From NCBI GenBank assembly GCA_041664625.1, contig JBAYKK010000001.1:1956-65955 (forward strand): a DNA stretch of 64,000 nucleotides. The letters run 5' to 3'. The position numbers and the translations under genes were made by a program. The stretch is from Minisyncoccota bacterium. GTDB lineage: Bacteria; Patescibacteriota; Minisyncoccia; Phycocordibacterales; WO2-35-19. Of the stretch, positions 1 through 64,000 are shown one piece after another. The notes below the pieces were generated by a model. That model saw nothing but the letters and a program-made list of their open reading frames with translations. It made no database searches and was not told where the DNA came from. Numbering within the stretch: position 1 is the first letter of the stretch; every line of letters begins with the position of its first letter.

Positions 1-12
1 TTGAAACTGAGT

Positions 13-72
13 TATAATTAAAGTCGCACTCTAGTCGACGTATCGTGCGACATGATTTCGCTAAATCATATG
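13..72 (+). promoter_or_regulatory. Conserved leader element, copy 1. It has a TATAAT box at 13-18, hairpin 1 (GTCGCAC 23-29 pairing GTGCGAC 45-51) and hairpin 2 (ATGATTT 52-58 pairing AAATCAT 63-69) directly abutting the ATG at 70.
   Basis: Perfect inverted repeats read directly. The same architecture recurs at 9782-9857 with a compensatory change in hairpin 2. Confidence 0.6.
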
Positions 73-2826
73 GAATACAAATTCCCACTACCAAAAATAC
101 CTTTTGAAAACACTGAGGATGAAATAACTCATTTGCGTAAATTGATTGCTGAAAAGGAAAAACATTTAGAAGATATTGGTTTAAAAAAAGAAGATCTTGC
201 GCCAGCCAGAGAAACTCTGGCACAATACAAAGCTGTTTCAGCAGGCAATACTCTCAGTCCTGGTTTTGAAATAAAAAAAGCTGACATAGAAAAAATAGTG
301 GTCAAACTTTCTCCAGAAGAGCACGACAAACAGATCAATGAGTTGGTCACTTTGGCCAAAGAAAAGGGCATCAAAAATGCTTTGGCAGTAGTAGAAAAAA
401 TGTCAAATTTTCATCTGACTGACGATTTCCATCGTTTTGTAGCTGAATATTTGAAAGAAGGCTTCACCATACCAGGTTTAAATATAAAAGAGAAAATTTC
501 TAAAGGCCTAGATATGGTTCTTTACGAAATCTTGATTCCAGAGGAAAGTAATAATGATAATGTCAAAAATACTCTGGAAGAAGTGATTTCTGGTATGGAG
601 CAGTTTTACGCTGGTATGCTTTCTATATCTGATTCTAACAAAGACGAAGGAAATTGGATGTCTTTGGAGATCGCCAATGCCAATTTTTCTCAAGAGATAA
701 TTTTTTATGTTGCGGTACCAAGTATAAGGAAAAATCTATTTGAAAAACAAATTCTTTCTATTTTTCACAATGCCAAAATCACCGAAAAACCCGATGATTA
801 TAATATTTTCAACGAGACCGGTGTGACGGTCGGAGTTTATGCTAAGTTTACCAAAAATCCGATTTACCCGATCAAAACATATGAAAGTTTTATTCACGAT
901 CCACTCAATGCGATGCTTTCTAGTTTTTCTAAGGTTAACCGAGACGGCGAAGGAGCCGCTATCCAACTTATTTGGTCGCCAGCCGGAGAAAAATACGTCA
1001 AAAGGTATAAAGGCGCTTTAGACAAAATCCAAAAAGGTGTGCCACTCAAAGAAGCTATTGATATTCCAGATAATTTTTCTGAAGATGTGGTGCATGTTTT
1101 TAAAGATTTTTTCTCATCGTCTTCTGATTCCAAAAATAAAGATGGTGTAGATAAAAAGCCAGAGCCAATTGATCAAAGCGCCGTAGCTGAAATAAACAAA
1201 AAAATATCAGCACCAATAGTCAGATGTAATTTAAGACTTTTAGCCTCGTCAAATACCAAAAATGAAGCCGAAGAAATATTGAGTAGCTTGAAATCTGGCT
1301 TCAATCAATTTGATAATACTTTGGGCAATGCTTTGGAATGGAAAAAAACTGACGGCGGTGATCTACGTAATTTAGTCAAAAATTTTAGCTTCAGGATTTT
1401 TGATGAGAGTTCTAGTTTGCCAATGAATTTAAGAGAGGTGACTTCAATAGTGCATTTCCACACCAAAGCTCTTTCGGCTTCCGAAGGTTTACGTCAATCC
1501 CGATCGGCTACTGCTCCAGCTCCGCTTGATATCGGTCAAGAAGGGCTACTTTTGGGTATAAATAAACACCGCAATATAGACACCGAAATAAAAATGGCAG
1601 AAGAAGATCGTTTGAGACACTTTTATTGCATCGGCCAGACTGGTACTGGTAAATCTACTTTGCTCAGAAAAATGATTATCCAAGATATCCAAATGGGCCA
1701 CGGAGTTTGTATGATCGATCCTCATGGTAATGATATCCAAGATGTTTTGGCAAGTGTACCACCCGAGAGATATGATGATGTTATCTATTTTGATCCGGCT
1801 TATACGCAGAGACCAATGGCTCTCAACATGTTGGAATTTGATGAAAATTTTCCTGAGCAAAAAACTTTTGTGGTCAATGAACTTTTCAGTATTTTTAGGA
1901 AACTATATGGCAACGTCCCCGAATCTATGGGCCCAGCTTTTGAGCAATATTTTAGAAACTCCGCTCTGCTTGTGATGGAAGACCCAGCTTCGGGTAACAC
2001 TTTGGTAGATATGTCGCGAGTGTTGTCAGACAAATCTTATCGAGATTTGAAAATGTCTAAATGCAAAAATCCTTTAGTCAAACAATTTTGGCTTAATGCC
2101 GAAAAAACCAGTGGTGATCAGGGACTGGCCAATTATGTGCAGTATGTGACCAACAAATTTGATGTATTTTTGGCCAACGAAATCATGCGTCCAGTCATAG
2201 CCCAAGAAAAATCTTCTTTCAATTTCCGCGACATCATGGATAACAAAAAGATTTTGTTGGTCAATCTTTCCAAAGGCAGACTAGGTGATATCAATGCCAA
2301 TTTGATCGGTTTGATTTTGGTGGGTAAGATTTTGATAGCCGCTCTTTCTCGTTCTGATTCTTTTGGTAAAGATTTCCCACCGTTTTATTTGTATATAGAT
2401 GAATTCCAAAACATTACTACCGATTCTATCGCTACTATTTTATCTGAAGCTCGCAAATACAAATTATCTTTAAATATTGCTCATCAGTTTATCGCTCAAT
2501 TGGAAGAAAACATCAAAGATGCAGTTTTTGGTAACGTAGGTTCTATCTGTGCTTTTAGAGTAGGAGCTGAAGATTCAGAAATTCTAGAAAAACAATTTAC
2601 CCCGACTTTTTCTAGTAGCGATTTGATGAATATAGATAATCTAAATGCTTATTTGAAACTTTTGGTAAATGGTAAGCCTGCCAAACCTTTTAATATTTTT
2701 GTACCATTTCCACCAAAAGGGGATTCTGTTCAGGCAGAAAAATTGAAAGAAATGTCTTATTTGAAATATGGTAAACCTCGCGAAGAAATAGAGAAATTGG
2801 TTTTGGAAAAATACAAAATAATATAA
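70..2826 (+). CDS. TraG/TraD/VirD4-like P-loop ATPase of the FtsK/HerA/T4CP superfamily, with a ~500 aa N-terminal domain of unknown function.
   Basis: Walker A 'GQTGTGKST' and a T4CP/HerA-like C-terminal half ('YLYIDEFQN', 'IAHQ'). The start is moved to ATG 70 because the ATG at 52 lies inside the conserved hairpin. Confidence 0.6.
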   Translation: MEYKFPLPKIPFENTEDEITHLRKLIAEKEKHLEDIGLKKEDLAPARETLAQYKAVSAGNTLSPGFEIKKADIEKIVVKLSPEEHDKQINELVTLAKEKGIKNALAVVEKMSNFHLTDDFHRFVAEYLKEGFTIPGLNIKEKISKGLDMVLYEILIPEESNNDNVKNTLEEVISGMEQFYAGMLSISDSNKDEGNWMSLEIANANFSQEIIFYVAVPSIRKNLFEKQILSIFHNAKITEKPDDYNIFNETGVTVGVYAKFTKNPIYPIKTYESFIHDPLNAMLSSFSKVNRDGEGAAIQLIWSPAGEKYVKRYKGALDKIQKGVPLKEAIDIPDNFSEDVVHVFKDFFSSSSDSKNKDGVDKKPEPIDQSAVAEINKKISAPIVRCNLRLLASSNTKNEAEEILSSLKSGFNQFDNTLGNALEWKKTDGGDLRNLVKNFSFRIFDESSSLPMNLREVTSIVHFHTKALSASEGLRQSRSATAPAPLDIGQEGLLLGINKHRNIDTEIKMAEEDRLRHFYCIGQTGTGKSTLLRKMIIQDIQMGHGVCMIDPHGNDIQDVLASVPPERYDDVIYFDPAYTQRPMALNMLEFDENFPEQKTFVVNELFSIFRKLYGNVPESMGPAFEQYFRNSALLVMEDPASGNTLVDMSRVLSDKSYRDLKMSKCKNPLVKQFWLNAEKTSGDQGLANYVQYVTNKFDVFLANEIMRPVIAQEKSSFNFRDIMDNKKILLVNLSKGRLGDINANLIGLILVGKILIAALSRSDSFGKDFPPFYLYIDEFQNITTDSIATILSEARKYKLSLNIAHQFIAQLEENIKDAVFGNVGSICAFRVGAEDSEILEKQFTPTFSSSDLMNIDNLNAYLKLLVNGKPAKPFNIFVPFPPKGDSVQAEKLKEMSYLKYGKPREEIEKLVLEKYKII

Positions 2827-2834
2827 AAGAGGGT

Positions 2835-2856
2835 GGGCTGACCTTGCGGTCAGCCC
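2835..2856. terminator. Perfect 9 bp-stem hairpin GGGCTGACC-ttgc-GGTCAGCCC between convergent genes.
   Basis: Inverted repeat read directly. A T-rich tract follows on the minus strand. Confidence 0.5.
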
Positions 2857-3104
2857 TTGATATGAAAACGGAACTTTTTTTGTCCGCCACTTTTTTTTGC
2901 TCTTTCTTGGTGGCGGATTTGGGAAATCTCTTTTCTCAGCCGGGAGATTTCGGCGGGGTCCTTGATGCCGTGGCCCCTGATCACCATGGTCAAGAGGTGA
3001 GAAAAGTCGATTTTCTCAACTTTTTCACCCTTCAATCTGGCGTATTCGAAGTTCACTTCGTTGGCCATGTACATGGCCTCTGTGGGGAATGCGGTAGGTG
3101 GCAT
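2850..3104 (-). CDS. Hypothetical small protein (84 aa) with GC-rich codon usage.
   Basis: ORF ends in the terminator hairpin and is divergent from the GC-rich pyrEF-like gene. No recognisable motifs. Confidence 0.3.
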   Translation of the reverse strand: MPPTAFPTEAMYMANEVNFEYARLKGEKVEKIDFSHLLTMVIRGHGIKDPAEISRLRKEISQIRHQERAKKSGGQKKFRFHIKG

Positions 3105-3255
3105 GCTTACTCCTTCTGCTTCCTATTATACCATATACACAATTTCTGTCAACTTGACTGTGGATAGCAAAAAATCTTGCTTTTTGACAGTTTTTCATTA
3201 GTATTGTTCTCGGAAGTCTTTTAGAGACTTGATCTTTGTTAGGGAGAAAAAAGTT

Positions 3256-4554
3256 ATGATGCAATCATGGCTTGATCCGTCAGAGCGTGAGTATTTGGTT
3301 TCTCGTTTACTCGAGAGCCAACTTATCAAATTTTCGAACGAAAGGAATTTGCCACTCAAAAGTGGTGGCAAGACTGACGTTTACATCAACTTGCGAGATG
3401 CTCGTAACGATCCACGAGCAATTGGGCTTGTTGCTAGAATGTTTGAAAACCCGCTACGGCGACTTAATCCGGCCCGCTTCATTGAAGTGCCGGATGCGGT
3501 GAGTTGCTTCGCTGGACCACTTTCAATGGCTCTCGGCATGTCATATATCACTGTTCGTGAGAAGCCGAAGGAAGGACGCGTGGCAAAAGCTACGGCCATC
3601 GGCTCAGCAAAGTTCGGAAGTACCGCAGTCATCATTGATGATGTTGTTACCGACGGCGAATCGAAAATCGTTCCGTTCTTCGAGGCAAAATCGATGGGAC
3701 TTCAGGTCAATGACCTCGTTGTTCTCGTCGATCGCCAACAGGGTTGGAAGAAAAAATTCGCTGAACGCGGTGTTGATCTCTCAGTTTGGCCAGGCATGAC
3801 ACTTCACGATGTGCGGAAACTTCTCATCTCGGATTTCGGGGTTATGCAGCGATGCAATCCCGAGACGGAAGAGAAAAATTGCATCATCGTGGCTCTCGAC
3901 GGCAAGAATTGGGAAGAGACGCTAGCGATCATCGACCCACTCCGCCCGTCTGGCTGCATCCTCAAGGTAAACGATCTCCTTTTTGATCAAGGGATCGCTA
4001 ACCTCATTCCCGATCTTCAGGTTTACGGACGAGTCATGGCCGATCTCAAATGCCATGACATTCCGAACACTGTGAAAAACACCTGCGAGCGACTTCGTAA
4101 GAATCCGCCATGGGCTGTTACCGTCCATGCTTCAGGTGCTTCCGGGATGGTTAAGGCTGCTGTCGATGCTCTAGTTGGTACGCCGACCAAGGTGCTCGCC
4201 ATCACGGTCCTTACCTCGATTGATTCGGTAACATGCGAAGATATTTACAATCGTCTTCCGCTGGATCAAGTGTTAATTCTGGCTGAGAAAGCATCTAAGG
4301 CGGGAGCACATGGTTTCGTTTGCTCTCCCGAGGAAGCACGCGAACTCAAACAAATCTATCCCGACAAAACGATTGTCACTCCGGGTATTCGCTCTGAAGC
4401 GACTCCCAAAGATGATCAAGCCAGGATTGCCACACCCTGTGGCGCCAGGGATAACGGTTCTAATTACCTGGTCATGGGCCGTCAAATCCTTGGGGCCAAG
4501 GACCCGGTTGCTGAAGTCAAACGAGTTCTGACTGAAGAACTCGAAATCAAGTAA
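3256..4554 (+). CDS. Bifunctional orotate phosphoribosyltransferase / orotidine-5'-phosphate decarboxylase, a UMP synthase-like PyrE-PyrF fusion.
   Basis: N-terminal half carries the PRPP-binding motif 'VIIDDVVTDGES'. C-terminal half carries OMPdecase motifs 'DLKCHDIPNT', 'VTVHASGASGM', 'VLTS' and 'TPGIR'. RBS GGGAG lies upstream of ATG 3256. GC content is clearly above the flanks. Confidence 0.8.
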   Translation: MMQSWLDPSEREYLVSRLLESQLIKFSNERNLPLKSGGKTDVYINLRDARNDPRAIGLVARMFENPLRRLNPARFIEVPDAVSCFAGPLSMALGMSYITVREKPKEGRVAKATAIGSAKFGSTAVIIDDVVTDGESKIVPFFEAKSMGLQVNDLVVLVDRQQGWKKKFAERGVDLSVWPGMTLHDVRKLLISDFGVMQRCNPETEEKNCIIVALDGKNWEETLAIIDPLRPSGCILKVNDLLFDQGIANLIPDLQVYGRVMADLKCHDIPNTVKNTCERLRKNPPWAVTVHASGASGMVKAAVDALVGTPTKVLAITVLTSIDSVTCEDIYNRLPLDQVLILAEKASKAGAHGFVCSPEEARELKQIYPDKTIVTPGIRSEATPKDDQARIATPCGARDNGSNYLVMGRQILGAKDPVAEVKRVLTEELEIK

Positions 4555-4577
4555 GTTTGGGAATCAATTTTCCAAAG

Positions 4578-4618
4578 GGTCGTCATGAAAGTGATGACCC
4601 ATTTTGTTTGTTGTTTTG
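4578..4618 (+). terminator. Hairpin GGGTCGTCAT..ATGACCC followed by a T-rich tract after the pyrEF-like gene.
   Basis: Read directly. Confidence 0.5.
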
Positions 4619-4678
4619 TATTATTTTTTGTATTAAAATATAGTAAAGGTCATTATTAATTATTAATTTATAAATCGT

Positions 4679-4933
4679 ATGAATTGGCAAAGTTTTTATG
4701 CAGGTCCGGTCAGTGCAGGTTTTTTGGGTATGGCAGGGCTTTTGATTTTAGTAGTTGCTCTCTGGACAATTGTCTGGAAAGGCATGGCTCTTTGGAAAGC
4801 CGCTCAAGAAAAAAATAAAGTTTGGTTTGTAGTTTTGCTTTTGGTCAACACTGTTGGCATTTTGGATATACTTTATCTTTACGTCTTCAGCAAAAGGAAA
4901 TCAGTGACACCAGTCGAAGCTCCAAAAATGTAA
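4679..4933 (+). CDS. Small membrane protein with two predicted TM helices.
   Basis: Hydrophobic segments 'GFLGMAGLLILVVALWTIVW' and 'VWFVVLLLVNTVGIL'. Confidence 0.4.
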   Translation: MNWQSFYAGPVSAGFLGMAGLLILVVALWTIVWKGMALWKAAQEKNKVWFVVLLLVNTVGILDILYLYVFSKRKSVTPVEAPKM

Positions 4934-5043
4934 TAATTTTTTGTTAAGCTTCAAAAAACAAAAACCATCTTTCATAAACATGAGAGGTGGTTTTTGTTGT
5001 GTTTTGGTGGGTTTGTTCTAATATGATAAATGGAGGTTTGGAA

Positions 5044-5424
5044 ATGAAGAAGACTGTTTTAGAGCCAAAGTATTGGCAAATGTCATTGGGTTTTCCATTG
5101 GCCAGATTGCTGAATCGGGTGGTCAGCAACTGTGGTTTCGCTGAAAAAGTAGAGGTGGTCTCGTTCCCTTCCAAGGAATGTTTCAGAGTATTGGTTTTTC
5201 TATTAGATCCATTAGGTGAGCCGATACACCGGGGTACTGGAAAGAGAGGTATTGAATTTATGAGGATCGAAATCAGGTTTCCTGACAGATTCAATATGAT
5301 TTTAGTGAATGCTAGTGGGGGTGGATTTGGTTTTGCCTTTTCTTCACCCACAGTTTTAGCTGTAAAATCAGAAAAAGCATTAACTGAAATTCTGTGTACA
5401 CTTTGGGTGGAAACCAATCCCTAA
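5044..5424 (+). CDS. Hypothetical protein (~126 aa).
   Basis: Good RBS GGAGG 7 nt upstream of ATG 5044. Ends at the bidirectional terminator. Confidence 0.4.
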   Translation: MKKTVLEPKYWQMSLGFPLARLLNRVVSNCGFAEKVEVVSFPSKECFRVLVFLLDPLGEPIHRGTGKRGIEFMRIEIRFPDRFNMILVNASGGGFGFAFSSPTVLAVKSEKALTEILCTLWVETNP

Positions 5425-5452
5425 AAGCCATGAGCGCGTCTCATGGCTTTTT
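5423..5452. terminator. Bidirectional terminator hairpin GCCATGAG-cgcgt-CTCATGGC followed by TTTTT.
   Basis: Read directly between convergent genes. Confidence 0.6.
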
Positions 5453-5462
5453 CGATTTTGCT

Positions 5463-6260
5463 TTACCAAATTTTTCTGAAAAGGCCACTCAATGGCTCGT
5501 GGCCGTTTTTGAATTCTTTTTGGTCTCCGTGTTTCTCTAATTCTTCATTGTATTTGAGGCCCATGCGGATCGGAGCTTTTTTAATCATTTCTAATATTTC
5601 GTTATGATCATCGGTGATGGTGTATAGCGAGAGATCATCTTTTGTTATAGTTTTGTTTTCAACTAAAAATTCTTTAAAGAATTTTTCTAATGCTGACCAA
5701 AAATTAACCCCTACTAATATTATAGGAGCTTTAGGAATCTTATTGGTTTGTACCAAAGTCAAAATTTCCAAAAATTCATCCAAAGTGCCAAAACCGCCAG
5801 GAAAGAAAACATAGGCTTCGGCCGAAAATGAAAGGCAAACTTTTCGGCTGAAAAAATAATGGAAATCTTCTTTGTCGGTTAAGTATCTGTTGTCTAATTG
5901 CTCGTGGGGCAATTCTATCGTCAGACCCAAAGAATTACCTCCAGCTTCAAATGCTCCACGATTGGCGGCTTCCATTATGCCGGGACCGCCACCTGTGGTC
6001 ACAGAATAATGAAGTTCGGTCACTATTTTGCCAGCCAGCTCTCTAGCTTTTTGATAACAAGGTTCATCTTCTTTGGTTCTGGCAGAACCAAAAAAAGTGA
6101 CAGATCTTGGGTAGTTTTTTACAAATTCAAAACCGTTTTCAAATTCTTTGGATATAAAAAGCACTCTTTTTTGAGCAGCTTCGCTTATTTCAGACAAAGT
6201 TATTGGGGCTTTTTGATTTTCCATATACTCACATTCTAATGGTTTTAAATAATAAGGCAA
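5463..6260 (-). CDS. LOG-family (TIGR00730, SLOG Rossmann-fold) nucleotide-binding protein, a cytokinin riboside 5'-monophosphate phosphoribohydrolase-like protein.
   Basis: Motifs 'GGGPGIMEA' and 'PGGFGTLDE'. Confidence 0.8.
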   Translation of the reverse strand: MPYYLKPLECEYMENQKAPITLSEISEAAQKRVLFISKEFENGFEFVKNYPRSVTFFGSARTKEDEPCYQKARELAGKIVTELHYSVTTGGGPGIMEAANRGAFEAGGNSLGLTIELPHEQLDNRYLTDKEDFHYFFSRKVCLSFSAEAYVFFPGGFGTLDEFLEILTLVQTNKIPKAPIILVGVNFWSALEKFFKEFLVENKTITKDDLSLYTITDDHNEILEMIKKAPIRMGLKYNEELEKHGDQKEFKNGHEPLSGLFRKIW

Positions 6261-6307
6261 TATGATAATATCTGGACAGTATTATTAAGAGCTAAATCAA
6301 ATCGCGT

Positions 6308-6808
6308 ATGAAAAAATTATCTAAAAAAGAGTGGGTCGCTGTCAGTGTGGGTGTGGTGTTTGTAGCTTACACTTTGTTTGGTGGTGATGTTTTGAGTTTA
6401 TTTCAAACGGGTAATACCAGTTCTAATTCTTTGGCAGCTACCGCTAGTGCCAACCCTACCAATAACAATGTCATCACAAGTGATGTCGTAGTTGGTCAAG
6501 GGGCTGAAGTCAAAGTGGGGCAGTTGGTTTCGGTTAATTATATCTTAGCTTTATCTGATGGTACCGTTGTGCAAAACTCTAAAGATTTTGGTCAAACTTT
6601 TAAATTTACCTTGGGTGCCGGAGAAGTGATCCCTGGTTGGGAAATGGGTTTTGCTGGTATGAGAGTTGGTGGTGTACGTGTCGTCACTATCCCTCCAGAA
6701 TTGGCTTATGGGGTCAACCAAGCTGGTCCTATACCTCCAAATTCAACTTTGATATTTACTATTGAATTAGTCGATGCTTCTGATATCGCCCCACAGCCAG
6801 TACAATAA
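6308..6808 (+). CDS. FKBP-type peptidyl-prolyl cis-trans isomerase with an N-terminal signal or anchor.
   Basis: FKBP-domain pattern 'VSVNY...DGTVVQNS...FKFTLGAGEVIPGWEMG..GMRVGGVR'. Confidence 0.8.
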   Translation: MKKLSKKEWVAVSVGVVFVAYTLFGGDVLSLFQTGNTSSNSLAATASANPTNNNVITSDVVVGQGAEVKVGQLVSVNYILALSDGTVVQNSKDFGQTFKFTLGAGEVIPGWEMGFAGMRVGGVRVVTIPPELAYGVNQAGPIPPNSTLIFTIELVDASDIAPQPVQ

Positions 6809-6816
6809 ACTCATCA

Positions 6817-8019
6817 ATGTTAAAAATTGAAAATAAAATAAAAAACTCTCTCGGTAGAGCTGGAGTTTTGACTACGGCTCATGGTTCAATCCAAACTCCG
6901 GCTTTTGTGGCAGTGGGCACCAAAGCTACTGTCAAATCTTTGTCTCCAGAACAAGTCAAAGCGGCTGGTTCGCAAGTAGTTTTGGCCAACACTTATCATC
7001 TTTATTTAGAACCCGGAGAAAAAATAGTGAAAGAAGCCGGGGGCTTACATAAATTCATGAATTGGCAAGGTCCGACCATGACTGATTCGGGTGGTTTCCA
7101 AGCTTTTTCTTTGGGGGTGGCTTATGGTAGTAATTTAAATAAGTTTATTGTGAGTGATGCTCCGACAGTTGCCGAGATCGATGAAGCGTATGATAAAAAC
7201 AAAATAAAAAAAGCCAAAATAACTGAAAATGGAGTAGAGTTTCAATCTATTATCGATGGTAGTGCACATTTTTTTACGCCCGAAAAATCTATCCAAATTC
7301 AAAATGATTTGGGGGCGGATATTATTTTTGCTTTTGATGAGTGCACCTCGCCTCACGCTTCCAAAGAATATTTAAAAGAAGCTATGGAGAGGACCCACCG
7401 ATGGGCAAAACGTTGTTTAGATTTTCATAATAAAAAAGAACAATTCTTGTTTGGCATCGTGCAAGGTGGGCGCTATGAAGATTTGAGAAAAGAAAGTGCC
7501 AAAACGATAAGCGGTATGGACTTCGGTGGTTTTGGAGTGGGTGGTTCGTTTATAAAAGAAGATATGGCTACAGCAGTAAAATGGGTCAATGAGATATTGC
7601 CAGAAGAAAAACCTCGGCATCTTTTGGGAGTAGGGGAACCAGTAGATTTAATTTTGGGAGTAGAAAATGGTTGCGACACTTTTGATTGTGTCTCACCGAC
7701 GAGACTAGGACGTAACGGCACATTTTTCACTCACCAAGGCAAAATACATATTGAAAATACAAAATATAGAAACATTTTTGAACCGATAGAAAAAGACCTG
7801 CCCGACGGCAAGGCGGGTTGTGGGTGCTACACTTGCCAAAATTATACTGCCGCTTATGTTTCGCATCTTTTTAGAAGCAAAGAAATGTTGGCTGGCACAT
7901 TGGCCTCGATTCATAATCTTTATTTTTTGAATAATCTTATGTCACGAATTCGTCAGTCAATTTTGGACGGCACATTTTTTGAACTAAAAGAAGAATTTTT
8001 GAGAAATTATAAATCATAA
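6817..8019 (+). CDS. tgt: Queuine tRNA-ribosyltransferase (tRNA-guanine transglycosylase).
   Basis: Motifs 'TDSGGFQ', 'LLGVGEP' and the Zn site 'CGCYTCQNYTAAYVSHL'. Confidence 0.9.
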   Translation: MLKIENKIKNSLGRAGVLTTAHGSIQTPAFVAVGTKATVKSLSPEQVKAAGSQVVLANTYHLYLEPGEKIVKEAGGLHKFMNWQGPTMTDSGGFQAFSLGVAYGSNLNKFIVSDAPTVAEIDEAYDKNKIKKAKITENGVEFQSIIDGSAHFFTPEKSIQIQNDLGADIIFAFDECTSPHASKEYLKEAMERTHRWAKRCLDFHNKKEQFLFGIVQGGRYEDLRKESAKTISGMDFGGFGVGGSFIKEDMATAVKWVNEILPEEKPRHLLGVGEPVDLILGVENGCDTFDCVSPTRLGRNGTFFTHQGKIHIENTKYRNIFEPIEKDLPDGKAGCGCYTCQNYTAAYVSHLFRSKEMLAGTLASIHNLYFLNNLMSRIRQSILDGTFFELKEEFLRNYKS

Positions 8020-8029
8020 CAAAAAGAAA

Positions 8030-8400
8030 AACCACATCCATCTCTCGACGGTTGTGGCTTTGCCAGGTTTCAGTTCCACGGGTTCTGGCTACCGGCTCGT
8101 TTTTTCCTGAGGTTTTAGCGAGTTCCTCTTCTTAATCCACTTGTGTCGTTCTCATTTCGAAGGCTCATTTTTTTGTTTCTTTCGACACTCTTTTTAAATA
8201 AAAAAAGTGTCTGGTCTAGCCTGGCCCCAAATATGGCCTGGGCTAGTTTTTGGATCGATTGCTGAGCAAGTGGGCGTTGTGCCTCTCCGCCTACCTGCTG
8301 TCACCCCTGTTTTAGAGCGGGTGGCTGCTCTTTCCTAGGTACGTCACTCTGTATATATCATAGCATAATCACATAATTTGTCAAGCATAATTTGCATTTT
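8030..8400. other. ~370 bp GC-enriched noncoding interval between tgt and the truB-like gene. It contains imperfect hairpins and no ORF of 60 aa or more on either strand. Candidate structured RNA.
   Basis: The ORF track is empty here and GC is visibly above the AT-rich flanks. I found no RNase P P4 'AAAGTCC', tmRNA or SRP consensus. Confidence 0.2.
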
Positions 8401-8480
8401 GTAAAATTAAGTGTTAAAAAACGGCTAAAAATAAGGATTTTTGCAAAATGGAGACAAAATGAGGTAGTATTTAGTCACTT

Positions 8481-9320
8481 ATGATTTACAATCTTTACAA
8501 ACAAAGAGGCGAAACACCGCTTGAATGCATCAGACGATTTGCCAAAAAGACTCCTGAGCTCAAAGGTCAGAAAATGACTTATCTGGGCAGGCTTGATCCG
8601 CTAGCCGAAGGAGTGTTGCTCATGGCCTCCGGTGAAGATACCAGTCAGGCTAGGCGTGAAGAATTTTTTGGATTAGATAAAGCTTACGATTTTGTCGCTA
8701 TATTTGGTTTTGCTACTGATAGTTATGATATTTTGGGCAAAATCGTCAGGGTAGAAAAATTGTCAGAACTTTTGGAAAATGATGTCAGGCGAGCGACTAT
8801 GATTTTTGAAGGCGAGCGCGAACAAGAATATCCTTTTTATTCTTCTAAAATGATCGCTAAAAGAAAAAATAAATTAAAAAATCAGAATACAAATTCTGAC
8901 TCCTCCTCCCTAAAGGGTTCCCACGGAGATCAAAATTTGCATCCCGATTTTTCTTCAGAGGACTTTCCTCAGAAGAAAGTGATCATTCACAAAATTCAGT
9001 TCCACAAACTAGAAACTTTAAATAATAAAGAACTTTTTGGGCGCTTACTCTCAGATATTTCCAAAGTGAATGGTGATTTTAGACAAAATGAGATTTTAAT
9101 TTTGTGGAATCAAATTTTATTTGGTTCAAAAAATGTTAAAGACAAAAAAGAAGCCAGTTATTTTATTGGCCGATTTAGTGCTGAAGTATCAAGTGGTACT
9201 TATATCAGGAGTTTGGTCAATGATTTGGGTAAAACTTTGGGTTGCGGAGCTACTACTCTTTCTATCAAGAGGACTCGAGTCGGGGATTTTAAGATAGAAG
9301 AGAGTTTACAATCTTTTTAA
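8481..9320 (+). CDS. tRNA pseudouridine synthase (TruB-like) with a ~35 aa low-complexity insertion.
   Basis: N-terminal 'YLGRLDPLAEGVLLMASGE' matches the TruB catalytic-Asp motif. Confidence 0.65.
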   Translation: MIYNLYKQRGETPLECIRRFAKKTPELKGQKMTYLGRLDPLAEGVLLMASGEDTSQARREEFFGLDKAYDFVAIFGFATDSYDILGKIVRVEKLSELLENDVRRATMIFEGEREQEYPFYSSKMIAKRKNKLKNQNTNSDSSSLKGSHGDQNLHPDFSSEDFPQKKVIIHKIQFHKLETLNNKELFGRLLSDISKVNGDFRQNEILILWNQILFGSKNVKDKKEASYFIGRFSAEVSSGTYIRSLVNDLGKTLGCGATTLSIKRTRVGDFKIEESLQSF

Positions 9321-9738
9321 CCATACTTCCGTCTGCATTCCCTTGGGTTTCTTTTATTATTGCTCCAATTAAAATTCCTACTTTACTTTTGTCTGTGATT
9401 TTTAATTCTTCAATTTTCAATTTTGCAATTTTTTCGATTTGATTCTCTGACATTTGAGCGGGCAAAAATTCTTCCAAAATTTTCATTTCAGCTTTTTCAT
9501 TTTCAGCCAAATCTTTGCGACCACCTTTTTCAAACTGTTCTATAGAATCTTTTCTTTGTTTGACTAATCGACGGATGACAGCGATAGCTTCTTCGTCGGA
9601 AAGTTTGTCTTGAGGTTTGCGTTTCAAATTCATCACTTCATTGGTAAAAGCGGCTAAAACGCCACGCAAAGTAGTGAGTCTGACTTCGTCTTTGGCTCGC
9701 ATAGCATCAGGGATTTGGTTTTGTATTTTTTCGTGCAT
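9289..9738 (-). CDS. GatB/YqeY-domain protein.
   Basis: Full-length similarity to the YqeY family ('MRAKD..RLTTLR', 'LSDEE..AVI...VKQRKDS'). Confidence 0.8.
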   Translation of the reverse strand: MHEKIQNQIPDAMRAKDEVRLTTLRGVLAAFTNEVMNLKRKPQDKLSDEEAIAVIRRLVKQRKDSIEQFEKGGRKDLAENEKAEMKILEEFLPAQMSENQIEKIAKLKIEELKITDKSKVGILIGAIIKETQGNADGSMVKKIVNSLLS

Positions 9739-9781
9739 CGTATTTGGATGTTATTTTTAATGATTAAATTTTATCAAATTT

Positions 9782-9857
9782 CTGATATAATGAAAAGGAA
9801 ATAAGTCGCACTCCAAAGGACGGTATCGTGCGACACGATTTCGCAAAATCGCATATG
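9782..9857 (+). promoter_or_regulatory. Conserved leader element, copy 2. It has an extended -10 (cTGaTATAAT, 9783-9791), hairpin 1 (GTCGCAC 9805-9811 pairing GTGCGAC 9828-9834) and hairpin 2 (CGATTT 9836-9841 pairing AAATCG 9846-9851) abutting ATG 9855.
   Basis: Same architecture as 13-72. Hairpin 2 shows a T:A to C:G compensatory change. Confidence 0.6.
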
Positions 9858-10895
9858 CAAAATATCGCTCTCATAATTTTGGCAGTTGGGCTTTTGGTGG
9901 CGGTTTTTGCTTTGCTTAAAAGGAAACCCGACGAAAAATCAAACGATGGAGCTATGAAATTGCTTTTGGAACAAATGAATGAACTTTCCCGGACTATGGA
10001 TAGGAAAATGGGTGAGACTACTAAACAGGTTAACGAATCCATGAAGGACCAGTTTAGAGAATCTAGCAAACTCATCCGTGATGTGACAGAGGGTTTAACT
10101 AAGCTTGATGAGACCAACAAACAAGTTATTTCTTTTGCTGATCAACTCCAAAATTTGCAAGATATTTTGAAAAATCCCAAACAGCGGGGGATCCTCGGTG
10201 AGTATTACCTGGAAACACTACTCAAAAATGTTTTGGCACCAGCTCAATATCAAATGCAATATGCTTTTGTAAATGGTGAAATCGTGGATGCTGTGGTTTT
10301 TGTCAAAGATAAAGTTATACCGATTGATTCCAAATTTTCACTCGAGAATTATAATCGTTTGATTGGAGCCAAAGATCCAGCTGAAAAAGAACGACTAGAA
10401 AAACTTTTTATAAATGATTTGAAATTGCGTATTACTGAAACTTCAAAATACATTCGCCCAACCGAAGGTACAATGGATTTTGCTTTTATGTTTATCCCTC
10501 ACGAAGCTATTTATTATGATTTGCTTATAAATAAAATCGGAGCAGTGACAGAAGATACGGAAAATCTGATCCAAAGAGCGGCTGGCAAATATAAAGTGAT
10601 TATTGTCTCCCCGACCTCGTTTTTGGCATACCTCCAGACAGTTTTACAGGGTCTCAAAGCAATGCAAATAGAGGAGACAGCAAAAGATATAATAAAGAGA
10701 GTTGGGGAGCTTTCTGAGCACTTAAAAAAGTATGAAATGTATCATGGCAAACTCGGCAACTCATTGGAGACGGTGGTCAATCATTTCAATGCTTCTAGCA
10801 AAGAGTTTAAAAAGGTAGACAAAGATGTGGTGCGTATAACCGGTGTTTCTCAAGCTTTTGAAGTCCCTATTTTGGACAAGCCAGATATAGAATAA
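9855..10895 (+). CDS. rmuC: DNA recombination protein RmuC.
   Basis: N-terminal TM segment followed by a coiled coil and the RmuC core ('GEYYLETLL', 'IPIDSKF', 'FAFMFIP'). Start set to ATG 9855, downstream of the conserved leader. Confidence 0.8.
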   Translation: MQNIALIILAVGLLVAVFALLKRKPDEKSNDGAMKLLLEQMNELSRTMDRKMGETTKQVNESMKDQFRESSKLIRDVTEGLTKLDETNKQVISFADQLQNLQDILKNPKQRGILGEYYLETLLKNVLAPAQYQMQYAFVNGEIVDAVVFVKDKVIPIDSKFSLENYNRLIGAKDPAEKERLEKLFINDLKLRITETSKYIRPTEGTMDFAFMFIPHEAIYYDLLINKIGAVTEDTENLIQRAAGKYKVIIVSPTSFLAYLQTVLQGLKAMQIEETAKDIIKRVGELSEHLKKYEMYHGKLGNSLETVVNHFNASSKEFKKVDKDVVRITGVSQAFEVPILDKPDIE

Positions 10896-11086
10896 TGCCA
10901 AAGTTAAAAACCTTCTCGCTTAGCCGTCGCATAATTTCTGCCTGCCCGCCATCGCTATGCTCAAGCATTGCAGGTGGGCTGAAATTTGCTATGCTCGGCA
11001 CGTTTGCCTACGCATAGGCACGCGATAAGCTTTTTGACTTTGGCCTGTTGCAATATTTTGTCAAATCCTGTAAAGTAGTATGCGTT

Positions 11087-11527
11087 ATGCCAGTAGCCAA
11101 AAAAACCACAAAAAAAGAGGTAAAAACCACCCCAAAGGCTCCTTCTGCCCCCGCTAAAGCTATGGCGGACAAGAAGGTTGTAAAAGCTGAAAAAGTCGTC
11201 CCAAATGGCAGTTTTGCCGTTGTGGAGACTGGTGGTAAGCAATACCGAGTGGCTGTTGGCGAAACTATCAAAGTTGAAGCTATAAATGGGGAATTGAAAG
11301 AGGGAGATGCTGTAGTTTTTGATAAAGTCCTTTTGATTGACAATGGCACCGATTCTACTGACATTGGTACTCCTTATATCGCTGGTGCCAAAGTGACTGG
11401 TACTCTAGTTGAAATTGGCCGTAATGCTAAAGTCATCGTCATCAAATACAAACAAAAATCTCGTTATTTCAAGAAAAATGGCCATCGCCAACCTTTCTTT
11501 GCTGTCCGTATTGATAAAATTTCTTAA
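11087..11527 (+). CDS. rplU: 50S ribosomal protein L21 with a Lys/Ala-rich N-terminal extension.
   Basis: 'FAVVETGGKQYRVAVGETIKVE' matches the bL21 signature. Confidence 0.85.
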   Translation: MPVAKKTTKKEVKTTPKAPSAPAKAMADKKVVKAEKVVPNGSFAVVETGGKQYRVAVGETIKVEAINGELKEGDAVVFDKVLLIDNGTDSTDIGTPYIAGAKVTGTLVEIGRNAKVIVIKYKQKSRYFKKNGHRQPFFAVRIDKIS

Positions 11528-11545
11528 TTAAAAACGCAATCTCAA

Positions 11546-11664
11546 AACCTAACCCCCTTAATCCCCCTTATCTTAAGGGGGAAACCACGCAACATAAATA
11601 AACCATTGAGTAATAAACAGTAGTCACCCTCTCCTTAATATAAGGAGAGGGAAGGGGTGAGGTT
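11546..11664. repeat. ~120 bp MITE-like element. Its terminal inverted repeats are AACCTAACCCC and GGGGTGAGGTT, and it holds two internal GC hairpins (CCCCCTTA/TAAGGGGG and CCCTCTCCTT/AAGGAGAGGG).
   Basis: Read directly. Related copies lie at 12570, 54257, 55026 and 58149. Confidence 0.6.
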
Positions 11665-11681
11665 AGAAAAAAATTTGAAAA

Positions 11682-12314
11682 TTAACTAAAGAAGAAATCT
11701 TTAAATTGGAAGAGAATAGAAAATATAATAAAGACATACCAGATTATCAAAATCTGGATGTGATTTTTTGATACGAAACGGAAGAAAGATGGCCAAAAAG
11801 TGAAATGATTTTCTCTAAAATTCCAAACAGTGGTGTAAAGCAAAAGTGGCCAAGTGACAGCCCAAACTATCATACAATAAATACAAAGTGAGCCAATGCG
11901 GTAAACGCTTTCAAAGAAAAACCACATCACGAAAACCATAGCAGCAAGTGTGCCCAAATTAACCAAAAGCCAAAGTGGTTTGCGAGATCTTCCACCAGAC
12001 AAAAGCATCACACCTATCGCTAAAAGCATAGCAAAAGCTACTATTCCCAAAAGCGAATTTGGGAAGCCAAATACTTCGGCCTGCCAAGTGGTAGCCACAC
12101 TAGTGCAACTAACAAAAGGATTTATATTGCAGGGGAGCTCAACTCCCGGGTTTTTTATAAGTTCAAAAGTATCTACGGTCAAAATAAAGGAGGCCAAAAG
12201 GCCGATGATACTCCCAACTATTAATATGTAAGAAAATGATTTTTGAATTGCCATATTATTGGTGTTGTTTTTTTTAAGAAAACTTTCTGGAAAAAAGTCT
12301 GGCCTGTGCAACAA
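11682..12314 (-). CDS. Vitamin K epoxide reductase (VKOR)-family membrane thiol oxidoreductase.
   Basis: Loop Cys pair 'LPCNINPFVSC' plus the TM CxxC 'CIYC' with multiple TM helices. Confidence 0.65.
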   Translation of the reverse strand: MLHRPDFFPESFLKKNNTNNMAIQKSFSYILIVGSIIGLLASFILTVDTFELIKNPGVELPCNINPFVSCTSVATTWQAEVFGFPNSLLGIVAFAMLLAIGVMLLSGGRSRKPLWLLVNLGTLAAMVFVMWFFFESVYRIGSLCIYCMIVWAVTWPLLLYTTVWNFRENHFTFWPSFFRFVSKNHIQILIIWYVFIIFSILFQFKDFFFS

Positions 12315-12358
12315 GGAGGTCCGAGGACTTTTTAGAAGAAACGTTTTTTGAAAAAATA

Positions 12359-13027
12359 TTAACTTCTGTTCCGGAGTGCATTTTTCATCGTCTCTGGATC
12401 AGTATACTCCAATTCGGTGCCCATAGAAAGACCTTTGCCCAAGTGCGAAATTTTGATTTTATTTTTTTCTAGGATTGGTTTTAAAAATTTGGCGACGTAA
12501 TCTCCTGTGTTTTCGCCTTCTGGGTTCCAATTGACGCCCAAAATAATCTCTTTAAGTCCAGAATAATGTTCCTCTCCTCGCCCCCCTCTTAAGGTAAGAG
12601 GGGGGTTGGGGGGTGATATTCTTTTTTCAATAAAACTTTTAAGTTCTTTGATGCGGATTCTTTTTTCCGGTTCTTTTTCTAATATCGGCACTGAACCACC
12701 AAGCACAAAATAAATGCCATTGAAACTGCCGTTTTTTTCTACTGATTCCAGATCGATATCTCTTTGTACCAACATCAAGACAGATTGGTCTCTAGTCTGA
12801 TCAGAGCAAATTTTGCAAAAGTGGCCATTATTGTTTTTGGATTCAAAAAATCTATGACAATCTTCACAAATCATCACATCATTTTTTAAATCTTTTATGT
12901 TTTGAGAAAGTTCTCTCAAAGTGCTATCGGTCCGGGTCAAAAGATAGTAGACAAACCGCCGAGCTTGCCGTGGGCCAATACCTGGGAATTGGGAAAATAT
13001 TTGAATGAGTTTTTCTATTGAGTTCAT
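12359..13027 (-). CDS. recR: Recombination protein RecR carrying a ~17 aa in-frame insertion encoded by a hairpin repeat.
   Basis: HhH 'GIGPRQARR', C4 Zn finger 'CEDCHRF...CKIC' and Toprim 'IILGVNWNPEGENTGDY'. The extra segment 'SPPNPPLTLRGGRGEEH' maps to 12570-12619. Confidence 0.9.
   Translation of the reverse strand: MNSIEKLIQIFSQFPGIGPRQARRFVYYLLTRTDSTLRELSQNIKDLKNDVMICEDCHRFFESKNNNGHFCKICSDQTRDQSVLMLVQRDIDLESVEKNGSFNGIYFVLGGSVPILEKEPEKRIRIKELKSFIEKRISPPNPPLTLRGGRGEEHYSGLKEIILGVNWNPEGENTGDYVAKFLKPILEKNKIKISHLGKGLSMGTELEYTDPETMKNALRNRS
12570..12619. repeat. GC-rich hairpin repeat (CCCCCCTCTT-aaggt-AAGAGGGGGG followed by GGGGGGTGA) lying inside the recR coding sequence.
   Basis: Perfect 10 bp stem in an otherwise AT-rich gene. 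Its end resembles the family's TIR. Confidence 0.55.
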
Positions 13028-13030
13028 ATA

Positions 13031-13067
13031 TACGAAATAACGAATGGATTACGAATGGCTACGAATA
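13031..13067. repeat. Left iteron arm with four ACGAAT repeats (tACGAAataACGAATggattACGAATggctACGAATa). It is the inverted partner of 13841-13900.
   Basis: ACGAATGGCTACGAATA at 13051-13067 equals the reverse complement of 13858-13874. Confidence 0.6.
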
Positions 13068-13456
13068 AGTTCACAAAATTTTTCCTTAGCTTCATGAGCA
13101 GAGCTTACAATATAGCCCGCTTTCTTCACAAATTCAATTGACCATTTTGGGTTCCTATTTTCCTGCCAAATAATAATAAGTTTATTGCAAAAATCACCTG
13201 GGTTTTTAACATTATTGGTGTAAAAATAGCCAATTTCAATCCAAGTGGCTTCTGAGGGGGCCATTCCTGGGTTTGCTATCATATAGTCACTGGATTTTAT
13301 CCCTTTTAAATCATCGGGAAAAAATGTATCTGGGGATGTTTGATCTGAATGTATTTCCCAGTCAAAGAAGTCACAATCGTTAATATTTTGGAAAATCTTT
13401 TTCCAGTTATTATCGTGCTCATTTGATTGTCCGGCTAAATATGCTTTTATTTTCAT
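13049..13456 (-). CDS. Nucleoside 2-deoxyribosyltransferase-like (SLOG-superfamily) protein.
   Basis: 'KAYLAGQ' N-terminus and 'SEATWIEIGYFY', which are typical of the NDT-like fold. Tentative. Confidence 0.4.
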   Translation of the reverse strand: MKIKAYLAGQSNEHDNNWKKIFQNINDCDFFDWEIHSDQTSPDTFFPDDLKGIKSSDYMIANPGMAPSEATWIEIGYFYTNNVKNPGDFCNKLIIIWQENRNPKWSIEFVKKAGYIVSSAHEAKEKFCELIRSHS

Positions 13457-13460
13457 GTAA

Positions 13461-13838
13461 TTAATCTGAATCTATTTTTAGAACTCTTATTGGTCTTAAA
13501 TGTAAAGTTCTAAAATTTACCAATAATCCTAATTTTTTGTTGGTTTGTTGGAGATAGTTTTGCAGTTGGCGATAATATTCTTTGTTAATTTCTCTGACCG
13601 ATTTTAACTCTAAAATTATTTTATCTTCAACTAAAAAATCCAAAACATTTCCGGTATTCCCAATCGCAAGCTCACGATTATATAAAATATTTTTCTCTTT
13701 AAAGTGTTTCTCAATTAAATCCGCATATTGTTTTTCTCTGGCATATTCTCCTAATTCTTTATGTACTTCAAAAAGTATACCCACAATAATATAAGAAAGT
13801 TCAGGATAAATAACTTTTGGACTCACTTTTTGTTCCAT
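13461..13838 (-). CDS. GxxExxY-family PD-(D/E)xK nuclease-like protein.
   Basis: '[11 protein letters not shown]' motif and a C-terminal '[13 protein letters not shown]' core. Confidence 0.55.
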
Positions 13839-13840
13839 AT

Positions 13841-13900
13841 TTCTATTCGTTATTTCTTATATTCGTAGCCATTCGTTGTAAATTCGTTACTTCGTATTTT
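13841..13900. repeat. Right iteron arm with five copies of ATTCGT (the reverse complement of ACGAAT).
   Basis: Read directly. It is inverted relative to 13031-13067. Confidence 0.6.
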
Positions 13901-15293
13901 AAAATTCGCGGAATTCGCCTTCGGCACCACTAAACTGAGCTTTTTCAAGTGGTAAAAACATAACCTTCTTTTCATCAAAGAAGAGGTCAACTTTGCCAGT
14001 GGCACCGTTTCTGTGTTTTTCAATAAGTATTTCGGCGATGTTGGTTTTTTCGGCGTCGTTGCTACCTTTGGCTTTGTCTTCGCGGTGTATAAACATAACC
14101 ACATCGGCGTCTTGTTCGATTGAACCTGAATCACGTAAGTCGGAGAGTTTGGGTCTACCACCACGCTGTTCAATGGCACGAGAAAGCTGAGAGAGAGCAA
14201 TGACTGGTACTTCAAGTTCGCGAGCCAAATTTTTGAGGGAACGAGAAATCTCGGTGACTTGGTTAACCATCGAATCATAATTTTTGGTGGTCACCATGAG
14301 TTGTAAGTAGTCCACGATGATAAGCCCCAAACCTTTTTCATTTTTGAGTCGTCTGGCGACTGAGCGCATTTTCAAAATGTTGTTGCCAGGCTGATCATCT
14401 ATGAAAATCGGAGCTTTGGAAAGCACATCTAAAGATTGGCGTATAGAGGCGAAGTCATCTTCGCGATTAAGTCTACCGGTACGCAATTTCCAAGCATCTA
14501 CGTTGGATTGGGAAGCGAGCATACGATCTACTAATTGTTGGGAGCTCATTTCTAAAGAAAATATACCGACTGGGACATTGTGATTGACCGCGGCTTGGCG
14601 AGCGATATCTAGAGCAAGCGCGGTTTTACCAACTGATGGTCTGGCTGCCAAAATAATGAGATCGGATTTTTGGAAACCAGAAAGTTTGTCATCTAATTCT
14701 TTGAAACCGCTGGGTACTCCACGTAGACCGTCTCCAGAATTGTGCATTTTATCAAGTCTTTCCCACGCTTCGGCCAACTCATCTTTCATTTCTACAAATT
14801 TGTGGATACTGGCGATGTTGGTCACATCATATATTTTTTTCTGAGCTTGATCCAAAAGTTCTTCCAATTCTTCGGCTTCGTCATAACCCAACGAGGAAAT
14901 GAAATCGGCTGCCGCAATCAGATTGCGAGCGATATGTTTTTTTTGGATTATTTGCGCGTAGTAGGTGGCATTGGCAGCTGAAGGTACCGAATTGATAACC
15001 TCTCCCAAATAAGTGTTACCACCGATTTCTTCCAAAATGTTTTTTTCTTTTAACCGAGCTGATACGGTGAGCAAATCAGTCGGACTCCTTTTGCTGAAAA
15101 GTTCGAGCATGGTCTCAAAAATCAAACGGTGCTTTTCAGAATAAAAAGAGGCACAGTGGGCTAAATCAGTAATTTCAAACATTACTTCTGGTCTGAGCAT
15201 CACCGAACCGAGGAGAGCCTTTTCGGCTTCGGTGTTGTTGGGTGGGATTCGCAGATGAGTTTTTTTGACTTCCATGCCCACATCATATATCAA
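13899..15293 (-). CDS. dnaB: Replicative DNA helicase DnaB.
   Basis: Walker A 'ARPSVGKTALAL' plus DnaB N-terminal and C-terminal domains. Confidence 0.9.
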   Translation of the reverse strand: MIYDVGMEVKKTHLRIPPNNTEAEKALLGSVMLRPEVMFEITDLAHCASFYSEKHRLIFETMLELFSKRSPTDLLTVSARLKEKNILEEIGGNTYLGEVINSVPSAANATYYAQIIQKKHIARNLIAAADFISSLGYDEAEELEELLDQAQKKIYDVTNIASIHKFVEMKDELAEAWERLDKMHNSGDGLRGVPSGFKELDDKLSGFQKSDLIILAARPSVGKTALALDIARQAAVNHNVPVGIFSLEMSSQQLVDRMLASQSNVDAWKLRTGRLNREDDFASIRQSLDVLSKAPIFIDDQPGNNILKMRSVARRLKNEKGLGLIIVDYLQLMVTTKNYDSMVNQVTEISRSLKNLARELEVPVIALSQLSRAIEQRGGRPKLSDLRDSGSIEQDADVVMFIHREDKAKGSNDAEKTNIAEILIEKHRNGATGKVDLFFDEKKVMFLPLEKAQFSGAEGEFREF

Positions 15294-15364
15294 GTTTCAA
15301 AGACTTCAAATTAAATTTATCAAAAAATTGTGATTAAAAAGGGGATAAGCATTTTTATGTTATA

Positions 15365-16285
15365 ATGTATCTAATTATGGTTTCAGTTTATAATCAACAA
15401 AGCTCAAATACAGCCAAAACCTATCTTTTAATGGGTTTATTTTTGGTGGTAGTGGGGGCTTTGGGTTACTTCGTTTCTTTTTATTACAACAATCCGGGCA
15501 TTTTTTATATCGCTATTATTTTTAGTTTATTTATGAATGTGGCTAGTTTTTGGTGGTCTGACAAAATAGTTTTGTCGATTTCCAAAGCCAAACCAGCAAG
15601 CAGATCAGAGTTTTTTGATCTTTATACGGTGACCGAAAATTTGGCCATCACCGCCGGCTTGCCTCTGCCCAAAATTTATGTGATTGACGATCCAGCACCC
15701 AATGCCTTTGCGACTGGGCGAGACAAAGAGCATGCGGTGGTAGCAGTCACTACTGGCCTTTTATCAAAATTAGAAAGATCCGAGTTGGAAGGTGTGATCG
15801 CTCATGAACTTTCTCATATTGGCAACAAAGATATTTTGCTTATGAGTGCAGTGGTGGTGCTCGTCGGTTTCGTTTCTATTATCTCGGATATGTTTTTGCG
15901 AGGTATGATTTTTGGCTCGCCTTCGCGGGGCTTCGGCGGAGTAAACGGCGATAGAGAAAATAATAATGGTGGGATATTGGCAATTGTTGGTATCGTATTG
16001 GTAGTACTTTCGCCGGTTATCGCTACTTTGATAAAATTGGCCATCTCTCGCCGGCGCGAATTTTTGGCTGATGCTTCGGGGGCTTTGCTTACTAGATACC
16101 CCGAAGGTTTAGCTTCCGCTCTTGAAAAAATTTCTTCATACAATCAGCCTATGAAAGTTTCAAGCACTGCTACCGCTCATCTTTTTATTGCTAATCCTTT
16201 TGGTTCTGGTACCAAATCGATCTCAAATCTTTTTGCTACTCATCCACCGATAGCTGAGCGTATCAAAATTTTGCGTAGTATGTAG
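15365..16285 (+). CDS. htpX: M48-family zinc metalloprotease HtpX.
   Basis: HExxH motif 'AHELSHI', TM helices and a C-terminal 'THPP..ERI' segment. Confidence 0.85.
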   Translation: MYLIMVSVYNQQSSNTAKTYLLMGLFLVVVGALGYFVSFYYNNPGIFYIAIIFSLFMNVASFWWSDKIVLSISKAKPASRSEFFDLYTVTENLAITAGLPLPKIYVIDDPAPNAFATGRDKEHAVVAVTTGLLSKLERSELEGVIAHELSHIGNKDILLMSAVVVLVGFVSIISDMFLRGMIFGSPSRGFGGVNGDRENNNGGILAIVGIVLVVLSPVIATLIKLAISRRREFLADASGALLTRYPEGLASALEKISSYNQPMKVSSTATAHLFIANPFGSGTKSISNLFATHPPIAERIKILRSM

Positions 16286-16344
16286 TTGTTGTGAACAGAT
16301 ATAATTAGACATTTTTTTCTTTCATAATATACTCCATATTAGAG

Positions 16345-16563
16345 GTGCGTCTGATGAGTGGCCAAACTGGTCTTCACTCTGAAGAGTATCAAATGATTCA
16401 CGGTTTTGGTCAGGTTCTGGGCCAAACCATCAACGATTGCCCGAAACATGGGAAGGCCATTTTTGTTCTTCTTGGAGATAAGACTAAGGATGGGAATGGA
16501 ACAAAAAAGATCTGCGAGAAGTGTTTGCTTCAGAGCAAAATCAACTCGTATAGGGATGATTAA
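16345..16563 (+). CDS. Hypothetical small protein (72 aa) with a possible Cys/His zinc ribbon and GC-richer sequence.
   Basis: RBS AGAGG upstream and a strong terminator directly after. Confidence 0.35.
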   Translation: MRLMSGQTGLHSEEYQMIHGFGQVLGQTINDCPKHGKAIFVLLGDKTKDGNGTKKICEKCLLQSKINSYRDD

Positions 16564-16583
16564 GGAGAGCCCGCGCTCTCCTT
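16562..16583 (+). terminator. Terminator hairpin AAGGAGAGC-ccgc-GCTCTCCTT.
   Basis: Perfect 9 bp inverted repeat. Confidence 0.55.
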
Positions 16584-16671
16584 ATCTGCTATATATTTTC
16601 AAAAATGGTTTTTAGTGTCTAGTTGCTCAGATTAATTCTTGTTTTAAATAAATCACTTGCTATAATAGCGA

Positions 16672-17100
16672 GTGATGAATCTAAAAGAATTAAAATTAGC
16701 AGGTGGGCTTATTTATATGTGTGAAGGAACTAAACTTCGCCAAGATCTGCGTTATAAAAATACTTTTATATATGCGATAGAGTTTACTAATTCTAATCCT
16801 AAATTGGTTTTTTTGTTCGTTAAATTTATGAAAAAGATTTTGAATATTGAACCAAATAAAATTAAAGGCCAACTTTTTATTTATCCAGATTTAGATAAGA
16901 AAAAAGTTATGGATATATGGAGCAGTCGGACGGGTGTGCCCATTGAACAATTTCAAAAAATCATTATGCTTAAGGCGAAGGTTTCAAAATTTAAACATAA
17001 CCCATTAGGTACGTTTAAAGTGAGGTATTCGAGTAAAGAAAAATTTTTGAAGCTTCAGGAAATAATGGATAGTATTTGGAGAGATGCGAGAGTGGTTTAA
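16672..17100 (+). CDS. Hypothetical protein. 'LAGGLIYMCEG' weakly resembles a LAGLIDADG motif. Its 3' end overlaps tRNA-Ser by ~23 nt.
   Basis: ORF only. The motif resemblance is weak. Confidence 0.3.
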   Translation: MMNLKELKLAGGLIYMCEGTKLRQDLRYKNTFIYAIEFTNSNPKLVFLFVKFMKKILNIEPNKIKGQLFIYPDLDKKKVMDIWSSRTGVPIEQFQKIIMLKAKVSKFKHNPLGTFKVRYSSKEKFLKLQEIMDSIWRDARVV

Positions 17101-17162
17101 TCGGCAGACCTGGAAAGTCTGTGTGGGGCAACTCACCAAGGGTTCGAATCCCTTTCTCTCCG
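17078..17162 (+). tRNA. tRNA-Ser (anticodon GGA) with a long variable arm. CCA is not encoded.
   Basis: Hand fold: acceptor GGAGAGA/TCTCTCC, anticodon stem CAGAC/GTCTG with loop CTGGAAA, and T-arm AAGGG-TTCGAAT-CCCTT. It closely resembles E. coli tRNA-Ser. Confidence 0.8.
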
Positions 17163-17275
17163 CATTGACAATTTAGTATCGGTGTGTCCCGATTACTTGA
17201 GAGTAATCTGCGACCGGAATACTATAAAAAGTTGAACAAAAAATACGAGAGCTATTCGTATTTTTTGTTTTCCTA

Positions 17276-18604
17276 CTAAGCTATCAGAGTTATCTTTTTA
17301 TCCTTATACTCCAACCTGCTTCTGAGATTAGCCAGCAGTTCTCTTTTCTCGCTCGTGCTCCCTTCCTTGAGGAGATACTTGGCGTAATTCCTAATGTCGG
17401 TATCGTAGTTAGTTTGCGTTTTTTCTTTGGCTCCAAGCACAGATCGCTGGAAAATATTGTATCTTTTAATCTCTTCTTCCAACTTATGTTGCATCCCAAG
17501 CTCATTGAGATTCACTTGGTCTATGATTTTAAGAAGCCCGTCAATCAGTTCTTCCTCCCTAATATATTTATTCTTGCAATTCCGGTCTCTAGCTCGGCTA
17601 CACCCGTAGTATATGTAGTGAGCCGAAGTACCATCTTTAAGCGGCTTCCATTTTTCTTCAGCTGATATGCCAGACTGGCAGTACCCACAGGTGAAAAGCT
17701 TGGTAAAGGCAAACTCTTTGTTTTCTCTCACTATCTGATCCCGCTTAAGTTGAGCTTGGGTTTTTTCAAAAAGTTCCTGAGTAATTAACGGCTGGTGCTT
17801 GCCTTGGTACCAGTTTCCAGACTTGGTTGGATACTCAAATGGGCCGTAGTAGAAGGTATTTTGCAGTACTCGGTATACTCCACTTAACGTCAGGGGTTTA
17901 TTCCCCCGGGTATGGAAATTCAGTTCAAATTTCATCCAGTTGTAAATCCTTCTGCCAGAATATTGCTCGTACGCCACCTTCTCAAACATCTTTTTTATTA
18001 TCGGAGCTCTCGCAGGATCAACTAACAACACGCACTTCCTATCCATCATTTTTTGGGTTAAATATCCAAGTGGTGCTTGAGTTGGCCAGAGACCCATCTC
18101 TACTCTAGTTCGCAAACCTCTTTTTACATTGATGCCTCGGTTATCGTTTTCTAGTTTTGCCTGACTGCCTAAAATCATCAGGAGGAATTTTTCATTAGGG
18201 TTATTTGAAAACTTCTGACTATATGTGCGTATTTCCACCAAAAGTTTGGCATCCATGAGGTCTACGATTTTTCCCAAGTCCCCGGCATTCCTTGAAATTC
18301 TGTCCGATGCCCAGGTTAATATTCCATTATATTTTTCTTTCCTAATATCATCGATTATTTCATTAAAGACCACTCTTGTACCGGTCTCTTTTGCAGAGTG
18401 ACTTTCTCTCTTAATTTCTACCACCTCCAACCCTTCCTTTTCAGCCAGTTGAAGCATCTCCTTCACCTGACTATCAATGCTCAAAACTTGCCTCTCCTCG
18501 GACTCGGTACTCTTCCTAGCATAGAGGCAGTATTTGACCGGAACCACCACTTCTTCTTTTTTCTTGAAATCTATAATCGAACTTCTTATTTGTGTTTCTT
18601 GCAT
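17276..18604 (-). CDS. Large serine recombinase (integrase).
   Basis: Catalytic 'YARKSTESEE..SIDSQ' N-terminus, a recombinase domain and a C-terminal Cys cluster 'CGYC...C'. Confidence 0.85.
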   Translation of the reverse strand: MQETQIRSSIIDFKKKEEVVVPVKYCLYARKSTESEERQVLSIDSQVKEMLQLAEKEGLEVVEIKRESHSAKETGTRVVFNEIIDDIRKEKYNGILTWASDRISRNAGDLGKIVDLMDAKLLVEIRTYSQKFSNNPNEKFLLMILGSQAKLENDNRGINVKRGLRTRVEMGLWPTQAPLGYLTQKMMDRKCVLLVDPARAPIIKKMFEKVAYEQYSGRRIYNWMKFELNFHTRGNKPLTLSGVYRVLQNTFYYGPFEYPTKSGNWYQGKHQPLITQELFEKTQAQLKRDQIVRENKEFAFTKLFTCGYCQSGISAEEKWKPLKDGTSAHYIYYGCSRARDRNCKNKYIREEELIDGLLKIIDQVNLNELGMQHKLEEEIKRYNIFQRSVLGAKEKTQTNYDTDIRNYAKYLLKEGSTSEKRELLANLRSRLEYKDKKITLIA

Positions 18605-18746
18605 AATATTTAAATTAGCTTGTATACATACAGAGATGACGCTTTTCGCCCTATGTGTCCAGAGCGTCCCGAGAGCTAACTGTTGGTAACTTTAGCCCCT
18701 AAATTCTTTACTAAAGCCAACAATTATCTTAATATTAAGTACCGTT

Positions 18747-19166
18747 ATGTTTTCAATAGATCTTAAAAAAATTACTAAAATATCAGCGATATTTATTATC
18801 CTGGGAGCAGTGATTTTTGGCTATTTTTGTCTAGACACATTTACTCACCATCAAATGGAAGCGGGGTTAACCGGTAACACTTCATCTGTAATGCAGAATG
18901 CTGAATCTTGTTGTAGTACAACTTTTTCAAAATATTCAGAATCCTTACTATCTAATTTTAATTTGTCATCAAGGGCTGATGATTATTTACTCATTCTTAT
19001 TATCTCAGTTGTATTAGCTTATATAATAAATTTGCTACTTCGCAGTATTACAAATACAGGTTCCTTATTGCAGAGATTGTTCTTACTGCAAAACCCAAAT
19101 CTCGTCGCGTTTAATTCTCTTAAACTAGCTTTTTCAAACGGAATAATTAATCCAAAAATTTTTTAA
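18747..19166 (+). CDS. Hypothetical membrane protein.
   Basis: Two hydrophobic helices. A terminator hairpin follows at 19181-19220. Confidence 0.4.
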   Translation: MFSIDLKKITKISAIFIILGAVIFGYFCLDTFTHHQMEAGLTGNTSSVMQNAESCCSTTFSKYSESLLSNFNLSSRADDYLLILIISVVLAYIINLLLRSITNTGSLLQRLFLLQNPNLVAFNSLKLAFSNGIINPKIF

Positions 19167-19244
19167 CTTCCCAAGTTGTTGCGCTTAATAATGTTTAAGC
19201 GCGTGCCTTTTTGTATTTTACTAATTATTAAACTTAAATAAGTT

Positions 19245-19967
19245 ATGGAAACCGAATTAAAAAAAGAGCGTATATCCATACCCACAGCAATTATCCTGGC
19301 GGGTGTATTAATTGCTGGAGCGGTGATATGGAGTAATAAAAGCAATGCAAATTTAGCTCAAAAACAGCAACCTCAACAAGTCGCGCAGCAGACCGGCGAC
19401 CTCGAGCAGATGGCTAAAATATCTGCTAGCGACCACATTCGCGGTAATCCAGATGCGCCAGTTAAAATCGTCGAATACTCGGACCCGGAATGTCCATTCT
19501 GCAAACGCTTCCACGACACGATGAAGCAGGTCATGGATGAGTACGGCAAAGACGGAAAGGTTGCGTGGGTCTACCGTAATTTTCCGCTTGATCAACTCCA
19601 TCCAAAAGCTCGCAATGAATCCGTGGCTATCGAATGTGCCGGTGATTTAGGAGGTAACGACAAATTCTGGTCATATGCCGATCGGCTCTACGAAGTGACT
19701 CCCTCAAACAACGGCCTTGATCCAGCAGAGCTTCCCAAAATAGCTCAATATGTTGGCCTTGATGTAAGTAAATTCAACAGCTGTCTTACGAGTGGAAAAT
19801 TCGACAAACACATTGAGGATGATGTTCAGAATGCCGCTGCAACAGGTGGAAACGGTACGCCATGGAGCATTGTGGTTGATAAGAATGGTAAGAAGTACCC
19901 TCTGTCCGGCGCACAGCCCTACGCTTCAGTAAAACAGCTAATAGATATCGCTCTACAAAGCAAATAA
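19245..19967 (+). CDS. DsbA-family thiol:disulfide oxidoreductase.
   Basis: N-terminal TM anchor and the thioredoxin-fold active site 'CPFC'. Confidence 0.75.
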   Translation: METELKKERISIPTAIILAGVLIAGAVIWSNKSNANLAQKQQPQQVAQQTGDLEQMAKISASDHIRGNPDAPVKIVEYSDPECPFCKRFHDTMKQVMDEYGKDGKVAWVYRNFPLDQLHPKARNESVAIECAGDLGGNDKFWSYADRLYEVTPSNNGLDPAELPKIAQYVGLDVSKFNSCLTSGKFDKHIEDDVQNAAATGGNGTPWSIVVDKNGKKYPLSGAQPYASVKQLIDIALQSK

Positions 19968-19971
19968 CTCT

Positions 19972-20514
19972 ATGGTATTTCAAGCTCTGCAAAAAGTATT
20001 CCGGAGACCACAGTATGCGCTACTTGCTTTCGTAACAAGCGTAACAGTCTTTGTGTTTGCTGTCTGGTTCCCAAACCTACCACTGATTGTAAGAATCATG
20101 GGACACTCAGACATATTATTCTCGCAGAAGTTTGATCTACCAATCAGTCTTTTAGGATCAATTGTTACCAACTTCACTCTGCTCTCCGCTTCATACACTA
20201 TAGCTATCGCTATTTTGTTCGGAATTAATCTGTCTATGCTCGTCTACTTTTTGCGGCGAAGAGTTGCTGAAGTAAAACAAGGAGGAATTGCCACAGGAAT
20301 ATTTGGTATTACGAGCGGAGTTGTAGGAATCGGCTGTGCCGCCTGCGGATCGTTTCTCTTGACCAGTATTCTCTCGCTAGTTGGTGCATCCTGGATACTT
20401 TCATTTCTTCCCTTGCGCGGAGCGGAATTTGGCATCTTAGGGGTAATCTTACTTTCCACATCACTCTACACAACAGCGAAGAAAATCCAAAATCCGGTTA
20501 TCTGCAAAATTTAG
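19972..20514 (+). CDS. Polytopic membrane protein with an intramembrane CxxC ('GCAACGS').
   Basis: Hydropathy pattern and the Cys motif. Confidence 0.45.
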   Translation: MVFQALQKVFRRPQYALLAFVTSVTVFVFAVWFPNLPLIVRIMGHSDILFSQKFDLPISLLGSIVTNFTLLSASYTIAIAILFGINLSMLVYFLRRRVAEVKQGGIATGIFGITSGVVGIGCAACGSFLLTSILSLVGASWILSFLPLRGAEFGILGVILLSTSLYTTAKKIQNPVICKI

Positions 20515-20537
20515 CCACAATCATTTAAATCAAAAAT

Positions 20538-21134
20538 ATGGAACCCACAATAAATCAAGAATTAACACGTCAGCAGCGCAGAGAGGTTGAACGACAAGAA
20601 AGAAAAAAAGGAGAAGGGTCGTCTCTACAAAAACGGAAAATAAAAAAGGTTTTGCTTTGGACAATCGGTACTCTTATCGTGATTGGGATAATCTATTTGC
20701 TTGCAATAAGTGTAAAAAACCAAAAACCAAGGCCTGGTGAAGCCTTTTCAGTACAAGGACAAGAACATATTGCGGTTGGAGCAACTCACGAAGAGTACAA
20801 CTCTAACTTACCCACATCCGGCCCTCATTACGCACAACCCGCAAAATGGGGAGTGTACCAGAGCGAACTGCCTGATGAACAAGTTGTCCACAATCTTGAG
20901 CACGGTGGCATCTGGATTGCTTATAAAGACATTCCTGAAGACACAAAAACTACTTTGGAAGAAATTACAAAATCCGGATTGAAGATAATTATGACACCCA
21001 GAGCCAAAAATGATGCACCTATCACTCTCGCTTCTTGGGGAAGAGTTCAGAAGTTTGAGAGTTTTGACAGACAGGCCATCTTAGACTTTATCAGAGCCAA
21101 TACTAACAAATCACCTGAACCATTTGCGCAGTAG
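20538..21134 (+). CDS. Membrane-anchored secreted protein, possibly DUF3105-like.
   Basis: 'SGPHY....HNLEHGGIWI' pattern. Family assignment is tentative. Confidence 0.4.
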   Translation: MEPTINQELTRQQRREVERQERKKGEGSSLQKRKIKKVLLWTIGTLIVIGIIYLLAISVKNQKPRPGEAFSVQGQEHIAVGATHEEYNSNLPTSGPHYAQPAKWGVYQSELPDEQVVHNLEHGGIWIAYKDIPEDTKTTLEEITKSGLKIIMTPRAKNDAPITLASWGRVQKFESFDRQAILDFIRANTNKSPEPFAQ

Positions 21135-21253
21135 GCGAGAAATAAAGAATGTTGGTTATCCACAGGTGTATATTTGACAAATAGAGTATAGGGGTATAGG
21201 GTATATATAGGTCGATAATAATCAATCCAAATTACCCTATAAACCACTAAATC

Positions 21254-21526
21254 ATGTTAGATCAAAAACTAAAAAAGAAAGCCACCCACCGAGCCAGAAT
21301 CATTCGCGGTCAGATGGATGGCTTAATAAAAGCAATAGAAGAAGAAAAGTATTGTGTTGATTTGATAACACAGTCTCGATCAATTCAGCTCTCACTCAAG
21401 AGTATGGACAGGGTGCTTCTTGCCAACCATCTTCAGGGTCATGTGAAGCACATGCTCAATGATAAAAAACAAGAAGCCAAAGCCATTAAAGAGCTCGTCG
21501 ACCTCTACGCGTTATCAAACAAATAA
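21254..21526 (+). CDS. CsoR/RcnR-family metal-sensing transcriptional repressor.
   Basis: 90 aa helical protein with Cys (YCVD) and His (HLQGH) at the CsoR metal-ligand positions. Confidence 0.6.
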   Translation: MLDQKLKKKATHRARIIRGQMDGLIKAIEEEKYCVDLITQSRSIQLSLKSMDRVLLANHLQGHVKHMLNDKKQEAKAIKELVDLYALSNK

Positions 21527-21528
21527 CC

Positions 21529-21738
21529 ATGCGCAAAAAAATTACATCATTTTTAAAGAAATTTGGAATGCATGAGGTGAAAGAACCTCAGACTTTCTTT
21601 GATGTTGTTTGCGGTATGGAGCTTACAGTGGATAAAATCAAGCACACCGTTGAGCACACGAACGGCACTGCGTATCATTTCTGTTCGAAGTCGTGCAAGG
21701 ATCATTTCGTCAATGATCCTCAAAAATATCTAAGTTAA
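21529..21738 (+). CDS. YHS/TRASH-domain metal-binding protein (1 of 3).
   Basis: 'DVVCGM....YHFCSKSCKDHFVNDP'. Confidence 0.7.
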   Translation: MRKKITSFLKKFGMHEVKEPQTFFDVVCGMELTVDKIKHTVEHTNGTAYHFCSKSCKDHFVNDPQKYLS

Positions 21739-21760
21739 TTAATCAATTAACTCAAAAAAT

Positions 21761-21997
21761 ATGAAGATGTCAAAAATATTGCATGTTGTCAGCGTTATAT
21801 CGGGAATCTTGGGAGTCCTCTCTTTTCTTGGTTTGTTTGGCGGAGGAATGATGTCTGGGTTCTCTGGAATGATGGGATACGGACAAGGGTCTACACTCAT
21901 GCCCATGGGTTCGATAGTATTCTTTCTCATCGCTATCTGGCTTCAGCTCGCAACCATGCATCACATGATGCTCGAGAAGAAAAGAGAGCTTGTTTAG
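21761..21997 (+). CDS. Small membrane protein with a Met/Gly-rich loop ('GGGMMSGFSGMMGYGQGSTLMPMGS').
   Basis: Met-rich motif of the kind seen in Cu(I)-binding proteins. Preceded by the AT palindrome motif. Confidence 0.45.
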   Translation: MKMSKILHVVSVISGILGVLSFLGLFGGGMMSGFSGMMGYGQGSTLMPMGSIVFFLIAIWLQLATMHHMMLEKKRELV

Positions 21998-22011
21998 ATT
22001 AAAAACTAATA

Positions 22012-22194
22012 ATGAAAACCATGGAAAATAACCACCCATCAAGAAAAGTGTTCGATCCAGTGTGTGGCATGGAGCTTGATATTGAAAATGTCAGACATTC
22101 TTTTGAACACGAAGGTATAGAGTATTACTTCTGTTCTGAGAAGTGCAAAACTGAATTTATTAATGATCCGGAAAAGTTTATTAAAAAAGATTAA
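22012..22194 (+). CDS. YHS/TRASH-domain metal-binding protein (2 of 3).
   Basis: 'DPVCGM....YYFCSEKCKTEFINDP'. Confidence 0.7.
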   Translation: MKTMENNHPSRKVFDPVCGMELDIENVRHSFEHEGIEYYFCSEKCKTEFINDPEKFIKKD

Positions 22195-22224
22195 TTATCA
22201 CTTAATTAATAATTAACAAAAAAT

Positions 22225-22491
22225 ATGAATCTCTCACTAAAATCATATGGCTGGAAGTGTGTCATTGGAGCCGAAGTGGCATACATTCTTTGTGTATTGG
22301 GCGGATTCCTCCCCTTACGGTCAGCGGCTGGGATACAGCTTCATCACACCATTTTTGAAACTCTACCTGGCTTTACTTGGATTAGTTTTGGCAGCTTCAT
22401 ACTTGGTGCAATCTATATGTTCGTCTTCGCTTGGATTTTCGCTTCCTATTTCGTGTGGATGCACAATTCAAGTTTAATAAGTACTAAATAA
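22225..22491 (+). CDS. Small membrane protein.
   Basis: Two or three TM helices. Preceded by the conserved TTAATTAATAATTAAC motif. Confidence 0.4.
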   Translation: MNLSLKSYGWKCVIGAEVAYILCVLGGFLPLRSAAGIQLHHTIFETLPGFTWISFGSFILGAIYMFVFAWIFASYFVWMHNSSLISTK

Positions 22492-22499
22492 TCAAAATT

Positions 22500-22799
22500 A
22501 TGCACAACCACGAAAAAGACAATAAAGGAATGGGTTCTATGATGTGGATGATGCTCATCTGCTGTGCTGTACCACTGATTCTTATTCTTCTCTTTGGAGT
22601 AGGAGGCAAAGCATTTGGCGCTTCGTCATGGGTTATTTTTGGTGGAGTTGCGTTTATGCTGTTGGCCCACTTCTTTATGATGAGAGGCCATGGACATTCT
22701 AATGAAGAAAAAGATAAACAAGGTATTGCTGGTGAAGATAGCAAAAACAAAGATGATAAGGACCACAAAGATCATTCCGGTCATGGATGTTGCAGTTAA
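22500..22799 (+). CDS. Met/His-rich small membrane protein ending in 'SGHGCCS'.
   Basis: 'MGSMMWMM', 'HFFMMRGHGHS' and a C-terminal His/Asp/Lys-rich tail with a CC pair. Confidence 0.45.
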   Translation: MHNHEKDNKGMGSMMWMMLICCAVPLILILLFGVGGKAFGASSWVIFGGVAFMLLAHFFMMRGHGHSNEEKDKQGIAGEDSKNKDDKDHKDHSGHGCCS

Positions 22800-22815
22800 A
22801 TAAAGTTAAAATTAT

Positions 22816-23025
22816 ATGGAAAACAAAATAAAATCATTGATCAAAAAATTGAGTAGGTTTGGTTTTAGTGTCAAACCCAAAAAAGAAAGCCATATAGATC
22901 CCGTGTGCGGAATGGCGGTGTCGGATGATTCTCTCAAAGCCGATTATAAAGGCAAAAGTTATTATTTTTGCTCAAGCCACTGTAAAGAACAGTTCATAGC
23001 CAATCCTAGTGAGTACGTAGATTAA
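22816..23025 (+). CDS. YHS/TRASH-domain metal-binding protein (3 of 3).
   Basis: 'DPVCGM....YYFCSSHCKEQFIANP'. Confidence 0.7.
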   Translation: MENKIKSLIKKLSRFGFSVKPKKESHIDPVCGMAVSDDSLKADYKGKSYYFCSSHCKEQFIANPSEYVD

Positions 23026-23029
23026 AAAC

Positions 23030-23482
23030 ATGGATACAAAACAGAAGACAAAAATATTCCTTAATGCCATTACGGCGACTCTTTCGCTTCTACTTTTGTA
23101 TTTTGCCATAGTTACTCTGGTATCTGGCTTCAAATTTGCCATGTCTCAATTTGAAAGCTTTTGGTATTTTTTAATCAGTCTGGCGATAGGATTTGGAATC
23201 CAGATTGGTCTGTACTCTTATCTCAAACAACTGGTTAAAAACAGCAACACGATTATGAAGGACAAGACTATTGCAGTAACTGGGACAACTTCCACTCTAG
23301 CCATGATTTCATGCTGTGCTCATTATCTTGCCAATATTGTACCCATACTTGGTATAGCCGGAGCGCTTACTATTATCGCCCAATATCAAACTGAGATTTT
23401 CTGGGTTGGACTTGCATTTAACCTGTTTGGCATTGCATTTATCAGTAATAAAGTCATTAAATTTAAAAAATATCATGAATAA
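23030..23482 (+). CDS. Membrane protein with four predicted TM helices.
   Basis: Hydropathy. Confidence 0.45.
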   Translation: MDTKQKTKIFLNAITATLSLLLLYFAIVTLVSGFKFAMSQFESFWYFLISLAIGFGIQIGLYSYLKQLVKNSNTIMKDKTIAVTGTTSTLAMISCCAHYLANIVPILGIAGALTIIAQYQTEIFWVGLAFNLFGIAFISNKVIKFKKYHE

Positions 23483-23936
23483 AACAATTACAATATTGGT
23501 ACTGGTACTTGCTTTTATAGGTGGCTTCCTGCTTTTTTATAAGCCTAAACAAATTTCTAGTCCGACTACAGACAATTCTCCTGCATCAAGTACATTGGGT
23601 CAGTGGGAAACAAAAACTGATGAACAAGCAAATGTAACGGTTACCATTACCCCATCTGACATATCCATAGATTCAAAGGAGTGGAAATTTGATGTTGTTA
23701 TGAATACCCATTCGGTAGAATTGGATCAAGATATGGTTAAGGCGACAATTCTTATAGATAATCCGGGGGAGGAATATAAACCATTGCGCTGGGAAGGCGC
23801 TGGGCCTGGGGGCCATCACAGAGAAGGCACTTTGGTTTTTGCTCCAATCAAGCCCTATCCACAACACCTAAGCTTGATTATTAAGGGTATTGGCGACAAA
23901 GACAAAGCCTTTGCGTGGATCTTAAATGGGGAATAA
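23475..23936 (+). CDS. Hypothetical anchored or secreted protein.
   Basis: N-terminal TM helix, then a soluble domain with 'GGHHREG'. Confidence 0.35.
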   Translation: MNKTITILVLVLAFIGGFLLFYKPKQISSPTTDNSPASSTLGQWETKTDEQANVTVTITPSDISIDSKEWKFDVVMNTHSVELDQDMVKATILIDNPGEEYKPLRWEGAGPGGHHREGTLVFAPIKPYPQHLSLIIKGIGDKDKAFAWILNGE

Positions 23937-23959
23937 TTTTTTAATCAAATCAGAACGAT

Positions 23960-24484
23960 ATGAATCCAAAAATAAGACATCATGAAGAAAGTACGATAGT
24001 AGACATTTCTCCTATGAGACTTTTTGCGTACGTGGATGACCATGCCCGTTTTGCGTCACACATGAATAGTTCTTCTTGGATGATGGGCGGAGGACATATG
24101 AATACCCAAGTTGATACGGGGCGTGGCCAAAGAGTCGGTTCACATATACAAATGGACGGAAAAATTTTGGGCATTAATCTTTATCTTGATGAAGTTGTAA
24201 CGCAATACGAACCGCCTTATTTAAAAATATGGAAAACAGTTGGAGATATAAACCTCTTAATAATCGGCCACTATCAAATGGGTTTTAAAATAGAAGAAGA
24301 ACGTGGTAAGTCATTATTTACGGTGTTTATAAATTATAAACTGCCCCAATATATCGGTACTCGCTGGTTGGGATATTTATTGGGAGGAGTTTATGCGAAG
24401 TGGTGCGTTAAACAAATGCTTTCAGGCCCAACAAAATATTTTAATCATAATAACAAGAGACAAAATTATGGAACACAATCATAA
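23960..24484 (+). CDS. Hypothetical protein.
   Basis: ORF only. Its end overlaps the start of the ATPase gene. Confidence 0.3.
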   Translation: MNPKIRHHEESTIVDISPMRLFAYVDDHARFASHMNSSSWMMGGGHMNTQVDTGRGQRVGSHIQMDGKILGINLYLDEVVTQYEPPYLKIWKTVGDINLLIIGHYQMGFKIEEERGKSLFTVFINYKLPQYIGTRWLGYLLGGVYAKWCVKQMLSGPTKYFNHNNKRQNYGTQS

Positions 24485-26654
24485 TCCAATGAAAGAAAAA
24501 GATGGAATAATATACACCTGCCCCATGCATCCGGAGGTAAGGAAAACCGAGCCAGGCAAATGTCCAGGTTGCGGTATGGACTTGATTCCTGAAAAGAAAT
24601 CGGTAGGGGTTCACGCTGACCATGATATGCAAAAGATGAGCCATATGGATCATGAATCTGCCATGACAAATCCTCAGATGGCCAAGAAAATGGAAAAAGA
24701 TATGCGCCGAAGATTTTGGATTTCTTTCTTACTTTCCATCCCCATCTTTCTCTACTCCCCAGTCGGCATTAATTTCTTTGGGCTCAATCTGCCAACCCCA
24801 ATACCTATAAATTGGCTTCTCTTTATACTTACAACTCCGATAGTATTTTGGACCGGCTCGATCTTTATTACTGGTACCTACTACTCGCTCAAAGCCAAAA
24901 AACTCAATATGGCCGTGCTTATAGCCACCGGCGTTTTAGCTGCGTATCTTTTTAGTGTACTCCTCACTTTTATTCGACCGGGTAGCGAAACTTTTTATGA
25001 AGCGGCAGCTCTTTTAGTTACTTTCGTGTTGTTTGGCCATTGGATGGAAATGAAATCCCGCAGAGGCACTTCTGATTCGCTTAGGGCTCTTTTTGATCTT
25101 GTTCCACCAAAGGCAATTGTTATAAGAGATGGAAAAGAGTTGGTTATTTTAAGTTCCGAAATTATTAAAGGAGATATTGTTTTGGTAAAACCGGGTGACA
25201 AAATTCCGGTGGACGGCAAGGTTATTGAAGGAGAAACCAGTATAGATGAATCTCTCATTACCGGAGAATCAATTCCCGTAAGCAAAAATATCGGCGATGC
25301 TGTCGTTGGCGGATCGGTCAATATCACCGGGGTTATCAAATTTAAAGCTGAAAAAGTCGGTGCTGACACTGTATTAGCAAGCATCATTAAAATGGTTGAA
25401 ACTGCCCAGAACTCCAAAGCTCCTGGCCAGCGTATTGCCGATAAGGCGGCCGGATGGCTGGTAGTTGTAGCGATTGGCTCAGGGCTGGCCGCTTTTTTTG
25501 GCTGGTATGTATTCGCCGGCGCTGCTTTGATCACTGCTCTTACCTTTGCAGTCTCAACAGTGGTCATCGCGTGCCCTGACGCTCTTGGTTTAGCTACCCC
25601 TACGGCCGTTGCGGTGGGTACTGGAATAGGAGCTAAAAATAATATCCTTATCAAAGATGCGGCTACTTTGGAAAATACTTCTCGCCTAACTGCTATCGTG
25701 CTTGATAAGACCGGTACTTTAACTGAAGGAAAACCGAAAGTGACTGATGTTATTGCTTTCAATGGATTTACTGAAGATGAGATCATGAAATACGAAGCCA
25801 CTATTGAGTCCGGTTCCAATCATCCAATTGCCAAAGCTATTATTGACGAAGCAAAAAATAGAAATATTGAAATTGCTTCTCATCAAAATTTTGAATCAGT
25901 GGCAGGACACGGGCTAAGAGCGGTCATAGACGGCAAAAAAATATTAACTGGCAAAGAAAAACTATTGAATGATAATGGTGTTGATATAATAAAAGAAAGG
26001 ATTGTCTTTGAACGCTTGGCGAGTGAAGGTAAAACAGTCAGTATTTTGGCAGTTGACGGCAAAGTTGCCGGAGTAATAGCGGTAGCCGATACTATTAAAC
26101 CAAATTCCAAGAAAGCGATAGTTGCTCTAAAAAAATTAGGGCTTGAAGTCATTATGATTACCGGTGATAACCAGCGTGTTGCTCAAGGTGTCGCTAATGA
26201 GCTCGGCATAGACCGCTTCTTTGCTGAGGTCTTGCCGGAAGAAAAAGAAAACTATGTAAAAAAACTGCAAGATGAAGGGAAATTTGTGGCTATGGTTGGC
26301 GATGGTATAAATGACGCTCCCGCTTTGGCTCGTTCGGATATTGGTATTGCCATAGGAGCGGGTACAGACGTGGCTATTGAGACCGGCAATATTGTGCTTA
26401 TGAAATCCGATCCTTATGATATTGTGGCCGCCATTCGTTTAAGTAAAGCGACTGTCAGAAAAATGAAGCAAAATCTGTTTTGGGCTGCCATATACAACCT
26501 CCTTGCCATTCCAGTTGCGGCCGGGGCATTTTATAACTCGTTTGGGTTATCTCTTCGACCAGAAATAGCGGCGCTTTTAATGTCCGCTTCATCTATAATT
26601 GTCGCTACCAATGCTGTTTTGCTTAAAAGAGTGGAATCAAAATTAAAATTATAA
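24468..26654 (+). CDS. copA: Heavy-metal (Cu+-type) translocating P1B-type ATPase.
   Basis: N-terminal Cys cluster 'CPMHPEV..CPGCGM', TM 'CPC' ('ACPDALGLATP'), 'DKTGTLT', 'GDGINDAP' and 'MITGD'. Confidence 0.9.
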   Translation: MEHNHNPMKEKDGIIYTCPMHPEVRKTEPGKCPGCGMDLIPEKKSVGVHADHDMQKMSHMDHESAMTNPQMAKKMEKDMRRRFWISFLLSIPIFLYSPVGINFFGLNLPTPIPINWLLFILTTPIVFWTGSIFITGTYYSLKAKKLNMAVLIATGVLAAYLFSVLLTFIRPGSETFYEAAALLVTFVLFGHWMEMKSRRGTSDSLRALFDLVPPKAIVIRDGKELVILSSEIIKGDIVLVKPGDKIPVDGKVIEGETSIDESLITGESIPVSKNIGDAVVGGSVNITGVIKFKAEKVGADTVLASIIKMVETAQNSKAPGQRIADKAAGWLVVVAIGSGLAAFFGWYVFAGAALITALTFAVSTVVIACPDALGLATPTAVAVGTGIGAKNNILIKDAATLENTSRLTAIVLDKTGTLTEGKPKVTDVIAFNGFTEDEIMKYEATIESGSNHPIAKAIIDEAKNRNIEIASHQNFESVAGHGLRAVIDGKKILTGKEKLLNDNGVDIIKERIVFERLASEGKTVSILAVDGKVAGVIAVADTIKPNSKKAIVALKKLGLEVIMITGDNQRVAQGVANELGIDRFFAEVLPEEKENYVKKLQDEGKFVAMVGDGINDAPALARSDIGIAIGAGTDVAIETGNIVLMKSDPYDIVAAIRLSKATVRKMKQNLFWAAIYNLLAIPVAAGAFYNSFGLSLRPEIAALLMSASSIIVATNAVLLKRVESKLKL

Positions 26655-26658
26655 ATTT

Positions 26659-28263
26659 ATGAAAAATAAACTAACTATAGGAATCATTGCAGCCGTAGTC
26701 ATCATAGGTGGGATTGTCCTTGTACAAAGTCCGGACACTGGTAATAAAGTATTGGCTGGAAGTTTTTCTACTGATATAACCGGTCTGGCAGAAGCCAAAA
26801 CATCAGAGACTGTTGAGCTTAAAAACGGCGATACCTACGATCTCACGGCTTCAATTGTGAAGAAGATGATTGGCAACAGCGTGGTCAAAATGCTCGCCTA
26901 TAACGGCATGATTCCGGGACCCATGATTAAAGTGGAGCAAGGTGCGGAAGTAACACTCAATTTCACTAATAATACAGATGTTGACACCACGATTCATTCC
27001 CACGGAGTGCGACTTGATAATAAATTCGATGGCGTTCCAGACGTGACACAAAAAGAAGTTAAAACGGGCGAATCTTTCACTTATAAGGTCAAATTCCCTG
27101 ACGAGGGCATGTACTGGTATCACCCTCATATTCGAGAAGATTACGCACAGGAGCTTGGCCTTTACGGCAACTATCTTGTTACTCCCAATGATCCGAACTA
27201 CTGGTCTCCGGTCAATCGTGAAGTTGCGTTGTTCATAGACGACATCCTTATAGAAAACGGCAAGATTGCGACGTTTAGCAAAGCGTCTGCAGATCGCACG
27301 CTTATGGGCAGGTTCGGCAATACCATGCTTGTAAATGGCGAGATTGACTACACACTTCAAGCAAAAGCAGGAGAAGTAATCCGCTTCTATATCACGAACT
27401 CCGCGAATACAAGAACGTTTAATATCTCTATCCCCGGCGCAAAAATGAAACTTGTGGGAGCTGATGGCGGAAAATATGAACGCGAAACGTGGAGCGACGG
27501 TGTGGTTCTAGGCCCTTCTGAACGTACAATCGTTGAGGTGCTCTTTGCGAATTCCGGATCTTATATGCTTCAGCACAAAACTCCGAATCGTACTTATACA
27601 TTGGGAACGATTAATGTTACCAACGAGAAAGTAATTAATTCATTTGAGAAAGAGTTTGTGATACTACGTTCAAACAAAGACATGCAAGCGGAAATTGACG
27701 CATTCAGACCATTTTTCAATAAACCGGCAGATAAGCGTTTGAAGCTCACTATTGATATGGGTATGCAGATGCAGGGCATGATGCAAAACAATACCGGTGG
27801 CCACAATATGAATATGATGGGCGGCAATCAAATGATGCCCAACAGCGAAATGGTGGCTAGTGGCGATCCTATTGAGTGGGAGGAAAACAGTGCAACAATG
27901 AACGTTATGTCCAATTCTGAAATTATGAAATGGGTTATCCAAGACGAAGACACTGGCAAGAAAAATATGGATATTGATTGGAGCTTCAAAGTTGGCGACA
28001 AAGTTAAAATCAAAATCACCAACGATCCGAAGTCCGTGCACCCAATGCAACACCCTATTCACTTCCACGGCCAACGTTTTTTAGTACTTTCAACAAACGG
28101 CAAACCGAACGATAATCTTGTGTGGAAAGATACTACTCTAATCCCAAACGGAGATACAGTTGAACTTCTTGTTGAAATGACAAATCCAGGTGAATGGATG
28201 GCACACTGCCACATTGCCGAGCATTTGGAGGCAAGCATGATGTTTGGTTTTAAGGTTAATTAA
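26659..28263 (+). CDS. Multicopper oxidase with a Met-rich insert.
   Basis: 'HSHG', 'WYHPH', C-terminal 'HCHIAEHLEASMM', and the Met-rich 'MGMQMQGMMQ...MNMMGGNQMM'. Confidence 0.85.
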   Translation: MKNKLTIGIIAAVVIIGGIVLVQSPDTGNKVLAGSFSTDITGLAEAKTSETVELKNGDTYDLTASIVKKMIGNSVVKMLAYNGMIPGPMIKVEQGAEVTLNFTNNTDVDTTIHSHGVRLDNKFDGVPDVTQKEVKTGESFTYKVKFPDEGMYWYHPHIREDYAQELGLYGNYLVTPNDPNYWSPVNREVALFIDDILIENGKIATFSKASADRTLMGRFGNTMLVNGEIDYTLQAKAGEVIRFYITNSANTRTFNISIPGAKMKLVGADGGKYERETWSDGVVLGPSERTIVEVLFANSGSYMLQHKTPNRTYTLGTINVTNEKVINSFEKEFVILRSNKDMQAEIDAFRPFFNKPADKRLKLTIDMGMQMQGMMQNNTGGHNMNMMGGNQMMPNSEMVASGDPIEWEENSATMNVMSNSEIMKWVIQDEDTGKKNMDIDWSFKVGDKVKIKITNDPKSVHPMQHPIHFHGQRFLVLSTNGKPNDNLVWKDTTLIPNGDTVELLVEMTNPGEWMAHCHIAEHLEASMMFGFKVN

Positions 28264-28281
28264 AATTATAAAAATAAAAAT

Positions 28282-28914
28282 ATGTCATCAGCATCAGGTT
28301 ATGGAATGTGGGGATTGGTAGTATTAAATGTAGCGATTTTTCTTATATTCGCTTTCAGTTTTACTCATCCAAAAACAAAAAGAGATTGGCGATCATTCGG
28401 AGCATTTTCGGCATTTATTGTGGCGTTGTTTACAGAAATGTATGGCTTTCCGCTGACCATTTATTTTCTTTCCGGTTGGCTTACGAAATGGGTACCCGGA
28501 CTTGATCCTTTTACACACAACTCTGGTCATATTTTAGAAGACCTTTTTGGGTGGGGTGGCGATCCTCATTTTGGACCGTTCCATATTGCAAGCTATATTC
28601 TGATTTTTTACGGATTTAGTTTGCTTGCTAAATCATGGAAAGTTCTTTATGCAAGTCAGCGTGAACATACTCTCGCCACTACCGGCCCGTACGCTCGTAT
28701 CCGCCATCCTCAATATGTGGGATTTGTAACTATCATGTTCGGATTTCTTTTGCAGTGGCCTACTATACTCACGGTTATCATGTTTCCAATTCTAATATGG
28801 GTTTATACTCGCCTTGCTTACAGAGAAGAAAGAGAAATGCAAAAAGAATTTGGCGATGTTTACAAAAAATATTATGAACAAGTTCCCGCTTTTATTCCTA
28901 GGTTAAAAAAGTAA
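28282..28914 (+). CDS. Isoprenylcysteine carboxyl methyltransferase (ICMT)-family membrane methyltransferase.
   Basis: 'RHPQYVG' motif and TM helices. Confidence 0.55.
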   Translation: MSSASGYGMWGLVVLNVAIFLIFAFSFTHPKTKRDWRSFGAFSAFIVALFTEMYGFPLTIYFLSGWLTKWVPGLDPFTHNSGHILEDLFGWGGDPHFGPFHIASYILIFYGFSLLAKSWKVLYASQREHTLATTGPYARIRHPQYVGFVTIMFGFLLQWPTILTVIMFPILIWVYTRLAYREEREMQKEFGDVYKKYYEQVPAFIPRLKK

Positions 28915-28941
28915 AGTATGCTATACTTTTAGCAACCAAAT

Positions 28942-29349
28942 ATGAAATACATTGCAACGTTGATTTTCATAAGTTTTTTGGGATTAGCCGTATTTAGCAC
29001 TATGGCTCTTAATCATAGGATGAACGATTCTGTGGATAACTGCATAGGTTCTAAAGTGGATAACACTCCTTGCCCTACCAACTTAGTGGCAGCGGCCGCT
29101 CATCACATTTCCGTTTATCAAGCGATTTTCAATACATTTATACCTTCAGTTAGTAACTCTCTTGTTTTATTAACATTACTGCTCCTTGCTCTAGCATTTA
29201 TATCCTGGTCTGCCAAAGATCTTATCAGCGAGACTTCCCAACTTAAATTTTTACATCAAAGATTAAGAGATTTTGAATTAGTAAGACATAAAGCTAGACA
29301 AAGATTTGTCTCTTGGCTTTCTCTTTTTGAATTGAGTCCTTCTATATAA
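28942..29349 (+). CDS. Hypothetical membrane protein.
   Basis: N-terminal and central TM segments. Confidence 0.35.
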   Translation: MKYIATLIFISFLGLAVFSTMALNHRMNDSVDNCIGSKVDNTPCPTNLVAAAAHHISVYQAIFNTFIPSVSNSLVLLTLLLLALAFISWSAKDLISETSQLKFLHQRLRDFELVRHKARQRFVSWLSLFELSPSI

Positions 29350-29446
29350 TCCGGCACGAATTAGCCTAAGCTTTTTCGTGCTGTTCAATATCCCATCTCT
29401 GGGATATTTCTATTTACTACTAAAATTATTAGCTTACAGAAAAATT

Positions 29447-30316
29447 ATGGAAATTCTCGTAGGAACATCTCTCGTGGCGGCATTCGTGGCCGGAGTAGCA
29501 GCTCTGTTCGCTCCATGTTGTGTGTCTGTTCTTCTGCCGTCTTACCTTGGGAACGTATTCAAAGAAAAATACAAAATTTTCTTTATGACTTTTGTATTTT
29601 TCCTCGGTATGGCAACAGTTTTCCTGCCGATCGGATTGGGAGCATCAATGTTGTCTCAAACTTTCAGCAAATACCACAGCCAAATATTCACGGTTGGCGG
29701 TATATTCCTGATGGTACTTGGGATCTTTATGCTGTTCGGTAAAAAAATGACCACACCTGCTTCTGTTAGAGATGGTATGAAAAAGCATGTTTCGTCCATC
29801 TATGTCCTTGGAATATTCTCAGCTATCGCAACTACTTGTTGCGCTCCGGTATTGGCTGGAGTGCTGACTCTCTCGGTCGCTAGTGGCACAGTTATTTGGG
29901 GAGTGATTTATACCCTTGCTTACGTCTTGGGTATGACATTGCCCCTATTCATCATTGCTGCACTTCTGGACAAATACAACCTTACGGAAAAAATAAAGGG
30001 GGCGAAAAAGATTGTGGCTATGCGGCTCGGAAGCTTTAAGTGGAGGATTACGGTCTCTGAACTCATCTCAAGCCTAATCTTCCTCGCAATGGGCGGATAT
30101 ATCACGTACTTGGCTTTTGCCAATAAATTGACTATGCATCCGTCCGATTATCAGCTGCAAATGAACATATACAACGCCAAATTTCTGGGTGCTATTCAGG
30201 GCTATGTAAAAATAATTCCCGAATATATTTGGGCTCTGATCTTCGTATTGATCGTGTCGTATATGTCATTTGCGTTTATCAAACTAATTAAAAAACAAAA
30301 CAATGAAAAAATTTAA
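29447..30316 (+). CDS. Polytopic membrane protein, possibly DsbD/CcdA-like ('APCC' in TM1).
   Basis: Six to eight TM helices with a conserved Cys pair. Family assignment is tentative. Confidence 0.4.
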   Translation: MEILVGTSLVAAFVAGVAALFAPCCVSVLLPSYLGNVFKEKYKIFFMTFVFFLGMATVFLPIGLGASMLSQTFSKYHSQIFTVGGIFLMVLGIFMLFGKKMTTPASVRDGMKKHVSSIYVLGIFSAIATTCCAPVLAGVLTLSVASGTVIWGVIYTLAYVLGMTLPLFIIAALLDKYNLTEKIKGAKKIVAMRLGSFKWRITVSELISSLIFLAMGGYITYLAFANKLTMHPSDYQLQMNIYNAKFLGAIQGYVKIIPEYIWALIFVLIVSYMSFAFIKLIKKQNNEKI

Positions 30317-30959
30317 GGAATACATACCGCTTTTAACAGCATTCATGTTCGTTATTGGGGTCGGGGCACTCGGATTTATTTTGTATAAATCGGCTCCGCC
30401 CCAAACTGCCCAATCTGCGACAGCGACTAATGATATGTCCAGCCATCACAGCGGAGGGGCTGGAGCAGTGACGGATAATGGTCCGCTCAATTCTCTAATA
30501 GGCAAAGCATTGCCGGATATAAGTCTCCAAGATAAAGATGGTAAAACATACGCCAATGCCGACCTTAAGGGTAAATATACAGTCCTTTTCTTCAATGAGG
30601 GGCTCATGTGTTATCCCGGATGTTGGAACCAAATTGCTGCTTTTGGCAGTGACTCGAGATTCAATTCGGCCGATGTACAGGCTATATCTGTAGTAGTTGA
30701 TTCGGCCAAAGATTGGCAAAAGGCTATCGCCAAAATGCCTAAACTGGCTAATGCTAGAACTATGTATGACACAGGGGCGAGCGCCTCAAAACAGCTCGGT
30801 ATGCTCTCCACTGCTTCTTCGATGCATAAAGGATCACTGCCCGGACACACGTATGTTTTGGTCGATAAAGATGGAATCGTAAAGTACGTTTATGACGATC
30901 CTAATATGGCTATCGCCAACGATTCTCTCTGGGGCAAAATTCAGGAATTAAACAAATAA
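30303..30959 (+). CDS. Thioredoxin-fold (redoxin/TlpA-like) protein with a CxxC ('CYPGC').
   Basis: 'KYTVLFFNEGLMCYPGC' and an N-terminal anchor. Confidence 0.55.
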   Translation: MKKFKEYIPLLTAFMFVIGVGALGFILYKSAPPQTAQSATATNDMSSHHSGGAGAVTDNGPLNSLIGKALPDISLQDKDGKTYANADLKGKYTVLFFNEGLMCYPGCWNQIAAFGSDSRFNSADVQAISVVVDSAKDWQKAIAKMPKLANARTMYDTGASASKQLGMLSTASSMHKGSLPGHTYVLVDKDGIVKYVYDDPNMAIANDSLWGKIQELNK

Positions 30960-30964
30960 CAATT

Positions 30965-31456
30965 ATGGACAAAAAACCAACAATGGAGGAGCTTGTGGAA
31001 AAAATAAATAAGCTCAAAGCTACGGGCGAACTTGATCTCTCTATGGAGGAAGATTTGAGTATAGCCATTATGAATCTGATTAGTCTGGAAGAACATTTCT
31101 ATTTTACCGGAGAAAAAACCGGTAAAAGCGAATATTTTGATTTGCTGGGCGAAACCAGGGAAATCAGAAAACAGCTTCTAGCTAAAATGATTGACAAAAA
31201 CGAAGGAGAGACTTGGTGCATTACCAAACACTTACTCGCTACGACCATGAGGCTTATAGAGGTCGGTACCAAGCTTCAATCGTCCGGCAAAAAAGAAGAA
31301 TCGCAAGATATGTTCAAAAAAGCCTATCAAATTTACTCTCTCTTTTGGGGACTTAGGCTTAAACTCATAGATTTACCTGAATTGAAAGAAGTATCAGGCG
31401 AGCCAATGACAAAAGAAGATATTATTAGCAAATTAGTAGACTGTTGCAAAGAATAG
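30965..31456 (+). CDS. Hypothetical protein.
   Basis: ORF only. Confidence 0.35.
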   Translation: MDKKPTMEELVEKINKLKATGELDLSMEEDLSIAIMNLISLEEHFYFTGEKTGKSEYFDLLGETREIRKQLLAKMIDKNEGETWCITKHLLATTMRLIEVGTKLQSSGKKEESQDMFKKAYQIYSLFWGLRLKLIDLPELKEVSGEPMTKEDIISKLVDCCKE

Positions 31457-31475
31457 ACTACACATTAAAAGTAAA

Positions 31476-32477
31476 ATGGAAAATAAAAAAACTTTCGAAA
31501 TACCTACGCCTGTGGCAATTATTATTGCTGGAGCATTGCTTTCCGGTGCTTGGATGTTCAATAATTGGCTGAATCTTCCAGTCAACCAGCAGAAGACGAC
31601 TCTGGCCGCCCAAAAGAAAGTCCAGGTTCAATTATCAGATGCGGAAAAGAAAGTCATCCCCGCTGGGGGGGTGGAATTACCAGTGACTTGGGGAGAACTT
31701 GGGAAACAGTTAACTGATGTCGGGGTCATTGATAAAGAAAAATTCAAAAAGTTGTATGTAGATCGCCAAGAATGGAATGCTGAATACGATAAGCTTCTTT
31801 CTGGTAATAACACAGGAAAGATCAGGGTTACCCCTGAAAATTCACCGTTTCTATTGAACTTACTATGGGCACTCGGCTTAGCTCAAAACAATCCTATCTT
31901 GTTTGATAAAGAAGACATAATGAATCCTAAGTATGCCAACGGCAAAACTCCTGGTTCAACATTTGCTTCTACCGGAGGCTGGAATATGGCCGTTGGAAAC
32001 AGTATGGACCACTATGGGAAGCACACCTTCTTTAATCTCACTCCTGAACAGCAGGCATTGGTTGATAAAATTTCTCGTGGCGTATACCGACCTTGCTGCG
32101 GCAATTCAACTCACTTCCCAGATTGCAATCACGGTATGGCCATGTTGGGGCTTCTAGAACTCATGGCCTCTCAAGACGCAAGCGAGCAAGACATGTGGAA
32201 AGCGGCTCTCGCAATCAATTCATATTGGTTTCCTGACACTTACATCACCATTGCTTCTTACATGAAAGAAAAGAAGAATATAGAGTGGAAAAATGTTAAT
32301 CCTCAAGAAGTTTTGGGAGTAGATTATTCAAGCGGTCAAGGCTTTGCAAAAATTTCTGCGCAGGTGGCTCCAGTATCTGGATCAAGCAGAGGTGGCAGTG
32401 GATGCGGCATTAGTTCCGGCGCACCGGCAGAAACAGTGGCACAGCCACAGAGAAGACAGAGCGGTTGCGGATTATAA
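31476..32477 (+). CDS. Secreted Cys-rich protein, paralog A.
   Basis: Shares 'YRPCCGNSTHFPDCNHGMAMLGLLE' and a Gly/Ser/Cys C-terminal tail with 32501-33388. Confidence 0.5.
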   Translation: MENKKTFEIPTPVAIIIAGALLSGAWMFNNWLNLPVNQQKTTLAAQKKVQVQLSDAEKKVIPAGGVELPVTWGELGKQLTDVGVIDKEKFKKLYVDRQEWNAEYDKLLSGNNTGKIRVTPENSPFLLNLLWALGLAQNNPILFDKEDIMNPKYANGKTPGSTFASTGGWNMAVGNSMDHYGKHTFFNLTPEQQALVDKISRGVYRPCCGNSTHFPDCNHGMAMLGLLELMASQDASEQDMWKAALAINSYWFPDTYITIASYMKEKKNIEWKNVNPQEVLGVDYSSGQGFAKISAQVAPVSGSSRGGSGCGISSGAPAETVAQPQRRQSGCGL

Positions 32478-32500
32478 GATTAAAATAGCCACAATAAAAA

Positions 32501-33388
32501 ATGGAAAACGAACCAGAATATGGAATTCAAAGGCAGACGAAAAAATCTGGCGACAAGTTCATGTTACCAATCTCTATCGTTATTGCTGGTATATTGATTG
32601 CCGGAGCTGTTACGTATAAATCAGGAGCCATTTCGTTACAGTCGCTGACAGCCAAGCAAGCAGTTCAAAACAGGCAAGCAACACTTATCGATGGAGGAAA
32701 AATTCTACCTCTGGAACAGGAAAAGAAAATACTTGAAACTCTAATCGCTAACGGCACTATTGATCCAAACCAGCTTTCTGAAGTGTCTGAGCTTAATCTG
32801 CTTTGGGCATTTGGCTTGGCTAATAAGAATCAGATTCTTGAGAATGGACCGATAATGGATTCTAGCTATGGCGGACCGACAAACATGGCTTCGGTTGGAG
32901 GGTGGACTGTAACAACAGGATCAGTGATGGATCACTATGACAAACACTCTTTAGTGGCACTTACAGTTGATCAACAGGCTCTTGTTGAAAAAATTGCAAA
33001 GGAAATCTATAGACCTTGTTGTGATAACTCTACCTACTTCCCTGATTGCAACCACGGAATGGCTATGTTGGGGCTTCTTGAATACCTAGCATTCCAAGGA
33101 GCAACAGAAGAGCAGATGTGGAATGCGGCCATAACGGCCAATATGAGCTGGTTCCCTGATCAATATCAGACGATCTCCCAATATTTGAAGATAAAGGGTA
33201 TTGATATAAAGACAGTGACACCTCAAATGCTTCTTAGCGCAGAATATTCAAGCGGTTCAGGATTTACAAGGATTTCAGCTCAAGTTCCTCAAAACCTGCA
33301 GCAAAGAAGTAGCGGTGGTGGGTGTGGTGTGGATTCAGGTGGAACTTCGGCTACACCCCAGAAACAGCAAGGCGGATGTGGGATATAA
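32501..33388 (+). CDS. Secreted Cys-rich protein, paralog B.
   Basis: 'YRPCCDNSTYFPDCNHGMAMLGLLE'. Tandem duplicate of the upstream gene. Confidence 0.5.
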   Translation: MENEPEYGIQRQTKKSGDKFMLPISIVIAGILIAGAVTYKSGAISLQSLTAKQAVQNRQATLIDGGKILPLEQEKKILETLIANGTIDPNQLSEVSELNLLWAFGLANKNQILENGPIMDSSYGGPTNMASVGGWTVTTGSVMDHYDKHSLVALTVDQQALVEKIAKEIYRPCCDNSTYFPDCNHGMAMLGLLEYLAFQGATEEQMWNAAITANMSWFPDQYQTISQYLKIKGIDIKTVTPQMLLSAEYSSGSGFTRISAQVPQNLQQRSSGGGCGVDSGGTSATPQKQQGGCGI

Positions 33389-33418
33389 AATTATAAATTT
33401 AGATTAAACATTAAAATT

Positions 33419-34042
33419 ATGGACATTACGATTAGAGGTGACGAGCAAAAACCATCAAAAGCCAAAGGATCAAGGTTGATTATTATCTCCGTCAGCGCCG
33501 CAATAATAATTCTCCTTGCCAGTCTCCAATTCTCAAGAGGTCTGCTTGTAGCGGCAACCGTTAATGGTAGCCCCATAAGCAGATGGGCAGTAATAGGAAA
33601 TTTGGAAAAGCAAGCTGGCAAACAGGCACTTGATTCTTTGATCACTGAAAAATTAATTGAAAGCAAACTGGGTGAAATATTTGTTTCTAAAGAAGAAATA
33701 GACGGCGAAATTAAAAAAATTGAGCAACAGGTTACTTCTCAAGGAGCAACCATGGATGCGGCTCTAAAGCAGCAAGGTATGACAATGGAACAGCTACAAG
33801 ACCAGATAACGATGCGAAAAAAGCTTGAAAAATTGCTGGCTGATAAAGCCCAGATATCGGATGAAGAAGTGAACACCTACATTAAAGATAACAAAGTTAC
33901 ACCTAAAAATGGCGAAAAGCCGGAAGATTTCAAGGTTCAAGTTAAACTGGAATTACAACAGCAGAAGTTTGACCAAGTAGCTGGGCAATGGATGAGTGAT
34001 TTAAAAACTAACGCAAAAATAAATTATTATGTAAATTATTAA
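33419..34042 (+). CDS. SurA N-terminal-domain-like chaperone protein.
   Basis: TM anchor followed by a helical domain typical of SurA_N. Confidence 0.45.
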   Translation: MDITIRGDEQKPSKAKGSRLIIISVSAAIIILLASLQFSRGLLVAATVNGSPISRWAVIGNLEKQAGKQALDSLITEKLIESKLGEIFVSKEEIDGEIKKIEQQVTSQGATMDAALKQQGMTMEQLQDQITMRKKLEKLLADKAQISDEEVNTYIKDNKVTPKNGEKPEDFKVQVKLELQQQKFDQVAGQWMSDLKTNAKINYYVNY

Positions 34043-34105
34043 AGAATAACATGTGACGTTTTCATATTAATAGTCCTGTCCGAGCAATTGGATGGGGCTA
34101 TTATC

Positions 34106-35935
34106 TCAAAACTCTCCCAAAATTCCTTTCAATTTAGTCTCATGGTCTCGAATACCAGCATCGTCTGGTTCAATTGAATCAATATCGATAATAAAATTAT
34201 CCTCAAAATGCAGGATCTCTTTTTGCTTGAAAATGCCACGTCTAGTTTTCTTTAGGTCATCTTTGGCTGCGTTGGTAGCGATCAAAATCGATTCGTTATA
34301 TAGCCTAATACAATCCTTTAAAAATTGTATCCTCTCGGCCACATGATAGGTAAAATCGGTCTCGTAAATTTTGACTAGTCTCTTGAATAGTTTTTCAAAA
34401 GCCAAAAGAGCGGCATAATTTTTAATCAGATTTTCTCGTCTTTCCTTAAACAATTTGTAAATCTGTTGGCTCCTGAACTTTATGATCGCTTTTCCATCCT
34501 CCCGCTCCTCTTTAAACACAGATTGTCCCTTGTGAATATTTGAGAGAAGGGTGATTGAGAGACCATAAACACTGAAAATATTTGGTTCACCCTTGCCGTT
34601 GTGGTCGCAGATAAGAAATTCTCTGTCCAGGTTTTCTCCATTTTCAGGATCGTCATTGGTATAAACGATGCCTAGATTTGGATCATATTTATCTGTTCTT
34701 TCTCTGAATTCTTTAACGAATTTGTAATCTGCTTTTAAATTATATAAACTTTTGCCAGTTATGACAGAGCCATCAAATGTCTCAAAGCATACTCTTTCGT
34801 CGGCTTCGCACTTAATTGGTTCGAGGCCGGCATTCTCCAGAACTTTGCGAGCGTTTTCAAGCTCTTTGTCGTATAAACCTTTGCTGTACAATTTTTCATT
34901 TCTGGTTTCTCTCTCGCTTCTCTCGCTCAATTTCAATTCTCCTTTTTTGACGTGATCTAGTAAAATTTTTCTGGCTTCCTTTTTAATCTCAAGCCACCTT
35001 TGGAAAAGATCGAAGCTATTACTCAAAACAAGAGGGGTATAGTCATCAAAGAGCCCATCATCGAACCACTTGAGGCAAGCTTCCTTTAGCATAGCTTTTA
35101 TATTTGTGTCGTTTTTGGTCGCGTACTCTTCCATTAGTTTAGAGACCTCTTCGTAGGTATTGCTCTGCTCATCATCAGCTTCTTGATTTTGAGACATGGA
35201 CTTGCCCTTAATTTCAATTCCCTTGTCTTTCAAAAAATATCTGGCAACTTCGGTCAGAGGGATGCAAGCGAAATAATGATAGAGCTGGTATTCGTGGGCA
35301 AATTTGTTGTAACTTTGCTCAGCCACCAGCTCTGCCAGTTTTTCTTTGCCGTCTTGGTTGAGTTCATCTTTGTCGCCAAAGAGATTGGCGATAATTTCCT
35401 CTTGATCTAAATACTGGTGGTCATATTCAATTTCAACATACAGCTCCTTAAGTTGCTCTTTTTCCGCTTCACTTAATCTTTCGAGAGCTAGTTGGTACAC
35501 AGCATAATCAAAATCAATTCCTTCTCGCAGCTTCATTTGTTTTTGCTTTTCGGCAATTTCCGCGGCTTCTTCAATGGTGACCATCTTTGTGCTCTTCAGG
35601 TTTTCGATGTACCTTTTCATTTCTCGGTGAGCTGGATATTGGGCCATGTCGGTAAGAATGGGAAGTTGAGCAAGGTATGCGGTCTGGCCGTCTTTGAAAT
35701 GGAATTCGACTTCGATTTCCATCCTACCTACATGTTTCCAGCCTTCATTCATACGGTTCCACTCTTTGGCTTCCCAGTTCTCTTTTGACTCCCAATTTTC
35801 AAGAGCCGCTTTATCGGCAGGAGTGAGAGATTCTTTTCCCGTTCTTTCTCTTTGGATGTCGTTTTGAATGAGGAGAATATACCTCTCCTTTGGAGTTAAG
35901 TTACTTCGGCCCAACATATTTGAAATATTTTTCAT
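34106..35935 (-). CDS. Large hypothetical protein (609 aa), Glu/Lys-rich with coiled-coil character.
   Basis: Long ORF with no P-loop or other recognisable motif. Confidence 0.5.
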   Translation of the reverse strand: MKNISNMLGRSNLTPKERYILLIQNDIQRERTGKESLTPADKAALENWESKENWEAKEWNRMNEGWKHVGRMEIEVEFHFKDGQTAYLAQLPILTDMAQYPAHREMKRYIENLKSTKMVTIEEAAEIAEKQKQMKLREGIDFDYAVYQLALERLSEAEKEQLKELYVEIEYDHQYLDQEEIIANLFGDKDELNQDGKEKLAELVAEQSYNKFAHEYQLYHYFACIPLTEVARYFLKDKGIEIKGKSMSQNQEADDEQSNTYEEVSKLMEEYATKNDTNIKAMLKEACLKWFDDGLFDDYTPLVLSNSFDLFQRWLEIKKEARKILLDHVKKGELKLSERSERETRNEKLYSKGLYDKELENARKVLENAGLEPIKCEADERVCFETFDGSVITGKSLYNLKADYKFVKEFRERTDKYDPNLGIVYTNDDPENGENLDREFLICDHNGKGEPNIFSVYGLSITLLSNIHKGQSVFKEEREDGKAIIKFRSQQIYKLFKERRENLIKNYAALLAFEKLFKRLVKIYETDFTYHVAERIQFLKDCIRLYNESILIATNAAKDDLKKTRRGIFKQKEILHFEDNFIIDIDSIEPDDAGIRDHETKLKGILGEF

Positions 35936-36171
35936 ATTTTTCTCTTTTTTAACATCTGTTCAAGAAATTCGACCCGGTCTTTGAGGTCTCTGACTTCTAT
36001 AAGTTTAGATAACGCCAAAGCCAAGCGGGAAATAGTGGCTGCCCGACGCAAAGAAGTTTTTCTCTCAGCCACATCCTGCAAAGTCTCTGAAAGAATGGCT
36101 GCCGCCTCTTCAGCACTCATGTAATTTTTCTTTTGTAAATCTTTTTCGTCCATATTTTTACATTCCTTCAA
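35932..36171 (-). CDS. Hypothetical small protein.
   Basis: ORF in the same orientation as its neighbours, with overlapping stop and start codons. Confidence 0.35.
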   Translation of the reverse strand: MKECKNMDEKDLQKKNYMSAEEAAAILSETLQDVAERKTSLRRAATISRLALALSKLIEVRDLKDRVEFLEQMLKKRKI

Positions 36172-36547
36172 TTATTTCCATCCAAGCTTTGACCTCGGCA
36201 GCCCTGCCGGTTTTGGTAGCTTCGCGATACAGAGCAGAGACGACATTTGGAGTTAGCTTCTTGGCCCAGGAATGGATAGATTTCATAAGGCCACCTGATT
36301 TCTCAATCCTCTTGTTCCATTCGGAAAGAGTGCCCAAATCCTTGATTCCAAACTTCTTGGCAAACTCTGTTTGGTTTTTAATTTCCAAAAGAGACATCGC
36401 CAGCTCGTCATCCACACCCAATTTTTCGACCACATGCCTCGGCTGTCCGCGCAGGATAGAAGGCATCGATCGCCAAAGAACATAGGATTCAAATTCCTGT
36501 TTTTTGTAGATGGTCGCATATTTTGAGTTATCATCCTCGTCTGGCAT
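36158..36547 (-). CDS. Hypothetical protein, possibly a phage small-terminase or HTH-like protein.
   Basis: ORF. The resemblance is weak. Confidence 0.3.
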   Translation of the reverse strand: MPDEDDNSKYATIYKKQEFESYVLWRSMPSILRGQPRHVVEKLGVDDELAMSLLEIKNQTEFAKKFGIKDLGTLSEWNKRIEKSGGLMKSIHSWAKKLTPNVVSALYREATKTGRAAEVKAWMEIIEGM

Positions 36548-36557
36548 ATAACTTGGG

Positions 36558-37340
36558 TCATTTTAAAATTTCAGCTTTTTTGTCGCTGAGTTTCTCCCAC
36601 CTTTCGACTATGGTGTTGCAATACGACTCCTCCATCTCAATCGCAAAACACCTTCGACCAAGATGTTCGCAAGCGATCAAAGTTGAACCCGATCCGGCAA
36701 ATGGATCAAAAACTATATCTTCTGGCTTGGTACTGTGGTATACGAGGCGACGCAATAGAGCCGGTGGCTTCATGGTTGGATGCAACTTGCTTTTGTGTGG
36801 TTTGGGATAGAAGAGGGCGGTTTTGTCTCGGTTACCGAAATATTCGTGCCTGCCGTACCAGCCATATATGATGAGCTCATGTTGGGGATGAAAATCTTTG
36901 CGGCCGACTATGTGATTGTTTTTAAGCCAAATGAGAAGAGAGGATTTGGTGTAGCTAGTGTCGTGTAGAGCATTCAAAAGTTCTCGCAACTTCATGTCAC
37001 TGTTGAAAATATAGAAGGCATTTTTGTCTTTAAGATATGGCCTCATCGGTTCAAGCCATTTTTTACAAAAACTATAATAATCCTGCTCAACCTCGTCTCC
37101 TTTTATGGCCGAGAATTTTTGATTGCTATTATCCTTATGAATTTTCTCCAAAAATTCCTGCTTGCCTTCGACGTAGCCAACTCCGTACGGGGGATCTGTT
37201 AAAACCAGAGTCGCTTTTTCTTTTTCAAAAAGCTGTTTTACATCCTCCACTTTTGTAGAGTCTCCAAGCATGAGCCTGTGCTCACCAAGTTTCCAGATTT
37301 TAGTTAAGTTTTTTTGCATGGTTGCCGGTGAAATGCTCAT
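36558..37340 (-). CDS. DNA methyltransferase of the N6-adenine/N4-cytosine class.
   Basis: 'LVLTDPPYGVGY' (motif IV) and 'FDPFAGSGST' (motif I). Confidence 0.8.
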   Translation of the reverse strand: MSISPATMQKNLTKIWKLGEHRLMLGDSTKVEDVKQLFEKEKATLVLTDPPYGVGYVEGKQEFLEKIHKDNSNQKFSAIKGDEVEQDYYSFCKKWLEPMRPYLKDKNAFYIFNSDMKLRELLNALHDTSYTKSSLLIWLKNNHIVGRKDFHPQHELIIYGWYGRHEYFGNRDKTALFYPKPHKSKLHPTMKPPALLRRLVYHSTKPEDIVFDPFAGSGSTLIACEHLGRRCFAIEMEESYCNTIVERWEKLSDKKAEILK

Positions 37341-38562
37341 AACGTCGAATGATGAGGTCGCAAAATGTCGGGTCGAGTTCGACCAAAAACGCTCGCCGCT
37401 TTAACTGCTCTGCCGCAATTAAGGTACTGCCACTGCCACCGAAGAGATCGAGGATAATTTCGCCGGGAGCAGAGCATCTTTTTATTGGTTTCTCATTTAA
37501 GGTAATTGGCTTTTGAGTTGGATGCTCGTAATCAGCAGAGTTGTCTCTCTTTACCAGCCAGAGTTGGACAATGCTCATGAGATCATCGTATAGGCCGATT
37601 GAGTTCACTTCTTTGTTTAGAACTTCGGATAGATTTTTAAGAGCCGGATTCAGAGAGGGAGTGCCTCGAGTGCCGTAAATGCAGGGCTCGATGACTTTGT
37701 TAAAAGCTACTTGTGGTGTTGGGTCAAAGTTATTTTTAACCCAAAAACAAATTCGGCGGTTGGTGACTTTATTCTGCCCGTAAAGTTGCTGGATTAGCCA
37801 GACATATTTTTCGTCACACCAGTAGAAGAGGTGGACATCGGGGTGGCTTACTGCTAGAGCATTTTGTATCGACTGTTCCAAAAATGTCTCGTACTCCTTG
37901 GCACTCTTGCTGTCATTCACCATTTTTTCAGGCGTATATTTTCCTTTGGAGCCAATGCCTTTTCTATAGTCCAAACCAATGTTATATGGTGGATCGCAGT
38001 ACACCATATTGGCTTTGTGCTCTCCCATGAGCTTCTGCACATTTTTCAAATCAAGGCAGTCTCCACAAAGAAGTCTGTGGTCTCCAAGTTCATACAGGTC
38101 GCCTGGCTTGCTTTCAGGAGTGACAATTTTTTCGAGTTCCTCTGCAACATTAAAATCGTCGTCTGTTATATCTAACACATCATCAAAAAATCCGTTAAGC
38201 TCGTCGGGAGTGAAGCCGACATCAAGGAGAAGGCCGGTATCAAAAGCTCTTAAAAGTTCCTCATCCCAGCTGCCCAAATTTTTGTTGAGCCGTAGGTTTA
38301 ACTCCTGCTCTCGCTCAAGCTCTGGAATAATGAGGTATACAACAGGCACTTCTGTAAAGCCCATCATTTTGGCGACCTTAAGGCGAAGGTGACCACCGAT
38401 CAGGATATTTTTTCTTTCTGGCGCACCATTCACTATTAGGGGATCGCATAGGCCAAATCGCTTTATACTCTCGGTCATATCGGCGATTGTTTTCTCATTC
38501 CATTTTCTGGGATTGTAGACCGAGGGTTTTAATTCACTCACTTTAACTTGTTCTATTTTCAT
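37300..38562 (-). CDS. ParB-like nuclease domain fused to a DNA methyltransferase.
   Basis: N-terminal ParB/Srx fold ('IGGHLRL'), then 'DPPYNIGLDY' and 'LDLFGGSGST'. Confidence 0.8.
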   Translation of the reverse strand: MKIEQVKVSELKPSVYNPRKWNEKTIADMTESIKRFGLCDPLIVNGAPERKNILIGGHLRLKVAKMMGFTEVPVVYLIIPELEREQELNLRLNKNLGSWDEELLRAFDTGLLLDVGFTPDELNGFFDDVLDITDDDFNVAEELEKIVTPESKPGDLYELGDHRLLCGDCLDLKNVQKLMGEHKANMVYCDPPYNIGLDYRKGIGSKGKYTPEKMVNDSKSAKEYETFLEQSIQNALAVSHPDVHLFYWCDEKYVWLIQQLYGQNKVTNRRICFWVKNNFDPTPQVAFNKVIEPCIYGTRGTPSLNPALKNLSEVLNKEVNSIGLYDDLMSIVQLWLVKRDNSADYEHPTQKPITLNEKPIKRCSAPGEIILDLFGGSGSTLIAAEQLKRRAFLVELDPTFCDLIIRRYEHFTGNHAKKLN

Positions 38563-38638
38563 AAAATTGGGTTAATTTTTAATTGTTTCTTTAATAATGC
38601 TTACTTGCGACATATAGTAACTATTTTAGGCAAAAAAA

Positions 38639-39172
38639 TTAGAATGATATCCCGGGCATCATGCGGAAGGGTAAATCGAGGTGTTCAAGCTGAATCCTGG
38701 CTACTGGTTTGGACACTCGGAACAATTTGGCGATGTCTTCAACAAATGGAAATGGTTCGTATTGATACACGTTTCTAACTGCCGGTTCCGGCATCAAAAT
38801 ATCCCCGGCAAAGCGGTCGCAGAGTCTCTCTACCCAACTATCATTGTCATCGGAATGGTACATTATGGCTGGTTCATTTGGAACGAGTACAATGTGAGCC
38901 AGTTCATGAGCGGCGGAGAATCTTTGCCTGACGATGCTTTCGTTTCCGTTAAGTATGATGAACCAACCTCTCTCCATGTCTCGGGTAGAGAAGGCGGAGA
39001 CTCCTTTCTCGAATGGAAAATCGGTCCTCGAGTGAACTTCTGCATCGCCCAAGTACTTGGTTATAACCTCCTTGATCACCACCGGAAGATTCAAAGATTC
39101 GCCATATACCTCTTTCAGTATCGCGTTGGCTTTATATTTAGAAACGTTTTTCCATTGCTCCGGGATCTCCAT
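38639..39172 (-). CDS. ImmA/IrrE-family metallopeptidase.
   Basis: 'AAHELAHIVL' HExxH motif in the DUF955 context. Confidence 0.7.
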   Translation of the reverse strand: MEIPEQWKNVSKYKANAILKEVYGESLNLPVVIKEVITKYLGDAEVHSRTDFPFEKGVSAFSTRDMERGWFIILNGNESIVRQRFSAAHELAHIVLVPNEPAIMYHSDDNDSWVERLCDRFAGDILMPEPAVRNVYQYEPFPFVEDIAKLFRVSKPVARIQLEHLDLPFRMMPGISF

Positions 39173-39178
39173 TGTCTT

Positions 39179-39520
39179 TTACTTAACTTTTAATTCCTTC
39201 TTGAGGTAGCCGATATAGTTTTCCACCATTTTCGACTGCTCCTCATTGAAGTTGTATTTGGCTCGGAGGAAGGTCGGGGTATCGGCCGATTTGATATAAT
39301 CCTCTTGAGTGATGCCCGCTTTGTTCAAAATGAATTCAAGCGGCTCACTTAACCCATCAGCTATTTTTCTTAATGTACTTACCGAGGGTGACTCATCTGG
39401 GTACTCACCTTGCTCTAAGCGGGAAATGTAGCCTCTGGTTAAACCAGAATTTTCGGCCAATTTCTCCTGCGTTAGTTCCTTATCCTCGCGCAAACTTTTT
39501 ATGACCTCAGCTAATTTCAT
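39179..39520 (-). CDS. XRE-family helix-turn-helix transcriptional regulator.
   Basis: 'QEKLAENSGLTRGYISRLEQGE'. Confidence 0.8.
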   Translation of the reverse strand: MKLAEVIKSLREDKELTQEKLAENSGLTRGYISRLEQGEYPDESPSVSTLRKIADGLSEPLEFILNKAGITQEDYIKSADTPTFLRAKYNFNEEQSKMVENYIGYLKKELKVK

Positions 39521-39849
39521 ATTTTTTCCTATTATTACTTTTCTATTCTAAGTCGACTGGAGATAGTATAGCATAAGTCGCTAAGATGTGAAGTATAGTT
39601 ACTATAAAAGTTGTGGATAACTGATTGTTTTTCATATCACAAAACAGAATTTAGCATTTGTCCAGAAAACCCAAAAGAATTTTGGCCTGTGCCAAAGTAC
39701 CTTTATTTTGCTTCATTTTCCGAATTTACTCTTTCACAGATTTGGCATTGTTTGGGTTTTCAAGACCCCGACCCGAACACTTCAATTCCACTTCTGGAAA
39801 TGTGCTAAAATACCCTTATGGTTACTAACCTAATGGGTACTTAACCCGA

Positions 39850-39925
39850 ATACACCGCCTTCGGTCCGCAGTAGCAGACCTTCGGCGTGACGAAGTCCGC
39901 CAGAAGGGGTGCGAAGGCGACCTTA
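39850..39925 (+). other. GC-rich multi-stem element directly upstream of the GIY-YIG gene.
   Basis: CGCCTTCG at 39861 pairs with CGAAGGCG at 39912, and an inner hairpin GACCTTCG-gcgtga-CGAAGTC sits between them. Confidence 0.35.
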
Positions 39926-39931
39926 GCCAAA

Positions 39932-40165
39932 ATGAATTACGTATACTCACTAAAATGCAAAGACGGCTTCTACATAGGATGTACTAATGATTTGAAAGAC
40001 AGAATCAAAAGACACGAAGCAGGACAGGTTGGTGCAACAAAAGATAGATTGCCTATTGAATTAGATTTTTATATAGCTCTTGATAATCAATACAAGGCCT
40101 TCAACTTCGAAAAATATTTGAAATCTGGTTCGGGTAGGACTTTTATAAAAAAGCATTTTGTTTAA
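39932..40165 (+). CDS. GIY-YIG nuclease-family protein.
   Basis: 'YVYSLKCKDGFYIGCTNDLKDRIKRH'. Confidence 0.7.
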   Translation: MNYVYSLKCKDGFYIGCTNDLKDRIKRHEAGQVGATKDRLPIELDFYIALDNQYKAFNFEKYLKSGSGRTFIKKHFV

Positions 40166-40250
40166 AAAACATAAAATTATGATTCCAATTTTGATGTAAA
40201 AAAGAGCCGCCCAGAGAGCGACGGCTCTCCGAGGCGGCGTTTGTGAAGAA

Positions 40251-40943
40251 CTATTTCGGCGGATCGGGTGGAGGTGTCCACGACTTCGGACAATACAGTC
40301 CGGCCCTTAGTTTTGCGCTGGGCTTAAGCACTTCGTGGAACGCAATCATGTCGAACTTACCATAGCCCCAATGACGACGCACCACTTGGTACAATTGGCC
40401 GGTGTATTCAAAGGAAAGGTACCAATTGCGTAACCAAGTCGGCATCGAAACTTCGTGGGAGATGTCCTTCTGAAGAAAGAGAGCCAGGGGTTGGTTCATT
40501 TTCCAGAAGAAAAATCGGTCGGCATAAGGCGGAATCCAGTTAATCTCTGCGACATCAAGCTCTTCGGGAAGTCCGAGCGATGACTGGAATGAGCGAACGC
40601 TCTTACCAACATCGCAATGACCCCAATCAATGAGGTAGAGTTCGCCGACATACTCGATACCTTTCCCTTTAAGGTAAGCTGAGGTCTTGCGGTTGATATC
40701 GGTCTCCGAGAGTTTAAGCGACAGCAACTGCTGAAGCTGCTCCGGCTCTGGGAGAGTGTTTTGTTTCGGTATGGCAGCAAGTAGCCGGTTCTCCTTGAAA
40801 AACTGGAGAGAAGAAAGAAGGGCATGCACTTGTTGAGGTGAACGCTCTCCTCTCTCAACGAAACCAACGGCTTGTGCGTAAAGACTGGCCAGATTCGCCA
40901 GCTCCTTGTTCCTCTCAAGTCTGGTATTTGCAGACATTGTCAA
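40251..40943 (-). CDS. Hypothetical protein in a GC-rich islet.
   Basis: ORF with clearly elevated GC. Confidence 0.4.
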   Translation of the reverse strand: MTMSANTRLERNKELANLASLYAQAVGFVERGERSPQQVHALLSSLQFFKENRLLAAIPKQNTLPEPEQLQQLLSLKLSETDINRKTSAYLKGKGIEYVGELYLIDWGHCDVGKSVRSFQSSLGLPEELDVAEINWIPPYADRFFFWKMNQPLALFLQKDISHEVSMPTWLRNWYLSFEYTGQLYQVVRRHWGYGKFDMIAFHEVLKPSAKLRAGLYCPKSWTPPPDPPK

Positions 40944-41139
40944 AGTCCTTTCAATGAATTTTCTCTTTGCAGTGTTAGTGCAACGAGTGTCCCCAGACGA
41001 ACCTGCTTGGTATTCGCAAACAGATTTTAATCGTTTTGGGTAAGGTTAGTCTAAATATATTTAATCATAATGTAAGTAATTTAGCAAATTGACGAATATC
41101 TCATAGTATGTTATCTTTTGCACAGGAAAGGAGGCTAGT

Positions 41140-42000
41140 GTGCACGGAAAAAACATTGCTCGCGGTTTGTTGGGAGCAGTAGGTATCTGGCTCACAGCCG
41201 GTCTCGCTCTCCCATTCGTCAATGTTTTGAAGTCTTTTACTCCCGAGCAGCTCATGTTTGCTCGCGGAATAATGACAGCCATCTTCGCGATTCTCATCAT
41301 GAGAGGAAAAGTGTTTCCGATTGATCGGTACACTCTCCTTTCAGGAGTCGGATTTGCATTCGGTTGCTTAGGACTGTACCACGGCATCCGAGAACTTGGA
41401 CCGAGCTTGGCGATCATCATTATCACCACCGCCCCAGTAGTTAATTTCTTGTTCGCTTGGGGCAGAGGCCGGCATGTTTCTTTTGCTGCCATCGGTAGTT
41501 TGGTGATCATGCTTGCAGGAGTAGTGTTTGCTCTCCATCCGTGGAATAGCACGACAACCCTCACGTTCAAAGGAGTGGCTTGGAGCATTTTCGGAGCAAC
41601 TTCCGGAGCGCTGTATTATGAAGCACTGTCCAAAGCCAAAGGAAGTCGCTTAACTCGCTGCTTCTGGCAAGCTTTGGTGGTAGCTCTAATTGCGATCTCG
41701 GGAAATATGGTTACAGGATCTGTAGTCCATATCCCTGAATTCAAAACCATGCTTCTCCTGGTCGCCTTCGCTCTCATGGGTGGTTTCTTGTACTTTATCG
41801 CCAACATCGAAGCTTTCGACAACCTGCCGACTGAAGTTGCAAGTGTGCTCGCTCAGGGAGAAACTCCGGCAGTCATTATCATGGCCGGGGTACTTCTCGG
41901 AGAGAAGCTCAGTTTGTCTCAATGGCTCGGGGTCGGAATTGCTCTTCTTGGTGCAGGATATCTCTCTCGCTGGATTTCTAACCAGCAAAAGGTCTCGTGA
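41140..42000 (+). CDS. EamA/DMT-family transporter.
   Basis: Ten TM helices with an internal duplication. GC-rich. Confidence 0.65.
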   Translation: MHGKNIARGLLGAVGIWLTAGLALPFVNVLKSFTPEQLMFARGIMTAIFAILIMRGKVFPIDRYTLLSGVGFAFGCLGLYHGIRELGPSLAIIIITTAPVVNFLFAWGRGRHVSFAAIGSLVIMLAGVVFALHPWNSTTTLTFKGVAWSIFGATSGALYYEALSKAKGSRLTRCFWQALVVALIAISGNMVTGSVVHIPEFKTMLLLVAFALMGGFLYFIANIEAFDNLPTEVASVLAQGETPAVIIMAGVLLGEKLSLSQWLGVGIALLGAGYLSRWISNQQKVS

Positions 42001-42087
42001 TACGCGTCACGGGACCTGCTTTTTTATTAATTTTCGATCTTGACTACCCCTAAAGTTTGAATCGCCAAAACATCGTCAAATAAATTA

Positions 42088-42120
42088 GCTTTATTTTTAT
42101 CCAAATTTCAATTAAACTGG
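42088..42120 (+). promoter_or_regulatory. Conserved upstream motif GCTTTATTTTTATCCAAATTTCAATTAAACTGG, copy 1.
   Basis: Near-identical 33-mer at 45407-45438. Confidence 0.5.
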
Positions 42121-42125
42121 TAATA

Positions 42126-42659
42126 ATGAAATTCGTAATTGGCTCGGGAAGTAAAAGAAAAATTGATATTGCTGAAAAAGTAATAAAGCAGTTTTTTAAT
42201 GGAGAGATTTCAATTGATAGTTTTGGAGCCAAATCCCAAATGCCAGACATCCCGTGGGACAAACAAACTTTTGATGGAGCAAGAAATAGAGCTTTGGACA
42301 GCAAATCTAATATAGCCGAAGGAGATTATTATATCGGTTTAGAAAGTGGTCTCATTGAGCGTTATGGGCATATTTATGAGGAGGCTTGGGCAGTTGTCGT
42401 TACTAAAGATGATACAGAATATAACGGCTACTCCAGTGGCCTCAAAGTCCCAGATTTTATACTCAAAAAGATGGATGAGCTCAAAATGGAACATTCTGAT
42501 GTTATGACTATCATTGAAAAAGAATACGGCAAGTTACCTAATGATACTTGGGGTACATATTCTGGCGGAACGATTTTACGAGAAGTGAGTCTGGAAGAAG
42601 CTCTGCGAAATGTTTTTATTCAAATCACTGCCCCAGAAAACAGTTTTTACAAAAAATAA
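42126..42659 (+). CDS. Non-canonical purine NTP phosphatase (YjjX/DUF84-like inosine/xanthosine triphosphatase).
   Basis: 'GARNRA', 'IGLESG' and an overall YjjX-like pattern. Confidence 0.5.
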   Translation: MKFVIGSGSKRKIDIAEKVIKQFFNGEISIDSFGAKSQMPDIPWDKQTFDGARNRALDSKSNIAEGDYYIGLESGLIERYGHIYEEAWAVVVTKDDTEYNGYSSGLKVPDFILKKMDELKMEHSDVMTIIEKEYGKLPNDTWGTYSGGTILREVSLEEALRNVFIQITAPENSFYKK

Positions 42660-42660
42660 T

Positions 42661-43260
42661 ATGGAAAATATAAATAATAATTGGACTGTATTACTTATTG
42701 GCGGTAGTTCTGGATTGGGCAAAACATATCTTGCTCAACAAATTGCGGAAAGGTATCGCATATCGCATATGGAAGCCGATGACCTTCGGGTGGCATTGAG
42801 AACAGTTACTAACCGAGAAGCACATCCTGAACTTTTTACATTCGTTGACCATCAAAATTATCTTGAAGAATTTGCGGAGGAGGAATTTGTAGAAAAGCAC
42901 ATTGCTGTTGGAGAAACCATTTGGCTTGCCATCAACGACATCATAACGAAGCATATAGGATTTAATGAACGGCTAATAATAGACGGGGATAGCGTTATTC
43001 CAACTTCGCTCGCAAAGCGAGACCAAACAGGTATAAAATCTGTTTTCCTATACGATGACCTTGAAGGTATTCGAGAGAGACAGATTAAAAGAAATCGCAA
43101 TAAAAAACGAACTCCCGAAAAAATGGAAACTAACGCTCAGTTTTCTTTTGCTTACAGTGAAGCCATCCGAAAACAAGCAGAGGAGTGCGGACTTATCACC
43201 TGCAAAGTTTCTCCCATTGAAACCCTGTTTGACCGTGTGGTTGATATTATTGAGGAATAA
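42661..43260 (+). CDS. P-loop NTPase / kinase-like protein.
   Basis: Walker A 'GGSSGLGKT'. Confidence 0.45.
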   Translation: MENINNNWTVLLIGGSSGLGKTYLAQQIAERYRISHMEADDLRVALRTVTNREAHPELFTFVDHQNYLEEFAEEEFVEKHIAVGETIWLAINDIITKHIGFNERLIIDGDSVIPTSLAKRDQTGIKSVFLYDDLEGIRERQIKRNRNKKRTPEKMETNAQFSFAYSEAIRKQAEECGLITCKVSPIETLFDRVVDIIEE

Positions 43261-43285
43261 AAAAGAAGGTTTACTTTGAAATAAA

Positions 43286-44058
43286 ATGAAAATAATTTCT
43301 CTCAACATCTGGGATGCTCGTATATTTGAGCCGCTTATGGGTTTCTTTGAACACAACCAAGATATTGATATTTTTTGTTTGCAAGAAGTGTTTAATGGTA
43401 CAGAACCAGTTTTTTTAGGAGAGGAGAGAAAAGAGTAAACGGTTTTTCGGAGATTGCATCAAAACTACCAAACTATAATGGATTTTTTATACCAGCAGAG
43501 GAAGCTCTTGATGATGAACCTCCGAGAGGAATATCTGTTCCTTATGGATTAGCAATTTTTGTGAAGAAAAACATAAAAATACTTTCACACCACCACGACT
43601 ATATTTTTGGTACTGGTAACGAATCATTGAGTGATGACGCGAGAACTCATAAGAGATTAATACAGACCGTGTGCATTTCTCATAATGGCTCGCCTGTGGC
43701 TATTTCAAATGTTCACGGACTATGGAATGGGCAGGGAAAAACAGACACCACAGACAGAATTGAACAATCTAATAAAATAAAAACCCACATAAAAAAATTT
43801 GAGCACCCAGTAATACTTGTTGGGGATTTTAATCTTCTACCAGATACAGAAAGTTTGGCAATTATCAGACACGAAATGAGAGATTTGATTAAGGAATACA
43901 ATATAACTTCTACACGAAGCAAACTTTATACTAAACACGAAAAACCTGTGCTTTTTGCAGATTATATTTTTACTTCACCAGAAATTAAGGTGGATGACTT
44001 CAAAGTTTTGCCAGATGTCGTCTCGGACCATTTACCTTTGTTATTAGATTTTAGCTAG
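43286..44058 (+). pseudogene. Endonuclease/exonuclease/phosphatase (EEP)-family gene interrupted by a -1 frameshift at a T7 run near 43410-43418.
   Basis: N-terminal 'ICLQEV' runs 43286-43438 and the rest, through the C-terminal 'SDHLP', continues from ~43396 in another frame. Confidence 0.5.
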
Positions 44059-44199
44059 TTACTAAGTGTTCACAATGTTGAATTTGGTGTAATCTGAAAG
44101 CATTAACGAGGTTCTCACTTCGTCTAATACCCTCCGCAATGATCCGCAAGGATAGCTTTGAATAGCTATGATTTTGATTCTGTGGTTTAATATTCTTAT

Positions 44200-44271
44200 G
44201 ACAAGGTAGCTCATCGGTAGAGCACCGCTATCACATAGCGGAGGTAGTGGGTTCAATTCCTACCCTTGTTA
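44200..44271 (+). tRNA. tRNA-Val (anticodon CAC).
   Basis: Hand fold: acceptor GACAAGG/CCTTGTT with a G1-U72 pair, anticodon stem CCGCT/AGCGG with loop ATCACAT, and T-loop TTCAATT. Confidence 0.75.
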
Positions 44272-44273
44272 CT

Positions 44274-45368
44274 ATGTCCACAAGTGATTGGTATAACCAA
44301 ATAGAAACTTCAGTCGCAAATCTTACTTCAAAAGGATTATTAAACGCCCTTGAGAAATTTGACGGCAAAGACAAGGAGGTTTTATCCAATCTTTTCATTA
44401 AGAAAATAGAGAAAAATAAAAATTTTAGACCCTTAGTTTTTTATATTGGATACTGTCTCGCAAAAGGTAAATTCATTCCGATTGATAGTTTATCTGATGA
44501 GGAAAAATCTATTATAGGTGATGTTACGGCTTCAATAGAAGCGGAAAACATATCCACATATTATGTTAACCACTATATTGACCAGAAAGGTGATATTAAA
44601 GACAAGCAGGACGAGAAAAACAGGGTGCTGGCGGGTATTTTGAGCAATACTATTGCACAGAACGTAATTGAGAATACAAGTCTTAGTCTTGATATAAAAG
44701 CTGAACTGATACGTTTGATAAACCAGATTGATATGGACATAGCAAAAGCACAAATCTACGAAGTAAATGTGGGTCTTTTTAGTAACCTTGAGGATTTCAA
44801 AAACGAGGAGGACTTTTTGAAAATTTATTTTGAAAGATGCAGAAAAATAAGTGGGCAGTTCTATGGTCGTTCAGCAGAAATGGGCTACATTGTCGGCTCC
44901 AGAAATATAAAAGAAACGAACGACAGAAAAAAAATAGAACAGTTTTATACTGAAATGGTAACGCTTCTTCAATATGCAAATGATATTGGAGATTACGCTC
45001 TCCCTAATATGCATTCTGGAACAGCAGAGAAGAATTTTTATAAGGATTATGGTAGTGATTTCAAGAATCAACGGTTAACATATCCGAATTATTTACTCCT
45101 AAAAAGAGTGGAGGATTTGAACGATAAAGAATTAATAAAGAGCATTCTTTCAGAAGGTTTTGACACACACAGGATGAAAGATTTTATGGCACTGATGAAT
45201 AAATTGGAAATATTCAAAGATTGTTTCAGTCTACTTAATTCAAAATTTAACCAAGAAAAGAAGAAGCTCTGGTTACGGAACTCTGAATTGAGGAAGCTTA
45301 TTTCAAGTTCCGTCATCATTATAAGGTCAAACAAATTATTAACCTCAATAAAGAAAGTTATGGTCTAA
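44274..45368 (+). CDS. Hypothetical protein starting 3 nt after the tRNA.
   Basis: AT-rich ORF. Confidence 0.4.
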   Translation: MSTSDWYNQIETSVANLTSKGLLNALEKFDGKDKEVLSNLFIKKIEKNKNFRPLVFYIGYCLAKGKFIPIDSLSDEEKSIIGDVTASIEAENISTYYVNHYIDQKGDIKDKQDEKNRVLAGILSNTIAQNVIENTSLSLDIKAELIRLINQIDMDIAKAQIYEVNVGLFSNLEDFKNEEDFLKIYFERCRKISGQFYGRSAEMGYIVGSRNIKETNDRKKIEQFYTEMVTLLQYANDIGDYALPNMHSGTAEKNFYKDYGSDFKNQRLTYPNYLLLKRVEDLNDKELIKSILSEGFDTHRMKDFMALMNKLEIFKDCFSLLNSKFNQEKKKLWLRNSELRKLISSSVIIIRSNKLLTSIKKVMV

Positions 45369-45406
45369 TTGATTTTAGCAGTAGCAAACTGATTAAAAAT
45401 TACTGG

Positions 45407-45438
45407 CTTTATTTTTATCCAAGTTTCAATTAAACTGG
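45407..45438 (+). promoter_or_regulatory. Conserved upstream motif, copy 2 (GGCTTTATTTTTATCCAAGTTTCAATTAAACTGG).
   Basis: Matches 42088-42120. Confidence 0.5.
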
Positions 45439-45442
45439 GGGT

Positions 45443-45764
45443 ATGAAGATTGTTAAATTTAGACCACATTTAACCTCTGATATTATCCGGAGAGAAAAAT
45501 TCTACTTGGAGATTATTTGATGATAAAGATTTATCTTTAAATGACGAGTTTATTATTCAAGAATGGGGTACGGGGGAAAATTTCGGTAAGGCGTTGATAA
45601 TTAAAGTTGAAGAAAAGAAACTTAAAGATTTGCAAGATAGTGATTTTGAAGGGCATGAGAAATATGAGAGTGAAGAAAAAATGTATGAGAATTACAGGAA
45701 ATATTATGGAGACAAAGTGACCCCCGACACTGTTGTAAAAATGATCGATTTTAAACTTAATTAG
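45443..45764 (+). pseudogene. ASCH-domain protein gene with a single-nucleotide frameshift near 45472-45476 (a C-run).
   Basis: Frame 0 reads 'MKIVKFRPHLT' to a stop at 45518. Frame +1 then reads 'PLILSGEKNSTWRLFDDKDL...' to 45764. Confidence 0.5.
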
Positions 45765-45882
45765 TAGTAGAAAATAATTTTCTAACGAATTACTTCTTTT
45801 CAAAAAAATCTTTTTTGGATTTTTGGGTAAATAGAAAGAGGGCGGCCGCTTGGGTCGCCCCCATAAGGATGCGGAGTTTTTC

Positions 45883-46338
45883 TCAATTTTCGCAGATCGA
45901 ACATCGCGCTGGAATGAGAACTTGTACCACCCGCACCTCAGCATCATCCGGAATCTCAATGTCGTTTCGAAGGTGTACCGACTCCGGCGGTAGCGACCCG
46001 AATGTGCACCCATTGAGCAACTTCACACACCCTCGAAGTGTCTGGTCTGATGGGTTGCTGAGTGCCGGATAGGCTAGGGTCTGCCCGATAAATACTCCAT
46101 TTTTGTAGAAATGGAGCAAAAACATGAAGCTGTTGACCTCGGCCTCCAACGGGCTTCTATCCGGTTGAACCTCTTTTTTAATCTCGGTCGTGGCATCGAT
46201 GAAGGCCGCTATCACGATCCAGCCCACAAAAAACAACATAATCTCGAGCCACATTTTAGTGGGAGAAAACATCGTAAAAGTGTAGCGTCCCACCATGAAG
46301 GCGAGAGCTATGAGCAAAGAAACCGCAGCAGTGTTCAC
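45883..46338 (-). CDS. Hypothetical membrane-anchored protein, GC-rich.
   Basis: GTG start with RBS AAGGAG and two N-terminal TM helices. Confidence 0.45.
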   Translation of the reverse strand: MNTAAVSLLIALAFMVGRYTFTMFSPTKMWLEIMLFFVGWIVIAAFIDATTEIKKEVQPDRSPLEAEVNSFMFLLHFYKNGVFIGQTLAYPALSNPSDQTLRGCVKLLNGCTFGSLPPESVHLRNDIEIPDDAEVRVVQVLIPARCSICEN

Positions 46339-46450
46339 ATCAAACTCCTTTTAATCTGTGTATAAGTATATCAAACTACGCATACAAAGTCAATGATTGT
46401 AAAGTAGTAGAGAGAATAAACTCATAGCGGAGCTTTTAAAAGCAATAAAC

Positions 46451-47650
46451 TTATTTCAAAGCCAAAAATGCGTTGACGTAATGGATAGCGATACCGCCAA
46501 AATTTGGATTAGAATTAAAAGCTTTGTTTATTTTACTGATTTGACCAGAGAGATAGTTTTTGGAAGTCCTGTGGAAAGTGATGTATGGAGGCATCACATC
46601 GCCAGTCTCTTGAGCGATGACCACTTGAGTATTGTATTTGCCATTTTTTGCAGTTTGCATTTCATTATTGGAAATTTCTATAGACCCGTCATAACCTTCG
46701 GCAAAACTTCGATAAGACATAATAATGATAGAGCTATCGGGCTTCCTGTCCAAAATGTTTAGCAGATGTTTGAATGTGTAATCTTTTTTGCCGTTGTATG
46801 CAATTTTGGGAGTCATTTGGTCTTCTTTGTCATAAAAATCCGGTATAACTATGCTGAATTTCAATGAGCTGTCTTGCATGAAATTTTCAGTTTGGTCAAT
46901 CAATTGGATGAAATTTTTTAGAACAACGCTTTTATTTTTTTCGTAAGAAGCCAAGAGATAAGGTTCTACATCGTATTGAAAGCCTCTGAATTTATTGGCT
47001 CTAGTGTTATTGAAATTTTTGACATAATTTACGATAGCAAAAGCTTTGTAAGTGTTGCCTTCTTCAGCCCAATTTTGCCAACCTGCTTCAGCATCTACTG
47101 CTATGCCCCTACTATTTGCAGAAACGATGAAGTTTTCTAATTTATCCGAGAATGCCTTTTTGGCTTGTTCTCTTTTTTCACCTTTGGGCATTACAAATAC
47201 GTCGAGGTAGGTATCAATAGAAATGTATATGGTGTTTACCCTGTTAACTTGGGCTTGAGAAAGGGTCGACTCGATATATTCTGGGGTCATGATCATGATA
47301 GGTGTCCAGATCCAAATGCCATGTTCTTTTGTATTTTGTTTGGGTTCAGTTGGATTAGTACCCAAAGTTTTGATGCTTTTGATTACGCTAGCAATTTGAT
47401 TGGTAAAAAAATAAGACTTTTTTTGAGGTACTGCGTCAAAAGTGATTTTTTGAAATTCGGGATTAGAGGCGATAGCGTTTGGAGTTATGATTTTGTTTGA
47501 ATATTGCGATATTTGAGTGTCTATCGGATTGCGATGGGGGATATACTCTGTTTTTATGATCGAAGCAAACATCATAATACCTATACCTAGTATCACACAT
47601 CCTAGGAACATATTTCTTTTGGTTGTTTTGTTTTGCTTTTTATTTTTCAC
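46451..47650 (-). CDS. Hypothetical membrane-anchored extracytoplasmic protein.
   Basis: TM anchor plus a ~360 aa domain. Confidence 0.45.
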   Translation of the reverse strand: MKNKKQNKTTKRNMFLGCVILGIGIMMFASIIKTEYIPHRNPIDTQISQYSNKIITPNAIASNPEFQKITFDAVPQKKSYFFTNQIASVIKSIKTLGTNPTEPKQNTKEHGIWIWTPIMIMTPEYIESTLSQAQVNRVNTIYISIDTYLDVFVMPKGEKREQAKKAFSDKLENFIVSANSRGIAVDAEAGWQNWAEEGNTYKAFAIVNYVKNFNNTRANKFRGFQYDVEPYLLASYEKNKSVVLKNFIQLIDQTENFMQDSSLKFSIVIPDFYDKEDQMTPKIAYNGKKDYTFKHLLNILDRKPDSSIIIMSYRSFAEGYDGSIEISNNEMQTAKNGKYNTQVVIAQETGDVMPPYITFHRTSKNYLSGQISKINKAFNSNPNFGGIAIHYVNAFLALK

Positions 47651-47717
47651 TTTTAATTATTATAACACTGTTTGAAAAATAAAAAATTTCTGCTATATTT
47701 ACGATGTTCCATAACAT

Positions 47718-47793
47718 GCGCGGTTAGCTCAGTTGGTAGAGCGCGTCATTGACGTTGACGATGTCAGAGGTTCGAGCCCTCTATCGCGCACCA
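47718..47793 (+). tRNA. tRNA-Val (anticodon GAC) with CCA encoded.
   Basis: Hand fold: acceptor GCGCGGT/ATCGCGC, D-arm GCTC..GAGC, anticodon stem CGTCA/TGACG with loop TTGACGT, and T-arm AGAGG-TTCGAGC-CCTCT. Confidence 0.9.
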
Positions 47794-47890
47794 GACAAAA
47801 TATCTCCACTTTTATTTTAAGATTTTTCGGTTTACAGATATTATATAGTATGTTTATATATGTTAGTAAAAGTTCTTGAAAGGAGTCAGT

Positions 47891-48256
47891 ATGGCCGTTA
47901 AAGTTTTGGTGGTGGAAGACGAAGAGGACTTCCACAGATTATGGAAGGAAGAGGTAGGGAACAACGTGGAAATTCTCAGTGCCTATAGCATTCAGGATGC
48001 TATAGCTCTGTTCAATTCCAATCCGGACATATCCATGATAGTCATGGACGCATGTGTACCTGGGAACCAACAAAATACAGCCCCTTTAGTAAAGTGGCTG
48101 AGGGAAAAATTCAAGGGCCCACTCATTGCAACCTCGAGCGTGCCCTGTTTCAGGGTCGAACTCCTGAAGGCTGGATGCAGTCATGAGTCCCAGAAGCGAC
48201 ACGTACCCAAGAAGGTGCTGGAACTTCTGGAATCTGGAATTGTGTCCGGGCATTGA
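47891..48256 (+). CDS. Stand-alone response-regulator receiver domain (CheY-like).
   Basis: 'KVLVVEDEED' with a phospho-acceptor Asp in the 'IVMDACVPG' context. Confidence 0.55.
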   Translation: MAVKVLVVEDEEDFHRLWKEEVGNNVEILSAYSIQDAIALFNSNPDISMIVMDACVPGNQQNTAPLVKWLREKFKGPLIATSSVPCFRVELLKAGCSHESQKRHVPKKVLELLESGIVSGH

Positions 48257-48344
48257 GTGAGGTCTGCCCATCAGGGCCAGTCTGCGATAACATCAATGGC
48301 TGGCTCTTTCTTTTTGTTTAATTCACATTTTTTAAATACAAAAT

Positions 48345-48378
48345 AGCCGCAGGGGTGCGTGGAGCGCCCCTGCGGCTG
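48345..48378 (-). terminator. Hairpin with an 11 bp stem AGCCGCAGGGG...CCCCTGCGGCT downstream of the PEP-CTERM gene.
   Basis: Read directly. Confidence 0.5.
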
Positions 48379-48388
48379 TTGTGGAGCG

Positions 48389-49072
48389 TTAGCTCCTACT
48401 GTTGCGTTGACGACGGGCGATAAGCCCGACGAGAAAAAGTCCGAGAGTCGCCGTGCCGTAGGTGGCCGGTTCGGGCACCTGACTGCCCGTGACCTGCAGC
48501 TCACTGGCGATCCCGTTGGAGTCGCCAAAGAGCTGGAATGAAGTTATTTTCAGAACGTTCGTTCCAGACTGGAACCATGCCGGGTTCAGGGAACCCGAGA
48601 ACATGGTGCTGGAAACGCATCCTGGCGTCCCCAACACGCAGTGTTCAGCCGGGTTGGTGTCCGTCGGTGAGACGGCCAGTTGCCCGTTCAGGGTGGCCGA
48701 AGCGGTGTCGTCGGCCAGAAGCTTCAATGTTGCCGATGTGACCATGAAGCCAGCCGGCAGAGTGAAGGTTTGGGTGAACTCCTGCACGGTCCCGTTGGGG
48801 ACCTGGAAGTATTCCGCGTTGTGAGCACCAGACTGCCAATGGGAGATCCACGGCACTCCGGGCATCGAATACCACGCCGAGTTGGCCGGAATGGCCAGAA
48901 CCGAACCGTCGCCCTTGTCGACCCAGATTGAGTCATCGGCAGTGTTTGTGGCCGAAGAATGCGACTGGAAAGTCAGGGTAGTGACGGGTGTCGCGCCGGC
49001 CGTGATGGCCAACACGAAAATCAAAAAAGCTGCCGTAAGGTAGCCGTTGTACTTCACTTCTTTTTCCTCCAA
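48389..49072 (-). CDS. Secreted PEP-CTERM sorting-domain protein. GC content is very high (~55-60%).
   Basis: N-terminal signal peptide. C-terminus reads 'VPEPATYGTATLGLFLVGLIARRQRNSRS' (PEP + TM helix + Arg cluster). Confidence 0.7.
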   Translation of the reverse strand: MEEKEVKYNGYLTAAFLIFVLAITAGATPVTTLTFQSHSSATNTADDSIWVDKGDGSVLAIPANSAWYSMPGVPWISHWQSGAHNAEYFQVPNGTVQEFTQTFTLPAGFMVTSATLKLLADDTASATLNGQLAVSPTDTNPAEHCVLGTPGCVSSTMFSGSLNPAWFQSGTNVLKITSFQLFGDSNGIASELQVTGSQVPEPATYGTATLGLFLVGLIARRQRNSRS

Positions 49073-49219
49073 AGATCAATTTTTGGGTTACCTCAGGGGC
49101 AACCTCTAGAACTGCTTATATAGTAAACAAATATAAAAGATTTGTCAATAAAGTATATCCTAATCTATATTTGGGTGTTCGAGATCTTTATTATGCACCG
49201 GTATTACACCAAAATATAC

Positions 49220-49247
49220 TTGACAAGTATTGGGGTGGGCGTAAAAT
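49220..49247 (+). promoter_or_regulatory. Sigma-70-like promoter: TTGACA, a 16 nt spacer, then TAAAAT.
   Basis: Read directly upstream of the large surface-protein gene. Confidence 0.4.
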
Positions 49248-49303
49248 CTCTAACATAGTGTTAGGTGCTAGGAATTTATTAAGTGTTTATTAATTTTAAT
49301 ACT

Positions 49304-52300
49304 ATGAAAAACAAATATTTTGAAGCCGGGCTTTCAAAATTAGCCTTGGCATTTTTGGCGTTGATAATAGCGCTACCGATGACATTTATGCCGTCAGTGG
49401 CAAATGCGATTAGTCCTACAACTATTTTTTCTGATGGATTTGAAGCCCCAACTGGTGTAGGTAATTGGATAGAATCTGGGTGGAGTTCAAGTAGTGACGG
49501 TCATGGTGTTGGTAAATCAGCAAAATTGGTTGGAGCAGAAAATGCCCAGACAATGCAAAAAAATATATCAACATCAGGTTATGAAAATATCTCTTTGAGT
49601 TTCTGGTATAAGGCATATGATCTTGATACTTCTGGTCATCTTGACAAGGTTGAGGTATTTTACACACTAGATGGTTCTAGCTGGGTTGAAGTGTCTGGCG
49701 CTCAAATTGATGACAATGATGATGATAATAATTGGCACCAATTTTCTTTCTCTAGTTTTCCATCTGGAGCAAACAATAATCTAAATTTTGGCGTAAAATT
49801 TGATGGGGATTTGAATTCTGATAATGATAAAGTTTGGGTGGATGACGTTTCTTTAACTGGCGCCTCAATTCCAGTTCCTGTAAACGGTGGTTGGTCAGAG
49901 TGGTCTCCATCTTCTTGCCCAACAGCTCCGGGTTCTCCCGAATCTCAGTTGGTACGTACATGCACAAATCCAACTCCCGCTAATGGGGGCAGAGAGTGTC
50001 AAGGAGAAGCTACTCAAGTCTGTGCTGCTGTGCCAGCTGATACAGATCAGGATGGTGTGCCAGATTATACAGACAATTGCCCTTCAACAGCAAATTCTAA
50101 TCAAGAAGACAGAGACGGTGATGGTGTAGGCGATGCTTGTGATAACTGCATATCAAACGCAAACGCTAATCAGGCCGATGAAAATCAAAATGGTGTAGGT
50201 GATATTTGTGAGGTTCCAGATGAACCAACAACAGGAACAATTAAAATTACAAAATATGCATGTCCTGCAGATACTTCTGTAGTTAGATCTGCAAATGGTG
50301 TTGAGGGAACAGTTCCTCCTTTGTGTGAACTTCAATCAGGAGCAACATTTGGATTTGTCCACGGCACACAAACAGATGCAAATGCTCCATATCCGGAATT
50401 GACTGCGAATCTTACTGCGGGCGGTACAACTGATGGTAGTGGTGTATTAAATATTACTGATTTACCAGCAGATGGGAGATATTTGGTAGTAGAAACCGAT
50501 GGTAATAATACAAAAATCCCGGATGGAGATATTTTAGGACTATATTGTGTAGGAGATGGTGATACGTCAAATAATAATGATAACCAAGAGCTAACTTTTG
50601 TTTCTGCGGGTGGTACAGTAAATTGTGTTGCTTATAACAAAGCTAAAGAAGTGCCTGCACCTGTCTGTGATCCAGAAAAAAATCTTATTGCAAATGGTGG
50701 TTTTGAGAATCCACTTGTTGAGACCCCAGAAAAATGGAATACGTTTGCTTCTGGATTTACTGGTCTTGAGTGGATTGTAAATTGGTTAAATCCTGATGGG
50801 GCACCAACGGTTGCAAATCTAGAACTTCATAAAACTGGTATCATATCAGGATGGAATGCTCTAGAAGGTGTTCAATATGCAGAATTAGATACCGATTTTG
50901 GAGCACCTCCATCAAATCCAGGTGGAGCGGCTTCCGTTTCTATCGCACAAGAAATACAAACTATTCCAGGCAAAAATTACAAACTTACTTTTGATTTTTC
51001 ACCACGACCAAATAGAGATACAACAGAAAATGTTTTAGGAGTATTTTGGGGTGGAGAGCAGGTACCAGGTAGCCCAGTTTCAGCTGCTGGCAATGGTACT
51101 AATAATGTTTGGGCACCTTATACTTTCAATTTTTCCGCGACAACCTCTCTTACAACCTTGATGTTTAAAGATTTGGGTATTTCTAATTCAGAAGGAACAT
51201 TTTTGGATAATGTCAGTTTGACTTGCCAAAACGAAGCAGAAGATCCTTGTACTTATTTTGATGAAGTTGTCGTTTCTGATGAGACCAATATGGTTGGCGA
51301 AAATCCTGCTCAATTGACGTGGACTCATGAATTATGGGTCTCTACTACTACTTCCGCCAAATGGATATGGAGTGATGCCACAGTTCAAAATCCTACCCAA
51401 TACGAGGTAAAAACATTTACCAAAACTTTCACTTTGAACGGTAATCCGACATCTGATGCTCTGCTTTCTATCGCTTCTGACAATACATACAAAGTGCTCG
51501 TAAATGGTAATGAAATTGCTTCTACCACCAATGAAGCAAATTATGCAGCCTTTACTGATTATGTAGTCCCTGCGTCTGCTCTGATTTATGGTGAAAATAC
51601 GATTACTGTCGAAGTCCACAATTGGGCATTAGAAGGAGCTACTCCAGAGACCAACCCAGCCGGAGTTATTTATGCACTTTATGTCAATACCAAAAACTGC
51701 CCTGGTGACAATCCTCAAGAACCGGACAAATTACAGGTGAAGATATACAAATATCTTGATGGTGTTCAGGCGACGGCTCAATCTGTAAACAATTACGAAT
51801 TCCCAATGCATGCGGTTTGGAGTTGGCCAGCAAGTGAACAACTTCAAGGAAGTGAAGGGGCTGGTGATTATTTGTTGGGGCTCAGCGGCCATGGTGGCTC
51901 AGGTTCTTATGAAGCTTTCACTTCGACTATGAACGCGCCTGCCATATATCAAACCTACGAAAGGACTAGTGATATGTATGCGGAAAGTAATGTATTGCCG
52001 ATAGATAGCCAGTGTGTTGAGGGTAAATATAGATTGAAGGGTTACAGATGGGGAAATTCTCCAACTGAAGCGCAATCGGCCTCACTTTCTACGACTTATC
52101 CTGACTTCACCAATTTGACAGCTGATAAGTATGTAATCGTTGAGAACGAAACCTGTCCTGAGGTTATTGAGCCTCTACGATGTGAACAGGGATATCATGA
52201 AGAGGAAAACGTGTGTGTACTAGATGAAAGAGAAGAACAACAACAAGATCCAGCTCCAACCATAACTCAAACCTCTGGTGGTAGAAGACATGATGTGAGC

Positions 52301-52669
52301 GGTTTATTCGGAGGAGGATCAGTTTTGGGAGCTTCAACTGAAGGCAGTTTGTTATGCGAACCATATTTAAAAGATTATATTAAATTTGGAGGCAATAATA
52401 ATTCAGAAGAAGTCAAAAAACTTCAAATATTCCTAAATCAATTCTTTGAGACCAATAATCCGGTTACTGGATTTTACGGCCAGATCACTTATGATATGGT
52501 GAAAAAATTCCAGGCCCATCAAGAAGCAGGCACTCTCACTCCTTGGGCTTCTGCAGGAGTACCAACAGATGGACCAACAGGTTATGTTTATAAAACCACC
52601 AAGAGATGGATAAATATCTTGAAGTGTCCTGATATGATCGCAAGTACTCCTGTTCCACAACTTCCATAA
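49304..52669 (+). CDS. Large secreted surface protein with a TSP1-like repeat, thrombospondin type-3 (Ca-binding) repeats and a C-terminal PG_binding_1 domain.
   Basis: Signal peptide. 'WSEWSPSSC....C' (TSP1-like), 'DTDQDGVPDYTDNC...DRDGDGVGDACDNC' (TSP3) and 'LQIFLNQ...GFYGQITYDMVKKFQ' (peptidoglycan-binding). Confidence 0.7.
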   Translation: MKNKYFEAGLSKLALAFLALIIALPMTFMPSVANAISPTTIFSDGFEAPTGVGNWIESGWSSSSDGHGVGKSAKLVGAENAQTMQKNISTSGYENISLSFWYKAYDLDTSGHLDKVEVFYTLDGSSWVEVSGAQIDDNDDDNNWHQFSFSSFPSGANNNLNFGVKFDGDLNSDNDKVWVDDVSLTGASIPVPVNGGWSEWSPSSCPTAPGSPESQLVRTCTNPTPANGGRECQGEATQVCAAVPADTDQDGVPDYTDNCPSTANSNQEDRDGDGVGDACDNCISNANANQADENQNGVGDICEVPDEPTTGTIKITKYACPADTSVVRSANGVEGTVPPLCELQSGATFGFVHGTQTDANAPYPELTANLTAGGTTDGSGVLNITDLPADGRYLVVETDGNNTKIPDGDILGLYCVGDGDTSNNNDNQELTFVSAGGTVNCVAYNKAKEVPAPVCDPEKNLIANGGFENPLVETPEKWNTFASGFTGLEWIVNWLNPDGAPTVANLELHKTGIISGWNALEGVQYAELDTDFGAPPSNPGGAASVSIAQEIQTIPGKNYKLTFDFSPRPNRDTTENVLGVFWGGEQVPGSPVSAAGNGTNNVWAPYTFNFSATTSLTTLMFKDLGISNSEGTFLDNVSLTCQNEAEDPCTYFDEVVVSDETNMVGENPAQLTWTHELWVSTTTSAKWIWSDATVQNPTQYEVKTFTKTFTLNGNPTSDALLSIASDNTYKVLVNGNEIASTTNEANYAAFTDYVVPASALIYGENTITVEVHNWALEGATPETNPAGVIYALYVNTKNCPGDNPQEPDKLQVKIYKYLDGVQATAQSVNNYEFPMHAVWSWPASEQLQGSEGAGDYLLGLSGHGGSGSYEAFTSTMNAPAIYQTYERTSDMYAESNVLPIDSQCVEGKYRLKGYRWGNSPTEAQSASLSTTYPDFTNLTADKYVIVENETCPEVIEPLRCEQGYHEEENVCVLDEREEQQQDPAPTITQTSGGRRHDVSGLFGGGSVLGASTEGSLLCEPYLKDYIKFGGNNNSEEVKKLQIFLNQFFETNNPVTGFYGQITYDMVKKFQAHQEAGTLTPWASAGVPTDGPTGYVYKTTKRWINILKCPDMIASTPVPQLP

Positions 52670-52690
52670 GCTAACAAAGTAGCTAAAATA

Positions 52691-52730
52691 AAAAACACCC
52701 CATACGATACAGGGGGGTGTTTTTTATTTT
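52691..52730 (+). terminator. Strong intrinsic terminator AACACCCC...GGGGGGTGTTTTTTATTTT.
   Basis: Read directly. Confidence 0.7.
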
Positions 52731-52760
52731 ATTGTTTAATGTGGTATTATGTAAATTAAG

Positions 52761-53276
52761 ATGAATAATAAAAAAGAAATTATGAGACTAAAAATATTTA
52801 CTGCAATTTTAGTAGTGTTGGTCCTTTTGATGGGGACGGTGCCCTCTTTTAGAGCACCTATCTTTGACTCACTTTCTGCTATTTATGCTTCTGTGCTTGT
52901 AAATTTGACCAATAAAGACAGAGTATCGGCCAATCTCTCCGAACTTAAAGTCAATGCTTTGCTAGAAAAAGCGGCTCAAATGAAAGCCGATGATATGGCT
53001 ACCAAAGGTTATTTTGCTCACAATACACCCGAAGGTTTTACCCCGTGGTATTGGCTTGGCAAAGCTGGTTATGAATATATTTATGCCGGCGAAAATCTAG
53101 CTGTCAATTTTGAAGAAAGTAGCCAAGTAGAAACCGCTTGGATGAATTCTCGTGGTCACTTTCTAAACATAATGAACCCCAAATATACCGAAATTGGCAT
53201 AGCTACTTCTACCGGCATGTACAAGGGTCGCCAAGCCGTGTTTGTAGTCCAAATGTTCGGCACACCTGTTAAATAA
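52761..53276 (+). CDS. CAP/SCP (PR-1-like, YkwD-type) domain protein.
   Basis: 'GYFAHN', 'GENLA' and 'GHFLNIMNPKYTEIGIA'. Confidence 0.6.
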   Translation: MNNKKEIMRLKIFTAILVVLVLLMGTVPSFRAPIFDSLSAIYASVLVNLTNKDRVSANLSELKVNALLEKAAQMKADDMATKGYFAHNTPEGFTPWYWLGKAGYEYIYAGENLAVNFEESSQVETAWMNSRGHFLNIMNPKYTEIGIATSTGMYKGRQAVFVVQMFGTPVK

Positions 53277-53287
53277 TAAATAGTTTT

Positions 53288-54217
53288 TTATTTTATTTTC
53301 TGTAACTCTAGATAAATATCTTCTAGGGCTTTGATGGCGTCGCCGACGGCGATGTTGTTTTGGTGGTAAAGACCATCGGTGCAATCTCCAGATGCCCAAA
53401 TGCCTTTGATGTTGGTCCTTTGATTTTTATGGTCTACTATAATATTTTTAAACTCATTCATTTTTATGCCGATTGGTTCCGCGAAACCAGTAGAAGGTAT
53501 GTGGCCGATTTCTACAAAAATGCCGTCCACTTCGATCTCTACATTTTTGGCAGAAGCTTCATTTTTTTTGTAAATTAAAGATTTTACAAAATTATCACCT
53601 TTTATTTCTATTGGTGTAGTGTTGGCCAGAGCGGTCATCTTGGGATTGGCCAATACTTTTTCTATTGTTACGGGGTCTGCTCTGAAATCACCACGACTCA
53701 TGAGGGTGACGCTTTTGCAGTAAGCGAGCAGTTGAGCGGCCGACTCAAATCCGGCGTTACCTCCACCTATTATGGCCACATTTTTGTCGGCAAAAAACAA
53801 CCCATCACAAGATGCACAATAACTTATACCTTTGCCTTCAAATTCAGAAGCTCCTGCAATATCCAACTTTTTTCTAGAACTGCCACTAGATATCAAAATA
53901 GTTTTGGTATCGTAAGTCTCTTTGTTTGTTTTTACAGAAAATCCTTGGTCTGTCTTTTCTACTTCTTCCGCTCGTTCTCCTTCTTTTATTTCTACAAACT
54001 TACCGGCATAAAATTTAACATGCTCCTTCAATTTTTTGGCAAGTTCGATACCAGAAATAGCGGGTGTGCCTATCCAGTTTTGGATTTCTTCTGATTCTAC
54101 ACTTTGACCGCCAAAAGACTCGGCTACGAGTAATGTTTTTATTTGTTTGCGGGCTGCATAAACCCCGGCAGCCGCTCCGGCTGGTCCACCGCCTATAATA
54201 ATTAAATCATATTCCAT
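53288..54217 (-). CDS. trxB: Thioredoxin-disulfide reductase.
   Basis: 'DLIIIGGGPAGAAAG', redox 'CASCDG' and 'GGGNAGFE'. Confidence 0.9.
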   Translation of the reverse strand: MEYDLIIIGGGPAGAAAGVYAARKQIKTLLVAESFGGQSVESEEIQNWIGTPAISGIELAKKLKEHVKFYAGKFVEIKEGERAEEVEKTDQGFSVKTNKETYDTKTILISSGSSRKKLDIAGASEFEGKGISYCASCDGLFFADKNVAIIGGGNAGFESAAQLLAYCKSVTLMSRGDFRADPVTIEKVLANPKMTALANTTPIEIKGDNFVKSLIYKKNEASAKNVEIEVDGIFVEIGHIPSTGFAEPIGIKMNEFKNIIVDHKNQRTNIKGIWASGDCTDGLYHQNNIAVGDAIKALEDIYLELQKIK

Positions 54218-54311
54218 AAAATTATTGTATCATATAGCTACCTCATTTTGAAATTACTACCTCACCCCTAACCCCTCCCCTTGCAAAGGGGAGGGGAAAG
54301 AGACAAAAACA

Positions 54312-54665
54312 ATGTCAAAAATTCATAATAATAAAATTTTCATAGAAAGAAGAGTAGAATTACGAAAGAATCAAACTCCGACAGAAGAAAAATTGTGGTT
54401 CTTTCTTCGAGGTAATAAACTTAACGGAGTAAAATTTAAAAGACAGCATAGTATAGGAGGTTATATTCCGGATTTTTATTGCGCCAAAAAGAAATTGATT
54501 ATTGAACTTGATGGAGAAATACATAACACAACTGAAGCTCGAGAATATGACGAAGTAAGAGATAAGTTTTTTAAGGAACTTGGATATACAACACTCAGAT
54601 TTTTGAATAGGGAAATAGAGAATGATATTGATGAGGTTTTGGACAAAATATCAAAATTTTTGTAA
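54312..54665 (+). CDS. DUF559 (Vsr/PD-(D/E)xK-like) endonuclease-domain protein.
   Basis: 'RKNQTPTEEKLW..LR......KFKRQHSIGGYIPDFYC..KKLIIELDGEIH' with a C-terminal 'LRFLNREI'. Confidence 0.75.
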   Translation: MSKIHNNKIFIERRVELRKNQTPTEEKLWFFLRGNKLNGVKFKRQHSIGGYIPDFYCAKKKLIIELDGEIHNTTEAREYDEVRDKFFKELGYTTLRFLNREIENDIDEVLDKISKFL

Positions 54666-54715
54666 CAGAAAACCCGCCCATCGCACGAGCAGGAATTCCT
54701 GTCGCCAATGGCGGG

Positions 54716-54928
54716 TTAGCGAGAAACCACAATCTCGCCGGTCCGAAGGTCTACGATATGGGACCAGTCGTAACCGTCGAAGCCGGTGGTCTTGGGCAAC
54801 TTCTCAGTTGCTTCCTCGGTGGTGTTGAAGGACATTACTCGGCCGTCTTCTTTGCGAAGAACAGATTTCCACCCCTCGTGTTCGTCGCCATCGTTAATAC
54901 AGCCTGCGAAAATGATATATCTCAGCAT
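54716..54928 (-). CDS. Hypothetical small acidic protein (~70 aa), GC-rich, inside the TIR element.
   Basis: RBS GGAG upstream of ATG. A bidirectional hairpin (AACCCGCCCAT...ATGGCGGGTT) separates it from the DUF559 gene. Confidence 0.35.
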   Translation of the reverse strand: MLRYIIFAGCINDGDEHEGWKSVLRKEDGRVMSFNTTEEATEKLPKTTGFDGYDWSHIVDLRTGEIVVSR

Positions 54929-55101
54929 ACTCAATCTCCTCTGTCTTAATTATACACCCATTCAATATATATGTCAAGCAAGAAAGAGTAAAAATGTTTT
55001 AAAATAAGGAGATTTTGGTATTTAGCCCCTCCACTTTGCAAGGGGAGGGGCAATCCGACGCAAGTCGGATGGGGTGAGGTAGTTTTTGAAGTGGGGGAAA
55101 A

Positions 55102-56268
55102 TTACTTGAGTTTTGACCTTCGCAGGAAAGCTGGCACAGCGCCCCATTCGTCATCATCGTCTATAATGTTTTGTTTTTTTTCTTCTTCGGGCTCAGCTAC
55201 TTCATCCTTTTTTTCTACCTTGTCGTTTCGGAAAACGGAATTGAAAATCTTACCTTTGGTGTCTTCGGTTTCTTCTGTGGTTCTATCATTGAATACGTTT
55301 TTTTTGGCATAACCATCTGGGAAGCCTGAAGCGATAACGGTGATTTTGATCTCACCTTTTTTGAGTTTTTCATCATGGACTGTTCCAAAAATGATTTTGG
55401 CATTTGGATCAACTGATTCAGTTATGAATTTGGCCGCATCATGAATTTCAAACATGGTTAAGTCGCCTCCACCGGCGATAGAAAATAATACACCTTTGGC
55501 ACCGTTTATTGAAACATCCAAAAGAGGGGAGTTGATAGCCATTTTAGCGGCTTCTTCGGCTCTTTTTTCGCCTGAAGCTCGCCCTATACCCATCAATGCC
55601 CCACCGGCGCCTTCCATGACCGCTCGGACATCGGCGAAGTCTATGTTGATGATACCGGGCATAGTGATGAGGTCGGAGATACCTTCAACCGCTTGTTTCA
55701 AAATATCATCACACATCGCAAAAGCATTTTTGGCTAAGGTTTCTTTGTCGATGGTCGCAAGTAGTCGGTCGTTTGGTATAACGATCAAGGCGTCAACTGA
55801 TTGTCTGAGTTCTTCTAAGCCCGCTTCAGCGATGCGCATTCTTTGTTGGCCTTCAAATGAAAATGGTTTGGTAACTACACCGACAGTGAGTGCCCCCAAT
55901 TCTTTGGCGGTACGAGCGATGACGGGGCCAGCTCCGGTGCCGGTACCACCACCTGGTCCATAAGCGATGAAAACCATATCAGCACCTTTTAAAGCTTCTT
56001 GTATTTCTTCTTTGGTTTCTTCTACCGCTCGCTTACCCATTTCAGGGTTCATACCGGTACCCAAACCTTTGGTTAAATTTTTGCCAATGTGGATTTTCTT
56101 CTTAGCTTCTGAATGATGTAAATCTTGAGCGTCTGTATTGACAGCGATGAATTCTACCCCTCTAACTTTGGAGTTTATCATATGGTTTACGGCGTTTTTA
56201 CCAGAACCACCAACGCCGACAACCTTTATTCGAGCAAATACTTCTACGTCTGATTTTATTTGAGGCAT
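55102..56268 (-). CDS. ftsZ: Cell division GTPase FtsZ.
   Basis: '[13 protein letters not shown]' tubulin signature. Confidence 0.95.
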
Positions 56269-56333
56269 AGGTATAGTCTACAAAAAATTGCCAAAAAAGC
56301 AAAGTTTGCAGTTGGCTTTAAATGTGTCGTAAA

Positions 56334-57524
56334 TTAGGGCAGAAACTGCTTTAAAGTTTCAAAAATATTTTTGATGAGATTGGTGCCGTGCTTTTTGAGG
56401 CCCAATCTTTTTTCCTCATCTGGCAAATTGCTTATGATACAAAGTCCGTAAGCTACAGACCAAGAAGAATCTTTGATTTGGAATTTGCCAGTTTGAGCGG
56501 TCGTATTACTTTCAATATTTAAAGAAGCGATACGGCTAGGTAATCTCAAATAACTTCGGGCTAGATCTTCTATCGGGCCAACTGATGATGAGCCACCGGT
56601 GATGATGATGCCGGCCGGCAAAACTCCAGACTTACCGTTTTTTTTGAGATGAGTTTCTATCAATTCAAAAATGTCTCCAAGTCTGGCAGAGATAATATCT
56701 TCCAATTTTTTTCGAGAATAACTGGTGCTGGTCACTCCACCTAGTTTGATAGCCTCAGCTTCTTCCAAAGAAATTTTTAAACCCAATGCGATATCGTTGG
56801 TGATGTCTGACCCGCCGATAGGGAAAACTTCAAGAGATATTGGTATGCTATTTTCAAAAACTACGATCGAAACTGTCTCTGCGCCAATGTTTGCCAAAAC
56901 ACAACCGGCGATTTTTTGGCTTTTGGTGAGAGTGACGAAACTAGCGGCGATAGGTGAGGCAACTACGTCGATCACTATCACCCCAGTGGCTTCTACGGCT
57001 TCCACCAAATCATCTAAATGTGATTCAATACAGCTTACAAACAAGGCTTTGCTCTCGAGTTTGATGCCTTTCAGACCGACTACTCTACCCAAAACCTGTT
57101 TGCCGTCTACTTTCCATGAGGTGGGAATTGAATATATGATTTTTCGATTTTGCATTAAAACTCCAGGGATAGATTCTTCAGCAGCGAGGAGAGCTTGCTC
57201 AGTGTCTGCTTCGGTGATTTCTTGATCAGCCTTGGAAACCATAGTTGATCCGTTGGAATTAACTCCAGATAGACCGATACCACCAATAGAAATAAAAGCC
57301 TTTTTTATTTTAATACCAGAAGTTTTTTCAGCTTGTTTGACGGCGAGGTCTACACTTTTGGCTACATCAGCAGTGTTGATGATATAACCGTGTCTCAAAC
57401 CTTTTGAACTTGCTCTGCCAGTACCGAGAATGATCGGCAAAGTATTTTCATCGTTTTGCTGCGCCACTACTACACGTACTTCATAAGTTCCTACGTCTAT
57501 ACCGGCTGTAATACGTGAGCTCAT
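56334..57524 (-). CDS. ftsA: Cell division protein FtsA.
   Basis: Actin-fold motifs 'GIDVGT' and 'IIITGGSS'. Lies next to ftsZ. Confidence 0.85.
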   Translation of the reverse strand: MSSRITAGIDVGTYEVRVVVAQQNDENTLPIILGTGRASSKGLRHGYIINTADVAKSVDLAVKQAEKTSGIKIKKAFISIGGIGLSGVNSNGSTMVSKADQEITEADTEQALLAAEESIPGVLMQNRKIIYSIPTSWKVDGKQVLGRVVGLKGIKLESKALFVSCIESHLDDLVEAVEATGVIVIDVVASPIAASFVTLTKSQKIAGCVLANIGAETVSIVVFENSIPISLEVFPIGGSDITNDIALGLKISLEEAEAIKLGGVTSTSYSRKKLEDIISARLGDIFELIETHLKKNGKSGVLPAGIIITGGSSSVGPIEDLARSYLRLPSRIASLNIESNTTAQTGKFQIKDSSWSVAYGLCIISNLPDEEKRLGLKKHGTNLIKNIFETLKQFLP

Positions 57525-57846
57525 ATTTTTCCATTTTATCACTATGTTCTAAGCCTTTCAAATGTAAATTTCCGTGGATAACTAAAAATAACAGATAATC
57601 GGCGAAAGTCATGCCAAATTTTTTTGATTTTATTTTTGCAATTTCTTTGCAGATCAAAATTTCTCCACTTTTTTTATCAAGCGGAAAAGACAAAATGTCA
57701 GTAGCTTCATTTTTTTGTCTATAAGTTTTATTTAAAAATTTTATACGTGCTTTGTTTACAAAAGCAAAAGAAAGCTCGTAACGCTTTCCTAAAATGTCTT
57801 CTTTTATTTGTTCGATAGGTAAGTTTTTCATTATTAAACAAATCAA
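57481..57846 (-). CDS. ybeY: rRNA maturation endoribonuclease YbeY.
   Basis: Zinc motif 'HGNLHLKGLEHSD' (H-x3-H-x5-H). Confidence 0.7.
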   Translation of the reverse strand: MICLIMKNLPIEQIKEDILGKRYELSFAFVNKARIKFLNKTYRQKNEATDILSFPLDKKSGEILICKEIAKIKSKKFGMTFADYLLFLVIHGNLHLKGLEHSDKMEKYELTYYSRYRRRNL

Positions 57847-57872
57847 ATTAAAAATTTGATTTGCTCAAGATA

Positions 57873-58109
57873 TTATTCAATAGTACCGGTCATTTTGCCC
57901 ATCTTGATAAGCTCGTGGATTTTGGCTTTTTCGCCAAGTCTTTTTAAAGTTTTTTTCTTGGTAACGTATTCTGAAAGTTTCCTGACACTGTATCTTCGGC
58001 CACGGAGACGCGATAAAATACCAGAGCCTTGTACTCTTTTGGTAAACTTCCTTATAAGTCCCAAATTGTTATCTTTTTCGCCTTTGGTTATTTCTACGTT
58101 TATTGCCAT
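57873..58109 (-). CDS. rpsU: 30S ribosomal protein S21.
   Basis: ~79 aa basic protein ('LIRKFTKRVQGSGILSRLRGRRY'). Start set at the internal Met. Confidence 0.55.
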   Translation of the reverse strand: MAINVEITKGEKDNNLGLIRKFTKRVQGSGILSRLRGRRYSVRKLSEYVTKKKTLKRLGEKAKIHELIKMGKMTGTIE

Positions 58110-58148
58110 ATGCAATATCCTAACATACCTTATAATTTTGTGCAAAAG

Positions 58149-58216
58149 AACCTCACCCCTAACCCCTCTCCTAGATGCAGGAGAGGGGAAAATGTCAAAG
58201 GTGCCCTTTGACATTT
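58149..58216. repeat. Repeat-family copy (AACCTCACCCCT + CCCCTCTCCT-agatgc-AGGAGAGGGG) followed by a perfect 12 bp hairpin AAATGTCAAAGG-tgc-CCTTTGACATTT.
   Basis: Read directly. Lies upstream of rpsU. Confidence 0.55.
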
Positions 58217-58383
58217 GGAGATGTGTTGTAATTTTTCTCTGATCATCCCACATCTGGCCGATCGGCCAAATAGGGGGTGAAAACAGTTAAGGGAGATTTG
58301 TTTTTTTAATATTTAAAAAAAGAAAGCCCTGCACGATGGCGCGGGGCCAATCTTGCGGGGCTGGGGGAGGAAGAACAGATGTT

Positions 58384-58890
58384 TTACTCGTTTGCGATAC
58401 GAGCTCGTACATGATCGTACGAATATTTGATGTCCCAAGAATCCAAACGGAAGCCACCATCAACTTCCTTACGAAATGCAATGCCTGCCACCGAAAGTCC
58501 TTTTGGGTCTTGGGGACCACCGGCACAGAGAGTTACACTCTGATGGTCAAGGTGATTCCCGTTTGAAGCTTCGTTGTATTGAAGTTCAAGTATGAGTCGC
58601 TCGCGAAGTGTGATGCAACGGTCTAGTAGACTCTTCTCTTTCAAGTTTTCCACCGAAAGATTTTTGTATTCTTCGTCGCTTTCGATGTTGGGAACGAAGG
58701 TTCTTTCTGTTACAGAGGATGGTTGAGGGAATATCTCATCCAACATATCCCATTCCCAATAACTACTAAACGGGTAATCTCTAAGCATCAACTCCCATGC
58801 AAGTTCTGAAGTCTTGGGTTTTTCAGGGCCGTCTGAGACTACATTCCACATTGATTTTAACTCCTTTATTCTGCCATAAGTATAGCACAA
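58384..58890 (-). CDS. Hypothetical protein.
   Basis: ORF with a hairpin (CTCGT-ttgcgat-ACGAG) downstream. Confidence 0.4.
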   Translation of the reverse strand: MCYTYGRIKELKSMWNVVSDGPEKPKTSELAWELMLRDYPFSSYWEWDMLDEIFPQPSSVTERTFVPNIESDEEYKNLSVENLKEKSLLDRCITLRERLILELQYNEASNGNHLDHQSVTLCAGGPQDPKGLSVAGIAFRKEVDGGFRLDSWDIKYSYDHVRARIANE

Positions 58891-58919
58891 TCACAGAATT
58901 TGTCAAGCAGATTTAGATT

Positions 58920-60035
58920 TTATTTAGCTAGTTCTTTGGCACGGGCGGCGAGGTTACCAATGAGCACAGTTTCTTGAGCGCGAGTAGAAGTATTCCTGAT
59001 CACCACTGAATTGTCTAAAGCTTCTTTTTGACCGATCAAAATAATGTAAGGGGCCTCCGAATTTTCTGCAGTAGTCATCTGCCCACCCAATTTATCTTTG
59101 GCGATGGTATGCACGACGTTGACGCCGGCTTTATAAAGTTCTTTCAAAATCAAAAAACTTTTTAATTTGGCTTCGGGACCAAACTGGATCAAATAAAACT
59201 GCGGTTTAGTATTTTTGACTTTAACTTTCTTTAAACTCTTTTTTGCTTTGTCCGCCGTAGTTTTAGCGGAGGATGGAAGTTTAGCTGAAATATCTAATAT
59301 GGTGGCGGGTAAATCTTTTTTGCAACCCAATTTTTTGGCCAATCTATTGAAACGGAAACCATAAGCTAGTTCCTCACCGTCATTTTTAATAGCAAATACC
59401 GTTTCTGAACCGATATCCAAATCACCGACTAAATGCGGATTGATCTGATAAGGGATATCCAAAACTTCCAAAAATTCGATTACTTCTTTGAAATGTAAAC
59501 GACTGGTTTCTGATAAAAAATCAATAGATTTTGGACATTCTGTATCAAAATTTGCGCACTCATCTTTTTTTTCTTTGAAAATCGCGCACAAATCTTTTTT
59601 GACGGCTTGTCTCAAATTGGCTGAAAACGAATTGATATTTTTGCGGACGAATACAGCCAGTTTTTTTTGGAACTCATTCATGGACTCTTTGTCGCCGATA
59701 GAATTGATTTCAACTTCTAAATTTTTGTAGCCTAGACTGTTTAATATGGTGATGCCGGTTTCTATAGAAAGACATTCGCAGATACTTTTGGAAGAACCTA
59801 ACGAAACGATAGAGCAATCAAGTTTGGAAGCTTTGTGAGATTTTTCACAATAAAACATATTTGGTTGAGGCGATGCCATCATTCTTTCTTCAAAATATAT
59901 ACGGATGAAAGCTTCTTTGAGGCCCTCCTTTTCTAAATTGGGAGCGATAATAGGTTTGAAACCATAAAATTTGGCTATTTTACCGACTTCATTTATTTCT
60001 TTGACCGATCGGTCTGGGATTGGTTTTTGTTCCAT
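58920..60035 (-). CDS. Class-II aminoacyl-tRNA-synthetase-like protein (HisRS/HisZ-like) with a C-terminal anticodon-binding-type domain.
   Basis: The C-terminal ~100 aa follow the class-II anticodon-binding-domain pattern. The N-terminal catalytic motifs are poorly recognisable. Confidence 0.35.
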   Translation of the reverse strand: MEQKPIPDRSVKEINEVGKIAKFYGFKPIIAPNLEKEGLKEAFIRIYFEERMMASPQPNMFYCEKSHKASKLDCSIVSLGSSKSICECLSIETGITILNSLGYKNLEVEINSIGDKESMNEFQKKLAVFVRKNINSFSANLRQAVKKDLCAIFKEKKDECANFDTECPKSIDFLSETSRLHFKEVIEFLEVLDIPYQINPHLVGDLDIGSETVFAIKNDGEELAYGFRFNRLAKKLGCKKDLPATILDISAKLPSSAKTTADKAKKSLKKVKVKNTKPQFYLIQFGPEAKLKSFLILKELYKAGVNVVHTIAKDKLGGQMTTAENSEAPYIILIGQKEALDNSVVIRNTSTRAQETVLIGNLAARAKELAK

Positions 60036-60039
60036 AATT

Positions 60040-60594
60040 TTAAAATAGGCCGGGCCAAAATGCTATTTGGTTTAATGGTAAAAGTCGGACGATTGGCCTG
60101 CCTATAATGTATTTTCTAGGTACTGGGCCCCATATCCGAGAATCAGAACTACCAGCTCGGTTGTCACCCATGACGAAATATTCATCTGTGCCTAATTTTA
60201 TAGAAAAATTATCATATTTTGGGTAAACGACATAAGGCTCATTTAATTTGATGCCGTCTTTGTTTTGATTATTATATATAGTGACTACGCCTTTTTTGAT
60301 ATCGACGGTTTCTCCGGGGAAACCAATCATCCTTTTTATAAAAAATTTTGAAGGATCTTTGGGGTATCTTATAATGACTACCGATTCTCTTTTGGGTTCT
60401 TCAAATCTTTTGGAGAGTTGATCCACGATGAGGTAATCAGCATCTTTGAAAGTCGGATCCATAGACAAACCAGATACAATATAAGGTTGAGCTATAAAGA
60501 TACGGAAAGGCACCACTATGAGCAAAGCGATGATGGCATATCTCACGAATTCCCAAATAGAGCTTGGCTTTTTAATTTGAATTTCTTCATTCAT
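60040..60594 (-). CDS. lepB: Signal peptidase I.
   Basis: 'GLSMDPTF' (Ser box), 'GDNRAGSSDSR' and an N-terminal TM helix. Confidence 0.85.
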   Translation of the reverse strand: MNEEIQIKKPSSIWEFVRYAIIALLIVVPFRIFIAQPYIVSGLSMDPTFKDADYLIVDQLSKRFEEPKRESVVIIRYPKDPSKFFIKRMIGFPGETVDIKKGVVTIYNNQNKDGIKLNEPYVVYPKYDNFSIKLGTDEYFVMGDNRAGSSDSRIWGPVPRKYIIGRPIVRLLPLNQIAFWPGLF

Positions 60595-60722
60595 TCTGCC
60601 ATTTTATTATATAAATCTCTTTAACACAAATTTTGAATTATGAAGCAAGAATTATGAATTATGCAAGTCATTATTTTTTGTGTATTATTATTCCATGATT
60701 CATTATTCATAATTCTTAATTC

Positions 60723-61358
60723 ATGTTCTATATCGTAGGTTTGGGCAATCCTGGAGAAGAATATATAAATACTCGACACAACACTGGACGTATGGCGATT
60801 TTGAAATTGGCCAAAGACTTGGAGGCTCCAGAATTTGTTTTTAACAAAAAAGCCAACGCTTTAATTTCTGAAACCAAAATAGGAAAAGAAAAATTAACTT
60901 TAATTTTGCCCGAAACCTTCATGAACAAATCTGGCAACGCAGTTTCTTATTTTGTTAAGCCTTTGGTTAAAGTCAAAGCCGCCTCCGCCAAAGCTACGTC
61001 GAGCCAAAGGAAAGGTTTAGAAAATTTGATAGTTGTACATGATGATTTGGATTTGCCACTAGAAACTTTAAAAATTTCTTACAATAAAGGTGTGGGGGGG
61101 CATAGAGGACTCGATTCAGTCAGAAAAGCGGTTAAAACTTTAGAGTTTGTGAGAGTGCGTATCGGCATCTCACCTGCAACTAGCAAAGGCCGAGCCAAAA
61201 AACCAGAAGGGGAGCAAAAAGTCTTGGATTTTATTTTAGGTAAATTCAAACCAACCGAAACGGATACGATGAAAAAGATTTTTAAAAAAAGTAGCGAAGC
61301 TATGCAATCAATAATCGCAGATGGTCGCGATAGGGCTATGAATGTTTACAATTCTTAA
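60723..61358 (+). CDS. pth: Peptidyl-tRNA hydrolase.
   Basis: 'IVGLGNPGEEYINTRHNTG'. Confidence 0.9.
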   Translation: MFYIVGLGNPGEEYINTRHNTGRMAILKLAKDLEAPEFVFNKKANALISETKIGKEKLTLILPETFMNKSGNAVSYFVKPLVKVKAASAKATSSQRKGLENLIVVHDDLDLPLETLKISYNKGVGGHRGLDSVRKAVKTLEFVRVRIGISPATSKGRAKKPEGEQKVLDFILGKFKPTETDTMKKIFKKSSEAMQSIIADGRDRAMNVYNS

Positions 61359-61365
61359 TTTAAGA

Positions 61366-61390
61366 GCCGGAGGATTTCATGTCCTCCGGC
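61366..61390. terminator. Hairpin GCCGGAGGA-tttcatg-TCCTCCGGC between convergent genes.
   Basis: Perfect 9 bp stem. Confidence 0.45.
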
Positions 61391-61397
61391 CCCTGGC

Positions 61398-61691
61398 TTA
61401 TCGACCATGCATCACAATGATGTTGGTCAGTCCTTGCAGGCTCGTTTTCCAATGCACGCAGTAGCCAGCGGCATTGTAAAGTCGTTGAAGCAAATCATGA
61501 ACTTCATGGGGGATCTTCTCCCTCGGAGAAAAAACTTGCAGTCCGTGGTCCGTGTTGAACCAGCCATTGATGGTTAAGGCTTCGTCAATAATTTTCTCAC
61601 CTTCTTCTATCTTTTGTATGATAGTTGAAGGTTGCTGTGAGATAGTTTTTTTCACCACCTTCAAAGCCCGGTCTTGATTCGTGAGTGCCAT
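61398..61691 (-). CDS. Hypothetical protein.
   Basis: ORF only. Confidence 0.35.
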   Translation of the reverse strand: MALTNQDRALKVVKKTISQQPSTIIQKIEEGEKIIDEALTINGWFNTDHGLQVFSPREKIPHEVHDLLQRLYNAAGYCVHWKTSLQGLTNIIVMHGR

Positions 61692-61718
61692 AAGAACTCC
61701 TTCCTCAAAAAATATACT

Positions 61719-62828
61719 CTATTTTTCTATAAAACTCAAAGCCATCTTTTGGTCTTTAGGATCAAAGACGTTGATTTTGAAATTGTAAGTTTTGCCGAGT
61801 TCTAGTTTCTCGCGGAGTTTGTCTTCGGTACCAAATTCAGAAACATGAACCAAACCAGCTACTCCTTCTTCGATAGAAGCCAAAGCGCCGTGTTTGTTGA
61901 ATTTGATAACTACCCCAGTCACGATGTCATCTTTTTTGTATTTTTTGGAAGCTTCAGTCCAAGGGTTATCCCTCAAAGCTTTGATAGAAAGGGAAATTTT
62001 ACCATCTTTGACTTCTATCACTTTTACTTTGATTTTATCTCCGACTTTAGCAAATTTGTGTGGGTCATCTACCAAGCCCCAATCGATTTCTGAAATATGA
62101 ACTAATCCCTCCAAACCTTCTTCTATTTTGACAAAGATACCGAAGTCTACGATACCTGTGACATCACCCATCAATTCATCACCCAAGACATATTTGTCTA
62201 TGATTTTGCCTTTTTCGTCGCTGTTTGGATCTTTTTCAGAGAAAATCAGTTTACCTTCTTTGGCGTTTACACCAATGATTGCTACTGATATCTTTTGGCC
62301 GACTAATTTGCGTAATTCTTCAAGTATTTTGTCTTTGTCGCCATCAGCGATACGAGGGTAGTGCTCGGTTTTCAATTGAGAAGCTGGCAAAAATCCGGTG
62401 ATGCCTTGCCATATCATCATGAGACCACCTTTGTTGGCTTCTTTGACTGGTAATTCAAATACTTTTTTGTCTCTGATAGCTTCTTCGGCGTCGCTCCAGA
62501 TCAAAGCTTGTTTAGCTTCTTTCAATGAAATTTCTATATAACCTTCTTTGTTGTCATTGCCGACTATTTTACCAGTGATTTTGTCACCAATATTTATTTT
62601 TTTTATTAAATCACGAGCGTTGATGTATTCTTTACCAAAAATCACCCCAGTACCCCAAGGTGCTAAATCTACGAATATAGAATTTTTAGCAATCGCGATG
62701 ACGGTCCCGTCTACGATCGCTTCTTTGATCGGTGGCAAAACAGAATTATCCAAAAATTTGGACATTTTGCTTTCTTTTACTACTTCGCCTTCAATAATTT
62801 TTTTAACCATACAATGAAAAAACCGCAA
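61719..62828 (-). CDS. rpsA: 30S ribosomal protein S1 with multiple S1 domains.
   Basis: Repeated S1-domain pattern ('G.V..I..FG.FV.I..G..GL.H.SE'). Confidence 0.8.
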   Translation of the reverse strand: MRFFHCMVKKIIEGEVVKESKMSKFLDNSVLPPIKEAIVDGTVIAIAKNSIFVDLAPWGTGVIFGKEYINARDLIKKINIGDKITGKIVGNDNKEGYIEISLKEAKQALIWSDAEEAIRDKKVFELPVKEANKGGLMMIWQGITGFLPASQLKTEHYPRIADGDKDKILEELRKLVGQKISVAIIGVNAKEGKLIFSEKDPNSDEKGKIIDKYVLGDELMGDVTGIVDFGIFVKIEEGLEGLVHISEIDWGLVDDPHKFAKVGDKIKVKVIEVKDGKISLSIKALRDNPWTEASKKYKKDDIVTGVVIKFNKHGALASIEEGVAGLVHVSEFGTEDKLREKLELGKTYNFKINVFDPKDQKMALSFIEK

Positions 62829-63090
62829 GCTTTTCTACATATCTGGCTTGCCCGCCGTAACTTCAGTGAAGGCTGGGCCATTTCGGTATTGTAGAAGGTT
62901 AGACTTCGGATTTCTTCTAATAATGCTCAAGTTGAGCCCACCCATATTAACACCTTGACTTTTAGAACGCAAGGGTATATACTTATAGGGTAAGTGTTAA
63001 GTTCTATTTGTTTGTTTTGTGGCTTTAAACCCAAACGAGCAAGCGGAACTCGCTTGGTCGTTTAATCGCAATGTAATTTAAAGCAACGCA

Positions 63091-63372
63091 ATGAAAAAGC
63101 TTTTCGTAGGCAACTTGCCATACAAAGCCACCGATGCCGATTTGAGAGACATGTTCTCTAAAAACGGTGAAGTCACCGAAGCTGTCGTTATTATGGACAG
63201 AGAAAGAGGTGTCTCCAAAGGTTTTGGTTTTGTAACTATGACAAATGATGCCGAGGCAAATGCCGCTATCGATGCTTGGAATGGTAAAGACGTTGAAGGT
63301 AGAGCTCTCACAGTAAATGAAGCTCGCCCTCAAGAAGCTCGACCTCCTCGTAGAGATTCTTTCCGAAGATAA
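63091..63372 (+). CDS. RRM-type RNA-binding protein.
   Basis: RNP-2 'LFVGNL' and RNP-1 'KGFGFVTM', plus an Arg-rich tail. Confidence 0.85.
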   Translation: MKKLFVGNLPYKATDADLRDMFSKNGEVTEAVVIMDRERGVSKGFGFVTMTNDAEANAAIDAWNGKDVEGRALTVNEARPQEARPPRRDSFRR

Positions 63373-63400
63373 AGTGCTCCGCATTTTGTTCCGGAATAAC

Positions 63401-63430
63401 AAAAAACCACTCACTCGAGTGGTTTTTTGT
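63401..63430 (+). terminator. Intrinsic terminator AAAAAACCACTC-actc-GAGTGGTTTTTTG.
   Basis: Read directly. Confidence 0.7.
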
Positions 63431-63472
63431 TTATCCCTAGAAGCTTTAGCGGAGGAGGGTTATAATGATGTA

Positions 63473-63949
63473 GTGAAAAAAAATATTTTTATACTAATGA
63501 TAGTTTTTGTGGGTATTTTGGTAGTTTTGGTTATAAAAAATCAAAAAATAGAGCCAAATGAGCAAAAAGTAAGCATAGAAAGCGTTAAAACTTTAAAAAT
63601 AGGTGATGCGACATTAAATATTGAAGTGGCTGATACTGATGCAAAAAGAGTGCAGGGCCTTTCGGGCAAGGTGGGGTTAGCCCAAAATGAAGCAATGCTC
63701 TTTGTTTTTGATGCAGAAGGTTACCACAGCATTTGGATGAAAGACATGAATTTTGCTATCGATATAGTTTGGTTAAATAAGGATAAAAAAATAATTTACA
63801 TAGAAAAAAATGTCTCGCCAGACACTTATCCCAAAGTTTTTTATGCCAAAAAGGCAGACCTGCCGATTTTAAGTTTTTATGTTTTGGAAACTCCATCAGG
63901 ATTTTTGGCGGAAAATAACATCCAAATCGGGGACATTGTTGCTTTTTGA
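63473..63949 (+). CDS. DUF192 (COG1430)-domain protein with an N-terminal TM anchor.
   Basis: 'MLFVFD...SIWMKDMNFAIDIVWLNKD' and 'YVLETPSGF'. Start is uncertain: GTG 63473 follows a GGAGGAGGG RBS, and ATG 63497 is the alternative. Confidence 0.55.
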   Translation: MKKNIFILMIVFVGILVVLVIKNQKIEPNEQKVSIESVKTLKIGDATLNIEVADTDAKRVQGLSGKVGLAQNEAMLFVFDAEGYHSIWMKDMNFAIDIVWLNKDKKIIYIEKNVSPDTYPKVFYAKKADLPILSFYVLETPSGFLAENNIQIGDIVAF

Positions 63950-64000
63950 TTTGTTATGTTTTGAACTGATATTTTTGAAACTTATCCACAGTTTTTTTGA

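Follow-up and report, generated by a model that had tools for sequence, protein, structure and literature searches.

A candidate variable surface-protein site beside tRNA-Val(GAC), occupied by a GC-rich receiver and PEP-CTERM gene pair, in a groundwater Candidatus Paceibacterota

Introduction

How does a GC-rich PEP-CTERM gene come to lie beside a tRNA gene in a CPR bacterium, and what would its product do there? PEP-CTERM proteins are regarded as exosortase substrates in diderm, exopolysaccharide-producing bacteria. CPR bacteria are not known to have an outer membrane, and no exosortase is known to have been reported for them. The PEP-CTERM/exosortase protein-sorting system itself was reportedly described by Haft and colleagues in 2006.

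The locus lies in a 64-kb stretch of DNA, here called the window, from a contig whose host is Candidatus Paceibacterota (CPR) by NCBI protein names. A sequence-only reading of this DNA had proposed recent horizontal transfer at a tRNA hotspot. We arrive at a different reading, to which we give a probability of about one half: a variable surface-protein site with a genuine two-gene islet, at approximately 47794-49199, next to tRNA-Val(GAC) in a Candidatus Paceibacterota lineage from groundwater.

Results and Discussion

A GC-rich two-gene islet adjoins tRNA-Val(GAC)

The left anchor of the site is a tRNA-Val(GAC) gene on the plus strand at 47718-47793, as the sequence-only reading had called it and as ARAGORN and Rfam (tRNA, 63.9 bits) confirmed; an Rfam scan of 46000-50000 returned this tRNA and nothing else. 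It is followed by the gene for a 121-aa receiver on the plus strand and then, convergent with it, the gene for a 222-aa PEP-CTERM protein on the minus strand. These are the only ORFs of the islet; no integrase or recombinase is among or beside them, and the 64-kb window as a whole has no integrase.

Base composition changed sharply along this stretch. In 100-nt windows directly downstream of the tRNA GC content was 0.27-0.38; it climbed to 0.44-0.55 over the receiver ORF and 0.54-0.64 over the PEP-CTERM ORF, and dropped to 0.29-0.35 past 49060. The GC-rich islet that had been seen by eye 3' of tRNA-Val is therefore real, with a GC content of 0.44-0.64 over the two ORFs. GC and GC3 were 0.49 and 0.56 in the receiver gene and 0.59 and 0.72 in the PEP-CTERM gene; the whole window has a GC content of 0.40, and GC3 is mostly 0.3-0.45 in its other ORFs. 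Of 627 windows of 1300 nt, none was as extreme as those covering the islet, whether by GC (z=3.7) or by tetranucleotide distance (z=5.1). No other 669-nt stretch of the window exceeded a GC content of 0.52, compared with 0.589 for the PEP-CTERM gene. The compositional comparison that had been proposed as a check, run here against the rest of the window, thus identified the islet as its most atypical stretch, and the earlier impression of foreign composition inside an AT-rich, reduced genome, here that of a CPR bacterium, held (GC3 of 0.72 versus about 0.35).

An abrupt composition change could also arise if, during assembly or binning, a conserved tRNA had served as the point where a GC-rich contaminant fragment was fused to a CPR contig. 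Two short-read Logan contigs, L106 and L107, lend this some weight: they diverge or start inside the tRNA at 47762/47763, and in one of them 25 nt come from the anticodon arm of a different tRNA-Val(GAC). Against it, the islet sequence did not differ (100% identity) between the ENA, JGI/NCBI and two Logan assemblies, which represent four samples and three pipelines. Both islet junctions were spanned by an ENA contig of 80 kb and a JGI contig of 28.5 kb, and the junction between the PEP-CTERM gene and the neighbouring big gene was spanned in all four assemblies. The leader, promoter regions and flanks of the islet are AT-rich and host-like, and GC-rich PEP-CTERM genes are likewise embedded in CPR contigs of relatives. 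Chimerism, for which a check of the assembly had been advised, is very unlikely.

A strongly foreign composition, in an islet that begins right after the tRNA, is also what a recent single import would produce. In that scenario a tRNA-targeting integrative element brought both genes from a GC-rich Gram-negative bacterium, for example one of the Acidobacteriota, and left the PEP-CTERM protein as an orphan substrate without an exosortase. The GC3 of 0.72 and the tetranucleotide z of 5.1 speak for it, as does the absence of an exosortase from the window; the missing integrase speaks against it.

The receiver is a divergent single-domain protein

The receiver gene is preceded by an AT-rich leader (47817-47885, plus strand) in which a consensus scan and the sequence show, at consensus level, a promoter-like site at 47817-47844 and an AGGAG Shine-Dalgarno at 47881-47885. 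The gene itself (47891-48256, plus strand) encodes 121 aa, a single CheY-like receiver domain without an output domain by Pfam, AlphaFold2 and Foldseek. The score against Pfam Response_reg (PF00072) was 20.1 bits, under the gathering cutoff of 30.2. The AlphaFold2 model (pLDDT 88.5) showed a (beta-alpha)5 fold, and Foldseek matched it to the solved receivers of VicR, YycF, ArcA, DivK and PhoB with TM scores of 0.78-0.81. The fold thus bears out the stand-alone CheY-like receiver of the sequence-only reading, though the protein falls below the Pfam cutoff.

The receiver's family is small and divergent, with 7 members found, and has an 'MDACVPG' motif; two homologues carry PF00072. D10, D53 and S82 are invariant across the 7 homologues, and position 102 is Lys in six members and Arg in the seventh. 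In the model these catalytic residues are placed at the ends of beta1, beta3, beta4 and beta5. The protein therefore resembles CheY/DivK single-domain regulators in its fold (TM about 0.8), its lack of an output domain, its E9/D10 pocket and the positions of three residues, with Asp53 at the end of beta3 and Ser82 and Lys102 following beta4 and beta5, respectively. It differs from them in its sub-threshold Pfam score, its 'MDACVPG' family and its surroundings: no HisKA or HATPase_c domain was detected in the window ORFs scanned, and no chemotaxis genes were detected in the window. Judged by residue conservation, Asp53 is likely the phospho-acceptor. The model suggests that the receiver is probably an orphan phosphorylatable adaptor of the CheY/DivK type, with a predicted function. 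Its linkage to a PEP-CTERM gene is particular to this genome.

A GC-rich inverted repeat lies between the convergent genes at 48339-48383, with 20-nt arms that are 85% complementary, a 5-nt loop and then, on the minus strand, a T-rich run. These features make it a probable terminator shared by both genes and acting in both directions; a simple terminator scan left it uncalled.

The PEP-CTERM protein is probably a surface adhesin

The PEP-CTERM gene (48389-49057, minus strand) encodes a signal peptide, a beta-sandwich of about 165-170 aa and a PEP-CTERM tail, as delimited by the ORF list, Pfam, a family alignment and AlphaFold2. A scan of the region upstream (49061-49150, minus strand) found a GGAGG Shine-Dalgarno at 49070-49066 and a promoter-like TTGACA-17-TACTAT at 49148-49120. 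The start codon is likely the GTG at 49057, which lies 8 nt past GGAGG and gives 222 aa, and not the TTG at 49072. Residues 1-22 (48992-49057, minus strand) form a predicted Sec-type signal peptide ending in LAITAGA/TPV, with an AlphaFold2 helix at residues 3-19; the N-terminus, MKYNGYLTAAFLIFVLAITAGA/TPV, is hydrophobic, and homologues show the same pattern.

The tail comprises residues 193-222 (48392-48481, minus strand): VPEPATYG, a TM helix (AlphaFold2 helix at residues 197-221) and RRQRNSRS. Pfam PEP-CTERM (PF07589) matched residues 193-216 with 20.8 bits, just over the cutoff of 20.7, and P195, E196 and P197 are invariant in a 24-sequence family alignment. The anchor described in the sequence-only reading is therefore genuine. 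It is also the one credible PEP-CTERM tail in the window.

The AlphaFold2 model of the protein is a confident beta-sandwich (pLDDT 91, pTM 0.82). Its best structural matches in the PDB were to CBM35, MiXBM, PA14 and the carbohydrate-binding domains of BcsB, all weak (E about 1e-4, TM 0.3-0.5, 10-19% identity), and a BFVD search gave only weak PA14-like matches. The likeness to CBM35/CBM6-like, PA14 and BcsB carbohydrate-binding modules is thus one of fold only. A PDB search revealed no relative at sequence level. W62, D116, D117, C140 and C147, together with P-E-P, are invariant in the family alignment and all kept here. Because the confident model is CBM/PA14-like, the 222-aa protein is probably a surface glycan-binding adhesin.

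Family models gave weak likenesses. NCBIfam FxDxF (NF038126) aligned with residues 80-217 at 25.1 bits against a cutoff of 50, and NF038129, THxN and Zoogloea PepA (NF033554) resembled the tail weakly, far below their cutoffs. The beta-sandwich is without a Pfam or NCBIfam model and, as judged from these comparisons, represents an undescribed subfamily.

Related contigs hold other PEP-CTERM genes at the site, or none

When metagenomes were scanned with the adjacent 399-aa protein, 12 related loci were found. The order of tRNA-Ser, 399-aa gene and tRNA-Val was kept in the related loci, and tRNA-Val lay by the 399-aa gene in 8. Locus L017 retains FtsZ, TrxB, CAP, the big protein, tRNA-Val and the 399-aa gene and has, in place of the islet, approximately 210 nt separating tRNA-Val from the gene of the big surface protein. 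This empty site would suit a recent import and counts against vertical descent of the gene.

Five distinct contigs, representing six loci (L011/L012, L013, L014, L016 and L018), carry PEP-CTERM genes of the same family at the site. Their products, here called type B, are 210-213 aa long and 29-34% identical to the window's protein by tblastn (28-38% in pairwise global alignments). The genes have a GC3 of 0.60-0.62 in contigs with a GC content of 0.39-0.41, and the PEP motif is kept while the remainder of the tail has diverged. Gene orientation and partner gene differ between the window and the relatives. L016, L006 and L007 each have two PEP-CTERM genes within a few kb; the second gene of L016 is unrelated; it lies where the window's gene does and in the same orientation, but is only 25% identical to it in the mature domain.

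The L016 locus also appears to share 5' sequence with the window. The 5' region of its ORF 5347 was colinear with the promoter and Shine-Dalgarno of the window's PEP-CTERM gene (blastn segments 49150-49108 and 49072-49061). In a pairwise comparison the signal-peptide DNA was 79% identical over 47 nt to L016 positions 5385-5430 (E=4e-6); a second match covered 43 nt at 74%, so that the shared 5' region rests on short matches.

Since related genomes hold other PEP-CTERM genes here or none, the locus is most likely a swappable surface-protein site, neither a one-off import nor an assembly error. Of the recent horizontal transfer at a tRNA hotspot claimed earlier, the variable hotspot stands, with an empty site in L017 and a 17/23 repeat of the tRNA 3' end; uniqueness and recency do not, given other PEP-CTERM genes in five contigs and six loci. 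These genes, and the 5' region common to L016, likewise argue against a single recent import.

The same genes fit a further explanation: a native, vertically inherited, fast-evolving surface gene under diversifying selection, with its GC content set by selection or a locus-specific bias and its position next to the tRNA incidental. Recurrence of PEP-CTERM genes at the site, the promoter and signal peptide common to L016, and type-B tails that diverge around a constant PEP motif are all consistent with such descent. It accounts less well for an orientation and partner gene unlike those of the relatives.

The closest homologues are in other Paceibacterota

A word-indexed search recovered nothing but the query, the PEP-CTERM protein; a full HMMER scan yielded 258 homologues at E<1e-3. 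The four closest were 45-46% identical, all PEP-CTERM proteins of other Paceibacterota encoded between groEL and lemA, with genes that are likewise GC-rich within AT-rich genomes. For one of the homologue contigs, GroEL was closest to those of Zambryskibacteria and other Paceibacterota (83-84%). An origin in an exopolysaccharide-producing Gram-negative bacterium, as had been suggested, is not supported by this result. Named distant homologues do include Bryobacteraceae and Candidatus Acidiferrales, which a recent import from that side could call on. No relative was found among viral contigs.

In a neighbour-joining tree the window's protein (subfamily A) grouped with the groEL-linked copies, to which it is 42-45% identical in pairwise global alignments. 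Type B fell in a different subclade; its nearest neighbours were metagenome proteins, and a Bryobacteraceae protein lay further out in the same wider group. The window's protein is thus nearer to genes at another locus than to type B of its own relatives (28-38%), contrary to simple vertical descent. Among the 80 groEL loci listed, none of those from Patescibacteria had the gene, and this absence is a second point against descent.

GC3 was 0.60-0.72 in every CPR copy of the PEP-CTERM genes, with host GC3 ranging from 0.19 to 0.58 and GroEL identities of 68-88%. The excess was confined to the ORFs; the flanks were AT-rich. Because the anomaly is present in all of the diverged copies whatever the host GC3, and recurs in syntenic copies of diverged lineages, it cannot date the transfer, and composition alone is no proof that a transfer was recent. 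A GC3 excess bounded by ORFs in all copies also suits the vertical explanation, and the uniformly high GC3 of CPR copies is equally compatible with codon-usage selection. Two other causes were considered and rejected. Expression-linked codon bias was ruled out by GroEL, which is highly expressed and not GC3-rich, a fact that also counts against the vertical explanation. Regional GC-biased gene conversion was ruled out by the end of the excess at ORF boundaries.

Taken with Paceibacterota, not Gram-negative, closest homologues, a best database identity of just 46% and a GC anomaly that gives no sign of recency, the single recent import is unlikely. Vertical descent, which leaves the tree, the orientation and partner gene and the empty L017 to be explained, we consider improbable to a similar degree. 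The swappable site is the reading we prefer. Because the databases hold no high-identity donor, we infer the direction and timing of transfer.

A candidate tRNA-3' scar beyond the islet

Differences among the relatives cluster in the 3' part of the tRNA (47763-47793, plus strand), which an alignment of relatives delimits as the end of the variable loop, the T-arm and the 3' acceptor strand; the short-read contigs L106 and L107 also break there. Within it, 47770-47792 is the left copy of a direct repeat. The right copy, GTTCGAGATCTTTATTATGCACC at 49177-49199 on the plus strand, is decayed and matches at 17 of 23 positions, and its six mismatches are all from G/C to A/T. It is the sole match of at least 17/23 to the tRNA 3' end in the window (both strands, 128 kb). 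The chance of such a repeat falling at this place is about 0.002, for a repeat that is short and decayed. On the strength of this sequence match we regard 49177-49199 as a putative attR-like scar at the islet's right-hand boundary. An integrative element would also leave a tRNA-3' repeat beyond the islet, and the repeat therefore counts in favour of the recent import as well.

No tRNA-3' scar was found at the distal ends of type-B islets in the relatives, where matches of at least 17/23 reflected only generic T-arm similarity to tRNA-Ser. Locus L010 has an inverted copy of the tRNA 3' end with 18/23 identity. In a control search, no att-like tRNA-Ser repeats were seen around the 29-kb island. 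The lack of an integrase or recombinase in or beside the islet counts against the reading we prefer; the nearest such gene, for a serine recombinase of another element, lies at a distance of 29 kb.

Proposed exchange of cargo behind a resident expression region

For the swappable site we propose the following. Original entry was probably through the tRNA 3' end as attachment site, and would have left the decayed repeat after loss of the integrase. The site would have retained its own AT-rich promoter, Shine-Dalgarno and signal-peptide DNA, with the cargo behind them swapped by horizontal transfer or recombination. The source of the cargo may be a pool of GC-rich PEP-CTERM genes circulating among Paceibacterota, with remoter relatives in Acidobacteriota. 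Horizontal transfer into Patescibacteria comes mostly from other Patescibacteria (PMC12455944), and cargo exchange by gene transfer probably took place mostly among Patescibacteria.

The islet resembles tRNA-linked genomic islands in its place at a tRNA 3' end, its atypical composition, its absence from L017 and its degenerate repeat. Unlike them it is only about 1.4 kb long, with two genes, no integrase and a repeat of only 17/23; the site is reused by other cargo in relatives, and the expression region appears partly native.

The O-antigen and capsule loci of enterobacteria are hypervariable surface-antigen loci with persistently atypical GC content. The site shares with them a fixed position, very divergent alleles, conserved flanks and atypical composition across lineages. 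It differs in that the cargo is a single protein gene and not a biosynthetic cluster, and in that its GC content is high and not low.

Export, anchoring and possible processing

The observations comprise the features, their composition, the independent assemblies, the empty and alternative sites of relatives, the family membership and the folds. How and in which direction exchange occurred, the adhesin role and the handling of the tail are what we infer, the roles of the products from anatomy and fold. The 222-aa protein would be exported by Sec and its signal peptide cut by S26 signal peptidase. The cell would display the protein's disulfide-containing CBM35/PA14-like beta-sandwich on its outside, where this domain would most likely bind glycans in adhesion to a host cell or matrix. 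The PEP motif, TM helix and Arg cluster would keep the protein in the membrane, and the tail would also serve as a cleavage and sorting signal if the genome encodes an exosortase-type enzyme. Genes for S26 signal peptidase and Dsb/VKOR are present in the window.

The protein is like members of the PEP-CTERM/exosortase system (PF07589, TIGR02595) in having a signal peptide and a C-terminal PEP motif, TM helix and Arg cluster. The setting is unlike that system: the host is a CPR bacterium, and the 64-kb window has a single PEP-CTERM gene and neither an exosortase nor an EPS locus. No exosortase (EpsH/Xrt, PF09721) was detected in the window ORFs scanned or in the polytopic ORFs of the fetched CPR loci, and no EPS genes were detected in the window. 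The polytopic ORFs, taken from hydrophobicity screens of the window and the fetched CPR loci, were VKOR, M48, P-type ATPase, DsbD, EamA, YibE/F, DUF6159, TatC, LPG synthase TM domain and DUF2207 proteins; one further ORF, of 180 aa with four TM segments, matched nothing in Pfam. A literature search returned no paper pairing exosortase with Patescibacteria or Saccharibacteria.

Should the genome encode an exosortase, CPR bacteria would join the known range of the sorting system; should it lack one, the tail would act as a simple membrane anchor deprived of its enzyme. In both cases these proteins are candidate adhesins of ultra-small episymbionts, a group for which few attachment factors are known.

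A more speculative extension, which we consider rather unlikely, is that some Paceibacterota run PEP-CTERM sorting through an unrecognised exosortase-type or analogous enzyme. This pathway would serve hypervariable, exchanged glycan-binding adhesins at hotspots by tRNA-Val and between groEL and lemA, with GC-rich codon usage actively maintained. Recognition by the enzyme would then explain why (V/I)PEP(A/S)T is strictly kept amid tail divergence in the CPR copies. At conserved hotspots in several Paceibacterota lineages we found at least four distinct PEP-CTERM genes or families: the CBM-like family, with its two subtypes, and three that are unrelated.

Composition and assembly of the islet

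The tRNA-Val(GAC) gene (47718-47793, + strand; ARAGORN, Rfam) is followed directly by an AT-rich leader of ~100 nt (GC 0.27) with AGGAG at 47881-47885. Next come a receiver ORF of 121 codons (47891-48256, + strand) and a convergent PEP-CTERM ORF of 222 codons (49057-48389, - strand), which starts with GTG 8 nt 3' of GGAGG. Between the two stop codons is a GC-rich inverted repeat of 20 nt (48339-48383). The next gene after the islet (49304-52669, + strand; the big gene) encodes a 1121-aa surface protein with thrombospondin-3 repeats and choice-of-anchor C/DUF642 and peptidoglycan-binding domains.

The window has a mean GC of 0.40, with GC3 of 0.3-0.45 in most ORFs. GC and GC3 were 0.49 and 0.56 in the receiver gene and 0.59 and 0.72 in the PEP-CTERM gene, the highest GC3 among the 61 window ORFs. 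Islet-covering windows were the most extreme of 627 overlapping 1300-nt windows (GC z=3.7, tetranucleotide distance z=5.1). The sequence-only reading, which described a tRNA-Val followed by GC-rich receiver and PEP-CTERM genes, was correct in this layout, and the islet is anomalous against the window background. Only the ORFs and the hairpin showed the GC excess: GC was 0.26-0.31 in the 100 nt that precede each islet gene, and high GC3 extends from the first through the last codons. Next after the islet in atypical composition came 3229-4554 (GC 0.50), which contains a 441-aa ORF with an OMP decarboxylase domain in its C-terminal half and an N-terminal 200 aa without a match.

The islet proteins were recorded from NCBI, JGI, ENA and Logan, and NCBI labels them as Candidatus Paceibacterota MAG proteins. 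A 28.5-kb JGI contig matched window 38389-51150 with one mismatch, and the islet sequence was 100% identical in an 80,451-bp ENA contig and in a pair of Logan contigs from other runs. Both long contigs (JGI, ENA) spanned both junctions, and all four spanned the junction with the big gene. A mis-assembled contaminant, which had been raised as a possibility, is therefore very unlikely, given the identical islet in four assemblies. One Logan contig (L106, SRR18595301) was 100% identical to window 47763-51135, and its first 25 nt, which correspond to window 47738-47762, encode the anticodon arm of a different tRNA-Val(GAC), in which the changes compensate one another. The second Logan contig begins at 47762. 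The stretch that L106 shares with the window inside the tRNA is exactly 31 nt; the divergence is either a second upstream context of the same downstream DNA in the population or a k=31 graph artefact.

Products of the islet genes

The 121-aa protein scored below the Pfam Response_reg threshold (20.1 vs 30.2). D10, D53, S82 and a near-invariant Lys were conserved across seven receiver homologues, the first three without exception, and the model adopted a (beta-alpha)5 fold (pLDDT 88.5; TM 0.78-0.81 to the VicR, YycF, ArcA, DivK and PhoB receivers). Despite the sub-threshold score, conserved residues and predicted fold indicate a bona fide single-domain receiver, as the CheY-like assignment had proposed. 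The closest homologue (56% identity; L005 425-951) likewise sits immediately 3' of a tRNA gene, here tRNA-Tyr; its contig is AT-rich and its own composition native-looking (GC3 0.37). Another homologue lies on a contig of GC 0.59, with which its composition agrees.

The 222-aa protein barely reached the Pfam PEP-CTERM gathering score (20.8 vs 20.7). Scanning 1.8 billion representatives in full with HMMER returned 258 homologues at E<1e-3, and the best 150 of these were mostly ~200-240 aa and matched over almost the whole length. In a 24-sequence alignment W62, D116, D117, C140, C147, Q175, G182 and P195-E196-P197 were invariant; since all are present in the window protein, it looks intact. The globular part had no sequence match in Pfam, NCBIfam or PDB. 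An AlphaFold2 model built on the alignment was confident (pLDDT 91, pTM 0.82), with a signal helix, a beta-sandwich and a C-terminal helix. Foldseek matches in PDB were weak yet consistent (E about 1e-4, TM up to 0.54 on target): carbohydrate-binding sandwiches of the CBM35, MiXBM, PA14 and BcsB types. BFVD matches were weak, to assorted phage and giant-virus proteins, a few annotated as PA14 domains. The product is likely a membrane-anchored, glycan-binding surface protein.

Processing of the PEP-CTERM tail would depend on the presence of an exosortase. No exosortase, sortase or histidine kinase was found by Pfam among 48 of the 61 candidate window ORFs, which included all but two of the membrane-rich ORFs from a hydrophobicity screen, and no exosortase was among the polytopic ORFs of the CPR loci retrieved. 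Genes for an S26 signal peptidase and several for Dsb/VKOR proteins are present in the window. A literature search returned no paper pairing 'exosortase' with 'Patescibacteria' or 'Saccharibacteria'; exosortase or PEP-CTERM co-occurred with CPR terms in incidental papers only.

The tRNA-Val site in relatives

Relatives of the site were sought in JGI/ENA metagenome contigs with the neighbouring 399-aa protein. Twelve loci were recovered (42-65% identity; DnaB about 90%), and tRNA-Val(GAC) lay beside the 399-aa gene in nine. A 171-kb Hainich groundwater contig (L017) kept the window order, FtsZ-TrxB-CAP-big protein-tRNA-Val-399 aa, and its site is empty, with only about 210 nt between the tRNA and the big gene. 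A protein of the same family (type B, 210-213 aa) was encoded between the tRNA and the genes that follow in L011/L012, L013, L014, L016 and L018. Type-B proteins were 29-34% identical to the window protein (tblastn) and ended in (V/I)PEP(A/S)T followed by a TM segment and a cluster rich in Arg; their genes had GC 0.54-0.56 and GC3 0.60-0.62 on contigs of GC 0.39-0.41. An additional PEP-CTERM gene of L016, unrelated and scoring 22.2 bits in Pfam, shared its position and orientation with the window gene. Three colinear matches between the two covered 43 nt of the promoter region at 74%, the SD (12/12) and 47 nt of signal-peptide DNA at 79%; identity between the mature domains was just 25%. In L010 a further PEP-CTERM gene lay about 1.6 kb from the tRNA-Val.

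The empty site and the PEP-CTERM genes of relatives together mark the tRNA-Val site as a long-standing variable locus, whose usual cargo is a GC-rich PEP-CTERM gene. Both the hotspot and the PEP-CTERM theme go back to the ancestor of this Paceibacterota clade. Between tRNA-Val and the PEP-CTERM gene, relatives carried a conserved ~100-aa ORF without a Pfam match (L018 7403-7717, L010 5998-6327, L011 7389-7667) that takes the receiver's place and is missing from the window. Beyond the type-B gene, an operon in L011 (1288-6060) and L018 (473-5866) encoded a SipW-like signal peptidase and several secreted proteins with a common TasA/camelysin-type N-terminus (MKKIL...GATGAFFSDTETS); it may form a surface system resembling fibres or pili.

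A possible trace of integration also lies in the window. The 23 nt of the tRNA T-arm and acceptor end (47770-47792) recur as a 17/23 direct repeat at 49177-49199, with all six mismatches being G/C to A/T. No other match of at least 17/23 to the tRNA 3' end was found on either window strand, and the chance of a repeat landing in the roughly 250-nt gap just past the islet was about 0.002. L010 had an 18/23 copy in inverted orientation, about 1.3 kb away from the tRNA-Val of that locus, itself inverted; the repeat was not found at type-B loci, and no integrase was found among the islet ORFs. With moderate confidence, the repeat at 49177-49199 can be read as the scar of an old attachment site.

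Source of the window allele

The four best homologues of the window protein (P0012, P0013, P0014 and P0018; 42-46%) were all encoded between groEL and lemA, in a conserved context of RNase J, SBP_bac_5, secG, groES and groEL. GroEL from one such contig had its nearest matches (83-84%) in Candidatus Zambryskibacteria and other MAGs of Paceibacterota, and the secG-groESL-lemA order is general in that group, so the four homologues, too, are Paceibacterota proteins. Among 80 returned loci, no Patescibacteria groEL locus contained the PEP-CTERM gene, so it is sporadic. In an NJ tree the window protein clustered with the groEL-linked copies. Type B formed a separate subclade with unidentified metagenome proteins, and a Bryobacteraceae protein was a more distant member of the wider group around it; Acidobacteriota were the source of the more distant named family members.

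GroEL proteins were 68-88% identical vs 33-46% for the adjacent PEP-CTERM proteins. Together these results are better explained by replacement of alleles from a shared pool than by vertical descent, in agreement with the published finding that most transfers into Patescibacteria originate in other Patescibacteria (PMC12455944). Homology places the nearest source pool, it appears, in other Paceibacterota and not among the Gram-negative exopolysaccharide producers with which PEP-CTERM proteins had been associated. We infer that the islet is horizontally exchanged cargo of a tRNA-linked hotspot. Another Paceibacterota lineage (L006, L007, L021, L022) has a second hotspot of PEP-CTERM genes, in the groEL-lemA interval, and in some cases a further PEP-CTERM gene lies close by.

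All PEP-CTERM genes seen on CPR contigs were GC-rich (GC3 0.43-0.72, mostly 0.56-0.72), including every groEL-lemA copy (0.60-0.68), with neighbour genes at 0.19-0.59. Expression-linked codon bias is an unlikely source because GroEL is not GC3-rich, and regional biased gene conversion is unlikely because the excess ends at ORF boundaries. The excess may reflect either repeated import of whole ORFs or selection on codon usage. Composition is thus uninformative on the recency of transfer, and the GC anomaly is not a clock: of the recent transfer at a tRNA hotspot that had been proposed, the exchange and the tRNA-linked site stand, and the recency does not.

Other features of the window

A 29.3-kb insertion (17164-46450) separates tRNA-Ser(GGA) from the 399-aa gene in the window, whereas the two directly adjoin in eight related loci. 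The insertion opens with a large serine recombinase gene (17276-18604), and no att-like repeat was found around it. It carries a copper/redox set (P-type ATPase with HMBD, multicopper oxidase, DsbD, DsbA-like thioredoxins, AhpC/TSA), two N6/N4 DNA methylases, one fused to ParB_N, an HTH_3 and M78 (ImmA/IrrE-like) pair, EamA and a second tRNA-Val(CAC). More GC-rich ORFs within the insertion (40251-42000 and 45883-46338; GC about 0.50, GC3 0.51-0.59) encode a 230-aa protein without a family, an EamA transporter and, at the right end of the element, a 151-aa product without a Pfam match. Similar serine-recombinase elements lay beside tRNA-Ser(GGA) in L021 and L010. At the left end of the window (52-2826), a 924-aa protein bears HerA/DUF87 and TraG/TraD-like coupling-protein signatures.

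Follow-up and report, generated by a model that had tools for sequence, protein, structure and literature searches.

The analyzed window is a 64,000-nt stretch of the genome of an uncultured Minisyncoccota bacterium. At the trxB-ftsZ junction it carries an 826-bp unit bounded by a perfect 12-bp inverted terminus (54257-54268 and 55071-55082). Three samples carry the locus. The sequence CTACCTCACCCC occurs exactly twice in the window even when one mismatch is allowed, at 54257-54268 (+) and 55071-55082 (-), against an average of 0.11 occurrences in shuffled sequence. Each terminus is followed inward by a C-rich/G-rich hairpin. On the left, where the G-rich strand is the minus strand (54257-54296), the C-box CTACCTCACCCC (54257-54268) is followed by the linker TAA (54269-54271), a pyrimidine arm CCCCTCCCC (54272-54280), the loop TTGCAAA (54281-54287), and a purine arm GGGGAGGGG (54288-54296). 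On the right, where the G-rich strand is the plus strand (55025-55082), a hairpin with one A.G mismatch (55025-55051) is followed by an 18-nt mini-hairpin linker (55053-55070) and the G-box GGGGTGAGGTAG (55071-55082). Folded as DNA with ViennaRNA, which cannot model triplexes, the two ends gave -13.2 and -19.5 kcal/mol (z -4.0 and -6.1), with the G-box left unpaired in the left motif.

Between the termini lies a DUF559/YcjD-family gene (54312-54665, +) encoding a 117-aa protein which matches Pfam PF04480 at 1e-35 (122 bits against a gathering threshold of 20.6). The protein is 42% identical to E. coli YcjD and is a homologue rather than an equivalog, scoring 79 bits against a cut-off of 218 for NCBIfam NF007294. 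By sequence it matches PDB 3HRL at 8e-24. An AF2 model (pLDDT 87.9) predicts a Vsr-like PD-(D/E)xK fold, with Foldseek hits to 3HRL (1e-7), the catalytic domain of the homing endonuclease I-Bth0305I (1e-4), and Vsr (0.05). Residues D54, E65, D67, H71, D80, and D84 are invariant in 20 aligned sequences. PADLOC returned only weak hits, to DpdF and to a homing endonuclease model (1e-4), and thus gave no support for a known defence system. Only one of 2.9 million viral contigs encodes a relative, which led us to reject a phage origin.

A convergent ORF (54716-54928, -) encodes 70 aa from its ATG and has 51% GC against 40% for the window. It is preceded by a perfect sigma-70 consensus promoter (54949-54977, -; TTGACA-17-TATAAT, 12 of 12 matches). 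An imperfect hairpin between the two genes (54671-54717, -; -13.7 kcal/mol, z -3.3), followed by TTTTCTGTTA on the minus strand, reads as its intrinsic terminator. Among 5.8 billion proteins the 70-aa protein had only two hits, its own sequence and one 74%-identical relative in an unrelated contig without motifs, and it matched no Pfam or PADLOC family. This ORF is variable between relatives and is not part of the conserved unit.

Related modules were found at four other positions in the window. A gene-less inverted doublet lies between rplU and a VKOR gene and consists of a degenerate motif (11548-11582, -) and a second motif (11626-11664, +) whose purine arm GGAGAGGG and box GGGGTGAGG are a perfect mirror. 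A solo motif (12581-12616, +) is inserted in frame in recR, where it encodes the peptide SPPNPPLTLRGGRGEEH, and another (58149-58189, -) lies upstream of rpsU and has the same loop (TAGATGCA) as the left end of the second DUF559 unit of this genome. The preliminary description of the locus had reported the inverted termini, the gene content, and the dispersed modules, and this observation was confirmed with one correction. The dispersed modules had been called identical, but only the 9-mer CCTCACCCC is shared, by four of the six modules, while stems and loops differ and the recR copy has a different box (TCACCCCCC). They are diverged members of one repeat family.

The layout of these modules is that of a repeat of an already known type, the class II purine-motif intrastrand triplex motif (BoxC/PIT/TMECO; Holder et al. 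2015, PMC4666352), in which a pyrimidine arm, a purine arm, and a G-rich box mirroring the purine arm occur in series. The 12-bp terminal inverted repeat of the preliminary description is this third-strand box. A three-part scan found exactly six motifs in the window, each with at most one triad mismatch, and none in 20 shuffles; the left motif was recovered at 54261-54296 with no hairpin mismatch and one triad mismatch, and the recR motif with no mismatches. DNA folds of the six ranged from -11 to -19.5 kcal/mol (z -3.2 to -6.1). Across DUF559 loci, 141 of 170 flanking hairpins with an asymmetric purine arm have a perfect triad-compatible mirror box within 45 nt, while only 18 have a perfect direct repeat, and mirror beats direct 133 to 3. 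A G-quadruplex reading of the G-rich strand was considered first but was dropped, as a quadruplex does not require mirror symmetry. An RNA role is also unlikely, because purine-motif triplexes do not form in RNA, and Rfam at gathering thresholds detected only three tRNAs in the window. The linker is TTA, TT, or AA in five of the six window motifs, against 3 nt (TTA or CCG) in E. coli, and the right end of the unit has a 20-nt linker with a mini-hairpin; 64 of 144 motifs in other loci have linkers of 10 nt or more. The geometry and the TTA linker match TMECO type A, whose triplex was demonstrated by CD and NMR.

To determine if the association with DUF559 is general, we examined loci encoding the YcjD-like subfamily of about 117 aa, the only one sampled, from Patescibacteria, Bacteroidota, Cyanobacteria, Geobacter, and others. 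A full three-part motif is adjacent to the gene in 80 of 82 loci and present on both sides in 64. Of these 64, 45 are inverted pairs, with the boxes distal to the gene in 23 and proximal in 22, and the remaining 19 are in the same orientation. Over 81 loci, pyrimidine/purine hairpin density is about 3 per kb within 150 bp of the gene and about 0.1 per kb beyond 1 kb. In 39 of 78 loci the two flanks resemble each other more than 95% of cross-locus pairs do. The second DUF559 copy in this genome (locus L085), which is 69% identical to the first, and the single viral locus are flanked as well.

The pairing extends to E. coli K-12, which has 23 TMECO loci and where ycjD has TMECO #9 of Holder's Table 1 lying 168 bp downstream. 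ycjD is single-copy in 3378 of 5426 genomes, and 3377 of the 3378 ycjD-positive genomes cover at least 80% of a query spanning ycjD and that motif. In a spread sample, ycjD-positive genomes have 11-27 matching places (median 19) and ycjD-negative genomes 1-18 (median 8). Published counts are 13-30 in the strains we assign to phylogroups A, B1, and C, in which ycjD is reported present, and 1-2 in those we assign to B2; both comparisons are confounded by phylogroup, and the repeats persist without the gene. Literature searches on DUF559 and ycjD, on REPIN/RAYT systems, and on intrastrand triplex, BoxC, and TMECO repeats found no paper linking the gene family to these repeats, although coverage was incomplete and an earlier report cannot be excluded.

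We next compared syntenic sites in relatives. In 80 loci from relatives, the ftsZ-trxB site is empty in most (14-150 bp), holds gene-less motif doublets in loci L099, L101, and L102, and holds a DUF559 gene only in the window and in a sister species (L005 and its metagenome copy, L091). In the sister species the unit has the same ends but different cargo, while equally close relatives have empty sites or gene-less doublets. The rplU-VKOR site is empty in relatives L169 and L171, and recR alleles without the insertion (KIKEGL) occur in close relatives. A crude NJ tree of recR on 199 columns shows filled and empty alleles interspersed but is too weakly resolved to distinguish repeated gain from repeated loss. 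Comparison of filled and empty ftsZ-trxB, rplU-VKOR, and recR sites showed no target-site duplication, with no direct repeat abutting the ends. No Pfam or PADLOC family was found for the L005 counterpart of the 70-aa ORF or for the 92-aa ORF in L085, and cargo at other loci is heterogeneous, including a CDP-alcohol phosphatidyltransferase, a weak DUF5680 match, and a PemK toxin.

The preliminary description interpreted the unit as the probable autonomous parent of MITE-like derivatives, perhaps mobilized by the endonuclease in a cut-and-paste or homing-like manner, and our data support this interpretation only in part. The short repeats and the ends of the DUF559 unit do belong to one family, other DUF559 genes are flanked in the same way, presence/absence polymorphism occurs at syntenic sites, and a role as shared terminators is unlikely given the lack of a T-run, the in-frame copy in recR, and published tests of the E. 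coli motifs in which no terminator or promoter activity was found. Behavior as an autonomous cut-and-paste or homing transposon is not supported. That the terminal repeat is the third strand of a known triplex-forming repeat, and that the closest precedent is REP/REPIN-RAYT rather than a MITE and its parent, had been missed.

Taken together, the data suggest that the unit is one locus of a widespread pairing in which a YcjD-family DUF559 nuclease gene is bracketed by an inverted pair of class II purine-motif triplex repeats. We consider a REP/REPIN-RAYT-like partnership the best model, but hold it no more firmly than as likely as not. On single-stranded DNA the G-rich box could fold back as an antiparallel third strand (G*G-C, A*A-T, and T*A-T triads). 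In this model, the repeat would fold when transiently single-stranded during replication, transcription, or supercoil-driven extrusion, and the DUF559 protein would recognize the folded repeat or its duplex form and nick at or beside it. Repair of these nicks would allow the repeats to spread, be maintained, or be homogenized, would cause occasional gain or loss at particular sites, and would turn over flanking DNA, which would explain the different orphan cargo genes next to the repeats. The nuclease gene would be low-copy, mostly vertically inherited, and held between two of its own repeats as RAYT genes are held between REPs, with the solo and doublet repeats elsewhere as its non-coding partners. 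Our analysis establishes the structure-compatible covariation, the gene-repeat association, the site polymorphism, and the predicted nuclease fold, whereas physical triplex formation by the window repeats, action of the protein on the repeats, and a causal role in their spread are inferences from sequence and genomic association, with no biochemical or genetic evidence that any DUF559 protein binds or cuts these repeats. The window repeats are diverged rather than recent copies, so ongoing spread is not demonstrated, and the variable orientation around the gene is awkward for any single excision geometry. Triplex formation has been shown by CD and NMR only for the E. coli sequence, and Holder et al. 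could not detect the triplex in double-stranded DNA or in vivo by DMS footprinting.

In a broader reading, which we consider possible but somewhat less likely than not, YcjD-family DUF559 proteins would be dedicated structure-specific nucleases of intrastrand triplex repeats and form with them a second, HUH-independent class of nuclease-repeat partnership spread from Patescibacteria to E. coli, whose nicking activity would also drive local gain and loss of small gene cassettes next to the repeats. This would explain the 30-year-old BoxC/PIT puzzle, the genomic instability around TMECO sites, and the function of a large DUF family. The repeats have been known since the early 1990s and form triplexes in vitro but have no known function, origin, or mobilizing activity, and DUF559 is a very large family with a solved structure (3HRL) and a K-12 member but no known function. 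Their conserved physical pairing, from a minimal uncultured bacterium to E. coli, reduces both problems to the single question, tractable in K-12, of whether YcjD acts on TMECO DNA. If so, it would be the first nuclease known to be specialized for a DNA triple-helix motif, a new example of long-lived nuclease-repeat coexistence of the REPIN-RAYT kind, and possibly a mechanism for hotspots of small-gene turnover.

Among alternative explanations, the DUF559 gene may be a free-standing homing endonuclease gene whose target is the triplex repeat or a repeat doublet, which cuts gene-less doublets and is copied in by repair so that it always ends up between two half-sites, the repeats existing independently of it. 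The closest functionally characterized structural relative is I-Bth0305I, one weak PADLOC hit is of this type, gene-less doublets (L099, L102) occupy the very ftsZ-trxB site that holds the gene in the window, and protein identities of 45-55% across phyla suggest horizontal transfer. However, the gene is single-copy at one fixed locus in 3378 E. coli genomes and syntenic between two Patescibacteria species, gene-less doublets persist in genomes that carry the gene (as in this window), both box-distal and box-proximal arrangements occur, the unit carries extra variable cargo, and the gene is intergenic rather than within an intron, intein, or conserved target gene. We consider this reading unlikely.

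Passive co-localization, in which triplex repeats make DNA fragile and mark recombination hotspots where DUF559 and orphan genes simply accumulate with no functional tie, is less likely still. Motif loci are hypervariable in E. coli, and the ftsZ-trxB site collects unrelated cargo, including PemK-type toxins, with or without motifs. Against this, the bracketing is tight, typically 10-40 nt from the start and stop of the gene, the local enrichment is roughly 30-fold, the pattern recurs in at least six phyla and in E. coli, and DUF559 is the constant partner while the cargo differs from locus to locus. Cis-regulation or insulation of the DUF559 gene by the flanking repeats, for example by sequestration of a GGAGG ribosome-binding site in the upstream hairpin or by repeats acting as transcription barriers, is doubtful. 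The purine arm GGGGAGGGG ends 15 nt before the ATG and no promoter was detectable between the repeat and the start codon, but the same motifs occur far from any DUF559 gene and inside recR, their orientation varies, purine-motif triplexes do not form in RNA, PIT elements showed no promoter or terminator activity, and mirror-box covariation is not needed for a simple RNA hairpin. An autonomous cut-and-paste transposon with MITE derivatives is the least likely, as the perfect 12-bp termini, the gene-less inverted doublet at 11548-11664, and the presence/absence polymorphism are outweighed by the lack of a target-site duplication, of near-identical copies, and of a known transposase fold (the only coding content being DUF559 and an orphan ORF), by common solo half-elements, by swapped cargo at the same site with the same ends in a sister species, and by boxes that face inward in 22 of 64 loci, which does not fit a fixed terminal-repeat-bounded element.

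The window repeats share with BoxC/PIT/TMECO repeats (Bergler 1992; Hoyne 2000; Holder et al. 2015, PMC4666352) the order of pyrimidine arm, loop, purine arm, short linker, and mirror G-box, often the same TTA linker (as in TMECO type A), occurrence as solo motifs or inverted doublets, a mostly intergenic location, and an association with locally variable DNA. They do not match the TMECO consensus CCCTCNCCC-N3-6-GGGNGAGGG-N3-GGGNGAGGG; the window pyrimidine/purine/box variant is CCCCTCYCC / GGRGAGGGG / GGGGTGAGG rather than CCCTCNCCC / GGGNGAGGG, with arms of CCCCTCCCC, CCCCTCTCC, or CCCCCCTCT, and one copy is in frame inside a gene. In addition, 44% of the motifs next to DUF559 genes carry a 12-25-nt linker that often forms a mini-hairpin, which the search of Holder et al. 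would have missed as it allowed loops of at most 6 nt. Holder et al. reported finding no mobility-related gene near the motifs, and the DUF559 link was not noticed even though TMECO #9 lies 168 bp from ycjD. The motif-rich genomes they named include Enterobacter asburiae LF7a, Microcystis NIES-843, and Neisseria gonorrhoeae, the source of 3HRL.

The predicted fold of the window protein and its conserved acidic and histidine residues are shared with I-Bth0305I, an EDxHD-type Vsr-fold homing endonuclease, and with Vsr, but the gene is not in an intron or intein, the protein has no extra DNA-binding domains, and it lacks the partner cytosine methyltransferase which Vsr has. Rickettsia palindromic elements and MITEs such as Correia elements are likewise short structured repeats with inverted ends that can sit in frame inside protein-coding genes without destroying them, as in recR here, but these are simple palindromes with no mirror third strand, and no associated PD-(D/E)xK gene is known for them. 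In REP/REPIN-RAYT systems (Nunvar 2010; Bertels & Rainey 2011) the nuclease is an HUH/Y1 (IS200-like) transposase rather than a predicted Vsr-like PD-(D/E)xK protein with no activity shown to date, and the repeat is a simple palindrome with a GTAG or CGTC tag rather than a triplex motif; copies within the present genome are also diverged, and variable cargo genes ride next to the nuclease gene. In common with those systems, a low-copy, largely vertically inherited nuclease gene is bracketed by inverted copies of a structured repeat, the same repeat is dispersed as singlets and inverted doublets, and recognition of a DNA structure on single strands is the presumed basis.

The perfect 12-bp inverted termini that prompted this analysis, CTACCTCACCCC, occur in the window only at positions 54257-54268 (+) and 55071-55082 (-), even when one mismatch is allowed, against an average of 0.11 occurrences in shuffled sequence. 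The preliminary description of this unit was accurate in its coordinates, in a stretch of 40% GC from a Candidatus Paceibacterota (Patescibacteria) metagenome-assembled genome. Inside each terminus is a C-run/G-run hairpin, and between these lie a DUF559 ORF (54312-54665, Pfam PF04480 at 1e-35), a convergent, GC-rich 70-aa ORF (54716-54928) with a perfect TTGACA-17-TATAAT sigma-70 consensus promoter (54977-54949), and the terminator hairpin of this second ORF (54671-54717). The 70-aa orphan gene is 51% GC in a 40% GC genome, and its only relative, at 74% identity, lies in an unrelated contig (L004) that has no motifs, which suggests a recently acquired cassette. A partial extra copy of the terminal box lies a few bases outside the left end (CTACCTCA, 54238-54245, ending 11 nt before the terminus). 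Related modules were found at about 11548-11582 and 11626-11664, where they form an inverted doublet, at 12581-12616, in frame in recR, and at 58149-58189. While the preliminary description took these to be identical to the ends of the unit, they are diverged relatives, with only the 9-mer CCTCACCCC shared by four of them.

Each module consists of a homopyrimidine arm, a loop and a homopurine arm that pairs with the first arm and, after a short linker, a G-rich box. The box is the mirror image of the purine arm and not a direct repeat or a complement of it; for example, the arm GGAGAGGGG is accompanied by the box GGGGTGAGG, which read backwards is GGAGTGGGG. Every G faces G and every A faces A or T, and these are the triads of an antiparallel purine-motif triple helix. 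To test this relationship, we examined the hairpins flanking DUF559 genes in 81 loci plus the window. Of 170 hairpins with an asymmetric purine arm, 141 have a perfect mirror box within 45 nt and only 18 have a perfect direct repeat, with the mirror scoring higher in 133 cases and the direct repeat in 3. The arm sequences vary between lineages (GGGAAGG/GGAAGGG, GGGGAGG/GGAGGGG, GGAGGGGG/GGGGGTGG and others), indicating three-way covariation. An independent three-part scan of the window returned exactly the six modules and nothing in 20 Markov shuffles. In 44% of the motifs next to DUF559 genes the linker is 10 nt or longer, and among linkers of 12 nt or more, 37% contain a stem of at least 5 bp, compared to 3% after shuffling; the sequence of this stem differs from locus to locus.

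Repeats of this type have been described previously as class II purine-motif intrastrand triplex motifs (Holder et al. 2015, PMC4666352). The TMECO motif of that study is the older BoxC/PIT element, CCCTCNCCC-N3-6-GGGNGAGGG-N3-GGGNGAGGG, often with a TTA second loop, and it occurs in more than 260 genomes. The single strand forms a stable triplex in CD and NMR experiments, but the triplex was not detected in duplex DNA or in vivo, and earlier work cited there found no promoter or terminator activity. Motif loci are unusually variable between E. coli strains, and the authors state that they never found transposase or integrase remnants nearby. The modules of the window share this architecture and the TTA linker but represent a different sequence variant.

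The link to DUF559 is general. We retrieved 80 genomic loci encoding relatives of the window protein at 44-76% identity, from Patescibacteria, Bacteroidota, Cyanobacteria, Geobacter/Desulfuromonadaceae, Chlorobiota, Planctomycetota and Rhodothermales. Pyrimidine/purine hairpins occur at about 3 per kb within 150 bp of the gene and about 0.1 per kb beyond 1 kb, with 68 of 81 loci having one upstream and 65 of 81 having one downstream. When the full three-part definition was applied, a motif was adjacent to the gene in 80 of 82 loci and present on both sides in 64. Of those 64, 45 are inverted pairs, but orientation varies, with the boxes distal to the gene in 23, proximal in 22 and in the same orientation in 19. 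In half of the loci the two flanks are more alike than 95% of cross-locus comparisons. The second DUF559 gene of the same genome, which is 69% identical and lies about 20 kb away, outside the window (locus L085), has the same layout of box, mini-hairpin, hairpin, DUF559, a 92-aa membrane ORF, hairpin, mini-hairpin and box. This locus also has a partial extra copy of the box outside its left end (AACCTCACTCC, L085 4910-4920, 8 nt before the box). The only viral contig found to encode a relative is flanked by motifs as well. In Gelidibacter gilvus (L034, 2903-3500), two different motif types with GGAGGAG and GGGAAGG arms alternate downstream of the DUF559 gene in a tandem array with a period of about 243 bp.

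[quoted passage not shown] In the surrounding region of K-12 (1,351,200-1,351,830, locus L088), a partial duplicate of the 3' end of ycjD (GAGACGGTGCTGGAGAATATTC...) lies between the gene and TMECO #9, and a 15-bp-stem hairpin containing CACCTCA lies upstream. ycjD is single-copy in 3378 of 5426 complete genomes, and 3377 of these cover at least 80% of a query spanning ycjD and the neighboring motif. A recent paper places ycjD in phylogroups A, B1 and C (plus ST69 and ST182), with the eef operon occupying the site elsewhere. When we assigned the strains in the supplementary counts of Holder et al. to phylogroups, A, B1 and C strains have 13-30 motifs, B2 strains have 1-2, and D, E and F strains have 6-15. 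In our own BLAST of a spread sample, 37 ycjD-positive genomes have 11-27 matching places (median 19) and 23 ycjD-negative genomes have 1-18 (median 8). This is the pattern expected if the gene maintains the repeats; however, it is confounded by phylogeny, and the repeats clearly persist without the gene.

To look for evidence of mobility, we compared sites in metagenomic relatives, in 80 of which ftsA-ftsZ-trxB synteny holds. Most have a 14-150-bp ftsZ-trxB spacer with no motif, including relatives (L089, L090 and L092, with FtsZ 86-88% identical) that are as close as the sister species, while three relatives (L099, L101 and L102) have gene-less motif doublets at this site. The spacer is also a hotspot for unrelated small genes in the clade, in loci L093, L097, L117, L139, L163 and others, which include PemK/MazF-type toxins (L163, and probably L097) and several orphans, with or without triplex motifs. 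Only the window and a Zambryskibacteria relative (L005, also recovered as L091) have the DUF559 unit. In that relative the ends are the same and DUF559 is 76% identical, but the cargo gene is different and unrelated, and the partial extra box outside the left end is absent. The right-end hairpin keeps an A.G mismatch in both the window (55025-55051) and the sister species (L005 3341-3367), and most E. coli TMECO hairpins keep a G.A mismatch (the "A mm" type), which is curious because the predicted nuclease fold is that of the mismatch-specific nickase Vsr. The rplU-VKOR site, which holds the gene-less doublet in the window, is empty in two relatives, L169 and L171, and in a third, L172, holds a motif doublet plus a GC-rich orphan gene.

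In recR (12359-13027), the triplex motif is translated in frame within an insertion at about 12560-12616 (SPPNPPLTLRGGRGEEH). It is absent from the closest RecR relatives, which read KIKEGL at the site, and is present or decayed in more distant ones. Between the window and the relative L170 the arms and the box differ, and in each sequence the three parts remain mutually compatible. RecR proteins of relatives carry further GC-rich-looking insertions at a second site after the zinc-finger region (for example PSAHRSFPRTAEAFSGGVSE), and some have N-terminal extensions that read like translated motifs (NLTPRFASPSPCEGDG). Taken together, sites gain and lose motifs, but in these comparisons we found no target duplication, no identical copies and no evidence of recent movement of the 826-bp unit.

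The AlphaFold model of the window protein is confident (pLDDT 87.9). Its best structural matches by Foldseek are 3HRL, an uncharacterized Neisseria gonorrhoeae endonuclease-like protein that is also matched at 8e-24 by sequence, the catalytic domain of the homing endonuclease I-Bth0305I, and Vsr. Several apicomplexan and ciliate mitoribosomal proteins (9i05, 9g6k and 6z1p) contain a domain with the same fold. Residues D54, E65, D67, H71, D80 and D84 are invariant in an alignment of 20 sequences. An active, sequence- or structure-specific DNA endonuclease is plausible on this predicted fold and residue conservation alone.

The repeat type and the protein family are each known, but we found no report of their association, although the literature available to our search was incomplete. 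The evidence is correlational but strong and cross-phylum, and it makes two old unknowns testable in E. coli K-12. What the sequences show is the physical pairing of gene and repeat, the covariation of the three repeat parts and the polymorphism of motif sites; catalysis, and any action of the protein on the repeats, are inferred. We consider it about as likely as not that the nuclease acts on the repeats, and less likely that it is what spreads them. Of the alternatives, a homing-type gene that targets repeat doublets is possible but unlikely, and passive co-localization at fragile hotspots is more doubtful. Regulation in cis is improbable, and the autonomous TIR transposon is the least likely reading. 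The interpretation in the preliminary description was supported only in part, as other DUF559 genes are likewise flanked by such repeats and sites vary in motif presence, but autonomous transposition was not supported.

The best fit to these data is a partnership resembling the REP/REPIN-RAYT systems, in which a low-copy, mostly vertically inherited nuclease gene sits between inverted copies of a structured repeat, and the same repeat is dispersed as singlets and inverted doublets. Here, the nuclease is a predicted Vsr-fold enzyme instead of an HUH transposase, and the repeat is a triplex motif instead of a simple palindrome.
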